A stretch of 63,868 nt of DNA, counting the filler, from Intoshia linei (Eukaryota; Animalia; Orthonectida), in assembly GCA_001642005.1 (NCBI GenBank). It is 9 parts of 9 records of this genome, joined end to end, with 100 filler letters (N's around TTAATTAATTAA, not from the genome) between each part and the next. Parts side by side here need not be neighbours in the genome. Positions count along the whole stretch, not along the records: positions 60,057 to 61,410 come from LWCA01002651.1; 8 more parts are not named here. One strand, written 5' to 3'. How positions within the stretch are numbered: the first letter of the stretch is position 1; every line of letters begins with the position of its first letter. Shown one piece after another: positions 1-63,868 of this stretch. The translations under genes and the position numbers were made by a program. Below the pieces are notes generated by a model. That model was not told where the DNA came from. It saw only the letters and a list, made by a program, of their open reading frames with translations, and made no database searches.

Positions 1-494
1 ATGTCTTTGGGCGTCCAATTTTATTATTTAATTTTTTTGACAAACGATTATTGAAATACGTTTGTATGCACTTCCTACTTCTTGCTAATGTTATCGCAAT
101 TTTCGACTGGCTATGCCCTTCCTCTATCATATAATCAATAATTCCCTTTTCCCGTTCATTTAAATATTTTCCTTTAGACATCTTTATCAAAAATTGTGTA
201 TTCTATATGTATTTATTAATTAGATATATTTTGAAATTAAAAAATTTAGCTTTAGTGCTAATTAATACCTAAAATATAATCTCTTAGAGCACTTTTGTCG
301 CGTGATCGATAATGACTATAAATATATTGGGGTAAATAGCGATAAATAATTGCCATAAATTATATTTATACACTTTGAAATGTCATATGTAAGTGACATT
401 TTATAAATTTATTAAATTTTATTTTAATTTTTATCCAGAAAATGGTTTTAATAGCATTTTTATAGAGTGCTCTAACGTTTTGTCAGGGGGTGTA
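1..494 (-). mobile_element. Tc3/Tc1-mariner transposon 5' end (TIR and transposase N-terminus), truncated by the window edge
   Basis: Minus-strand ORF from ATG 181: MSKGKYLNEREKGIIDYMIEEGHSQSKIAITLARSRKCIQTYFNNRLSKKLNNKIGRPK (Tc3-like HTH plus GRP motif). The element end CACCCCCTGACAAAACGTTAGAGCAC starts at 492 next to TA (493-494); a related TTAGAGCAC motif occurs near 284-300. Confidence 0.75.
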
Positions 495-700
495 TATGTA
501 GAATCTAAAATTTATTTTTGAGGTACATTGTCAACAGGGCCGTGTAAAGCTAAAAGCCTGGAAAAATAAAAACTGTAAACCATATATATAAAAAATTTGC
601 TGTCGTTCCAACATTTTTTAATCAACCCGCTAAAATTTACAATTAACTAGAAAAAAATACCAAAAATGTAAAATTTTTAAGAAATTTCCAACATTATCTG

Positions 701-3700
701 TTAATTAGTATGATTAGTATGTGGGTAGTATCCGTTCATATGACTCGGACCTCGTTTGGTTGATATGACCGCATCATATGATCCCATAATGTGAAATGAA
801 TAATCACCTAAATAACTACAATCTTCAACCTGTAACTTTATAGGTAAAATTTCATATTTAATGAAGCAATTTTTTTCCAAATCATTATACAATAAATGTG
901 TAACAATATCTTTAGATGCATAATTTTCAACAAAGAACTGTTTGAAATTATCCACTAATGATATATATTTTGAGTAAATTCCTCTGAGAATTTCATCGTT
1001 GTAACTAAATGCTACCTTTTCCAAAACTTTAATCTAAAATTTTCAAAATTAACAAAATTTAATTATTAATTATTAATATTATTATTTTTTTTATTTTTAA
1101 TTATTTATTTTTATTGTAAGTAAAATAAACGGAATTATCAGCCTTCATCAGTACAATGACTGTATGCAAAGAGTCGCCACACTTTTTTGATCATGGACCT
1201 CAAAAAAATAGTTATTTGTAAGTTCAGTAAAAAAAAATATATTAAAGTTCGATTCCGTTTTCAACACCTTTTTTGAAAAGTACCAATCGAGGGTAACGAA
1301 ATTATTTTGTTTTTACTGTATTGATTATTAACTAATAATAAAAATAAAAAATTACAAAAAACACAGACCCAAAACGTGAGTCACTGTGAGTACATTATTA
1401 ATTCAAAATTTATAGTCTAAACATTGTTTTGCCCCAGGAGTTCACATAGAAAAATTTGGCGATCTTTGCTATATATATTTATAATTAAAATTTTTGCTTA
1501 CTATTTTACATTAAAAGTTTTTTTAACAATTAAATATTCACCCTAATTTATTAACGTATTCTACTTCTACAAGCCAATAATTTTACATATAATTGACATT
1601 TACAAAAAATATTAAATAATAATACTAAATTTCAACCATACATTTTATCATACAAGTTTTATTATACTAATAAAATACATCAAAGTAAATTGACTTGTAG
1701 ATCTACAATACGTTATGCATTTAAGTGTTAAATGTAACCTTCAAATAGTATTTATCATTATTGCTCCACTCTGCAAGACTATTTAAATTTTCACAAAGAT
1801 TATTTTCGAATTTGATATTTTTAAAATATAAGCAAATGTCAACGCTGCATTTTATCAAATATATTCGAGCCAAAAATGATTCTTTTTCCGACTCTGAAAC
1901 AAGTAAATTGTTTTATACAAAATAACAACATATTGTAAAATAACAATGGTTCTTAAACCTCCCTTAAAACTAAATGGACCCTTTATTTCTTTCTAAATTT
2001 TTCGCGGAACCCTTAAAAATTTCTAAAGCATATTTATAATATATCTACTGTCTTTTCTCGATTATAAGAAGTCTTCTTATACATGTATTCGAGAGTAGAA
2101 GGAAAATTGCTTATAATCAAAAACAAGCAGACTTTTAATCAGACCTTAAAAAAAATAAAAAATACACTAAAAGTAATTTTCTAATTAGTATAAACTTATA
2201 AATTAGACATTCTATTGTATGAAAAAAGTTATTTTTTAAAGATAAATTGATATGTTGTCTATTTTTTGTTTAAAATTCGTTCTTTCGAAAACAAGCAGAA
2301 ACTGCTTATATTCAAAAATATTCAAATTTTATTTAGTTAAAAATTTGTATTTCAGGGGTCTGCTTATAATCAAGAAAAGATAGTAACATTTGATATTGAT
2401 TTGATTAATAATGGTAGAAATTAAGAAGTCAATATCTAAGATTAAAATCAAGATTTTAGAAATCTTAGAAAAAAATAAAAAATATTGATAGTTTTTAATT
2501 TTATTCAAAAATTTTGGCTGAAATTCAAAAGTCGCAGATTCTCAGAGTGATTTGAGTTTTTGACCTACAAGGTGCAAATTTCTTGGAATGAAATTTATGA
2601 ACAAAAAAATTACTGGAAAACCCTGTATTACCCTGTAGAATTTCTCCTTTTTAAAATTTTGATGTTTTATACATAAATAGTAAAAAATATTTCGCATAAC
2701 TTTCGAAAACCATACGGACCCTAGTTTAAGTAACATTTCAATATAAAAAACATAATTACCATTTTTTATTTCATTTTGATAACTAGTCATTAACTTTGAT
2801 ACATTTTCAACACTTTGATGTTGTAATATGAATTTTAAGATCTAAATTTGTGTAAATGTTAACGTTTTCAAAGAATAAAGATAATTCAAATTGACATCGT
2901 CTCATTCAGTGTTTTAAAATAAAATATAAATAGAAACCAGATTTTCATGTATAAATATATTAGAATATCCCAAAAATACACTTTTTTAAATGATCAAAAA
3001 TTATATTTCAGTATCATCATTATTGGTGATTATAAGATAGTATCTCGAATGTTAGAGCACAATTTTGCAATTTAACGACGAACGTTCACTTTTTTGAAGA
3101 AAATGTTTTAAATTTATAATTTTTTAATAATTTTATTTTTTTGTTAACTAAAATGTCTTTTACACATATAAAACTGAAACAATTTTGACTTTTAACTACA
3201 CGGCAGATATACAAGCGTGCTCTAAATATAAAAATTTTTTAAATTTTGTAGTGCATTTCGTATTTTTTTTTTTTTTTTCGTACATATTTTATTTTACGTT
3301 GTAGACCCAACTTTTCTAATTTTTTCGAAAATTGACATCATTACTGTGTAATACATGTGTGTATGTAATGTATATGTGTAATATTTAATATATCAATATA
3401 AAATTTATATTATAAATGTGTTTTAATCAAAGAAAATGTAATGGATCGGTCGGAAAATTTTTTCGATGTCGACGAGCGTGTATGAACAGGGAAATGTCGG
3501 ACCGTGGAGACTAATATTACAAAAAATAGTATTTTAAAATAAATATTAAAAGTCGGAAACGGGACTTTGTCAATATATCATTTCATTGTTACGTATATAG
3601 CAGTTATTTGACATTTTATAGAACAAAATGCTTGAACGATATATTCATGTTTAGATTGATCTAAAATTATTTATATTTTAAATAATAATTATTATTATAA

Positions 3701-6700
3701 TTAGTCAGTAAAGAGAATATGAGCTACATGTAAGAAAAATTATTAAAAAACGCCAATAATTTTCCAAGTAACTACGCCGACTGGGTTTTAAATTTATTAA
3801 AATGTAAATATACTATAAATTTCTATTTCTAGATGTATGCATGTATGTAATACATATGTCACTGCTTCTGATAAAAAAATTATGCTATAAAAAAAATTAT
3901 TTTAGTAAATTTTTTTTTTAGAGGTAAGTAGAATAGGTAAACAATGCTAGAATTCTAATAACCACGTTATGCATTCCACATGTAAATTTATAACCACATA
4001 TCAATTCATCAATATAATTTGAAAACAAAACACATTAATTAATATTATAATAATATCATGAGCACTATTAATAATACTTTGTAGATAGTGACATATTTGA
4101 ATACAAATTGATAAATCGTATAATTCTGGATCATTACTAAAAATTTAATATAAAGTTGTTTAAAATAACAAAATCCAGTTATATATACAAATTTATAAAA
4201 GTATCGTCAAACCTATTTTCTATTATTATTATAAATCTAAAAATAAAACTACACTATTACAGACTGCCCAAAGTCCGACCGACGACACGAATTTTTACAT
4301 TCCGCCGAATATATTATTCATAATTAATAAAGTAACAAGATCGCTAAAGTAAAAAACCAGTGTGTTCAATTCCAAAGTATGCTCTAAAACGGCCATATAA
4401 TGTACAAAACATGCATAAAATGTAACACTATAATTCAGGGTTTCCCTCACTTTTTTCACAGCGAATCGAAAATAAATTATATTAGAGTAAAATTACTAAG
4501 CAACATTAAAAAAAATTGATAAAAAACATAATAAATTGACTTTTAATTAGTAAAAATTTTTCACGAACCAGTACTGGTCCGACATATATATGGTACCAGC
4601 CATGGATATAACAATGAATTTAATTAAAATGGCCAGAAAATTATTAGATTTAAACTATCAGAATAATCTTTTTTTTAATTTTCAGACCGTTAATTATTTC
4701 ACATTTTTTGTTTTAATAAAATATTTCGAAAAAAAAATATATGAATACTAAAATGCTTTTTTGAACGTGAAGTCTTCACTTATTCGGATTGAAATTTTTT
4801 GTGTGTTAACAGGATACAACTGTACCGCCTGTAAATTTTTGAAATTCTAGGGCTGTTTTCATTAAAAAAAGAAGGGTAATTTGTGGTTTGCACTCTGAAG
4901 ATATAATTTTTTTAAATTTAAATTTATGATAATGATTATGATGTTAAAATCCGCATCAGCGTATATATTTTTTTAAATTCTCCTACTCGTTTGATTTTCA
5001 AAAAGAGGGACAATTGGAATTTTTGACCAATAAGATGTGAGTTTAGGAGGTTGAAATTTATCTTATACGTCTCGAAAAAAACTGTAATTGACATGTGGAC
5101 TTTATAAAATTCTAAGACTGGTAGTTATTTCAATAAAGTGGAATATACAAACAAAAATCGTGTAGCATATTATAAAAGTTAAAATGTGCGGACCAGCATT
5201 TGGAAAACTCTGATATAATTAATAAACATACAAATATTGACAGAAAAAAAAATTTAAAAAATATAATCCAAGAAATAATACCTAAACGTTGAATAATTTG
5301 GTAAATTAATGCTATAGAAATTATAATGTTCGTCGTATAACCAAAAATTTGTGTTATATTTGGATAAAGATTTTTTACAAAACACAGAGGATTTTTTAAT
5401 AATTTTTAACATTGTATTAGACTCAAAAATCAAATTGCTGTCTTGATAAATCTAAAACATAAATTGATTGACATGAAAATGTTAATTATATATATCTTTT
5501 ATTGTGACCAGTCTAACGCACACATGGGATAGGTCTGACATTTAATAAAAATAAAGAATAATGAAATTTTTTTCTAAATTTTATCCACTAGAGGTGAAAG
5601 TGAAATAGATGTCAAAAAATGTTTAATGACATATGTGAAAATGGAATATAAAAAAAAAACAATGATACAGTATTCTCTCTCAAGTTGACCAATGTACTTG
5701 ATACAATTTTGCAATATAACAAAAAGCTAAACCTATAAGTAATATACAATACAATAATACAATGTATAATAATATACATTTTTCTCTGAAAATTTTCATA
5801 CCTTGAACCCAGTTAGCATTACCAATAAAAATTAATCTTTTTAAAAAACTAAGTAAAACTAGAGAAGCGTATCCAAACAGTTGTTGACGAACTGTAGAGA
5901 GAATATTGTATTTGTCTTATTTTAAAATTCATTAATATTCTAGTTAAAATTTTCTATCGATTCGTGCTTAATGTTTGAAAGTAGATGACCGGTGGTAATC
6001 CTTATCCCAATGAAATCTTGACATTAAATAAATGTTGGTAATTAATTTTTTATGATTAATCCAGTGTTCGTCACAGTGGGTATGACAAGAAACATTGAAA
6101 TTTTTTTCACATATACAAAAGTATTATTTCATCTATACATCTATGAACAATAAAAAAATAATATTTGTAGAAAATTTTGTTCCCACAGTTAAAATGAAAA
6201 AAGTGACGACCACTGAACTAATTTATAACTAAAATTACACTAAAAATATTTTCATTTTTTAGATAATAATAAAAAACTAAACGAGATTTAAAATGTTTTA
6301 AATTGAATTTTTTTTCAAGGTAAATTTTCCCGTCATTCAAAATGTTTTCTGGATTTACATATTTTGAATCGAATTTTTCAAAGGAAGGAGTAATCAAATT
6401 AATAATACCACAATTTTGACTTTTATGCTCTAAAAATATAATAAAGACAATGACAGATATAACGGATAAACCATCGTTTGCAAAATAGAGTCTAATAAAA
6501 TATACAAGATATTCCCGACAAAATGAATAATATATGATCTAATTATCCATCTTCTAATATAAATAATAAATTCGGACGAAACAAGATATCTACTCAAATG
6601 AAGAATTTTAAATTGTACAACGGTGATTCAAACATTTATTTTAGAAAATTTCGTTGCATTTAATCGTTTCAGACAGGAGTTCTCAACCTTTTTAAACCAA

Positions 6701-9576
6701 CTCCCCCATTCCACCATAATTCATAAATTTCTAAATCACGACCCCTATGATAAAATGAACTATAATTTTTATAACATCAATAATAATGGAAAAAAAAGGT
6801 AAATAATTTTTATTTATTTCCATCCGACCAATGCACCCGGTGATTAAGTGAAAATTCCTTAATTCTAGTTGTATGCTCATTAATTTAATAACAATATATT
6901 CTATTTGACATACATTTGTTATATTATTGAAGGTTCACATTCCATAATACCAAATACATAATGACTAAATTTTTTTGTCAACAATATCAAAAATAATATA
7001 TTTGACATTTTTAATAATATTGGTTGCAGCGCCGCTATATTTTTAAAACGACCCCTGGAAGGGGGCTAACTCCCACGTTAAACCACTTATTTAAGATACA
7101 TTACTTGAAATTGTGATACAATCATCATTATAAATGTCTTCAATTTTAGCAAATTGACCATTACATGGTGGATGGTACTGAAATAAATAATTTCCACAAG
7201 AAATAACAGAAAAACGTCGGCATGATGAAATGCTTACTTTTGGCATAATGTTCAAATTTTCGTTCATAACTTTAAACGTTCTAAATAAAAACATATTACA
7301 AATATCTACATTTACTATTTAAAAAAGTATATTATTTACTTATTCAACACTTTGACAAATCCATCGTCCACAATTTCATCGTTATTAAAGAATAAGTATC
7401 TACAATTAAAAATACAAATTCGAATACAATTTCAAATATTTTCAATGTGGTCCACCCAAATCAGTGTCCCAGATAATTTCGATGATCGCTATGAGCCATC
7501 TAACAAACGGAAAATACAAAATCCGATTTTACCAATCTTATCCAGAAATTTTCCCTTAGGGTTTGTAAAAGTGGGTGTTTCCCTTAAGGGTGAATAAAAT
7601 TGGAATTTTAGTAACAATGGATAAATGGGAATATTCTCATTGATTATTTATCACCAAACTTGAATATAATTTAAGTGGTCCGTGTATATTAAAAAAATCT
7701 TTAAAAATTAAAATTTCTACGTTTTTTAGAGCACATTTATTCAATCAATTTTTAAATATTTGGAGATAATTTTGAAACTAAAACTTTGTAGTTTTTGAGT
7801 GAACATTTTAAAAATTTTAAAGGATCTTCAAAATATTTTAAAATTGGTAAAAAAATAAATATTCGGAACGTTTCGACAATGAATTTGACATTGGAACGTT
7901 GTTTGTATGATTAAACTCTAAGAAACTAAAAAAATTACACAATCACGCCATATGCCATTTCTTTTAAAACACTTTTGACAGTTAAATTTGACCTTTTCTG
8001 AAAAATAAAATATTTTTACTATATTAATACTATTAATAAATTGTATCTTTTAAATAATTGGAACAGGGACCGGCAACCAGTGGTCCACAGAATAATTTTG
8101 GTAACCCTTTGAGTACCTATGTTAATTATTTCTTTTTAAATTTTTCAACTTTTAAACACTTTTCTACTATAATTTTATCATTTTAACTTTAAATTTTCAG
8201 ATCGCCGGGATATTATTTTGTTGAATATACTAGAACTGCTTCTCTTCAGTTAAAATTAAAATTTATCATGTGTAAATTGTCAAAAACGGGACCCTTAGAA
8301 TTTTTTTATAAAAAAAGTGGCCCACGCGATGTAAAAAGTTGCCGACCCCTGAATTAGGGAAAATAAAAATATCAATTTAACATAAAAGTCCATGAATTTT
8401 TATAAAAATATAATGTAAATAAATTTGGTAAATATAATTAACTAAAACAGTAATTTTTTCTGAAAATCTATCTTTCATGCCGTGTTAATTCACGCCCTCC
8501 TATGCTAAAAATACAATAACCAAAAAATTAAAAAGAATAAATTTTTTTACATTTTGTTAATAACCCATGAATCGTAGACTATAAAAATGTGTGCACTAAT
8601 TAATTATTAATATATTAAAAATTACAGTAAAAGTAATTAATTCAACTTTTTCTTGCGAAATCAACAAAAATGTGTAATACCGTCGATTACATAATAATCC
8701 GTCTCTCAAAACATTTAAATCTATACACATTTTAATATTTTCAATGACTATTTAAATTTCATGGAAAAATTACCAAAATAAACAGCATCCAATACATCAC
8801 AATTAAAATTAATGCAAAAACCCGTTAATACTTCAAAAAAATTTGATTTAGTATTGAGTAGAAAATGATAATCAAAATCATTTTTGTGGTCACTAAAATC
8901 AAAAAAGTGAAAATTACAAAATGTAATGTAAAAAAATTTACTTTATAAGTTTTCTATTTTGTTGAACAATAGTTAAAATATTGGAAACTAATGTTAAAAT
9001 TGCAGCACTTTTGTGAATTATCCATAATTCATGTTTCTATTAAAAAAATAAAAAAAGATAAAAATATATTATATAAAAAATTAAAAGAAACCTTATTCAA
9101 ATCATTCATAACAGAAAAGAAACGGAGAATAGGTTCATGTCTGAATAAAAAAGAAATAATCACATATCCGTCCTAAGATTATGTTCAATGAATTTTTCAA
9201 AAATTTTACTTTGGTAAATATATAAATACGTCCATTAGTACATCCAACAAGTATATCAACATGATTTCTACGCAAAAGTATTATTAAAATAAAAGTTTAA
9301 AAATCTCAACAAAAATATACCCGTATATTTCATTTTGATAAAAAAAATCAAAACAATTAATTTTATATTGAGATATTTTACAAATTTTAATCTTTTTGTC
9401 ATTTTTCAAATCTATAGTCAAATAAAATAAAATATTAATACAAATTCACCCTTTAGTATTAAATGTTCATCATTTCTATATAAAATATGAGTTTCGTCAT
9501 GATGTAACAGTTTTTCAGATCCAATATTTTCTAAATATTATTAAATCAAGTCTTATACTTTTTCAAATTCAGACAT
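701..9576 (-). CDS. Multi-exon gene of unknown function, head-to-head with UBE2N; possibly a beta-propeller/WD40-like N-terminus; model incomplete
   Basis: Phase-compatible exons with short GT-AG introns: MSEFEK (ATG 9576) | KILDLKNCYIMTKLIFYIENDEHLILK | DLKNDKKIKICK...NEIYG | NHVDILVGCTNG; YLFFNNDEIVDDGFVKVLN (~7341-7399) | TFKVMNENL...ISSN (~7102-7281); CGDSLHTVIVLMKADNS (1131-1181) | last exon IKVLEKVAFSY...HTNHTN* (701-1033). That all exons belong to one gene is inferred. Confidence 0.45.
2046..2385. mobile_element. pogo/Tc2-type MITE with TA flanks
   Basis: TIRs TA|CTGTCTTTTCTCGATTATAAG and CTTATAATCAAGAAAAGATAG|TA; internal GCTTATAATC and AAACAAGCAG repeats. Confidence 0.75.
4640..5175 (-). 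mobile_element. Copy of non-autonomous Helitron-like repeat family
   Basis: Reverse complement matches the copies at 29361-30175 and 45108-45650 (e.g. AAAACAGCCCTAGAATTTCAAAAAATTTACAGG, GCTGATGCGGATTTTAA). Confidence 0.8.
5666..5910. mobile_element. Tigger/pogo-type MITE with TA flanks
   Basis: TA|CAGTATTCTCTCT ... AGAGAGAATATTG|TA; same TIR family as 49348-49513. Confidence 0.65.
8064..8351. mobile_element. hAT-type MITE (second copy at 58730-59006)
   Basis: TIRs CAGGGACCGGCAAC / GTTGCCGACCCCTG; internal sequence clearly homologous to 58730-59006; TSD degraded. Confidence 0.7.
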
Positions 9577-9855
9577 GTACAAATTTTAGACTACAGTAGC
9601 CAAGTATGTATTACCAGAAAAATGATGTTCATTATTTTGATTATTATTATTATTATCGTTATTTGAGTAAATTCTGTTTATAATTGAACACATAAATCCG
9701 TTAAACTCTAATGTTAATATTACAAATAAATACAAATATATATAAGAATTAATTTATAAATTACAAAGTAAACTTGATTGCCTGGTTGTTATAACTTAAC
9801 TAAGCGTCCCATTTTTTTGGATTTATTTTGTAAATAAACTTTTCATTTAAAGCAG

Positions 9856-12800
9856 ATGAATAAGAGAATTTTAAAAGTATTTTGATCGTTTTTATCATTT
9901 ATAAATAAATTTTAATAGGAAACTGAAAGATTACAAACTACGCCTATTGATGGGTTTATTATTAAATTGAATCCCACAAATAATCGATGTTTTGAAGCAA
10001 TTATGCATGGACCTCCAGATGTAATTTATATAAGGATTATTTTATTTCTTTGTTTTTTGTAGAGTCCATATGAAGATGCTAGTTTTCAATTAAAACTGTT
10101 TTTACCTGAAAAATATCCTATGGTTGCTCCTAAAATTAGATTCATTTCTAAAATATATCATCCAAATATTGACAATGTTGGAAGAATTTGTCTGGATATT
10201 TTAAAGGGTATTTTTTACTTTCTGGTGTTAATAAGTAGACAATTTTCGTGATATATTATTAATGTATTTATAATTATGATTTATTTACATTGTTAACAGG
10301 TGAACTTTACATTGTAAAGTCATAGAACGAGAAATTTAGAATATTAAAAGAAAAAAGTTGCAGAGTAAATTTTCAAAAAAATTGTTTATAATTATTTTTA
10401 CTAGCAATTTAATTAATTGAAGATTTTACAGTAATTTTTAAGAGAATTTAAGAAAGCGACCAAAAAAGCCTATGGGCTATTTTAGTTTATTTTAAATGAC
10501 ATTTAAACCCAAAAATACAGGATTGTATAAGTTATAAATTATAACTATGTTGGAAAAAAATATTGGTGACATTTAATTTTTAGGAATTTTTTTGGATTAA
10601 GGTGTCGACATTGTAGATTGGGCGCTGAGTAACGTAAATAGCAGTATGAATTGTAATATTATATTATTTTGATAAAATGGCGACATTGCGATTACTGAGT
10701 GTTGTGGCTTTTTTACTAGGATATTGGAAAAATTAAAAAAAATATTATCTATCATGTTTTATTTGAGTTTATTTTATATTTATAATTGTAGTTAATAATA
10801 ACTAGTTATTGCAGACGTTTCAATGACAACGAAATTATCATAATATGTTAATTTTTTTTTTTATTGATAGCTTAATTAATTGCATGTTTTATGATGATTT
10901 GATAATATTTTTATACTTTTGTGGTCAACTCAGTTTATAAAATAATCTACTTCACTGAAAATTTAGGAATCGAAAAAATTAAATTTGTAGTTTAAAATTT
11001 CATTTAAATTATTTAAAAGGATAACAAATTATTTTAAATGTATCGCTTCTCGAGCTTTTGGCTCGGATCAAAAAGTGTAGTATCTGTTCTTACAAGCGTA
11101 ATTTCTTGTACGCTACCCACGTGGTAGCACAGAAGTTATCCCTATTTTTAGATCTTGGTGATTGTTTCCTGCTTGCAGGTTCTGCACCACGGGTTGTCGT
11201 GTTCTTGCACTATTTACGTGTACAGCCCATTTATCAATTAAAAAAGAATCATTACTTGTTTATTATTGAGTAAAACATAAATTTTTTACTTACAGTTTAG
11301 CTCTACTAATCAATTAATACGTTGAAATTAAAATTTTCTGTTTTTATGAATTATTTTTAACTAAAATTTGTAATTATTTTATATTTTATTTAACTACTAA
11401 TCGTTAGTCTAACGGTGCATTGGTATACTGTAGTAACCAGAGTTGCCGGAAAATATATCGTGTATCATGAAGTTCATCGATATACCTATTCAAAATTCTC
11501 ATATATTCAACAGAATTAACTTTAATAGCACAACTTACAATGATTCTTTGTCCATCTTCTTTTATGGCACCCCATATCATAATACTGCTGCTGAATTTTA
11601 CCGTACTATTAATGTGGGTGTACCTACTATGACGCTTTTTGGTACGTCTAACATATTTCGAGCCCTTGAAAATAAATTAAATTTACTTTTGTTACTAAAA
11701 ATCACTAAATTCCAGTTCATTGATGACCAGTCAATACGATTTAGACACCATTGTAATCTTTTCTATTTTTTTGTAGAAGTTAGAAATGGTTTCTTTGTTG
11801 CAACTCTTCCAAAACGTCTACCTCTGCTTAAATTTCGTTATATGGTATCAATACTGATATTTGCTTTCAATGGAAGCTGTGATTTTAATTGAGATGCTGT
11901 CATAAATGCGTCTTATTTGGACGAAAATTTTGGTCTCTGGCATGTAAAACATGTGGACGTCCTGATCTCTTTATATTTTTGAGAGGAATACCATTGTTAT
12001 GTTTTTTTATCATTTCCTGAACTGCACATCTTGATATTGAAAGCTTTCGGGCGATTTTTGTCTGCGGGTAACCTTTTTTGTAAAAATCGACTATTAATTT
12101 ACTTTTTTCTATGCTAATTTGTGGCATCTGTAGTGTCTAATATTCTTATAACTATAATAAAAATTATTTGCATACCAATGAAGAATAAACGGTTCAAAAT
12201 AGCAAGTGCCTAAAACTTTTACACTGGAAAAAATCCCTCTATCTGACCGCCAAGAAAAAACTAATTTAACTAACACTTAAAGAAAAAATCCACTTTTACC
12301 AATATTTTTTTGAAAAATCCAATTTTACCAAACTTTTAGGCATATTGCTGAAAATCTAATGTTGTGTCACTTCCAGCTTCATATATGGTAGAAGCGGGAT
12401 TTAGCCATTTTTTGTTATTAGGAAAACATAAAATGCCTTAATGTTGAAAAACGTGGAGACTTACGTTTTAAGATCACAAACTTATTCATTAACTTTGACA
12501 AATTAATTAAATCTACTAATTTAAATGCACAGCGGCGCTGTAACATAAAAAAGATTAAGAAACATGGTTTAATTACTTGTAATTACCATCGGTAGTATAT
12601 GTATGCCTATGTTATAACTTTAAATTAGACAAGTGGACCCCAGCTTTACAAATACGAACCATTCTTATGTCTGTTAGGGTTCTGGTAGCTGTACCAAATC
12701 TGGATGATCCTCTTGTGGAGTATATTGCGAAGCATTTCAAAGACAACCTTAAAGATGCCGAAGAAAAAGGTTTCATTTATTTATATACATGTGTTATACT

Positions 12801-12863
12801 AATAATTTAGCTAAACAAATGTCCAAACTTTATGCCCTTCCGAAAAATGCTAATTTTAAATAA
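9856..12863 (+). CDS. UBE2N: Ubiquitin-conjugating enzyme E2 N (Ubc13)-like, 5 exons
   Basis: Exons 9856-9876, 9919-10020, 10063-10207, 12629-12769, 12811-12863 splice in frame: MNKRILK|[12 protein letters not shown]...HGPPD|[48 protein letters not shown]|[29 protein letters not shown]...|[17 protein letters not shown]. The HPN motif, catalytic Cys in GRICLDIL and the Ubc13-type KW.PALQIRT signature are present. Confidence 0.85.
11039..11277. mobile_element. Candidate solo LTR
   Basis: GC-richer 239-bp block TGTATCG...GAGTAAAACA (TG...CA) flanked by 4-bp direct repeats TAAA (11035-11038, 11278-11281), with an AATTAAA near the right end. Confidence 0.5.
11410..12230 (-). mobile_element. Degenerate Tc1-like transposon in UBE2N intron 3
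   Basis: ORF 12127-11900 [13 protein letters not shown]...[13 protein letters not shown]...RSGRP; frameshifted continuation [21 protein letters not shown]...[15 protein letters not shown] (decayed FSDESKF) with stops. Confidence 0.85.
12340..12520 (+). mobile_element. hAT (Charlie/Buster-type) transposase C-terminal dimerisation fragment
   Basis: [12 protein letters not shown] and [16 protein letters not shown]...FDKLIK match the hAT C-terminal pattern; frameshifted. Confidence 0.65.
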
Positions 12864-13091
12864 TTTGTATAGTCCATTGTAAAGTTTGCAATACAATATT
12901 TACTAATTATTTTTTAATATTACCACGTGCAGTTAATATAATTATAATACTAGCTTCACTGTTATGAATGTTATGTGCTTCGTATAAACCATAACTAGCT
13001 TTGCTGAGGGTTGATTTTTTTAGTTCGATGAAAAAAATATATTCAACCTTACATAAAAATGCTACTATTCACTATTACTAATACTTTAAAC

Positions 13092-13358
13092 CAGTGGCCA
13101 CTAAACTTTTTGACATGGGAGCCGGAATAACTAAAAGAAACCCACGAGCCAAATGGAAAATATGCATAACGGTATTTTAAATTACGATTTAAAATTTACG
13201 TTAATGAATTAATAAATTTCATAATCTAGAAATGACGAGTCGATACTATCGACTCGATAGTATATATTTAATATCTATGTCGATGATAATTTGTAAGATA
13301 TCATCGGTGTATATTGTAGTAGATTTTTAATTTGCGGGTCGTAGTTTAGTGGCGACTG
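13092..13358. mobile_element. hAT-type MITE with perfect 8-bp TSD
   Basis: TIRs CAGTGGCCACTAAACT / AGTTTAGTGGCGACTG; TSD CTTTAAAC at 13084-13091 and 13359-13366. Confidence 0.9.
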
Positions 13359-14101
13359 CTTTAAACTTGTGACCAAACTTGTTTAACCATATCAAATATA
13401 TTGTTTCATTAACTGTTCAAATTTAAAGTGAACTATTCACACTTAATTTTATTTTGTTAATATTTGTACGATGTAATTTTGTCATGCGATATTTTTAATT
13501 TATTAGAAAGAATCCGTGTAATAATCTTGAAAGTAATGTAAAAACTACAATCGTAAAAATGATGATAAATAACATGAATTATAAAAAAAGAAAATTTTCA
13601 ATATTTAATGGATTCACCCCATTTGAAAACATTTTTCGGATGTAGGAATGTTATCAACATTAAAATAAATAACAAAATGTATTAAATGTGATATTATTTT
13701 AAATTCTACGACTTAGCTTTTACCATTTTTCAAATTAATGGGTAATTTGTGGTTTTCGTTGTGAAGAATATAAGTATGAATTTAATATAAGATTTTGAGG
13801 TTCAAATGTATATTTCTCATCATTTAAAAAAAAGTGTATAATTCCAAGTTTTGACCGTGAAGGACTCAATTTCGGAAAATAAAATTTACGATAATAAAAA
13901 CCTCCTACTCTCTGAAATTAATGGTAACAAACATATAATTTTTACTTAATCTTTACTTATTTATTTTAATTAATATTTAAAACCCTATTCTTGTTCGCAG
14001 CCTAGACATACTAATTGAATATTTTTAATTTTTAATTTTTATTAGTAAAAATGAATATATATAATTTTCGTTAGTATTACTATAAACTATAAATTAACCA
14101 A

Positions 14102-17100
14102 TTAAACTTTAAATTGCGAAAATCTGATTTCTCTCGACGAATCTAAATTGGTTTTTAAATGAATTTAAATTAATTTACTCATGCCATTTCGTAAATTGAT
14201 TACATTAATTCTACCTAAATTATCATATATCATTTAACGTAAAAATAATAACCAAGTTTGTCTTTTTTAATTTTTGCGAAATAGGCCAATAGTATAAATA
14301 TTATTATCAATATTATTAAAAGGCAAGGTATTAAAACTGAAAGTAGCACCGTTTGTAGATAACTTTTCTAAATAACATGATTAATCTGAAAAGGACAAAA
14401 AATAATACCATAGAACTTTTTTGTAGTACCGAACCATCGATAGCTAAATATGTGTCAAGATATGCGGAAAAAGTGGAATATTTTATTTCAACTTGTGATG
14501 CTAATATTTCTTTTAATGATTTAATCATATCCACTATATTAAGGGGTGTTCCACTTATTTCCATTTTTATCATTATGCTACCTATTTAGTTATTATTTAA
14601 CTGTATAATTTATCTAAATATATTTTAATGTCACTATTTACCTTCGAGTATTCTAAAATTAGAAAATATTATATCTTTTCCAATTTGTTCAAATTTTGTT
14701 TTGACACAAAGTGTAAATCCTTCAAAATCAACATTTTTTAATGAATCAAAGGTTGAATCGATTTTAAATGTTACATTTTTAGTTAAAAAATTTTTTTCAT
14801 CTGGAACAATTTCATTTTTTAAATTTACGTAGACAGTAGCATAACTTTTCAATGGATAAAAATCTAGTGATCCTGTAATTTCCGATACAAATGTAAATAT
14901 TCCTCCTGAATTTAGTATTGTAATGCTTTCGCTCAATTGAATGCTACTAATGTCTGAAGTGTTGCTCACGTTTAAGTTGATTTTGTTGATTTTTTCATTT
15001 TTTGAATTCACCATATTTATTTCATTATTATTGCTGCAATTATAATCCGGACTTAATCGAATTTGCCATGTTTCATTCTAAATATTAGACTATTGAAATT
15101 TTGATTTTAAGGGAATAAATGTTTCAAGAAATAATAAATTTATCAAATTTCAGTTTATAATAACAAATAGTTTTAATAAATAATTACTTACTTCATACAT
15201 TAACTGAGCCATTAGTCGTGGCCCACTACTATTAATAAAAGAAAGTGTGCCGCCAACTAAATGGCGGACTGTAATGAATTTTGTAATAATTTCAGGATAA
15301 TTCTTAAGCATGACAGCTTGAATTTGCAATAATATCTGATTATTTTCATTTTCTACAGATCTTAAAGTTTTATGAGGTTCATTTTATATTTGAGTTTAAG
15401 AAATATTAAAAAGATAAAGATGAGGTACACACGTCTTAATATGTAAATATTTTTATTCAAAACGGGACTCCTTGGCTATGCCTATCAAAAATTCATGTTT
15501 TGTGTCATTTACAATGAAATTTAAATAATGCAATACGAGTATTTTTGGGAATACATAATGTATGTCATATTTTTTTTTAGAAAAAATCTAATTAGATAAA
15601 AGAGGACTTTTGAGCAAGAATTTCATTTAACTGGAATTATTATTTTAGTTTTTAAGGAATATTTTCAAAGCAATATTGGTTTGATTAATATAATAATAAT
15701 AATTTACCTTAACATTAAGAAATTTTCTAGTAATAAAATCAACAATTTTGATTTTAAAATTAAAAGGCACATTTTGTTCAACATTCATAGAAAGAACATT
15801 TGCAGATATGGGTTGTTTTGGAATTTTAAATGATTTTGATTGTATTATTCCGTGTTTAAAATAACTATTTCCAACAACTTTGGCATCTAGCCTAAAATTA
15901 AACATTCATGTGGGGATAATAATAACTTGTCCAGTGGACAATGTCCACAGCTCTCTTGATTATGGATTTAGGTTAGTGATTTTGAAATGGGGTTCCTGAA
16001 CCCCTTGCGGTTAAAAACTGTATGCCTGGGGTCCGTGAGATTCAAATTTAATTTGATTTAATTCATTTAATTTTTTTTATTTTTATAGTAAAATTTTTCA
16101 GGATACTATTTAATGTTCCGACTAATTTAATAGTTTCAACGTCTAATTTAATATTTACAACGCATAATTTAATTAATTTAACATTATTTAATAAGTACTT
16201 TAGTCGTCTAATTTAATGCTTAAGCGTGTAATATAATTATTGTACCATCTAACTTATTATTCGAAACGTTTGAATTAAGTTATAAATTTCTGTGGATCAC
16301 CACAAATTAACATTTCTCATAAGCCGTTTTTAGTTTTTAATTATGTATTAGCATTTTTAAGTAAATTTTATACATACATGGTCAGTTTCTCGAAATTCTT
16401 CCAATTCAAATCAAAAATTGTATGTGACAGACCCGACATTACTAAAAACTGGAAAAATGCGTTTCAATGGGTTTAAAAACAAAATAAATCAAAACAGTTT
16501 TAAAAATTTTTTTAATATGAGAAAATGTTTAAATTCTGTTTGGAAAATATCGATGCATCGTAAAAATTGGAAATTTTCGAAGTGTACGTGTCCCTTTTTG
16601 AGTAAAAATTAAATGTGTAAACATTCTATCGGTATAGCAATACGACAAAGAATTGATAGGTGTATTGTACCTCGAGAGTCGAAAGCTCTCCCATTGAATG
16701 TCAAGGAAAAGGAGACGACCAGCTTAGGCTAATCAAGCTTTGCAGAGGCCGTGTTAAATTAACGGTTAATTCACAATAAATTAAAAGTTAGTTTTATAAA
16801 AAATAACGTTATGCTTGAATAAAATAAATGCTACTTCTATTAATTTAGACGCTGACATTATAACTATAGACGCTGGTGAAATTAGACGCTGTAACTATTA
16901 AATTATATGTTGCAATAATAATAATTCAATTTTTAATATTTATTACAGAGTTGCCAGATTTTGGGAATTTATCCCAAAGCCTAGACGACCGCTACATTAT
17001 TATTTCAAAACTACCAATTTTATCCTACCATTAATAAAATTTAATAATATTTGATAAAAAATAACATTTCAGACACTCAGTGAAAAATCACTGTTACAGA

Positions 17101-20100
17101 TATTTTATTGTAAAATCCATTTAATGAAAACACAAAATAAAAAATTATTATTTTTTGAAAAACATGACTTTACCAAATCTTATGAGAAAAAATCTTTTAT
17201 TTTTACATAAATCTTATATATATATATCTCATGAAAAAATGAATTTAATTTAACAAAACTGATGTCCATTCAATGTGTGGAACTATCTGTAAAATATAAA
17301 TGTATTTTTTAAATAAAAAACAATTTATAAGCCCATAAAAATAAAAAATTCAATTATGAAAAATATAAATAAAATAATTATTTTATAATTTAATGATTAG
17401 ATTCTAATGGTTAAAATGATAATTATTATTCTACTTATTAAAAAAAGGAAAAAATAATTATATAATATTATAGTGTATAGTGTCGCCATCAGTACCATGC
17501 AGAGGGGTTGGGCCATATGGCCCGATCCTACAATCATAAGGGACTAATATTTTAATTTATTAATATGTAATATTAGAAAATTTCTTAATTATGATGAATC
17601 ATCATTGATGACCAATGCAACTTACAATTGTTATTTTGATTTTTAGGTAATAAAGTTTTGATTAAACAATTTATAGACGTCCCAGTTTTAAAAAAAATTT
17701 ATTTTCCCAAATTTTCCATCTGGCTCAGGCTTACTGCTGGCTCTACGCGGCCCTGGTCGCTCAATACTTTTAAAAGAAAGGATACATTTTAATTTATTAT
17801 TATTATTATTGATTTGAATCGAACATATTCAGATTATATCAAACATAAATTTGCATATAAAATTAAATTAAAATAAAAACCTGTAAAATTTAGAATTATC
17901 TGCTTGAATAATGGTAAAATTTGTAAAAGTTGCACACCCCGATATGACTTGTCTTACATTATGTTGAACATTCATGATAATGTTGTTGTCATCATCAATT
18001 AAAGTCAATTCCACACTCCACAACCCAGTTGATGAATACAAATTTTGAATAGGTTGATTGGTTTCATCATAAATACAAACAATTAAAGGTTTTTCAAAAA
18101 TGGCCCCAGCATGTAAAGGGATAGGATTCTGAAAGATTTTCATTGAAGTAGGAATGACAATAGTTTCTAAAATGATATTATGTCCAACATTTTGATCGGC
18201 GGTAATTATATACTGTTGATAATTTGGATCTTCTGGTGGAGGAACTGGTTTGGTTATAGTCATATTAATAACAATAGCATTCATTATTTTTGAAATGGAA
18301 TCACTCTGTATAGCTTCACCCAAGTTTGATACGATGCTTGTTAATTTTTGGAATGACAGTACTGGTGTTTTTACACCTGGATTGTCACCAAACTCTAATT
18401 GCACGGATAATTTTCCTATAGCACGTTTTTTCTGTAAAGCATTTGACTCTGAAATAATATTCACTATTCTAACTTGACTAGGATCTAATCCTAAAAATAT
18501 TCTCAAATTGTTGATGATATCAACTCCAAAAAAATCGTCAATTGTCATATCCGGTAAATCAAAGCTAAACCGTACCACCGCCACTATAGATATTTTGTAA
18601 TCAATAGATGACTGAACGGTCAAGTACAATGTTTTACTCATTGTGTCGTAAATATTGGCACCCGACGTGCCGTCTGATATATAATAAAAGGGTTTATCGA
18701 CTGTTTTGTATCTGTATTCTCCTGGTGAAACTTCTACTCTGTTACTAGGCGGTACATAAACACCATTAGCCGTAACATCTATTCTTTGAGAAGTTGAATA
18801 ATAAATGGCTACAAAAATAAAAACAGTTGCACCACTTGATGGCAACATTAATCTCAAATTTTGAGGCAAGGTGCTACTCAGGTGGATAGTATAATTACTA
18901 CCTGCCGTAACTATAGGTCTATATAAACTTAATCGCTCTCTACAAGCATAGCCTTCGCATATTCCGTGGTCGGATGGGCCATTCATTACGTCTAAGAATA
19001 AATCTCCAGACAAAATGGCAATTGGGCCAATTCTTCTGGTTAATGTATCGGAATCAAGACTTTCTAAATGAAGATGATAATAATCGTCTTCTTGGCACCG
19101 GTACGCCGTCCATTCTTCATTCCATACACATCTATTATTCTGAATTCCTACTTTTTTGTATAAATGTTTGTATTCTATTCTGTTTCCATTTAAATCAGTC
19201 GACATTGTTTTGGGAATCCTATGATCTCCAAAACCGCGACTCTGGTCTCCATTCCACTGAAATGATGAATCTGGTATAATTGCATATTTTCGATTTTCTT
19301 TGGGGTAAAAATGTTCAAGTAATGAACCATCCAAATCTTTAATCAACAATTTTTTATTCATATCACAGTCCATATCGATACACCCATTAAATGTTTTAAT
19401 ATTAGACAATTTGGGTCTGCCAAACTGTGCAATATTATTTTCAGAAACATTAAAATATTTAAGCTTGTTTGTTTTAATCATGTATGAGTAATCTTTATTT
19501 TCAGGGTTATATACGAATATATAGTTTTTACTGTTTTGACACCCTTTATTGTAATTAACAAATACTGTGTCTTTGACGTTTATATCAAATGACAACAAAT
19601 TTCGAGACATTAATGTATGTAATGCCATTTCTGGAAACATGTTATCATTTTCATTTGTCGTTGGCCATAATATTGCATGATATGATTGTTCGCCACCAAT
19701 TTTTGGAGGTGTCGAAGATGTGGCAATAACATAAAAGCCTTTATTAGATTTTTCTATATTATTATTTTGACAGTCGAATCCCTTGGACATGCCCACATAT
19801 ACGGATCTTTCAATAGTTACATAATGTTTATTTAAAATGTGATTTACAGGCGAACCCCCCAGAACCATTGCAAATGTACCAATCTTGGTATCTATTAAGA
19901 TGTTATCACTCAACAGTATATTACATTCTGATTGAGTGTATATTCCATAAGTCCAGACCTTCCAAATTTTAAATGAACGGATTCTAACGCACTTGTCAGA
20001 AATGGGCAAAGTGGTGGCCTGGCAATTTTCTGGTTCAATTAAAACACCAATTACAGCGGCTCCAATGATATTATTATGCCATTGCACAGCATTACTCGAT

Positions 20101-23100
20101 GTACACAATTCACCGCCAGTATTAAACGCTGCTCTTTCTGACCCAATCACAACATTGTCGATGCATTGTGTATCAACACTATTTACTGTATGAATTGCAC
20201 CATCATAATTCAAATTGAAAGGTTCATATCTTCCATTATATGTCCCTGAAAAAAGGTTATGTAAAACCAAATTTCCACTTATAAGTGTTGTTTTACTATT
20301 GGTTACTATTGCACTAACCACCGTGTGATATATGGTATTAAATTCAATTTTTATATTTGAGGATCCAAAAATACCCACTGCAGTTGAATAACAATTTCTG
20401 AAAGATGAGAATCGAACAAAATTATCACTCATTTCTTCATTACTTATGTCTATGAAAGCTATAGAAAAACGAGGATCAGATGGAGATACAAACCCTTCTT
20501 GTCCAGTCTGCATAAATTCTACTGATTCTATTCTAATTTTACCTGCAAAAATTTAAAAATTTAAAGATTAAAAAATTATGTTTTATATAACCTTGAAAAG
20601 ATTTTATGTCAGGAATACCATCAATTAAATTTACTTCCGTTGTCCGTCCCACAACAACTCTTCCACCGAAAGATTGCTTATGACTAGTTCCATCATCGTA
20701 ACCAAATATTTTTATATTTCGTGTCAATAATCCAACTAAAATCTATTTAGATAATAATATTAATAATAAAATAACCATAAACAGAAATTTCGTAAGATTG
20801 GCTTGAACTATTTTCTACTATTCTATCGTTCACAATAAAATGATTATAGTTTAATGGGGTTTCTAGATTTATTATTCCAAGTTTTAAATCAACAGATTTA
20901 ATTTGAACAATTTCTGTCTCTCCACTGTCAAAACTTGATGAAGATATGACAATTTCATCTTTTGTCTTCCAGGTGATAGCTCCGTTTACAGTAATGCTAT
21001 TGTCCCCTTTTCTAGCTGACATTACCAATTTATATTTATTGAAACTTTTATCTGATCCAAATAGTTGCAGTAAACCAAAAACAGCTAAAATTATAATTTT
21101 TATAAATAACGTCGCATCATTGTCAGAGCCCAATATACCATGTTCGAGGAATATACAAATATTAATTAGGCCTTTAATTTCATATTTTCTAAAAGATGCG
21201 TATTATCATATAACCACTAACTCACGGATCAAGGTTCTCAGCTTGACAGTTATGATACTGACAAATATATAAATCCTTACTTATATAAATGTTCAATTTA
21301 GAAAAATTATAGCAAATTTTGGAAAAAATATACATTGTTCTATCGATTATAGCATATTATATATATAGTTATACGTACTACCTCAATAAGGCACCCAATA
21401 TGATCAATTGTGTATGTAACTCTTTTGTGTGTTATCGTTTAATTAAAAAAGTCAATGGTTTATAAAATAAAAAACTCAATTTGTAATAAAGTTTTCAGAG
21501 ATTGATGTTTTAAAGTAAATTTTATTTACAGAAATTAGATCCTTCTGGGTCAAAAACACAAATTCCCATTTTTTTAAAAACTGAAGAGCCATAGAATTTA
21601 AAAAACATTGACTTTTCTCGGAATATTTATAAAGTATTAACATTGTCGTTAATGTCAACATCAGAACCTTATATTTTTATGTTCCAAGCCCCAGATTACC
21701 CTTTTCTTTCAAATTAAAAGTCCTAGAATTTAATAAAAACATACATTTTGGTAAATCTCAACAAGAGAAGTTTACATCTTTATGGTTTAAACTTTCAACC
21801 CATATTACACGTTTTTTTAAATCTAGTGCTAGAATTTTAAAACAAAATTACAGCTAATGCAGTTATTGCAATTAACATACAGAAAAAATTTTAATCTCAA
21901 ATAGCGACGCTATAACGGTCAAAAAAGCACTTTAGTATTCATTTTTTTATTTGGTATATTATTTACTTTATAAACCAAAAGTATTCAAATGTCAATAACT
22001 CATAATCATATAATTTAAATAAAAGATTATTCATAGACAGATTATTCCACGTGATCTAAAGAAAACATTTGAACCCATAGAAGTCTGCGTATTCCTGGTC
22101 AAAAATTAATTTTAATATATTATCAACCAATATTTTTTAAATTTTAATTTAAAATTGAAAATCTAAATATTCATCTTAAAATTTCAAAAAAAAGTGAGAA
22201 TGAAAGCTATAAGTATTTGAAATACAGAAATCATGGTTTTAGTCTCATAAATGGAACCATTCCGTTTTTTTATCATTGCTACGCAATTATCTATTGGTAT
22301 TTTCAAAAAAATTTAAAGTTTATCAATTAAAGTATAACTTTGTTATTATGCAAAATGTACTTTAAAAAAATAAACTAATTTTTTAATTTTGCTTGTAAAT
22401 TAAAGTGGCCAGAAAAAATACGTACTATTGATTTTGGTTTATTTGGTGTTAAATGTAAAGCCAAAACTAATTATCTATGACGAATAAAAATTTTCGGCTT
22501 AAAATTTATGGCCACTTTAGGTAAATTACCCATTACTAGTGGTAATACAATCAGAAATCTGGTAAAGCACGTGCTGGTAATAAAAATTTTACCAATAATG
22601 CTGGTAACACCTTTGCTTATTGCAGCAAAATATTTGTACTTATCGAAAAAGGATACGGAATATATTTCATCACATTACACAAATTTTTAGAAACTTATAA
22701 TTTACACAAATAAAGAGTATTGAACATTGTTCACAACTTGAAGGATTTGAAAGAATTCTCATTTTAATTAAATATTATTATGTAAACTAACCTATAGATT
22801 TAGATCCAATTTTGGGTCCATATTCAGTAACATATTCCACAGTATCTTGATTTCCATGCAACACAATATCAAAATCTCTAGTAAAAGCTTCTTGAGCAGT
22901 TCCAGCAAACATGTGACCACCTTGAATAATAATATTAAATACGTGTAATTCAATTTTTGGAGATGCTACACCATTTAAATTGTTTTTTACTTGCAATGTT
23001 CCTCTAATGATTATTTCCTGGTAAACAGTTTTTTCGCCGGTATCTAAAATTACCCATAAATTTTTTGGGATAATAATTTTTGCTCCATTTGAAGGTAGAC

Positions 23101-26100
23101 CATTAGTAGTAGAGGAACAGTATATTTTGTCTTCCACTAAAGTTGTCGACCAGGATGATGTCATAGACCATTGAAGTGAATTATTTGGAGTTATAGTAAT
23201 CTCATTAATTTCGTCTCCATCACCGGGTAATTTGCATTGGTAATAAAAGCATTTTTTTGCTTCAAACTTTACATCTAAATCACAGTAATCTTTATCATGA
23301 GGAGAACATACACCTACATATGTCAATTCTTTACCAGCTTTACTATAATGATAATCTCCAAAAATTAAACCGCTGTCCCACGGTGTACCACCGTTGTTTA
23401 ATGGTGACGTGATCGTGTAATTATGATTTTTAACTGTAGGGTCTTTATTTAAAGGTACATTAAGTATATCATAAAAATCTTGTTTTAATATGTGGCTTAT
23501 GAAAATAAATTCATTTTTTTCCAAATTCCATATACGCCCTAAATAGCTAATATTTGATATTTGTAGTCCATTTTCCCAAACTATTGAATATGATTCACCA
23601 ACCACACCCATAAACATCCACCCATCTGAAAAAACATCTCTTTTGATTCTGTATGGTACTAAACTTTCCCCATTTTTATTTTTCACAATAATGTTTTTAT
23701 AAAGCAAACTTTCGGGTAACGCTTCATTGAAACTGAAACGAAACATGCTCACGGTAGGTGAACATAAAAGTGCCTTGAAATTAACACTCCACATTCCAGT
23801 TGTATCAATTTTACACTTTGATAAAGGTACTAAATCTGTTTTTGGTACTACACGATAGCCAGCAACATTTGTATCTGTCAAACTTCCATCCAAATCTACC
23901 AATTCCATCTAGTATATACTTATAAATTATATATTGTATTATACCATATGTTCCCATTTAAAATCACTTCTTTTTGAAGAATTTATATACTTTACATTTT
24001 TAAATTTATAAGTGTATCCACCACAAATATTTGTACATTCGCAAATCACCTTAACCAACCCAAATGTAGAGCATATCTGTCCATTTTTTTCTCCGTCGTA
24101 ATTAATATACGTCACTCCTAATATATAATTATAATTAATTGCATTTATTTTTAATGTTACCATCGTATAGTAATCCATTTCCAAACGGCAATACAGTTCC
24201 ATACTAAATATTTGATAAATATACTTTTTTAGAAACCAGAAAAATAGTACACGGTCGCATAATATCTGCAATTAAAATGACTTAAAAAAATTAAAAAGAC
24301 TATTAAAATAATAAAAAGTTGAACGAAATCAAATTGCTGTAAAATTTTGTTTGATAATTTTATCACACATTTAGGCATAGTATGATTATATACCGTGGTA
24401 CTTTCGAAACGTTTGGTTTTACGGATGCTATGATAAACTAAATGATGCATATGATTATAAATACATTGTGCTAAATCACTAAATCTTATCACTTTTCTAA
24501 TTTTTTTAATATACGAGTGAGTAATTCGGCCAATGAAGAAAGATGGATAATTTAATTTTCAATAGTTGAATCAGCGAATCAGTGATTTTTTTATTTCGAG
24601 ATATAAATAAATTTTAAAAATTATTATTCATTATTAAAATTTTAAGGTTCAGAATTTTGTAATGTTTCCTTTTATTACCGTTATTTATAAAAAATACTAA
24701 AAATTTTCCACTAAAATTTATTTTAATTTTTTGCAGATACAGAATACTATATTATTAAAATATTCATTTAAAGATTAAAGATTGTTATTACAGACAGAAT
24801 ATTAAATTATTTATTATATTTATTGGTATTATTATTATTGGTGAATAGTGTTTGCATCTGAGATGACCCAGTGACTACCCGCTCATTTTTTTAATATATT
24901 GACGACATGAAACTAAATAGATAAAAATTACTTTGCTGCAAGGAGGATGAGCTTGATAATTAAAATGAGATATAATTGTAGCACCAGTAACCATTGCTCC
25001 AGTATATTTGTATTGGGGTGTATTATGCATAATATGAACGTGTTCCAAATTAGCTTCAAAATTATTTCCAACCAAAAAATTTTTATATTGAACTGAACTG
25101 CACCTAACCCATTCCGCTCCACGTAAAGAGTTCCAGACAATCATTTTTTCAAAAATGGCAGGTTTTGTAGCTGCCCCATAATCGCATTTTCCATACGTTT
25201 TAGACGTCTCACGAGGATCATAACGTTCAAAAATCCACAAACCGTACCAACCTACTGAATGAACAGTGTTGTTGAAACATTCCAGTAAAGGAGCGAATCT
25301 AGGACAAATTGACTTGTCAAATGAAGGACCTTCAGGATGTTCCCTCATTCTGTACCAAATTCCAAAATGGGTTCCTCCAGCAATATGATTATGTCTTACA
25401 ATGTTGTAAGGATGAGTGATCCAGAGTCCAGCTGGCGATATGTCGTCATTCAATAAACTAGAACTAGATTTTACATGTACGAGAAGGTTATATTGGATTA
25501 TATTTTCACGTTCTATGCTATCTTCTAAAAAAACGGCTCCACCCATTACATCATATATTACGTTTCTTTCAAGCACTAAAATGTGTATTTATATTGATAT
25601 GAACGATTATGCAAGTTTTACTCGATCCTATACAATGGCCAATATTTTTAAAGTAAATTGTGATTCATTGTCGGAATAAAAATTTTAAATTTTGAAAAAA
25701 TGTATAGGTTCTTGAAAGTCTAGTCCAGTGTTTCCCAAATGGTTTGCCATAAGTAGAATTCAGATGCGTCGCAAAGAAATTTTACTTTATTTTATAAATT
25801 TTTAAAAATTAGTGTCTAAACGTTTACATTGACGAATATTGTAGGATTTAGTATTTAATATAATATGCGATTTTTGTTTGTGTGTGTGTTCCACTTTATT
25901 TAATATTGAATTTTATAAAGTCCACATTTCAATTACAGTTTTTTTTCTGGGTGTGTTCGCAAAATTTATTTCAACCTCCCAAACTCATATCTTACGGGTC
26001 AAAAACCCCAATTGTCCTTTTTTTTAAAAATCAAACAAGTTGGAGAATTTAAAATAATATATACGCTGATACGGATTTTAAAATCATAAACATTATTATA

Positions 26101-29100
26101 AATTTAAATTTAAAAAAATTATATCTTCAAGGCCAAAACCCCAAATTACCCTTTTTTTAAATGAAAACAGCCCTAGAATTTAAAAAAATTTACAGGTGGT
26201 AGAGTTGTATTATGTTAACACACATAAAAAATTTCAATCTGAGTAAGTGACGACTTCACGGTTAAAAAATCATTTTAGTATTCATATATTTTTTTTCCGA
26301 AATATTTTATTAAAACCAAAAATGTGAAATAATTAACCGTTCAAAAATTAAAAAAAAAAAAATTATTCTGATAGTGCCTATTCCAGTTGATATAAATACA
26401 AAATTTCAACCCCAGATATCTACGCATTCCCGGTGAAAAATAATTTTTAATATATTATCAACCAATATTTTTCAAATAGTTCGATTAAAATCAAAAATTG
26501 AAAAAGGTAAATATTGAAAATGTAAATATTGATCCAACCATTTCAAAAAAAATGTGCAGTGAACGTCTACACATTTCCCATAAAGAAATATGGGTGAAAA
26601 TCTATATAATTCATTCCTTCGGAATTTTTTAAATTTTAAATTCTCATTTTCAAAACATTTTGAATAAAATTTAAATAGAAACTAAACACGAAACATGATT
26701 TATTGAAACCTGTTATAACCATTCAATTTAATCAGTTATGGCAAATTGATGTTTTAGGTCCGTTTATAGAAAATTCAAAATTAAATAAAGCATTTTTGTA
26801 TTATTATATTATATTTTTATCGTTTTTAATCTTTGCAAATTTTCGAATATCGATGTGTTATTTTCTTATCAAAATTTTTATTTATTTCACATGTGCTCCA
26901 AGAAATAAAAAAGGTTAACAATAACTGCTCCAGTGATTCGCAATACAAAATTAAGTACGCCTCAAGAATTTTAAATAATTTCAAAAATTGAATAAAACTT
27001 ACAATTGTTAATAAATTAATAAAAAATACAAGGCAATTAATTTAATTAATTTACACATAAAAAAAATCACATCGTTTATCAAAACGTTTTTTAGAGTCAT
27101 TTCAATAATGTTTAAACTTTTGGGTTCACATTTATTAGGGGGATAATATTTTAGCAAAACAGTCAAATATTCGAGCAAATCGATTTGAAGTGTTAAGAAA
27201 TTTTTTTACATATTTGGTGCACCGCCAATTTTCATTACCTTTAAGTACGCGTAATAGCAAAAAGTTTGGGGACCACTCGTCTAGTCACTAGAGCAGTGCT
27301 TTCTAATCTGTGTGTTGCCAAACTTTTAAAATTTATAATCTAAAGTGAACAGAAAAAATACCTACTAACAATTTTAATTTATTAGTTTGTTAGTGTAAAA
27401 TTTAAGTTTTAAGTTTTTCACTTTTTTTGGTGACGAGAACAATTCTCGTCCACTTATTTTTTTAATTTTTGTGTCGCAAAATTTTTCGAAATTGAAATGT
27501 GTCGCCAACCAAAAATTTTTGAAAGCACTACACTAGAGTCTAGTTAATAGAGTTTAATAAGTACAGTAATGTAGCAGTAACATTTTTTTAGCCATGTATA
27601 GCAAAAAATAATAATACAGTCTAATTTCTCGTTATATGAATATTTTAAAGACTAATTTTGTAATTAAAAATATACAAATTGGATGATTTATGTTAATAAA
27701 ATATTATTATGCATTGGCTCTTCTATTTCAAAAAATTCTGATTAACATTTTTATTGAAGTAAAAAAATTTTAAAAGTATCTTCTTTTTTAATTAGTAATA
27801 GCAAAATATTCAAAAACAGTCATTATTTTTATATAAAATTTTTTTGTCAAAATTTCACTTATTTTCTGCATACAACTAATTTTATATAGATAAATAGTGT
27901 AAATAGTGAAAACTTTTAAATTTTGAAAAAAGTGCTCCACTTTTCACAACTTGTCTATAGTCCGCTTAAATTAAGCCTTAATCCGTATCTACTGTAGTAC
28001 TCATTGATACTACATCTGTATCGAAAATTAATTATATTTAATTTTATTCTGTTTTTTTGATTTTTTCTGTTATTTATTACCTACTAAAAGCCCCTTTAAA
28101 TTAACATGATTATTGTACTTGATAAAAATAAATAATCCGTTAATCTGCGTTTTTCGAAAACTAGTAATTCAGTTAATCAGTAATTAGACTGTACAATAAT
28201 TACATATATTGTGACTGTTGTGAATGTTTATTGCCCGATTATAAGTTTTGTGTATGGAACATCCTTTTACATATGATCCAGTCATATTTCCATTAATATG
28301 AAAATGAATAGGATAACGTCCTATTCTAAAAGCTTGACCAACATTGAATAATTCAACATATTCTATATGTATTTTTGCAGAGTTGGAATCAAATACATGG
28401 CTATGTGCCATTATTTGACCTCCATATTCATCAGAACCAACTTCATTCCCAAATCGTCCCTAGTGTAAAATTAAATGAGTAATATTTATTAATATGTGAT
28501 GTAATTAATTTTGGGTACTATGAAAATAGAGCAATTTTTAAATACAAAATATTGGATTATTAACTGGGACCATTCCAGTGTAAATAAGCTAAATTAAAAC
28601 CGTGTCACCTGTTAAAATGGATTAGATTTTAAATAATGATTGCTTGACCCATCAAATTTTTTAAGGATTTGGTGCATTCAAAAAAATAAAATATTTTTCT
28701 CCAAAATTATTTTAATTATATTAAAAAGTTGCCAAACCCGATTTTAAAATTTTGACTCACTTTTCAAATTACTAAGTAGTACTACATTTGTATCTGTACT
28801 ACAAATTCTGTAGTATCTTGTATTGAAGATATGAAAATGAATTTGATGTATCAAAATGAACAAAAACTAAAAATTTTAAGAAAATAGAAAATAACCTGAA
28901 AACACGTTTGTACAGCAAATTGACCTATCAAAAAATAAAATACAAAATTTTTAGTAATTCACCTGTATCAAAAGTTTCTGGGCAAGCTTTAATATTATCA
29001 GCCCATTGTTCATTAGAACTTCCTCTAAATAAAATATTGTGAGACAAAAGTCCCACTTCCGCTCTCAGTTCAATCGAAGCTCCATTAGAGTAAGTTTCTG

Positions 29101-29334
29101 TAATACCCAAATGTTTAAATTTAGCATTTGTATCTAGAGTAATTGTTTTTTCATCCAATTCAATCTTTATTATTAAAAATGTTTCATTTTCATTTTGACT
29201 ATTATGACCACCAGTCGTAGGAATAACAATTTTATCGCCAATTTTCCAATTCACTTTTGTTTTAAGTACAATTACATTTCCACCAATTTCCAAAGTATTT
29301 GCTAGTAGAGACCACGTTTCAGGAGTCTTTCGAC
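14102..29334 (-). CDS. PKHD1L1: Fibrocystin-L (PKHD1-like 1), 3' part of a large multi-exon gene; 5' part not identified (probably beyond the gap at 30366)
   Basis: Approximate exons 28963-29334, 28206-28460, 24931-25576, 24160-24202, 23943-24118, 22791-23909, 20776-21080, 20591-20735, 17881-20541, 15708-15892, 15190-15350, 14636-15078, 14410-14582, 14257-14369 plus short terminal exons. Motifs include LRAEVGLLSHNI, GQAFRIGRYPIHFH, PbH1 beta-helix repeats, a G8 domain (IIIRGTL...IIIQGGHMFAG...IVLHGNQ), CIDMDCD, ESLDSDTLTRR and GPSDHGICEGYACRERLS. C-terminal TM helix TVLLSVLIPCLLIILIIIFILLAYF with a short tail; stop at 14102-14104. Confidence 0.9.
16100..16915. repeat. Foldback-like element with inverted arrays of CGTCTAATTT / AATTAGACG subrepeats
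   Basis: CGTCTAATTTAAT-like units at ~16115-16230 mirrored by TTAGACGCTG units at ~16845-16895. Confidence 0.45.
16616..16826. mobile_element. Candidate solo LTR
   Basis: GC-richer 211-bp block TGTAAAC...GAATAAAATA with internal AATAAA, flanked by 4-bp repeats AATG (16612-16615, 16827-16830). Its right end resembles that of 11039-11277 but ends in TA rather than CA. Confidence 0.4.
17490..17755. mobile_element. hAT-like MITE
   Basis: Imperfect TIRs CAGTACCATGCAGAG / CTCTACGCGGCCCTG; flanks GTCGCCAT / GTCGCTCA match partly. Confidence 0.45.
25726..27278. mobile_element. Non-autonomous hAT element (1.55 kb) with perfect 8-bp TSD, containing a Helitron-like copy and an integrase fragment
   Basis: TIRs CAGTGTTTCCCAAA / TTTGGGGACCACTC; TSD GTCTAGTC at 25718-25725 and 27279-27286. 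Confidence 0.85.
25855..26665 (+). mobile_element. Copy of non-autonomous Helitron-like repeat family, nested in the hAT element
   Basis: Near-identical to 29361-30175 over ~750 bp, including the TG/GT microsatellite near the 5' end. Confidence 0.85.
27294..27530. mobile_element. hAT-type MITE with perfect 8-bp TSD
   Basis: TIRs CAGTGCTTTCTAA / TTGAAAGCACTA; TSD CACTAGAG at 27286-27293 and 27531-27538. Confidence 0.9.
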
Positions 29335-29360
29335 CTATAATTATAATACGCATTTAAAAA

Positions 29361-30175
29361 ATTCTAACTTATATAAAATGCGACACGATTTTTGTTTGTC
29401 TGTCTGTGTGTCCTACTTTATTGAAATAACTAGCACTCTTAGAATTTTTGAAAGACCACATTTCAATTACAGTTTTTTCCGAGACGTATAATAAGATAAA
29501 TTTCAACCTCCCAATTTCACATCTTAAGGGTCAAAAACCCTGTTGTCCCTCTTTATGAAAATTAAACGAGTTAAAGAATTTAAAAAAAATATATACGCTG
29601 ATGCGGATTTTAAAATCATAAACATTATCATAAATTTGAATTTCAAAAAATTATACCTTCATGGCCAAAACCACAAATTCCCTTCCTTTTTTTTTGAAAA
29701 CAGCCCTAAAATTTCAAAAAATTTACAGGTGGTAGAGTTGTATTATGTTAACACACATAAAAAATTTCAATCTGAGTAAGTGACGACTTCACAGTCAAAA
29801 AATCATTTTAGTATTCATATATTTTTTTTCCAAAATATTTTATTAAAACCAAAAATGTGAAATAATTAACGGTTCAAAAATTAAAAAAAAAATTATTCTG
29901 ATAGTGCTTATTCCAATTGATATAAATACAAAATTTCAACCCCAGATATCTACGCATTCCCGGTGAAAAATAATTTTTAATATATTATCAACCAATATTT
30001 TTCAAATAGTTCGATTAAAATCAAAAATTGAATAAGGTAAATATTGATCCTACAATTTCAAAAAAAATGTGGATTGTACGTCTACACATTTCCAATTATA
30101 ATAAAAATCTATATAATTCATTCCTTCGCAATTTTTAAATTTCAAATTTTCATTTTCCAAACATTTTGAACATCT
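29361..30175 (+). mobile_element. Copy of non-autonomous Helitron-like repeat family
   Basis: Begins A|TTCTAACTTATATAAAATGCGACACGATTTTTGTTTGTCTGTCTGTGTGT; homologous to the other copies. Confidence 0.85.
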
Positions 30176-30365
30176 ACGGCAACGAATTTATAAAAGTTTT
30201 GATACTAACTTAATTTAACTTAGTTTGAAAATGCTAAAAAGAAAAGTAACATTCACAAGAAAAAAGGTCAAAAGTATGGACACATTTAACATCAATCATT
30301 TGCAATAATGTTAAAATTAATTATTCAATTAATTATTGATACACAATTGGTATTTTTAAGTATTT

Positions 30366-30465
30366 NNNNNNNNNNNNNNNNNNNNNNNNNNNNNNNNNNN
30401 NNNNNNNNNTTAATTAATTAANNNNNNNNNNNNNNNNNNNNNNNNNNNNNNNNNNNNNNNNNNNN
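30366..30465. other. Artificial contig spacer (44 N + TTAATTAATTAA + 44 N); also at 33043, 36999, 45651, 53140, 59957, 61411, 62759
   Basis: Identical 100-bp structure occurs eight times; TTAATTAATTAA is palindromic and places stops in all six frames, as in pseudomolecule linkers. Confidence 0.95.
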
Positions 30466-30642
30466 GTTTGTTATTTACGTTTGACAAATCAGTTTGCCAA
30501 AATTAATTTACCAAATCAGTCACCTTCGATTAGTGTAGCAAGATATAACAGTCGTGCAATATATTCTATATATAGACACAGGTTAGTGGGCATTGAAGTG
30601 TCACATTTTTTGGAAAATGTGTGAATTTCTTTGGCGTCTAGC

Positions 30643-30945
30643 NCTATAGAGAATGTAATTCGCATAAATACGTTTATTATCTAGTATTGGTCAATTGAAT
30701 GGTTTGGTGTTAGATCATTTATAAATTGGAACAATCTTATTAATTGCGACATCATTTGTGATGCCTTCAAAAATGTTCTTATCAAGAATAATTTGTCAGA
30801 TTTTGATGTTAACCCTTCAACAAATGAATTGGCGGAGAGGGTATTTAGAATGGCCAATGAGAAAATTTACTACTCAAAATCCATTAAAAATTTGGAACAA
30901 GTTTTGATTAGATATTTTAATGACCATCGAATGAGATTAAACTAA
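30643..30945 (+). CDS. 3' exons of an unidentified gene
   Basis: IEN | 30-nt GT-AG intron | YWSIEWFGVRSFINWNNLINCDIICDAFKNVLIK...RYFNDHRMRLN*; no family recognised. Confidence 0.4.
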
Positions 30946-32459
30946 TGTAATAAATATTTATCAATATATTCTATATAAAATTTACTTTTTATATGAGTTT
31001 ATAGTTTTTTCTATTGTTTCAATTCTATTTTTTCAACTCTGTTGTTTAGTCAATATTAGGACTATTTCTATCAATAGGTGGGTCATTTTTAAAATTATAT
31101 GTGATAGAGAACAATTTTTTCACATTATAAATGTAAACACAATACAAATTATTTAATTTAAGGGCCAACATTTTTAATTTAATATCAATTTTCAAAATAT
31201 TTTCATTTTTAGCAAAAGTGGGTGGTCTTTTTTGATTTCAAAAATTTTAAAAAGCATATTCATAACATACACAAAATTACTCATCTTTCCCCGTAAGCTA
31301 CTTTCTGTTTACTCAAAAAAAGCTGTTTTTAGACACAGGTTAGTGGCATTGAAGTGTCACATTTTTTGGAAAATGTGTGAATTTCTTTGGCGTCTAGCGT
31401 AGGTTTGATTTATTCATGAAATATCAATATAATTATAATAATTATTGTTTTTATTTTAAAAAAAAATGGCTCTTCGAGTTGCGCAGACCATTTTAACATT
31501 CTCATACAAAAGTATTAATGAAAAATTGAATAATAGTTTATTACTAAATTTAATATAATATTACTTAAATTATTTTTTCTACGGTCATAATGCTTTTATT
31601 TCGTTAACCATGTTGGGGTGTACATTTTATTTTCTAAAATTAATTTTCCTCTTCATTATTGTGGTTTTTACAAAGGTTTTTCTTTAGACAAGATTTAAAT
31701 TAGATACTGTAATACTATTATTTTCAATGGCATTCAACGGTTCTTAAAACCCAAAATAATTAATCTAGAATTATATTTTTAAAAAAATGTACAAAACAAA
31801 ATTTCTTTTTTTGAAACGTATCAATTGAAACACTAATTCGTCTGCAAACATTCAGTTGAGTGACATACGTTTGACTGATATTCATTTGATCAACATAATC
31901 ATCGATNATGTACAAAACAAAATTTCTCTTTTTGAAACGTATCAATTAAAACACTAATTCGTCTGCAAACATTCAGTTGAGTGACATACGTTTGACTGAT
32001 ATTCATTTGATCAACATAATCATCGGTTTTGTTAATTAATCATAATATCTATTTTTTGACGATATTTTTGTGGTTTCTTTAATGACAATGACCAACATTT
32101 TGTTGTGTTTTTGAGGAAATATTTTTTCGACCATTTTTAAAAAATTTTAAAGATAATTTTGGCACCAAAATTTTGTATGGCTTTTAAGGTAATATTTTTT
32201 TCCACAATTTTTTAAGGTTTTAAGACAATTTTAACATTAACATTTTGTAGGGTTTTAAGGAAATATTTTTAACATTTTATAGGACCTTCAAAATCTTTAT
32301 AAATTGGGTGAAAAAAAACTTCCCATAAAAACGTACCAACGAGATGTATCGCTCCAACAATGCATCGCTCAAACGAATGTCACTCGAGAGAATAAACGTC
32401 TAATTAATGAAACCAAATTATTAGGATTTTAAAATTTTTATCATTTATAAATTATGTAG

Positions 32460-32826
32460 AGAGAAAGTCCGTTATAATGATTTAATTGTTGGATTAAGGA
32501 ACAAAAATTGGTTTATAATATTAATGGATTCAGATTACATGGCTTTTAAAAATACTGTAATTTAATTGATTAATTTATCAATAAAAACTTATTCAATTTA
32601 TCTTTTAATAAGAATTACAGTTTAGAACCATTTAAAAACTTTAAATAACATTTAATATTACTTTAGTATATTGTTTCCTGCTTTAAAGCGTGTTTCCCTC
32701 AATTGAGACGTAGTTATCGGTAAATATGGTAAATTAAAAATATTTTAGCTGGACATTTTGTGATTCTTTGTGGCTTTGATCAAGATGAAGAGTTGTTTTA
32801 TTATATTGATCCATTGATTAATAAAG
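32460..32826 (+). CDS. GUCD1-like (C39-peptidase-like fold) internal exons, partial
   Basis: Exons EKVRYNDLIVGLRNKNWFIILMDSDYMAFKNT, YIVSCFKACFPQLRRSY and GHFVILCGFDQDEELFYYIDPLINK; the last matches the GH[FY]...GY/F...Y..P pattern of GUCD1. Confidence 0.55.
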
Positions 32827-33194
32827 GTATTTTATACTAGAGCCTGTACCCTGTACAGTAAGGTGTTAACATTTTGATTGAATTTTAGAAATTAACAAAA
32901 CCCAGGGTCATACGGCATGAAAAATTAGTTAAAACTAAGCGCTATGGTTTAGTTTTTTATATTATTGCAAAAACATGAGACTACTAAACGATTTAAAATT
33001 ACACGTTTAATTTGAATTTAACTTTATTTTAAGTATTTTTATNNNNNNNNNNNNNNNNNNNNNNNNNNNNNNNNNNNNNNNNNNNNTTAATTAATTAANN
33101 NNNNNNNNNNNNNNNNNNNNNNNNNNNNNNNNNNNNNNNNNNAAAATTAGCATTATCATCGAATTTTTAGTGCTATAAAATGTCGACTCTAATT

Positions 33195-34368
33195 ATGAGT
33201 CTAATGATGAAAGTATTACTTTGTATTTTTGTGATATTAATGGTTTTTTTTTGCATGTCTGCATATTTCATTAGTACATAAATCTTTGAAAAGTATATAC
33301 AATTCACATGGGGTAAAATTTCTACCATTTAAACAAAACTACAAACAGGGATTTGAGCATTTTGATTGACATTGGAGCTAAAAGTCTGGGTAAATTAAAT
33401 GCATTCCAGACGCAATTATAGCAGGTTTTGCCAAATGTGGCACGGGTACTTCGCATTATTTTCTTCAACAACACCCAGAAATATCGATTGCAGAAGAAGT
33501 ACACTATTACAATTTCAACATTTTATATAAAAATCTTGATTGGTACAAGTAATAATGAACAATTTACATAACAAATATAACAATTAAGAAATCGAATGAA
33601 TCTGGCATATAATTGTTAATTGAGTCTAGAAACTACTGCAGCTTACACAATAAAAAATAATACACCCGAGAGAATTTTTAATGTTAACCCAAAAACAAAA
33701 TTTATCATTCTAATGCGCAATCCTGTTAATCGGGCCATATCTCACTATAAAATGATGAATTTTATGGGATTGTATGAGAGAAAAGATAAAAAAATTAATA
33801 ATGTAGATAAATTTTTTGATTTAAATGGCAGACACAAATACATCAATTCAAACCAAAACGCATCACACCCTAAATACAATGAACGTTTTTATACGGACGC
33901 TTTGTATGTAATTCACTTGAAAAGGATTTTGAAATTTTTTAATCGTTCTCAAGTATTATTATTAAATAGCGAACATTTCGTCAAATATCCTTGGCTGACT
34001 CTCAAAAATGTTAAAACGTTTTTACACATTAAACCATATTTAGACAAGAAGAAATTTGTTTTCAATATTCGTAAGGGATTTTATTGTATTTTTAAAAATG
34101 TTTATACATATTTTCAAAATGATTTGAATGGAATGGATAATGTTAATCCATTGTTCAGCAAGAGATTGCATGTATGGATTCACCAAAGGGATACGCTAAA
34201 ATTGCAGTTAATTCTACTACTATTCAAAATTTGTACAAGTATTATGAAAAAACTAATCAAGAATTAAAAAAAAAGTTTCAGTTTTCGTTTGACTGGACCA
34301 AAGTCGCTGGAAAAAAAAAATTTATTAAACTTTTGAATTTGAACTTAAATTCTAATTTGTGTAAATAA
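33195..34368 (+). pseudogene. Heparan sulfate glucosamine 3-O-sulfotransferase-like, apparently disrupted
   Basis: 5'-PSB-like CIPDAIIAGFAKCGTG...HPEI...EVHYY...LDWY, 3'-PB LMRNPVNRAISHY, KGFYC|...CMDSPKG and FDW; introns 33549-33588 and 34100-34158. There is an in-frame TAA in NC*LSLETTAAY and further stops/frameshift between the N-terminal TM segment and the catalytic domain. Confidence 0.75.
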
Positions 34369-36998
34369 GAGTATAAATAAAGTCAGATATGTACATAAAA
34401 GATATAGCAACGCTACACCTTCCCTCCAGGATAAGTGGTGAGAAAAAAAAATTTTTTAGTGAAATATATATAGATACGTTTGAGAAATAAAAAAAATATA
34501 TTTCTTAATTATCAGAATCATATTTATCATATATATAGTCTTTTTTAAGATATGAGGGTCTTTTAATTTGACGCGATGGTCTTGAATTTGGATTGGTAGG
34601 AGTTTGATTAATCTCATCAAAATTAGACTGGTCATTTTTATAATAACGTCCATTATTCATGTACCAGTGTAATGGTTGACCCCTTTGCTTAGCTCTACGT
34701 CGTTCACATTCTTCACGTTTGGTCTCTAAATAATTCATCCATTCTTTACTAGAAGCTGCGGATGGATCAACGACTTCCAATTCATCACATAATCCGTCAT
34801 AACTGGGTATATTACTTTGTGCATTATGTGCAGTATTCTGTAGTGAATCTTAAGATTTTACTAAATCCGATGTTACTGGAGAATTTTCTACATGGTGTGA
34901 ATTTGATTTGGAACACCATACCGTGCGACAATATTATTTAGTATGTTATACGCCACACAATTAGGGGTCATATCTTCAATAGGAAAGATTTCAGGCTAAC
35001 CTGTAAAATGATCTACCATGACCAATAAATAACGATTACCATTTTTTGTAACAGGCAATGGACCAGCAAAATCAACTTGCCACAATTCGTTAAATTTAGA
35101 TGAAATAACTTGCTTTAATGGATGATTATAACGTTGACTACCAGTTTTAAATAAATTACATTTAAAACATTTCCTAATAAAATCGGTAACGGCCTTTTTC
35201 AATCCCGTACAATAAAAATCCTGTTTAATTTTCATCACTATTTGAATAATGCCTGAATGGGAGTTGCAATGTAATTTGTCTATCAATTTATCTCGTAATA
35301 AATTAGGCGTAACAATAAGCATATTTCCATTATTCTGACTAAAATAAAGCAGATTATTTTTAATGGTGAATTTACGTAAGTTTTTATAGTACTTGTTTGA
35401 TGAGTCAACGGTTTTATTGTTGCGTAAGAATTTAATAACTTCTCTACAATGAGAATCATTTGATTGAAATTTTTGAATATTTAACTCATCATTAGCATGT
35501 ATAATAGCATTACACCTGGAAAGTTGATCAGCCATTTTATTCATTGGCCCGGGTCTATATTTTATTACATAATCATAACTTTGTAAATCTTGAAACCATC
35601 TGAGTTTCATACCCCGCAATTTGGCTGAATTAGCTATTGTAGTTAAAGGATTGTGATCAGTTAATATAGTAAATTGTTTTCCAATTAAATAATGTTTAAA
35701 TTTGTTTACAGAATAACCTATGGCTAAAGCTTTCTTGTCAACAGTACTATAATTTCTTTCAGCTGACGATAATCGCCTACTAGCATATTCAATAGGATGA
35801 TTATTTTGCATAAGTACCGAACCGATACCGAAATCAGATACATCAGTTTCTAGTGTAAATGGCAATTCTGTGTCAGGTAATTTCATGACAGGTGCAGATG
35901 ATAATTTTTGTTTAAGTGTGTTGAAAGCATGTATACATTTTTTATCCCAAACAAAGGGAATATTTTTTCTAAGTAACCGATTTAATGGTTCTGCAATGTC
36001 TGCAAAATTTCGAATGAAACGCNGATAATTTTTGTTTAAGTGTGTTGAAAGCATGTATACATTTTTTATCCCAAACACAGGGAATATTTTTCCTAAGTAA
36101 CCGATTTAATGGTTCTGCAATGTCTGCAAAATTTCGAATCAAACGCCGATGATAATTAGCAGCACCCAAAAACATTTGTACTTTCTGTTTATCCGTGGGA
36201 TATTTAATGGCTTTAATAATATCAATGTCGTAAATATAATTTTTACAACGACCCGGTTTATTTGAGAAAACGTATTTAAATTTTTTTATTGTTTTTTCAA
36301 AAGATTTACTCAAATATGCCATGTTTAGATCAATTTAACTGTTCAATTGTGGATCACAAGGATCAAAACTAATCGTTAATGTGTCCTTAATAAAATTAAT
36401 AGACTGGCTCGATAAGCTATTACGTAATCTTGTAGAATTATTCAATATATCAATGTTATGATTGACAAAGAAATCTAAGCCTAAGATTGGTTTTGAAACA
36501 TTCGAGACAACAAAAGTATGGATAAAAGAGTTATTTAAAGATTTTGGTTTTTATTATTCCCTTATTTATTATTGGATTACCATTAACGTCTGTAAATTTC
36601 TTATAGGATGGTTTATTCGCTTTAAACACACTAGGTAAAAAGGAGGAAACAGCTCCTGTATCAATAAGACATTTAAAATTCCGTTTATCAATAGTACAGT
36701 CTATATAAAATAATGAAGTCCCATAATTAAAACTATTTTTTACTTCATAACAATATTCAAATATGTGTCCTTTTTTACCACATTTAGAACATGAGGGAAT
36801 CAAGTGCTTCAAGTTACAATTAGCGCCATTGCATTTTCTTTGTAAATAATTATCACAAATTGTATTTGACTGAGAGTCAACAATATTTAGATTAGAAAAT
36901 TTTTTTACATTTCTCTTATTTAGATTATTTTTATTGGAATAACACCATTTATTATCTGCCAATTTGTTTGTTGGTTTTTGATATGACCTTTGAGGATT
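34302..36998 (-). mobile_element. Ty3/gypsy LTR retrotransposon, internally deleted; 5' end lost in gap
   Basis: Gag CSKCGKKGHIFEYC knuckle, protease LIDTGA, RT thumb FLGAANYHRR, RNase H (ETDVSDFGIGSVL, TDHNPL), integrase HHCC and WQVDFAGPL...VDHFT*, C-terminal RPSRQIKRPSYLKKDY. PPT GGAGGGAAGG (34418-34427) is followed immediately by TGTAGCG (3' LTR start at 34417). The distal LTR end is inferred. Confidence 0.9.
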
Positions 36999-37099
36999 NN
37001 NNNNNNNNNNNNNNNNNNNNNNNNNNNNNNNNNNNNNNNNNNTTAATTAATTAANNNNNNNNNNNNNNNNNNNNNNNNNNNNNNNNNNNNNNNNNNNNG

Positions 37100-37752
37100 A
37101 TTTTTTTAGGTAAGTGACTAAGGGAATAACGTCAGATATGCTTATATCTGATGTTTGAGTTAATGTAGTAAAAATTTAAAAGGGTTTGAGAATACAAATG
37201 AGTAAATCTATTTGATATTTTTGGCTATGATTGAAACTATCCATTATATCTAGAAAGTAGTTGTTTTCCTCAAGACGTTCCAGCATTTTTAAATCACTAG
37301 AACAACGAGTAGCACATCTCATCACTGGAGTAGAGAGATGACATTCATATATTTGGTCCATTTTGATGCACGATTTTCTTATGGAGTTGTAAAAATTTGA
37401 AACAATATTAAGTATGCCTTCGATTTTTTTTATCTTTCAATATGTCGTTTACAGTCAGTTGCACAGTGTGTGAAAAACATCTGACAAAATGAGCATTTTG
37501 AATATCTATCATATATTCATTTTGTTCAGGAATGTCTTGATCGACATTGAGAGCTTTTACATTATTAGAAGCATTGTCTGCAACAATAGCTGAAACTTTG
37601 TTGTTTAAATTCCAATATTTTATATGCTCAACAATTTTACTTCTAATATTTACACCGGTGTGTCGTTGACTGAACAGTGAACATAAAACCAAGACTTCTA
37701 CCCATGTACCATTGAGTTGATAAACGATTATGATTCCAATATGAGAGCGCAT
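37100..37752 (-). mobile_element. hAT (Ac/ZBED1-like) transposase fragment, degenerate
   Basis: HTGVNI...IVADNASNNVKA...CFSHTVQLTVND and frameshifted CATRCSSDLKMLERL (decayed TRW motif). Confidence 0.85.
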
Positions 37753-38438
37753 AAAATTAAAAAATTAAAGTTAAATTCATCAAAATATAAAATTTCGTGT
37801 TTGTTTGAAAAACAATAAATGTTTGATCTGTTTGAAAGTCGTCAATGGATATGAACACAATTTAACTGTTTGATAAAATTACTGCTACTAACAAACCATT
37901 TAAATAAAGTGCTGTCAATTGCATTGGTTTTAGAAAGTTTGCGTTGTCTTTTATTTCTGTTATCATCAATTTGTAAAAATTTTTCCTTATTTGATAAAAT
38001 ACTATTTATTGTACTTATCATTATTAATATTATAAAAAGCTCAAATATATTTACCTAAGGAAATTTTAAATTTAATTGCCAGTTCCCGCTGTGAACAATG
38101 TGGATTCTGATCGTAGAGACAAATAATATCTTTTTTTTCCTTTAAATTTAAGTCTACTCGTTTTCTTTTATGGTTCATACTTACAATATAAAAAATAAAA
38201 AATCACGCTATAGAATGATAATATATTTGAATTGTCTTGGTATTCGAAAATATTTTTAGTTCAATGTTCAAATTAAAATTTTTTCATTGTATAGTAACAG
38301 TAAGAAAATATATTATAATTTGTTCAAAGTCGCAATGTTCGAATTATACGATGTTCGGATTATGCAGATTTGACTGTATTTTGTATATGAGATGTTTTGT
38401 ATCTGCACGCATTAAATGTAATTTTTCTCTTCATTTTC

Positions 38439-38793
38439 ATGGTGACAAATTTGAGAGTATATATCTGGAGGCTCCCGACGGGAGCACCTCGTAATAGAGT
38501 GGATGATCGATTTATAGTCAGTTTTATTTGATTGTATTCTTTATTGTGTATTTATGAAGTTTTTTAATATTATTAAATGTATCAATAATGCTAAATACTA
38601 TTATTTTTAAACTAGCAGTGGTTGAGTAAATAAACTGTTAATACATTTCATTTGATTTTATTATTTTTGTATTATATTTAAAATTTAGAATTTTCGAAAC
38701 AAATTAATACACGAATTGAAAGAAGTTTTCCCCCATGAAATGGATAAATATGCATCTCTTAACAAAATTGAAGATTTGATTAAAAATAACTGA
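38439..38793 (+). CDS. Two exons of an unidentified gene (probably its 3' end), convergent with FBXO47
   Basis: (M)VTNLRVYIWRLPTGAPRNRVDDRFI | GT..AG | NFRNKLIHELKEVFPHEMDKYASLNKIEDLIKNN* in matching phase. Confidence 0.45.
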
Positions 38794-38936
38794 AATATTT
38801 ACTGATTTTAAATGTACATGAATATTTAAAACAAATTCAAATTGTTTTTCCTTTACCTAAAAAATATATATTGTATAATTGTTTTATACACATTTCAATT
38901 ACATTTATAATTATAAATTAAACAATTTGATATACC

Positions 38937-41168
38937 CTACAATTGATTTCTAATAAAGTAAACAATTAAATTTTGTTGCGCTTCTTGAAGGCATCTAATA
39001 TCTGATAGAATGTTGTCATCTAAAATTAAAATAAAACTGATTGATAATCAACAAATATATCAATGTAACGTACCTACAAATGATTCTAAATAATTGTTGA
39101 TAAGTTTTTTAATATGGTTAGTGATATTGCAAACATAATTCTCTTTTTCAATGCGATGTTTTTGTCTCTGTATCATTTGAGTTATTAAATTTATTATAAA
39201 ATGCAAAGAATTTTCATATTTTATAAAAACCTAAAAAGAATTATCACATGTATTTAATTGATAATTCACCAAAGCTAAATGCGCAAAAATTTTCCCACTA
39301 AGTTTCATATCATTTCCAATATATTTAGTAACATAGAATGTTATAATTTCAGGTCCACAGAAATACAGCAAAAGAGCGACATTTTCGGCTAACCATGAAC
39401 TAGGGTTGGCTAAATTTAATATTTTATTTTGTTATCAAAATATACATATGATTTCGTTCAGTACATTCAATGTATCGGTATTTGACCAATCTTGGTGATT
39501 TTCGTGTAAAAGTTTAATTGGAATTGAAATGTTTCCAAAAACATTCTTTTCCAATTCTTTTGGGAATGTTCTTTGTGTCATATCATGCCATATTATTTTT
39601 TCTAAAGAAATACAAATTTATAATTTAATTTTCGTTGCTCCAAAGTGTTCTATGGTTTACAGATGGGATGTACTCGAGTTTAAAAATCACAAGCTTATAT
39701 AAATAAAAATATATTCACCTCTAGATATTGGTCCATAGATAATAAATAAAATTATTGCTCGTTCAGAAGTTGTATATGGCTCAATAATAAAGTAAATCTT
39801 TTCGGATAATTCCAAATCATTATTGTAGGGACGACATACCACTTTTTGCATAAAATTTTTAAAAATTACTTCTTTTTTCATACAAGCACCTGATTTTAAA
39901 ATATATTATAAATTAGTATATGAACGCTTCGTTCCACTAGGAGGACATAAATATTTTAATTTTATAGTGTGGCATCGAAATTAATGTAAATTAATATTAT
40001 TTACAAATGCATTTACCAAAATCTTTACTTAAAACTTCAGTCATCAAAGTGTCTATACTGCAACGTTCAAAAAGATTTGTCAAGCTGAATCGAATTTCTG
40101 TGTAATACCATCCTTTTAACAGGCATTTGAATGCAATCCCATAAAAATACAAACATATGCAATTTATTGGATCTTTACAGCTATTTTGATAACAAATTAG
40201 CGACTAAATTGTGAATAAATCTACATAAAATTTACTTTAAAGTAATCGAAAAATATTTCCAGTCTATTGCTTGACGGTTCCAAAAAACTGACTCTTTTCA
40301 ACAAATATCCTATGGAAATTGAATAAAATAAGTGATAAATAACTAAAACAATGCGTTTCACCAGTATTTATTTTTAAAATTCCTCTTATTAAAAGAAAAT
40401 TATACTCTATCATAACCACTAAAAAATGGGATCATAAAGAAATTTTTTAATAATAAATTCGTAGGTGTCCCAATACATCGTGACCTTCCGTTAAATTAAT
40501 TATAATAATTAAATTACACTGTGTAATACCCAGTATGCATAGTAATAATGATATATTTTATCTAGTAAACAAAATGTATACCACATGATTTAAAATGTAT
40601 AATATATTTTTGCTTGGTTTTATTAGAACACATAAACATATCAACTGACGAATGTTCCAATTTGTAAGGTCTCAGAATAATATCTTTCGCCCATTTTGAA
40701 TTTAAAAATTCAAAAATCATGTTTTTGAGTGGCTTTGAACAACATGCCAGCATTCCAAGACTTTTCACTATCAATTTATTTTATTTTACTTCAAAGTGTT
40801 AAAATTAATTGTAAATGCAAAAAAATTAAATAAAAATTAAAATTACTTGATAATCGTTGCAAGATGAAATATTTAAGTTCATTTGACAAAACAACAAAAT
40901 ATCCGATAGAACTTTCCAGATTGTAAAAATCAGTTTCAATTTTTTTGTTTAAATTAAAATTGAACGTATTATTATCCCATTTACCAATTTTGTATTTGAC
41001 AATATCATTAAGTTTGATAAATCTCTTACAATTTTTAAGTCTATCGTTTCTATTCCCTTTAATTGTCGGAAAAAAATCGTTAATATACTTCATTATTTTA
41101 AAACTTTGTTATGATTGAACAAATGATACTAAATTACCTGTGACAAATTTATATTCATTTTGCGCCAT
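38937..41168 (-). CDS. FBXO47: F-box only protein 47-like (meiotic F-box, PROM-1/FBXO47 family), many short introns
   Basis: MAQNEYKFVT|...IGYFVVLSNELKYFILQRLS|..VKSLGMLACCSK (F-box-like), HFKSCG, CLLKGWYYTE, IIEPYTTSERAIILFIIYGPISR|..KWHDM resemble FBXO47 blocks (HFKSLG, GWDE, ARLLYIIFGP..W..M); stop TAG at 38937-38939. Confidence 0.65.
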
Positions 41169-41715
41169 TATTTAATTTATTTTGGCGCCTATTGGAGTGG
41201 AGCATTGACAATGCCAGCTTAGGCAAGATTCATCACATTTGAGTTTACTTTATGTATAGTGCGTTAAATTTTGAAAGATTTTAAATGATTTGTAAGTAGT
41301 GGTTATTCAATGATTGGATTTCAACGTATTTCGATTAAAATACAAATATGCCTAGTAGCATGTCACATCAAATATTCTTTTTAAGAAATTCAAAAACATA
41401 CCCAGTAGATTAGATGTAATTTAAAAAAAAAATGACAATCCGATGACTAATTTTGAAAAATACTCATTAATGACTCAGCGTTGATCAATTAAGTAATTAA
41501 CAAAAATAACTAAATTTAAGTTTATTTTCATATTTTTTTATACAAAAAGTGAATTGCCCAGTGTTATAAACCCAATGATAACGTATATATAACAATCGCA
41601 TGATTATGAACATTTTGGAAGATAGAAATCACTGTTGCAAGTATATATAATTACATACAGGATTTATCATAATTGAGTTAAATTTAACGTTGTAATATAT
41701 TTCTATTTTTGAAGA

Positions 41716-41840
41716 AATGATACCAAATTACCTGTGACAAATTTATTCTCAATTTGCGCCATTTTTGTTTATTTGTGACTCCATTGGAGTAGTGCTACGA
41801 AAATGTCATTACAGGCAACATTTACATATTTTAGTTTAAA
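41716..41840 (-). other. Duplicated first coding exon and upstream region of the FBXO47-like gene
   Basis: ATG GCG CAA ATT GAG AAT AAA TTT GTC ACA G|GTAATTT (ATG 41762) versus ATG GCG CAA AAT GAA TAT AAA TTT GTC ACA G|GTAATTT (ATG 41168); similarity continues ~80 bp upstream. Confidence 0.8.
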
Positions 41841-42019
41841 GTAATCGTAAAATTGCATTGCATAATACTAATAACAATTAAAATTTGTAAATTTTTTCGA
41901 AACTATGAAATTTAAAATATAAATGATTACTTGAAATTGAATCAATCTAGTTTTAAACTTAGTTGAAAAATAATATTTTAAATCTAGTTTATTTAAATTT
42001 TATATTTTTAAAATTTTTT

Positions 42020-43021
42020 ATGGCTATTCCCAAACGAAGCAAACAAAATAGCTTGTGGCTGACATGGTTTTTAAATCAAGAAATTGGATTGTATATGGTC
42101 AAAGTAATTTTATAATATAAAATCAAAATTAAATTGATTTGATATTCACCGATATTTTTTAATGTAGGTCGATTTACATTATATACAAGATGCTTTTAAT
42201 ACATTTGGATTAGATGAACATTGCGAATTTTATCAAATGGCTTACAAGGAAATAACCAATTCACCAATGGGTATAATTTGCATCAACTGAATCTATATGA
42301 AAGTGCGCTTATTCTCATCTTTATTTCATCGTCATTTTTGATCCTAAATTTATACATTTTGGCAATTGATAATTATAATTAATTATTTCGAAATTATTTT
42401 TCTATTCATAATTTAGGCCTTTTAACTGACACTGAAGCGGATCTATATGCAGAACAACTATATGGTTTAATTCACGCTAGGTTTATCTTAACCGAGGCAG
42501 GAATCAGTTTAATGGTACGCAATAATATATATTACATAACAGTGGAATGAATGTGGTTGACAAAGTTGTCAATTCAAAAATTACTTGAATACAATAAAAT
42601 TGAAAAATTGTTAATTATACTTCAATCATAGAAATTTAGATAGATAAATACAATGAAGTATTTGATAAATGTCCTCGGTATTTGTGTTACAATACCACTG
42701 CATTACCAATAGGTTTAAAATTACATAAAAACATTACTTATGCATTTATACTTATAGGACTGAACAGCAGTATTGGAGTAGATACAACACAGTTATTTTG
42801 TCCTTCTTGTAAAGATATTTTTAAACCGCCGAGAGACAGCGCTTTGAATAAGATCGACGGAGCTTATTTTGGTCCAAACTTTCCTCACATGTTTCTCATG
42901 GCAAACCCGAAATTAATTCCAGTTGTGAGACAAGAAAAATTTATTGGAAAGTAATTTTATGTTTTGTATACACGTATCACCACAATTTAGATTGTTTGGA
43001 TTTAAAATAAAGTACAAATAA
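42020..43021 (+). CDS. CSNK2B: Casein kinase II regulatory (beta) subunit-like, divergent, 6 exons
   Basis: WLTWF...|VDLHYIQDAFNTFGL...|AEQLYGLIHARFILTEAG|...CPRYLC...LPIG|...LFCPSCKDIF...IDGAYFGPNFPHMFLM...|LFGFKI; all four Zn-finger cysteines present. Confidence 0.9.
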
Positions 43022-43590
43022 ACGTTTTCAATGATAAATAAATTTTTATTTTTTAAATTTCAGCCAACTATATTTCACGAACTGTTTAATCTAACGATTC
43101 TTAACCTTTTGTGAATCATCGCCCCTAGATGAAAAAAATTTAATTTTTACAAGATTATAGCTCCTCCCAAAAATAATTATTACAAAGTCTATAATATGTT
43201 TATAAACAAGCTAAAATTGTATTATAAAAATCTACTTTTGTGCATTGCAAGAATTTATGATAAGTCATGCCCAATTTCTTCACATTATAGTATTTACATC
43301 TCTTGGTGTACTTGTTCAATTAGTCTATGATTCTAACGGACATTGGGACCATTTTATTTAAATTTCGGCAATGAGATTAAATGTGGAAATCAGTTATGGA
43401 ACGCAATTTAAAATAATAAACGCATTTTTAACGCAGACTGCGTTTTAATCTACTGAATATAATCGACTCTGCATCGCAGAGAAGAAATTTTTATGCAATA
43501 CGAATGCAATTTTGAATTAATATAAAATTTCTATATTTTAAATGTACGTCTTTGTATAAAGTGACCAGAAACATACGTACTAATGTAGTA

Positions 43591-43736
43591 GGGGTGTGAT
43601 TTTTTATACTTTTTTTTCGAAATTTCATGGTCCAAATACTGATAAAGTTGCGTGTGGTAGTTTCATGATAATGGTGAAACTTTATCAGTATTTGGACCAT
43701 GAAATTTCGAAAAAAAAGTATAAAAAATACCACCCC
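43591..43736. repeat. Near-perfect 146-bp palindrome (hairpin MITE) with TA flanks
   Basis: Arms 43591-43649 and 43678-43736 are reverse complements (e.g. TTCGAAATTTCATGGTCCAAATACTGATAAAGTT) around a 28-nt loop. Confidence 0.9.
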
Positions 43737-45107
43737 TATTGTATATAGCGAGCAAAATGATTTTTAAAAATATGCAATCTAAGCAATAATTTTAGAGCCT
43801 TATTATATTTTAATTTAATTAAATACTCATATAAATGGATTTATATTTAGATTTTCGTATTTAAATTTAAATTATCGTCAAAATTATGTTAAGGTTACTC
43901 AGAATTAATTAATATTCAGATGATGTATAATATTGCGCATATATATTTTATACCATGGAGTATAAATTTTATCTTGGATATTTTACTTTGCACGTTTTAG
44001 GAAATTTTAATTGCATACATACATTTATAAAAACTTATAAATATCGTCAAATCTGTTCTTAAAAATGGTTTCAGGTTATTGAGATGCGAATTAATTATTT
44101 ACAAATTTTAAAAATATACAATTTTTTAATTCAATAAGGGTAAAGATGGGAACATTTTATCTAATGCGCAAAAACTGAAATATCTCTTCATAAAATAATA
44201 TTTTATTGTTGACACTATGTAAACATTGGTAATAAAATTAATTTTGTACTCATATTTCATGAGTAATAAATTGTTCACAATTGACATACGTACCGCCTTA
44301 TTTTTGCATGCCGGTAAACAATAGTAAATTTATGATTGTACTTTTTTGCATGTATACGTGTTATTGTCTCGTAATGATTAATGTTAAAAATTGCATCTCT
44401 CATGTGAAACCATAGTGAATACATTAATTTTATTATATTTGAATCAATTTTTATAAAAATGTATTCAACTAAAAAACAAATAATGTTAACAATATTATAA
44501 ATACTAGGGTGAACATTGTTAAACCTACATTCATTTTTTTATATTGTGTTGCTTTTTGATATATTTTGCGTTCCAAGTGTGCGATAATATCTACCGTACT
44601 TGCCATTCCACCTGGACCTGTGAATAATCATATAAAAAATTGAAAAATGATGAATACCTGACTCTCCGCACATTAATTTTTTATAAACTACAGGAACATA
44701 TGTCGCACCCCAGTTTTCTACAATATCCATTTGCAATGAAGTGATAGGATGTTGGTACATTTGGGTATTGGCAGCTAAACAACAAATCATTGGTTTTTTG
44801 TAATCCCAAGCTCTGGTAACATTGGTCTAATTTAGATATTAAGAATAATAAATTATGAACAGTTTTGACGCTGTCCCTTTTCAAGAGAAAGTATTTAAAA
44901 TATGAAAGAGATTGCAAAGAATACCACAACAAATGGTATATTCTATAGTCTTAGCAAGATTTACTGGAAATATGTACAATAATAAAATCATGGAAAGGGG
45001 CCAGTGAAGGGTAATGATATGTAATCCCGGATTCTATCCGATTTCTATACAAATGTACGATTACAATACGATTTCGAAATAAAAAATTTAGTGTAGTTAT
45101 TTAATTA

Positions 45108-45650
45108 TCTTAACTTATATAATATGCTACGCGATTTTTTGTGTGTGTGTGTTTGTGCGTTCAGCTTTATTTAAATAACTACCCGTCTTAGAATGTTATA
45201 AAGTCCACATTTCAATTACAGTTTTTTCCGAGGGTCTTCGCAAACATAATTTCAACCATCCAAACTCACATCTTACGTGTCAAAAACCCCAATTGTCCCT
45301 CTTTTTGAAAATCAAACGAGTTGGAGAATTTAAAAAAATTATATCTTCAGACCAAAACCACAAATTACCCTTCTTTTTTTAATGAAAACAGCCCTAGAAT
45401 TTCAAAAAATTTACAGGTTGTACAGTTGTATCCTGTTAAACCAGATATAAAATTTCAATCCGAATAAGTGACGACTTCACGGTTAAAAAAGCATTTTAGT
45501 ATTCCTATATTTTTTTTCCGAAATATTTTATTATAACATAAACCAGTAAACCAAAAAATGTGAAATAATTAACTGTCCGAAATTAAAAAAAAGATAATTC
45601 TGATAGAGCTTATTCCAGTTAATATAAATACAAAATTTCAACCCCAGAAA
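45108..45650 (+). mobile_element. Copy of non-autonomous Helitron-like repeat family, truncated by gap
   Basis: A|TCTTAACTTATATAATATGCTACGCGATTTTTTGTGTGTG start; homologous to the other copies. Confidence 0.85.
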
Positions 45651-45753
45651 NNNNNNNNNNNNNNNNNNNNNNNNNNNNNNNNNNNNNNNNNNNNTTAATT
45701 AATTAANNNNNNNNNNNNNNNNNNNNNNNNNNNNNNNNNNNNNNNNNNNNAAG

Positions 45754-47241
45754 AGTGCTATACTTGTGATGGCTACACCGATGATTGTTCAGATAATATT
45801 AATACTTTTCAAAAAACGGGATGTCATGGAGATTGTTATGTAAATTTAGAATTAATAATGTACAGTGGTTTCTGTACCATATGTCATATGAATGTCAAGG
45901 GACTGGGACTGGGACTGACAAGGACGTGGAAGGGATTTTCCATTTTTTCTTATATAAGATCTGGTTTCATCACAGTTAAATGTCATCATTTCTAAATTTT
46001 TCTACAGCTACAGAAAATAATTCTTTCCATTCTTTTATTTTAGACGCACTTACTAGTTTTGATTCTCCTACAATTTTTTTTGATTTAATGGAATCTCTGG
46101 TTGAAAAAAGAATTTAAACAACCATTAGAGACTTTAAAATCGTTCAAATTCAAAAGACTGGCAATTTCCAGCGCCATTTCTTTCAATATATTGTCACTTA
46201 TACTTATTTTTAGTGTCCGTTGACGTTGAAACCACTGATTCAATTTTCATAGCTTTCCTTAGGCAAGGTTGTCTCTTCTGATTCAAATTTAAATTATTAC
46301 AATTAAGGATTTCTTCATTATTTTTTAACGACTTATTTTTGAGATCGATTTGAATATTCGTCAAACAGTTTAATCAATTTTATTTTATCATTTATCGAAA
46401 AATCTTTTTCTCTTCAAATTCTAATTTATATTGAACGGTTACTTTTCTGAAATGTAGAAGTAACGTGATAGAAAATTAATAAAAATTTATGTTTATTTAC
46501 ACAAATTCATATTTAAAATTTTTTCTCATAATAAATACTATACAAATCTAACTTTTAGTTTCATGAAATTCATATAAGCGTGAATTCATATTATACAGTA
46601 TTCATATTGAACATAAATCACTGTATATGTATTTTGATATCCATTAACTGCGAACAATCAATAGTCGAATGAAAATATTATCCAATTGTGTAGTGAAATG
46701 TAAAATTTTACAAAATTGATATACTGTTGTTATTTGATGTATTTCCCTCAATATAATATTTTTTTAATTATTATGTCTAAAATGTTAATTTGATGTTTGA
46801 CTAGATTTGTATGTAAAAGGCTGATTTCTAGATATTCTTAAAATCCTGTTATATATTCTAATTTTAGAAAACAACCTTGTCTTTTTACACAAATGTCTCA
46901 GTTGCTACTTTTAGAAGCTGTAAAGAAGAGTTGTGTACACCTATCAATCATAATGGTCGTTTGTGCATAAATATGACAGAAAGAGAAGTACACATTTTTA
47001 TTAAATGTTATACTAAGTTTATATATAATCATTAGAAAACGATCCATAATATAAAAATAATATTTATATTTTAAAACTTATTATATTATAAAATATTATT
47101 TTTATTCAATTATTTTAGATGTGTGTGACGTGTTGTGACACACACGGTTGCAACATTGGAGACATGTCGTCAACATTTAAACAAAATTTCCGACTTTTCC
47201 TCATTAGTGTCATCTTTTTTATTTTATTTAGTCATATGTAA
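45754..47241 (+). CDS. Ly6/uPAR three-finger domain protein, GPI-anchored (signal-peptide exon missing, probably beyond the gap)
   Basis: Exons ~45754-45838 ECYTCDGYTDDCSDNINTFQKTGCHGDCY, ~46868-46987 KTTLSF...RSCKEELC...GRLCINMTERE, 47119-47241 MCVTCCDTHGCN plus hydrophobic tail. C-x2-C start and CCxxxxCN end are the LU-domain signature. Confidence 0.85.
45861..46625 (-). mobile_element. Tigger/pogo transposon, internally deleted, in the Ly6 intron
   Basis: TIRs TA|CAGTGGTTTCTGTACCATATG and CATATTGAACATAAATCACTG|TA; minus-strand remnant WFQRQRTLKISISDNILKEMALEIA...FKVSNGCL...GES (CENP-B HTH). Confidence 0.8.
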
Positions 47242-48619
47242 CAATTTTTAAGTAGTAAATATTTATTATACTTTGCCTTCATTTAATTCAATGAATTTTG
47301 ATATTTCGCAAAACGTACCAGGTAGATAAAGATAAAGGTATACGTTTTTCAAAAATATTGTCAACGAAGTTGCGCTTATTAATTAACAAAAAATGGCTAA
47401 ATTTAAGTTTATTTCCGTATTTTTCTTAATTTTTTTTTAAAAAAACTTAAATTCCTACTTCGTTTGTGAAGAAAAATTAGAAAGGTTTGTATATTTTAAT
47501 GAATTTTGTTTAGCTGCATCATTTACAACTAGCTTTTTCTATAGTACGAAAAAATTAATTTAAATAATGATAGTTTTTATTATCATTTTGTTTGGGGTAT
47601 AAATAAATGTAGACAATTTTTCCTAAAGTTTCAAAAATTATATTTTATTTAATTTTTTTTATTTATCTATCATTTATTTTATTATTTATATCATTATTTT
47701 AATATCTGATATACATAATTCTTTCAATATTTTTTTTTATTTTAACTTACTACTTGTAATCATTGCTGTAAAATTTGTATTATAATATTAACATTAAATT
47801 TAAGAGATGGTTAACCAACATCATATCGTGTAAATAATTTAAGTCAATATTTAGTTTATATAAAATAAACACTATTCATATTAAAATTCTGTCCATGAGA
47901 CATACATTTTATACACTGTGCATTTTGACATGTTATTTAAGTAATTTTATTGATTTTTTATTTTTATTTATATGCAGGTGAAATTTATGGAATATACGAT
48001 TTTTTTCCTATAGAATCATGTAGTAAGATTTTGTATTTAAATATTTTAATTATAATTTTTATATTACATATTTTTACCGTTAACTATGAAAAATGTGTGT
48101 AGTCAAGTTGTTTGCTATTAAAAACTTTTAGGGACTAAAAATTTATAAGGTTAGCGGTAGAACCAGTATCTATTATAATTCTAATTTTAAAACTTTCTTG
48201 CTTTGGGTCTATTAATACATCTGTGTCCATATATATGGTTTGGGTATCTTCTATTCTTAATGTTTGATTTATTATTGGTTTTATTTCTTTGCCCTTACAA
48301 ATATTGGTGTAATGTCCAAATCTCTTACTTTGATTGCATCAGATATTTCTAGCAGGACATATTTTTTACGGTTATCAAGGTAACACTTTCCGGTAGTAAG
48401 TTTTTCAGGGTTTTTAAATGTTTTAATTCACTAATCCAATATTTACTTATTTTAGTTTTAATAATTAAGAGTAAGTTAAATAGAATGAATCAAGCATTGA
48501 AATTGAAATTGAAATTAACACGGATAAATAAAATTCAAATATCAACGACTATTATTCAATTATATTTAAATGATAATTTTTTAAATTTTGAGAGTGATCA
48601 GTATATCCTAATTTTTAGC

Positions 48620-49092
48620 ACCATATCGGAATAATGGATGCATTTATAATTGCATGAAAGGACAAGTTGTGATGCAAGTTAAATACCCAATTTTGGGATG
48701 GGGAAACGAATATGTACGAAACATTTTTTATTTGAAATAAAATTTTATATTATAGAAATTTAATCTTCAACACGATAAAGCAAGAGAGTGTCGTGAATAT
48801 TCGTTTACACTTTCCAACCAACCACATTTACATGATTTTAAATTAACTTTCTACTTTGCTTTGGAAAAAGATAATATTGGATTAACAAATGTACATTACG
48901 ATTTCCAACTAACTGATAGTCATGAAAAAAAACGTGTCCCATTATCGAGTAAAGCATTTCTGAAAGTTGTTAAAGATCATATTACTCATTATGAATGTAA
49001 TAAAACTATTAGCGAGGTTAATACATTCGATTACGTATACATTTTAATAAAACGTATGCATTGTCTTTTAGGGAACTTTTACTAAAATAAAG
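48620..49092 (+). CDS. Internal exons of an unidentified gene
   Basis: APYRNNGCIYNCMKGQVVMQVKYPILGWGNEY | KFNLQHDKARECREYSFTL...YECNKTISE | GTFTKIK separated by short GT-AG introns; no family recognised. Confidence 0.45.
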
Positions 49093-49347
49093 GTGAGTAT
49101 AATAATATATGAAACATTTTACGGTTTATCAACTGATAGGAAACACAAAGATGGTAAATAATAATATTATTTATTTAATATTGCATCTAGTCGTACACTG
49201 TGACAATGGTTTTCGATTAATTTCAAGATTAATTTTTTTTAGAGTACAAGCCACCGCCTACTTTTCCTGGTCCTATAAATAATAATATTATTACAATTAA
49301 CGAAACAATTACTGGAAATAAAAGTTTTTTTAATCATTATTTCAAAC

Positions 49348-49513
49348 TACAGTACTCTCTCATTATAATATTAATATTATAAAAAATTATAATTTTCCAA
49401 ATATGGCAAATATATGTTAGTAATATTTTTACATTTTGTATTTTATAAACACATTCTGAAATTTTCAAAGTTATTTAATTTGCAAATGTTGAAAAATTAG
49501 AGAGAATACTGTA
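49348..49513. mobile_element. Tigger/pogo-type MITE with TA flanks
   Basis: TA|CAGTACTCTCTCATTA ... AATTAGAGAGAATACTG|TA. Confidence 0.7.
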
Positions 49514-51964
49514 ATACACGATGCGACACGGAAGAATATAAAATGTTAAAATATATATTATAATCCTCTTGATCCAGAGAGCACTTTTAACTATTTTTAA
49601 AATTCGGGATATTTAAATTACTAATTTAACCCAAATGAAATTATTCGTTTAATTTTATTAATTATTTTGATGATAAATTTAAAAATAATAATACTAATAA
49701 TAATGTAATTTTGAAATTTATGCCCTAAGACTCATTTGCGCTGACATGTGGATTACTTCCACATAATTGTGATAATTTATCAGATGAGCATGGACAGCGT
49801 GTACACTGTACATTTTCCAATATTTAAATGACTTGACTTCTTTAAATGATTTTTAATAATAAGTAGCATTTTTAATTAAGATGTTATTATTGAATTTATT
49901 TTTTTGGTTACAATTAGATAATTCCGCCCTCGGAAAACTAAGTGATGTTTGTACGTTGTACAAAACAGCCAAGCTAGTAATATTCTATAATATTATAATT
50001 CTTGTAGTCGCACCGTGTTATAATATAATATATTATAATTAAAATTATCAATTTATTAGGCAGTAAATTGCATTTAAATATAATTTTAATTAATATATTA
50101 ATTCATAGTCTGTAAATTTAATTGCTAAATTATAAAATTACATTTCATGTGTATCTCACCATTTTATCGATATTGACCACTTATCTGCAATGACAGCATT
50201 TTATTAATTAATATGATGAATATAATGAATAACAGTTATTATTTTTCATCTATTTCAAGATTTTTGATTAAAGGAATAACCAAAATGATGCACCTGTTTG
50301 TCAATTATTTTGATACTTGTGTTATCATACCAGCATATTACGACAAAATTATACGAAGTAAAATTAATTTGTAAAATTAAAATTATTTCTCACGAAATTC
50401 CCGGCCCGGCAAATATATTTTGAATTTCCCGATTTTCTACTTTTCAAATTTTCGTGGGAAATCATTTCGTATTTTTTCGGGTAAGTAATTATTTCAATTT
50501 TCGTAATTGTTGCTCAGCTATCTCAAAAGGTCGAAGGACATGTTGTAGATTAATTGAATTGTATAACTCACCTATTCTACAATAATTACCTTCTACATTT
50601 GATGGTGGAGCACTTTATCATATTATGTGTATATAATTATATCACCACCTATGGTTTATACTGGATATGCTTAATTAGTAATTAAAAAAGAAAATATGGT
50701 CATGTCGTTAAACTGGTTGAGAAACTGTATTTTAATAAAAATGTAATATTTAGGGGAGAGTAAATTTAATTATACATTTAATTTTTAATTTACATGTCAT
50801 TTAATGATAAATAATTATAATTTAACTCATTATGTTAATTAACATATTATTACATATATATAATAATTACTATCGTAAAATTGAATATTTTAAAATAAAA
50901 TAGTAATTATGTTTCTAATTTAGGTTGCAGCTTCTAAATTATAGACAGAATAATCAATGCTGTATAACCCATTGATTTCGAATATTTTTTGTAAATTTAA
51001 AATTTATTAAAAATTTCAATGTTTTTAAATATCGATTTATCGACATCAATGATATTATACTTATAATTTTACGTAGTATGTAATTAACAATCCATTTAAT
51101 CAAAATTTAAATTAAATTAAGAATACAACCATTAGTGTATACCAGTGATGGCAATCAAATCAAATGTACATTTGATTTACTACATAGATGTATGTGGTAT
51201 GTTAATTTTGAGATTATATTCGAAAATTATTTTCTAGTGTCTTTTCTAATAAAAAAATTGTTACTCATTCCTTCAATTGAAACAAAAGCGACATTTCTTA
51301 TTTACATGAGAGAAGATAAGTAATATTATTCAGCAAGTTTTTTAATGGAATGAACAAAGCTTCTAGATTCAATGTTACGCATGTGAACTTTCCAATTTGT
51401 ATATACAATGTACTAAACTTGGCTCATTAAAAAAAATGATTATTGAAAATAGAAAAATAGAATGAGAAATCTACGCATCATGGTATCCAGAAATATAATA
51501 AAAAATAAATTCACGTTGAAAATCTAATTTAAAAATCCTACTATTCACTATTATCAATCCTTTAAAGGAGTCGTTCCCAAATTTGTGTCAGGTGGAACAA
51601 TCATATCACATTACTTTTTATTTTAAAGTGAATTATTCCATCTTAATTTTTTGTTTGTTAATATTTAAAAATAAAGTAAAAACAGTCAAATCCTAAAAAT
51701 TGTCATAAATAGCATAAATTCCACCAAAATAAAATTATAAAAACCTATTTTGTCATTTTCAAAGTGATAATATATATTCAGTAGCAATTTAATGAATACT
51801 TAATAATACCAATTATGTCTCAATAATTAACGGAATCTTAACTTTATAAAAATATTTCAGCAAATTTTACCAATATTGCAAATAATTGTAATAAATATAA
51901 AAATAATGATAACAAAGTTGTATTACTTTTAGTTTCGTTGTTGCAGTTTAAGTTGATTTATTTG

Positions 51965-53085
51965 AAACAAAATGTTTTGAAAATGAGAATTTGAAATTTA
52001 AAAATTGCGTAGCAATGAAAAAAATTCCAAAACAATAAAAAAAATTCCGAAGCAATGAATTATATAGATTTTCACTCATATTTCTTTATTGGAAATGTGT
52101 AGACGTACAATCCACATTTTTTTTGAAATAGTAGGATCAATATTTACATTTTTAATTTTTGATTTTAATCGAAATACAGTCTAAGTCCTATTTAACGGAA
52201 TTTCAAAATTTTGACAAACCAAAAATTGTGTTACTTAAAATTTTATATAGTATGTGAAGATATAACATATCCAGAGTTATCAGAATATCTAAGTTTAATT
52301 AAAAAAATAAAAATCATGACTTCAAAAATCTCTATCGGCTCTAATTGATATTTATACCCTTGAAACATATGTCACAAGATTATCTCAAATATAAAAAGCA
52401 AACCAAAATATTCCAATATTTTCAATAATCTGATAAATTTATAAATAAAAAATATTAATAAATAATATATAAGTAAATCATTTTTTAAATTTCAGAAACT
52501 AGAATTAACATTTTGTAAATTTTATTTTATTGAGCAATATTAAAAAAATCTAAAACTCTAGTTTCTCTCCACTTCACTTATTTGAATAACTATTATAAAA
52601 TATTATAAACATTAACATGTATTTATTTAGTATTCACAATCTCCAATAAAGAAATATATCTCTTCATAGCTATATTTAATAATTTTAATTTTTAAAATAA
52701 TTCCGTTAAATATGACGTCTCTATAGAAATTAATCGCTAAAAATCCTGTTAAGCGGAATTCCTAAATTTTTGAGTTCCAAAAATTCCGTTAAATATGACT
52801 TAAACTGTATTTGAAAAATATTGGTTGATGATATATTAAAAATTATTTTTCACTGGGAATCCGTAGATTTCTGGGGTTAAAATTTTGTATTTATATCAAC
52901 TGGAATAAGCTCTATCAGAATAATCTTCTTTTTTTTAATTTTCGGACAGTTAATTATTTGACATTTTTTGTTTGAATAAAATATTTGGGAAAAAAATATA
53001 TGAATACTAAGATGCTTTTTTGACCGTGAAGGCGTCACTTATTCAGATTAATATATTGTGTGTGTTAACAAGATAGAACTGTAAT
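51965..53085 (-). mobile_element. Helitron-like family copy interrupted by a nested MITE
   Basis: Reverse complement of the 26200-26660 / 29750-30170 segment, split at 52175-52809. Confidence 0.8.
52175..52809. mobile_element. Tc1/pogo-type MITE with TA duplication shown by empty-site copies
   Basis: TIRs CAGTCTAAGTCCTATTTAACGGAATTT / AAATTCCGTTAAATATGACTTAAACTG; uninterrupted family copies (~26470-26490, ~30000-30020) have a single TA at this site. Confidence 0.9.
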
Positions 53086-53390
53086 AGAAAACACACGGCA
53101 GTGCATAAGTAATACTTTTAGCCATACTAGTTTGGTTTTNNNNNNNNNNNNNNNNNNNNNNNNNNNNNNNNNNNNNNNNNNNNTTAATTAATTAANNNNN
53201 NNNNNNNNNNNNNNNNNNNNNNNNNNNNNNNNNNNNNNNCTGCGACAGTACGTTCCAATGGTTGAAGTTTTTATACACAATTTGATGACAAGTAAAATCA
53301 GATGTATAAAAAGAAAAAAATTTGACGAGGCCAAATTTATTGTCGTTACAGCTTACAATAATCCAAAATNNNNNNNNNNNNNNNNNNNNN

Positions 53391-54124
53391 AATACATCAA
53401 ACTGCCAATTTTGCAGTTATTAGATCTCGATATTTGGTCGGCATTTAATAAAGCAACCAATGAAATGATTGTCACGAGGGAAGGACGAAATATCTTTCCA
53501 AGATTTTCACTTTGCGCTACAAATTTAAATCCGGACGTTTATTATACATTTGCATTGTGTTTTGTGAGGTATTAAAATAATTATAATTATACTTCAATAT
53601 AATGTATTTCAATATATTTTTAGAACAAAAGAGTCAAAATTCAAATTCGATAGAAAAAAATGGTGTGAAATATTAGAATCTTCTGAATCGATAGAACGTA
53701 ATATATAAAATTTAAATTAAATTTTTATAATAACTGATTAATTTAGAAAGTCTTTCGTACAAACATCCAGATTCTCCACAATTAGGAAAGCGATGGAGTA
53801 AAATTATTAGATTTAATCGATTAAAAGTGTCAAATGCAAGAAACGACAGTTATAAAGAACTGGTTTGATATATTTTCATTATTATTTATTTTTTTTAAAC
53901 CATTTTAATTTATTGACAAGGTCAAACTAACGAGTCTGCGACAGTACGTTCCAATGGTTGAAGTTTTTATACACAATTTGATGACAAGTAAAATCAGATG
54001 TATAAAAAGAAAAAAATTTGACGAGGCCAAATTTATTGTCGTTACAGCTTACAATAATCCAAAATTAGTCGAACTCAAATCTCAATTAAATCCTTATGCG
54101 AAGAAAATTACATATAAATGTTAA
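53391..54124 (+). CDS. Divergent T-box transcription factor (5' end in gap), 4 visible exons
   Basis: LLDLDIWSAFNKATNEMIVTREGRNIFP...LNPDVYY|..KFKFDRKKW|..YKHPDSPQLGKRW...FNRLKVSN|VKLTSLRQYVP...FDEAKFIVVTAYNNPKLVELKSQLNPYAKKITYKC*. Confidence 0.9.
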
Positions 54125-54668
54125 TATTATATTTATAATGTCAAGTCAATAAATAAATTATTTTGTAAACTTGTTTGTTTTTATTTTTTGTCTTGTCTAA
54201 TGGTTTGATGATTTTATGTTAACTTTTTTTGGTGATTTTTTGAGATGCTACTTTATTGATTTTTTTGTTTCATATCATGTTTTTTCATTTCATATTGTAC
54301 TAGTTTGACGGTAGCTTGTAGCTTTTTTGACGGTAAAGTTGTCACTTATTCGGATTGAAATTTTCTGTGTGTGTTAACAGGATACAACTGTACCTTTTTT
54401 TAAATTCTAGGTATTAAAAAAAGGAAGGGGAATTTTGGGTTTTGGCCCTGAAGATATAATTTTTTTTAATATAATTCTAATTAATAATTCTAAAGGCCAA
54501 TACAGTACAAAATTAGTATATACTTAATTGAAAGCGCAACAATAAGAAATGTATTTATTAATCATAAATTGCAAGATCCTACATTTTTTTTTTCAGGGGA
54601 AATTTTAGTTTTACCCTGCGGTCTTTCAATTTTCATTTTTATGATACTTAGTACTTTGTTTAAATAAT

Positions 54669-55945
54669 TTATATTTTGTAGAATGCCGTTATGATCACTA
54701 GGAAATACTTCATTCGTTCTGTAAAATATATTGTTACTCCATGATGTATTAGGGATTTTGTTGGAACAACTGAGTCTCCAGGTTTATATTCATGTATATC
54801 ATATACTATATTCCATAGTATATGAGTTATTAAATTATAAGCTTTTATAGTGTCAATTCCACTACCATGAAAACTAACAGTGTTTACTTTTGGTTCTTCC
54901 AAATAAGCAAATACATTTTTATACATATCATATCTTTTTGCAGGATTAGATAGATGTATTGATTTCAGAATCATGGGTAAATCTTTTACTGGTGCATTCA
55001 TTTGCGGAAGAATTGCTATAACTTCTTTTTGATCGTATAACTGCATACTTGGCAATAGAGCGTATACTGCAGGCACGCCTCGAATCAAATCAATAAAATC
55101 ATAATGACTAAATTGCCAAAACCTGAAATCATAACCTAATAAATAATAAATATTAAAAAATAATTAATTACGGTCACGTAACAAAAAAACATGAATGGAG
55201 TTCTTTTCCAGGGAGCAGATGTCGGCATCAGAACATGAATATTTTTATCTTTCCATTCTTGTGTTTTTTCGTTTATAGCTTTTGTTACAATGAGTGCACC
55301 TAATGAATGAGCTATTATGTCGATGGGTCCTTTGTTTCTTTTAACACAGGATTATATTTTCTTTATAAGTGGCATTTTGGCAATATCTAAATAAATGTTT
55401 ACATTGTTTAACTGCTAAAAATATCAATTTGACCCAATGTATCGTACACAAATGCTTCGGTATGAATCTTGTTTTTTTGTAAGAAATTGACAAGTGGTTT
55501 AAATATCATTCCTATATTAATACGTATATATATTATCGTTGAATTTAATTACGATTCTCTACATCGAGACTTTCCAAATTAAGTTTGGAATCATCATATG
55601 GGACGCGAATTACACCTCTATTATAGGTGGGGGGTTTTTGGAATAATCTAAACTACATAATAAAATTTTATATATATGTATATAATTACGAATTTCGGGC
55701 AGCGAAGCAATTTCGCCAAGGCGCCAATTTAAAATCGAATGTAATGAAATCGAGAAATTTATCACTAGTTTTAAAACAATACCATGGCAAGTCCGAACTA
55801 TTTAACATAGTGTATTGCCTATTGGAAATTATCCCGGGAACTAAATTATTATTTTTTATTAATAGTTGCATCATATGAGGGTAAATATCCCTTTGCGTAT
55901 AATGTTTCCAGGCCGAATCAAAATATTTAGAAATTTAAACGCCAT
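54669..55945 (-). CDS. Group XV phospholipase A2 / LCAT-like alpha/beta hydrolase; integrity uncertain
   Basis: VPG oxyanion region, W..C lid segment, IIAHSLG nucleophile motif, QEWKDKNI, SAPW and PGDSVVPTKSL (GDGTV-like); some junctions could not be placed cleanly. Confidence 0.7.
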
Positions 55946-56290
55946 ACGTTCAAATTTTATAATTTATATTTGACCTTAACTATTCCAAAATGATCGACCG
56001 AGTGACATATTAATTTTGTGTCACTTTTTATCTCAGTGGATCCCAAACTTGCTATAAAAATATCCATTTACAATAAAAGATTGATTAACCACTCTATCTA
56101 TCTTAAATTCTACACCCCTGTACATTATCAATGCAAATATAAAATATATTTTAGTAATGTCAATAACTAAATATGATGTTTTTGAAGGTCAATTTGTTAC
56201 TGTGTTGTATAATAAAAAATGTCTAAATTGAGATTTTGTATCAGAAACGCAAAAGAATTGTATTAAAATTCTTACCATGGAATAAAAATA

Positions 56291-56417
56291 TCCTAACTTA
56301 TATAAAAGGCTACACGATTTTTGTTTGTGTGTCTGTCTGTGTGTGTGTTTTACTTTATTGAAATAACTACCACTCTTAGAATTTTTTAAAGACCACATTT
56401 CAATTACAGTTTTTTTT
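56291..56417 (+). mobile_element. 5' fragment of the Helitron-like family
   Basis: A|TCCTAACTTATATAAAAGGCTACACGATTTTTGTTTGTGTGTCTGTCTGTG. Confidence 0.8.
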
Positions 56418-57544
56418 AGTTGTTTTTAAAATTCTTTACGTAAATATTAACAAACAAAAAAATAAGATGGAATAATTCACTTTAAAGTAAAAAGTAATGT
56501 TATATGATGGTTCCACCTGAAACAAATTTGGGAACCACTTTTTTAAACGATTGATAATAGTGAATAGTAGGATTTTTAAGTTAGATTTTCAACATGAATT
56601 TATTTTTTTTGTATAATAAGAATGTGCTCTCGGCAGAGCTAGGTGCTGTTTGTACGTAGTACATAACAGTCAAGCTAGTAATATATATATTATTACAATG
56701 ACTACAGATATTAATATTACAAATACTTATAAGAACAAGTTTGTAGTACGTTGATATGCCTAGACTATACAACAATATGATTTCTATTAATGAATTTTTC
56801 ATGTTTATAAAATTTTTTAGTATCATGATGCTATCACAAAACGAAGATATGTTTAATGGTATTGTACAGGCTAAATCTGTGCAAATACTAATGTTTAACT
56901 AGTTAAAATATAATATAAATTGTATATTGATAAATTTCAATAAGCGATATAAATGTATATATAATAAATAAATAAATAATATATAATGATTCATTTGAAA
57001 AATAAAATTTATTTTGCAACAACGATTAATTCTAAAAAGATTGCAGTATAATCGGAGGGTCTCGGTTCAAGTATCTCATCTGTCAAATTTTTAAGACAAA
57101 TCAAAATATTCGATATTTCAGAATGTAGATGGAATAAAAGATTGTGACAAATGAAATGGGATAAGAGAAGGTAGATAGGGTAGCAGAGAGAGTAGGAATA
57201 CACGAAAGTGTAAAAATTATTTTTTAAAATCAATTTGAACGGAACTATATAATTGGTAACCGTTTTGAAATGGTATCCAGTGTTGTCAGATGGTGCGTTT
57301 TTTACTTATTTTTATAGCAAAAAGTGAAGAATTATCATTTTTCTCATCGTAAAAAACTCTTGTTTCTCATTTGCAAATATGAGAAATGCACTTATAATAA
57401 AACGGTAGACAATTGAAATTTAATTGAAAATGTACAAAAATTATCATGTCGTGCAAACATGAGTTTACACATATTAAAATTTATACATTTTATTATTACA
57501 TTATTGTATTTGTACTTGCGTATTTGTTTTAATTGTATTTGTTA

Positions 57545-58221
57545 TTAAAATATTTCAGAAAAAGAATATATGAATACTAAAATGTTTTTTTGACCGTAAA
57601 GTTGTCACTTATTCGAATTAAAATTATATGTGTGTGTTAATAAAATACAACTGTACAACCTGTAAATTTTTTGAAATTCTAGGGCTGTTTTCATTAAAAA
57701 AGAAGGGTAATTTGGGGTTTTGGCTCTGAGGATATAATTTTTTTAAATTTAAATTTATGATAATGTTTATGATTTTAAAATCCGCATCAGCATATATATT
57801 TTTTTAAATTCTCCAACTCGTTTGATTTTCAAAAAGGGTAACCACATGGGTTTTTGATCCGTAAGATGTGAAATTGGGAGGNTTTTTAAATTTAAATTTA
57901 TGATAATGTTTATGATTTTAAAATCCGTATCAGCGTATATATTTTTTTAAATTCTCGAACTCGTTTGATTTTCAAAAAAAAGACAATTGGGATATATATT
58001 TTTTTAAATTCTCCAACTCGTTTGATTTTCAAAAAGGGTAACCACATGGGTTTTTGATCCGTAAGATGTGAAATTGGGAGGTTGAAATTTATCTTATTAT
58101 ACGTCCCGGAAAAAAACTGTAATTGATATGTGGTCTTTAAAAAATTCTAAGAGTGGTAGTTATTTCATTAAAGTCACACACACACAAACAAAAATTGCGT
58201 AGCCTTTTATATAAGTTAGGA
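57545..58221 (-). mobile_element. Helitron-like family copy (with assembly duplication around n at 57882)
   Basis: Minus-strand start A|TCCTAACTTATATAAAAGGCTACGC at 58221; homologous body. Confidence 0.8.
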
Positions 58222-58729
58222 TTTTAGAACATTTTTGTATGGGACATTTAAAATGGAAAGCGTCTCCGTAAATTTTAATCTAATTTAATTACATTTTTTT
58301 GTATTTTCATCTTTTAATTAATTGTCAGGATCAGTGATATCATAAATTCTATCAAATAAATATTACAATTATATCAAATTTAGACAATAAAAGATTTCAA
58401 TTTGGAATTGATTAGAAATTATATTTTTTAGCGAAAAATAGTCACTGAATTAATAATAATTCTTTTTTGATCTGTGGTTTAATATGATTTTTGGTTGGAA
58501 AGCACTGATTTAACGTCTTTATCAATAAATTAATCATTTATTACTTAAGCATAAAAATTTTAATCAAAAAATGATAACCACCGGAGCTATGGAAACATAT
58601 ATAATCATATTTAATACACACCTAAATTTAAAAAAAGAAGAAACGTTGCACCCTAATGTGCTTTTGTGTGTACCTTATTAAAAAATGCATTTAAATAGCA
58701 AAAAGTACTAAAAAAAATAGGCTGTAAAT

Positions 58730-59006
58730 CACGGGTCATGAATCAGTGGCCTACAGAATAATTTTGGTGGCCCTTTGAGTAAACATGTAAATTATATATT
58801 TTTAAATTTTTTAACTTTTAAACGCCGTTTTAAACATTTTCTACTATAATAGGCTCATTATAATCATTTTAATTCTGAATTTTCAGATCGCCTGGATATT
58901 ATTTTGTTGAATATACTGGAACTGTTTCTTTTAAGTTAAAATTGAAATGTATCATGTATAAATTTTCAAAAACGGGACCCACGAGACGCAAAAAATTGTC
59001 GACCTG
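58730..59006. mobile_element. hAT-type MITE with perfect 8-bp TSD
   Basis: TSD CTGTAAAT at 58722-58729 and 59007-59014; homologous to 8064-8351. Confidence 0.85.
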
Positions 59007-59246
59007 CTGTAAATAGATTAATTATGCTGAAAATTGAGATACGGAATGACAAAAAACTGATAATAAATTGGAGCAGATATTACATTTAAAACAACGCTAA
59101 AAACGAATATTAAAAGTTAATGAAAGTTTATTTCTATAAATTTAAATTTAGAATAAACACCTGCTTATTAATATTTGTTTATTTAAAAAATAAAATTAAA
59201 AAATTTGTTCAATTGTTGTTTATACCAAAGTTTATTTATTTTAGAC

Positions 59247-59761
59247 ATGAATCAAAATAAACGGTACAGTATTTATGATTCGCAAGATACTAGTGTTGAA
59301 ACTGACGAGGAAACATATGAATCACAGAATTATGCACATTTTGGTATTTTTTTCGATTCTCGGATAACTTAGATATATTCTTAAATAAAATAAACCCTAT
59401 ACCCAGACAAGGAGATTCAACAGTGTCAGAGGAGATAATATTGTAAGTTCCCGACTTAGACATTAATAAAAATTTGTTTGGTTTTTCTATCCATTGTTAA
59501 TTAATTAATTCAGTGGTTGCTAAATTTTTTTCAGCCTTACTTTAAAAAACTACTTTAACATTTGAGAAGTGAGTAATATTTGTAAATGTAATAATCTGTA
59601 TATTAACAGTTCATTTTTTAAGATATTAGCTAATTATCTTAATCTCAATGTTAATGTAATCTTAATTTAACTGGGTTTCAATATTTAATTAATTTTTATA
59701 GATAATGTTAAATTCATCAATGGTATTCACAAAAAAAGATCAGATATTGTTTCAAGTTTAA
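59247..59761 (+). CDS. 5' exons of an unidentified gene
   Basis: MNQNKRYSIYDSQDTSVETDEETYESQNYAHF | DIFLNKINPIPRQGDSTVSEEII, with short GT-AG introns. Confidence 0.4.
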
Positions 59762-60056
59762 GTAAATTTATTTATCTAAATCAGGGGTGTCAATTGTGCG
59801 GTCCCAATTATGGAATGTGCGACCCGCTTTACAATATAAATTTTTATTTTTATAACAAAATTTTATACACATACAAATTTCTTTTTTACTGTTTTATATA
59901 TATTTTCATCATTTATTCATTCCTGATTACAATTTTAAGATTAGTTATACACTTATNNNNNNNNNNNNNNNNNNNNNNNNNNNNNNNNNNNNNNNNNNNN
60001 TTAATTAATTAANNNNNNNNNNNNNNNNNNNNNNNNNNNNNNNNNNNNNNNNNNNN

Positions 60057-60677
60057 GCATTGTGAATTTGACTAAAAAGATTAAAGATTTGGAAAAAAAC
60101 GACCCTTATAGAATTACTCTACTCGAAAATTATTGATCAAATTGTAAAAATTATTTAAACTAAACAATAATTTTAGATACGATTTAGGACTAATTAAGAA
60201 TAAATCATCATTAAAACTGTGTAAATCAGTTAACACTGAATCATTTTGTAGGTAATTTGATGTAAACCTTGAACATGATGTAATTGATAAATGAATTTTT
60301 AGAAGACGTTTACCAGTTGTACTAAAAAAGCAAAAATATGCTGAAACTATGAAAGCGTGTGTTAATTTTGTGGAACAAGGACGTACTTTTTATTGTTATT
60401 TTGAATTAATTATATTTTAGACATTAGGGTAGGCTGCGACGTTATTTTAGATCCGGCTTATTTGGTAACCAGGTTTGAATTTAATTTTTATTATTTTGAT
60501 ATAATATTGAAAAATTGATAAAAATGTATTTTTTAATTTAGAAGCAATAATGACTACATAAATTGGACTGATCAATCTGCAATTAAACAAAAAGTTTCAA
60601 AATATAACCAAAACGTATTTTTTTATAAAACATAATTTAATATTTTTTAGATGGATGATTTTGATTTCTACTGTTGA
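60057..60677 (+). CDS. IMP3: U3 snoRNP protein IMP3 (5' end in gap), 6 visible exons
   Basis: KKIKDLEKNDPYRITLTRKLLIKL|YDLGLI...VNTESFCR|RRLPVVL...FVEQGH|IRVGCDVILDPAYLVTR|SNNDYINWTDQSAIKQKVSKYNQN|MDDFDFYC* (S4-like domain). Confidence 0.93.
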
Positions 60678-60824
60678 CTGAAATTTCCAATTTTGTAATA
60701 TAATAAAAATTAATAGGTGAATGCTTTCATTAATATCAAATTTCTTGTAGGGTTTCATTACATTTGATAGTTTATCGACCCTGCTTCAATTGTGACTTTC
60801 GTTTTCTTTCATTTTATATTTTTA

Positions 60825-60994
60825 ATGTTTAAAATTTTTCAATATTGTTTGTTATGTACGGTTATCATTTTGACATTAGCTGTACCATCAGAATATGGTA
60901 CCAAGCGTGTGACAAAATTCTATATGCCAGCATTTGGGTAATATTTATTTTTAAATATTTATTTATATTTAGGAGGTTTAGCGGATGGGGATAA
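60825..60994 (+). CDS. Putative small secreted neuropeptide precursor (44 aa, 2 coding exons)
   Basis: Exons 60825-60937 and 60973-60994 (35-nt GT-AG intron): MFKIFQYCLLCTVIILTLA-VPSEYGT-KR-VTKFYMPAF-GR-FSGW-G*. Signal-peptide-like N-terminus, dibasic site and C-terminal Gly. Confidence 0.6.
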
Positions 60995-62280
60995 TTACAA
61001 CCGTTTGGATTTTAACATTAAAACTTATTAACTTGCATTTTGTTTAAAATTTTAAGTTTGTCGCGTTCTTATTATTTATTGTTTTTCAGCTTTATTTTAT
61101 AAAAAAACATCTGCTTTCGTTTTTATTCTAATGTGCCAAATTAAACAATTATATCGTCTTATCAAATTTTATATCGAATGTAATTTCTAATTAATCAATT
61201 TTTCGTTGATCCTCAACCTTGATGACAACATATTTAAATTTGTTAAGTTTGAGTAGATAAACAAGGAACGATCTTAATTAAAGGATGAAGGTTGAGGGCA
61301 TTTTTAAATTATATTTTTTTGTAAAATATATTATGAATAGTATTTGGTAAACGAAAAATGAAACGAATTTCAAATCATCGCTTGAATAAACTACTTTCAG
61401 GTACTTTTTTNNNNNNNNNNNNNNNNNNNNNNNNNNNNNNNNNNNNNNNNNNNNTTAATTAATTAANNNNNNNNNNNNNNNNNNNNNNNNNNNNNNNNNN
61501 NNNNNNNNNNAGTATATAGAACAGCGTTTCTTAAAATTTTTTAAATTTACCAACCCTAGCCAGATCAATTACTTCCAGCACCCGTGTATCACAAATTAGT
61601 CACTGACGTAACTTATGTCTGCTCCATTTTATTTAAGAAAATAAGAGGATTGTAGTTTTAAAAATTCTATATTTCTATTACAATTTTTCGAGAGTGTTTT
61701 GTTTTATTGCAAATTTCATCTTCAGAAATTCATTCCTTTAAGGTGAAAAACCCAATTGTCCTAGATTTCATACAACATAAATTCTGGGATCGTTATAAAT
61801 TCATAACCATTATCATATATGGTAACCTCAAAAAAGGTAATTTTCACGGTCAAAAATCAGATTGTTATTTTTTTTTAAAATGAAAACTGCTATAGAATTT
61901 AAAAAAAAATTACAGATGATACTGCGATAAAATTTATCATATTCTCGCGCTTTCAATTTAATTAATGATCTAGTAAAGAAACTTGTTTATTCTTTCATCT
62001 TTTTGATGATTGAATTTTGAATTTATACAAATAAAGAATCTTTGCATTTTATTTAATTATTTAATTGTTAAAATTTTTAACACATGTTCTTAAAAAAGTT
62101 GCTTCCATTCCTAATTCAAACATTTGAATTTATCGATAAATTATCGATAACAATATTTCGATCTATTTCCAACATCATTTTAGCGTATTAGTATGCTATT
62201 TTCATCAGTTAGAATGGAAAAATAAAATAATATTTATTAAAATAATTAAAATACTTATAAAACGTTTACATTAAAATCAC

Positions 62281-62739
62281 TTAAAATTTATAATCAGTAG
62301 TTCCCTTTAATTTTAAAATATTATTAATTGAAGTTTGATTGATATTATCATTTAAAATGGCGATTTCTTTATCATAGTTCATATAATAGTATCCATTATT
62401 AACAATAGACTTGCCCATATTTGCAAAATTGTAAACAATGTTATTAAAAATCGGCAAGACTGTCAAATTAAATATATTGTATATTAAAAAGTCAAAATAT
62501 TCCTTGATCCATTTAAAGACATTCACTACGTTTGTATACATTCCAAATATATATGAAATGATCACACCCCGATTTTCATATAGTATTACGCCTATAATGA
62601 GTCCAATATAATAGTCACCAGAGTACAGTGGTATATAATAACCAGTTAATTGCAATAACAGATATTTAATAACTGGTAGAGTAAAAAGCATTAGAAATTT
62701 ACTCATTTTATCATCTGATCCAAAAATGTATTTCGACAT
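62281..62739 (-). CDS. Hypothetical membrane protein, intronless ORF next to a gap
   Basis: 152-aa open frame in very AT-rich DNA with two hydrophobic stretches; no family recognised. Confidence 0.4.
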   Translation of the reverse strand: MSKYIFGSDDKMSKFLMLFTLPVIKYLLLQLTGYYIPLYSGDYYIGLIIGVILYENRGVIISYIFGMYTNVVNVFKWIKEYFDFLIYNIFNLTVLPIFNNIVYNFANMGKSIVNNGYYYMNYDKEIAILNDNINQTSINNILKLKGTTDYKF

Positions 62740-62859
62740 GTTGATAAGTACAGTTTTTNNNNNNNNNNNNNNNNNNNNNNNNNNNNNNNNNNNNNNNNNN
62801 NNTTAATTAATTAANNNNNNNNNNNNNNNNNNNNNNNNNNNNNNNNNNNNNNNNNNNNT

Positions 62860-63150
62860 ATTATGATATTTATTATAATTAAGTTTATAATAAGTTATAT
62901 ATTTTAAATTAAATTTGTGTTACATAATTAATAAATAATTTTTGATATTTTTTACCTGCTATTATAATGTAATATTACTTATAATTTGTAAATATTTAAA
63001 TATGTATGATTTATGTATTATATTTTAATATTTATTATAATTAAATTTATTTTAAGTTATATATTTGAAATTAAATATGTGTTACATAATATTTAAATTA
63101 TTGTTTATATTTTTTACTTGCTATTAAAATGTAATATTACTTATAATTTG
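62860..63150. repeat. Degenerate tandem duplication (~160 bp period) of an AT-rich unit
   Basis: ATATTTATTATAATTAA...TGTGTTACATAAT...GCTATT..AATGTAATATTACTTATAATTTG occurs twice. Confidence 0.65.
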
Positions 63151-63340
63151 ATTAAGTTTACATTGTTAATGATTTTTGTTATTTTAAATAAAGATATTAT
63201 TTGTGTTATAAAAACATTTATTATTTTACGTAGAGTGGCCAGAACAAATACGTACTATTATTTTTAGTTATTTGGTTTATATAGGGTAAATATTTAAGTA
63301 TATGATAAATATAAACAAATTTATGGTATAATTATAACTA

Positions 63341-63812
63341 ATGCTAGCCAAGAAGAAATGCCGTCAATATTTTATTGAATATCTAAAAATTGGATTTATT
63401 CAATTACCGGTTGATGAGAGGTTATTAATGTGCCTAATTTGTATGCAGTCATTTTATAATGAAGCTATAAACCTAGTATATTAAAAAAGCACTTGATTTG
63501 CCGACATTCTGATAAAAAGAAATACCATTAAATTTTTTGAAAGAACTACAAAAAAAATATCATAATGAATAAATTGGAAGTGTCATTACAAAAGTCAATA
63601 AAAAGATGGAAAATGACCTATTTACTTGATACAGAATAGCAGAAATTATTGCTATGTCAGGAAAACCATATAACGTTGGCGAAACGATTATCATTTCTGT
63701 ATTACTGGAGGTTATACAAAATGTATTGCACCAAAGTACAGAAACCGTTCTCTCAGTACTCCCTTTCAACGATACAACTATTCAAAAACGCATTGACAAA
63801 ATGGCCAGCAAA
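63341..63812 (+). mobile_element. hAT Charlie/Buster (ZBED5/SCAND3-like) transposase N-terminal pseudogene
   Basis: MLAKKKCRQYFIEYLKIGF...CLIC...(frameshift)KPSILKKHLICRH (BED finger) and IAMSGKPYNVGETII...LPFNDTTIQKRIDKMA. Confidence 0.85.
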
Positions 63813-63868
63813 AAAAAAAACAACTTTATATTTAGTCTTAAATTATTTGCGGAAAAATGTTATTTCGT

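What the first reader, a model, noticed from the sequence alone, without database searches (positions are those of the whole stretch)
60825..60994. Hidden 44-aa amidated neuropeptide-like precursor whose splice choices could switch the mature peptide
Seen: a 2-exon ORF below the ORF-track cutoff encodes a hydrophobic leader (~19 aa), spacer VPSEYGT, KR, then VTKFYMPAF-GR-FSGW-G-stop. All three possible splice outcomes end in Gly-stop: (i) normal splicing gives ...PAFGRFSGWG*; (ii) the acceptor is a NAGNAG (TAG GAG, 60970-60975), and using the second AG deletes only the Arg, giving ...PAFGFSGWG*; (iii) intron retention reads TTT GGG TAA, giving ...PAFG*. Established: KR/R cleavage by prohormone convertases plus C-terminal Gly amidation by PAM is the neuropeptide hallmark, and GWamide ends occur in the APGWamide/RGWamide/AKH-related peptides. 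Inference: a peptide I cannot assign to a known family, potentially yielding PAFamide, FSGWamide or a longer GWamide depending on splicing.
Basis: partly seen in the sequence, partly recalled or inferred. Interest (0 to 1): 0.78.

Follow-up and report, generated by a model that had tools for sequence, protein, structure and literature searches.

The report
Stripped-down allatotropin-like neuropeptide gene
A tiny parasitic worm with about ten nerve cells has a small unannotated gene that is spliced and polyadenylated and is predicted to make one secreted, chemically capped signalling peptide, likely a pared-down form of the muscle-stimulating hormone allatotropin, with no sign of the proposed splice switch.

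Summary
The gene is real; the splice switch is unsupported. One 187-nt cDNA-like contig covers 60841-61037, skips exactly the 35-nt intron (first AG) and ends in poly(A). The window is from the orthonectid Intoshia linei, and no annotated protein matches the ORF (14, 45). The three Gly-stop endings are not independent: GAG is the weakest acceptor, and 2 of 5 neighbouring IMP3 introns also have NAGNAG acceptors (proximal used) and 2 of 5 also stop at once if retained (69). The predicted product is one 15-residue Trp-amide. Its best match is annelid allatotropin: same layout, KR at residues 27-28 as in Platynereis, 8 of 15 identities to Capitella with one gap; only the observed isoform keeps the match (83). 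Against: the conserved His and the ~54-residue tail are missing, an RGWamide motif scores equally (p about 5e-4 each, uncorrected), and no homologue was found. Neuropeptide precursor about 0.8; allatotropin descent about 0.5; regulated switch about 0.05. Interest 0.42.

The parts
60825..60881 (+). Predicted signal peptide, residues 1-19 (Lys3, hydrophobic core, Thr-x-Ala cleavage site)
   Evidence: Hydropathy and (-3,-1) rule in own script; SignalP not available. 60825-60840 is not covered by the contig.
60882..60902 (+). 7-residue spacer (propeptide)
   Evidence: Sequence; transcribed
60903..60908 (+). Lys-Arg convertase site, residues 27-28
   Evidence: same position as in the Platynereis allatotropin precursor (counted by eye)
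60909..60937 (+). Exon-1 part of the predicted mature peptide (Val29 to the first two bases of Gly38)
60938..60972 (+). 35-nt phase-2 intron, GTAATA donor, TAG acceptor
   Evidence: Contig skips exactly 35 nt: 60936 joined to 60972, equal to GT..AG cut one base further right
60973..60994 (+). Exon-2 coding part: Arg39-Trp43, amide-donor Gly44, TAA; holds the unused AGs at 60975 and 60981
60995..61037 (+). 3' UTR with ATTAAA at 61017-61022; poly(A) added after 61037
   Evidence: 25 loose A's behind 61037; genomic sequence there is T-rich, 6 A in 20 nt; signal position
60809..60814 (+). Initiator-like TCATTT, possible transcription start 14 nt before the ATG (weak)
   Evidence: Pattern match only; common by chance in AT-rich DNA; consensus recalled
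60057..60707 (+). Upstream neighbour: 3' six exons of an IMP3-like gene (stop 60675-60677, AATAAA 60702-60707); used as splice control

Best explanation
This is a spliced, polyadenylated two-exon gene of the orthonectid worm Intoshia linei, predicted to encode a 44-residue secreted precursor that would release one 15-residue peptide ending in Trp-amide, likely a stripped-down allatotropin (orexin-type) neuropeptide. Shown: transcript, intron, first-AG splicing, poly(A) site, species. Inferred from established neuropeptide processing: signal removal after Ala19, cleavage at Lys27-Arg28, amidation using Gly44 with no carboxypeptidase step because the stop follows directly. Inferred from sequence likeness: descent from allatotropin with loss of the His and of the whole C-terminal domain and Phe/Tyr-to-Trp change. 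Untested: release from some of the roughly ten neurons onto an allatotropin-type GPCR to drive body-wall muscle or ciliary activity. The alternative splice forms are by-products, not a switch. Odds by step: neuropeptide precursor about 0.8; allatotropin descent about 0.5.
For: Transcript: one 187-nt contig, 0 mismatches, skips 35 nt, 25 A's. Coding-like: GC 0.36 against 0.06 intron and 0.21-0.26 flanks; best codon score of five frames tried. Leader passes a hydropathy and (-3,-1) test. Layout signal, short spacer, KR, one 11-14-residue peptide, Gly is that of spiralian allatotropin precursors. KR at 27-28 as in Platynereis and Lineus. By eye, residues 31-44 match Capitella allatotropin at 8 of 15 columns (F32, M34, A36, R39, F40, S41, G42, G44; one gap) and Platynereis at 7 of 15 plus two aromatic swaps. 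All 13 occurrences of RFSHG in the Thiel 2021 supplement are in allatotropins. Anchored BLOSUM score to a three-annelid motif: reached by 239 of 500000 random and 2189 of 500000 self-shuffled peptides; the other isoforms drop from 23 to 1, 2 and 8. Oyster allatotropin with an internal Arg was found intact by mass spectrometry (PMC4200219 passage).
Against: Strict spiralian motif with His not met; no His-less form found in the supplement (RFSGF 0, RFSGW 0, RFSGY once in a receptor). All complete allatotropin precursors seen continue after GKR with a long tail (54 aa in Platynereis); this one stops. N-terminal Gly-Phe-Arg start and the R-x-K-R site are absent. An RGWamide motif scores as well in the same test (234 and 2512 of 500000); corrected for about 70 families either p is only about 0.03-0.3. 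No homologue in any search. Codon score is only at the 90th percentile of stop-free non-coding stretches. The contig starts 16 nt after the ATG. One run, one study, contigs only.
Confidence: 0.5

Rival explanations
1. A real amidated neuropeptide, but of the GWamide/Wamide group or orphan: a reduced single-copy RGWamide/APGWamide relative or a lineage-specific peptide whose likeness to allatotropin is chance.
For: Ends in GW-G; the RGWamide motif scores as well as allatotropin; brachiopod RGWamide precursors contain an SGW-GKR copy; no homologue found.
Against: RGW/APGWamide precursors are multi-copy with two C-terminal Cys and a phase-0 intron (PMC8557429 passage); this gene is single-copy, has no such Cys and a phase-2 intron. 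A tetrapeptide would need cleavage at single Arg39, which is unfavourable (recalled rule). The match covers 3 residues only and does not explain the upstream F, M, A, R, F identities.
Confidence: 0.25
2. A secreted non-neural peptide (antimicrobial or host-directed) of the parasitic stage, using the same signal-spacer-KR-peptide-Gly layout.
For: This layout is shared by many defence and venom peptides (recalled); mature part is cationic (+2) and aromatic-rich; the animal is an endoparasite; no homologue.
Against: No family match; single copy in the window; sequence likeness to allatotropin.
Confidence: 0.1
3. One reading: regulated choice among first AG, second AG and intron retention yields different amidated peptides.
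For: All outcomes are in frame and end in Gly-stop; contigs can hide minor isoforms; a few GAG-containing NAGNAGs are alternatively used in other species.
Against: Only the first-AG form is seen. The acceptor variants share the same C-terminus by construction. The retention stop follows from a phase-2 GTAA donor, as in 2 of 5 IMP3 introns; 2 of 5 IMP3 introns have TAG-AAG acceptors spliced proximally. [quoted passage not shown] The variants destroy the allatotropin-like motif.
Confidence: 0.05
4. A kinin-like or GnRH/AKH-like peptide.
For: Tail fits F-x-x-W-G (chance 7e-4) and F-S-(x)-G-W (1.3e-4) in relaxed patterns.
Against: Kinins need an amidated residue after Trp, i.e. a further Gly donor (PMC7913504 passage): not met. 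GnRH/AKH peptides start with Gln directly after the signal peptide: not met; anchored score not significant.
Confidence: 0.05
5. Not translated as proposed: a spliced extension of the IMP3 3' UTR, a non-coding RNA, or an mRNA starting after 60825 that uses ATG 60854 (30-aa product without features).
For: The contig does not reach the ATG; the alternative frame has a similar codon score, 0.064 against 0.105; an intron-like stretch lies at 60717-60750 between the genes; precursor-like ORFs arise in 7% of shuffled windows.
Against: IMP3 has its own AATAAA at 60702; the peptide RNA is a separate record with its own poly(A) site; the one precursor-like ORF in 64 kb coincides with a 0.2-kb spliced transcript; an intron far behind a stop would invite nonsense-mediated decay (established knowledge).
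Confidence: 0.05

Closest known systems
Annelid allatotropin precursors (Platynereis dumerilii, PMC3890597 supplement file 9; Capitella teleta CapteP226681, PMC8557429 supplement)
   Same: Signal peptide, short spacer, KR (residues 27-28 in Platynereis), a single 14-15-residue peptide with F, A, RFS, G, aromatic residue and amide-donor Gly in register; 7-8 identities of 15.
   Different: No His between Ser and Gly; Trp instead of Phe before the amide; no GFR start; no KR after the Gly and no 54-residue C-terminal domain (44 aa against 99).
RGWamide / APGWamide precursors of annelids, molluscs, nemerteans, brachiopods
   Same: Predicted GW-amide end.
   Different: Those are multi-copy tri- or tetrapeptides with two C-terminal Cys and a phase-0 intron; none of this is present.
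Leucokinins (kinins)
   Same: F-x-x-W-G at the end of the chain.
   Different: Here the Gly is the last residue and would be consumed as amide donor; annelid kinin precursors are multi-copy with F-x-P-W-[SA]-GKR.
GnRH / AKH / corazonin superfamily
   Same: FS and GW close together.
   Different: No Gln directly after the signal peptide, one residue fewer between FS and GW, no tail.
I. linei excitatory peptide/CCHamide precursor OAF70707.1 (PMC6617912 supplement)
   Same: Only other Intoshia neuropeptide precursor met in my searches; shows that this species keeps divergent members of conserved families.
   Different: Unrelated Cys-containing peptide with GKR and a tail.

Membership tests
Amidated neuropeptide precursor (general) | Transcribed, spliced mRNA | tested here: met
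   one run, contigs only; ATG itself not covered
Amidated neuropeptide precursor (general) | Signal peptide | tested here: met
   Own hydropathy and (-3,-1) rule, cleavage after residue 19; SignalP not available
Amidated neuropeptide precursor (general) | Dibasic site and Gly amide donor | tested here: met
   KR 27-28, Gly44-stop
Amidated neuropeptide precursor (general) | Neuronal expression and detected mature peptide | not testable with these tools
   Needs in situ hybridisation and peptidomics
Allatotropin (spiralian) | Signal, short spacer, basic site, one 11-14-residue peptide | tested here: met
   19 + 7 + KR + 15; compare
Allatotropin (spiralian) | C-terminal [FY][SG]HG[FY]-amide | tested here: not met
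   Strict motif fails; passes only with His deleted and Trp allowed
Allatotropin (spiralian) | Overall likeness of the mature peptide to annelid members | tested here: inconclusive
   239 of 500000 random, 2189 of 500000 self-shuffles reach the score; RGWamide ties
Allatotropin (spiralian) | N-terminal Gly-Phe-[RK] | tested here: not met
   Phe in register (F32) but preceded by Val-Thr-Lys; several brachiopod, phoronid and nemertean members also lack GF[RK]
Allatotropin (spiralian) | GKR followed by conserved C-terminal domain | tested here: not met
   Stop after Gly44 and poly(A) 43 nt later
Allatotropin (spiralian) | Conserved intron position | not testable with these tools
   No text giving allatotropin intron phases in the passages read; one paper sought is not held
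Allatotropin (spiralian) | Activates an allatotropin/orexin receptor; receptor present in the genome | not testable with these tools
   No genome held; receptor signature E/DRWYAI given in PMC6629687
RGWamide/APGWamide | GW-amide end | tested here: met
RGWamide/APGWamide | Multiple copies, two C-terminal Cys, phase-0 intron between them | tested here: not met
   Single copy, no Cys after residue 11, phase-2 intron
Leucokinin | F-x-x-W-[GSA]-amide (needs a further Gly) | tested here: not met
GnRH/AKH/corazonin | [quoted passage not shown] | tested here: not met

The most novel reading that the evidence does not exclude
Orthonectids, with about ten neurons and no gut, have kept allatotropin/orexin-type signalling but cut the precursor to 44 residues, discarding the C-terminal domain that all other complete spiralian precursors seen retain and converting the HG[FY]-amide to a GW-amide, so that ligand and receptor must have co-drifted or the peptide has moved to a Wamide receptor.
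Probability: 0.45. Interest if true: 0.58.

Novelty: new variant of a known kind. Interest (0 to 1): 0.42.

Why it matters
I. linei has one of the smallest nervous systems of any bilaterian (10 cells; bioRxiv 10.1101/235549, search listing) and fewer than 10,000 genes (PMC11521371 passage). Which peptide signals survive such reduction is a direct way to ask what a minimal nervous system needs. This gene was missed by annotation, which suggests that the orthonectid peptide set is undercounted. If it is allatotropin, a myotropic, feeding-linked family has persisted in a gutless adult and its conserved C-terminal domain is dispensable; a synthetic 15-mer and known annelid receptors make this cheap to test. 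The splice-switch idea, which carried most of the first score, should be dropped.

Tried and rejected
No RNA holder is listed on record; the single run X1 is of unknown kind but its contigs skip introns. No cover at 60735-60824 and 60700-60840: not used as evidence for separate transcripts. Contig depths (588 against 302 for IMP3) not used to rank expression. Homologue searches, all with exon 1 only (38-40 aa, lacking the RFSGWG tail, so weak): word search 22-70 aa no candidate; 71-2000 aa 1 candidate, none at E up to 10; phmmer over 1.84 billion representatives 1 hit, P0002, a tandem-repeat artefact matching the leader; ESM Atlas no usable hit; PDB 0; Pfam 0; exact look-up absent; no paralogue in the window. 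No scan of metagenome contigs was obtained (query below the tool's minimum length). No whole genome held, so no receptor or paralogue search. Earlier scan notes: nothing by sequence or place; 8 unrelated notes by words. EP/CCHamide rejected (no Cys pair; the Intoshia member is another gene). NPY/NPF rejected (intron lies in the Arg codon of an amidated RF end in that family; here it is in Gly38 and RF is not amidated). Sulfakinin, MIP and RFamide motifs not met. The relaxed allatotropin pattern (1.2e-5) was fitted after the fact and is superseded. Exact reconstruction of CK2-beta introns as extra controls failed, so the splice control is 5 introns only. Paper searches: Intoshia + neuropeptide, 9 papers, none describing this gene in the passages read; allatotropin + Intoshia, 0 papers; the two orthonectid genome papers in Current Biology were not seen, nor their supplements.

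Full report
OBSERVATION. An ATG at 60825 opens a frame through a GG|GTAATA donor at 60937 and a 35-nt intron (60938-60972) into a short second exon ending in TAA at 60992-60994, 44 residues in all. The acceptor is TAG|GAG; the second AG removes Arg39, and retention gives Gly38-stop. A crude precursor filter, written after seeing the candidate, finds only this locus in the window but at least one locus in 21 of 300 shuffled windows. The pattern alone is therefore modest evidence.

THE GENE IS TRANSCRIBED AND SPLICED. One public run holds the stretch (kind not on record, contigs only). Its contigs skip five GT..AG introns of the upstream IMP3-like gene, so they derive from spliced RNA. A separate 187-nt record matches 60841-60936 and 60972-61037 with no mismatch, contiguous in record coordinates, followed by 25 A's. 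The skip is 35 nt, which is the first AG; the second and third would be 38 and 44. The tool dropped this joint from its joint table as lying beside a repeat, so I read it from the table of pieces. The genome is T-rich behind 61037 and ATTAAA lies at 61017, so the tail is a true poly(A) site. At 80% likeness no second record lies on 60700-61140. Limits: one run, minor isoforms may be lost in contigs, and the record begins 16 nt after the ATG. The coding part has GC 0.36 against 0.06 for the intron and 0.21-0.26 for the flanks; its codon score is the best of five frames tried but only at the 90th percentile of 735 overlapping stop-free non-coding stretches, and the frame from ATG 60854 is close behind.

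ORGANISM. A casein kinase II beta gene at 42020-43018 matches I. linei protein OAF65080.1 exactly within exons, and that record's contig length (8552) equals the window segment 37099-45650. The window is thus a string of I. linei contigs joined by N-linkers; the peptide gene sits on a 1354-nt contig (60057-61410), whose species is inferred from the shared window. Searches that found the annotated kinase subunit did not find this ORF at 22-70 or 71-2000 residues, so it appears unannotated. Orthonectids are degenerate annelids with about 10 neurons (search listing; PMC11521371 passage).

THE SWITCH. The three Gly-stop ends are not three coincidences. The acceptor variants are in-frame deletions upstream of the same C-terminus. 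The retention stop follows from any phase-2 intron with a GTAA donor: 2 of the 5 IMP3 introns do the same, and 2 of 5 have TAG-AAG acceptors that are spliced at the first AG. Only the Gly before the donor is left as chance. Acceptor preference is CAG > TAG > AAG > GAG (PMC2699507 passages); in moss 149 of 3225 GAG-containing NAGNAGs were alternative, and 12 of 12 tested were not (PMC3095350 passages). Cleavage at single Arg39 lacks a basic residue at P4, P6 or P8 and has Phe at P1' (rule recalled). I therefore expect one product, residues 29-43 as a Trp-amide.

WHICH FAMILY. No homologue was found, but all searches used exon 1 alone. Comparison with published precursor lists (supplements of PMC3890597 and PMC8557429, passages) points to allatotropin. 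Spiralian allatotropin precursors have a signal peptide, a short spacer, KR, one peptide of 11-14 residues ending typically in RFSHG[FY], then GKR and a tail. In Platynereis and Lineus the KR is at residues 27-28, as here. Counted by eye, residues 31-44 match Capitella at 8 of 15 columns and Platynereis at 7 of 15 with two aromatic swaps, each with one gap at the His. All 13 occurrences of RFSHG in the larger supplement are in allatotropins. In a C-terminally anchored score with mismatches penalised, the three-annelid motif is matched as well by 239 of 500000 random and 2189 of 500000 self-shuffled peptides, and the unobserved isoforms lose the match (23 against 1, 2, 8).

AGAINST THAT READING. 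In the same test a bare RGWamide motif is equally significant (234 and 2512 of 500000), and with about 70 families to choose from (72 groups in PMC8557429) neither survives correction firmly. The His is present in nearly all spiralian entries shown (not in Phoronis australis or Scutopus), and no His-less RFSG[FWY] peptide occurs in that supplement. Every complete precursor seen has a tail; this one has none. I could not test intron position or the presence of a receptor. It is therefore described as working like, and likely descended from, allatotropin, and is not filed as a member. RGW/APGWamide, kinin and GnRH/AKH each fail their defining features.

MECHANISM. Shown: transcription, splicing, polyadenylation. 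Inferred: entry to the secretory path, cleavage after Ala19 and Arg28, amidation of Trp43 from Gly44. Proposed: release from a few neurons onto an allatotropin/orexin-type GPCR; allatotropin receptors raise calcium and cAMP and a myotropic role is suggested as ancestral (PMC4357254 abstract and passages), so control of body-wall muscle or swimming in the short-lived adult is the most likely role. Untested.

NOVELTY. Searches for Intoshia with neuropeptide (9 papers) and with allatotropin (0 papers) showed no description of this gene; the only Intoshia precursor met was an excitatory peptide. The two genome papers in Current Biology and their supplements were not seen and may list it. Papers seen as passages only: PMC6617912, PMC6543705, PMC7854359, PMC7913504, PMC2699507, PMC3095350, PMC8557429, PMC3890597, PMC12249979, PMC6585902, PMC4200219, PMC6629687, PMC4357254, PMC11521371; supplements of PMC8557429, PMC3890597 (7 files not searched) and PMC6617912 in part.

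VERDICT. A real, unannotated neuropeptide-like gene in a minimal nervous system (about 0.8), likely a truncated allatotropin (about 0.5), without a splice switch (about 0.05). New variant of a known kind; interest 0.42.

Noticed in passing
window 60176-60386: A second contig of run X1 (614 nt) matches this part of the IMP3-like gene unspliced with 21 differences in 211 nt and runs on into unrelated sequence at both ends: a diverged, intron-containing partial copy elsewhere, transcribed or genomic.
   Followed up: no
window 60717-60750: Intron-like 34-nt stretch (AG|GTGAAT ... TTGTAG) between the IMP3 poly(A) signal and the peptide ATG; could belong to a longer UTR of either gene or be chance.
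   Followed up: no
window 61150-61400: Another contig of X1 (441 nt) starts 113 nt behind the peptide gene's poly(A) site and runs past the contig end; no clear ORF identified.
   Followed up: no
window 60118: The IMP3-like contig has one extra G after 60118 relative to the window, and G>T at 60219: assembly error, allele or a frameshift in the assembled gene.
   Followed up: no
whole window: Nine 100-base linkers (44 N, a 12-base stop linker, 44 N) join separate contigs; neighbours across a linker are not real neighbours.
   Followed up: yes
window 14600-29400 (minus strand): Large multi-exon gene with an 894-aa open exon and a weak CEMIP beta-helix hit, resembling fibrocystin-L (recalled).
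   Followed up: no
window 33620-34267, 34996-37046, 44539-44826, 53241-53575: Sulfotransferase exon (Pfam); broken LTR-retrotransposon pol/gag pieces; flavoprotein (PPC decarboxylase-like) exon with weak hit; T-box-like exon (recognised by eye).
   Followed up: no
window 59247-59760: Short-intron gene start on the neighbouring contig, unrelated to IMP3 by eye; not identified.
   Followed up: no
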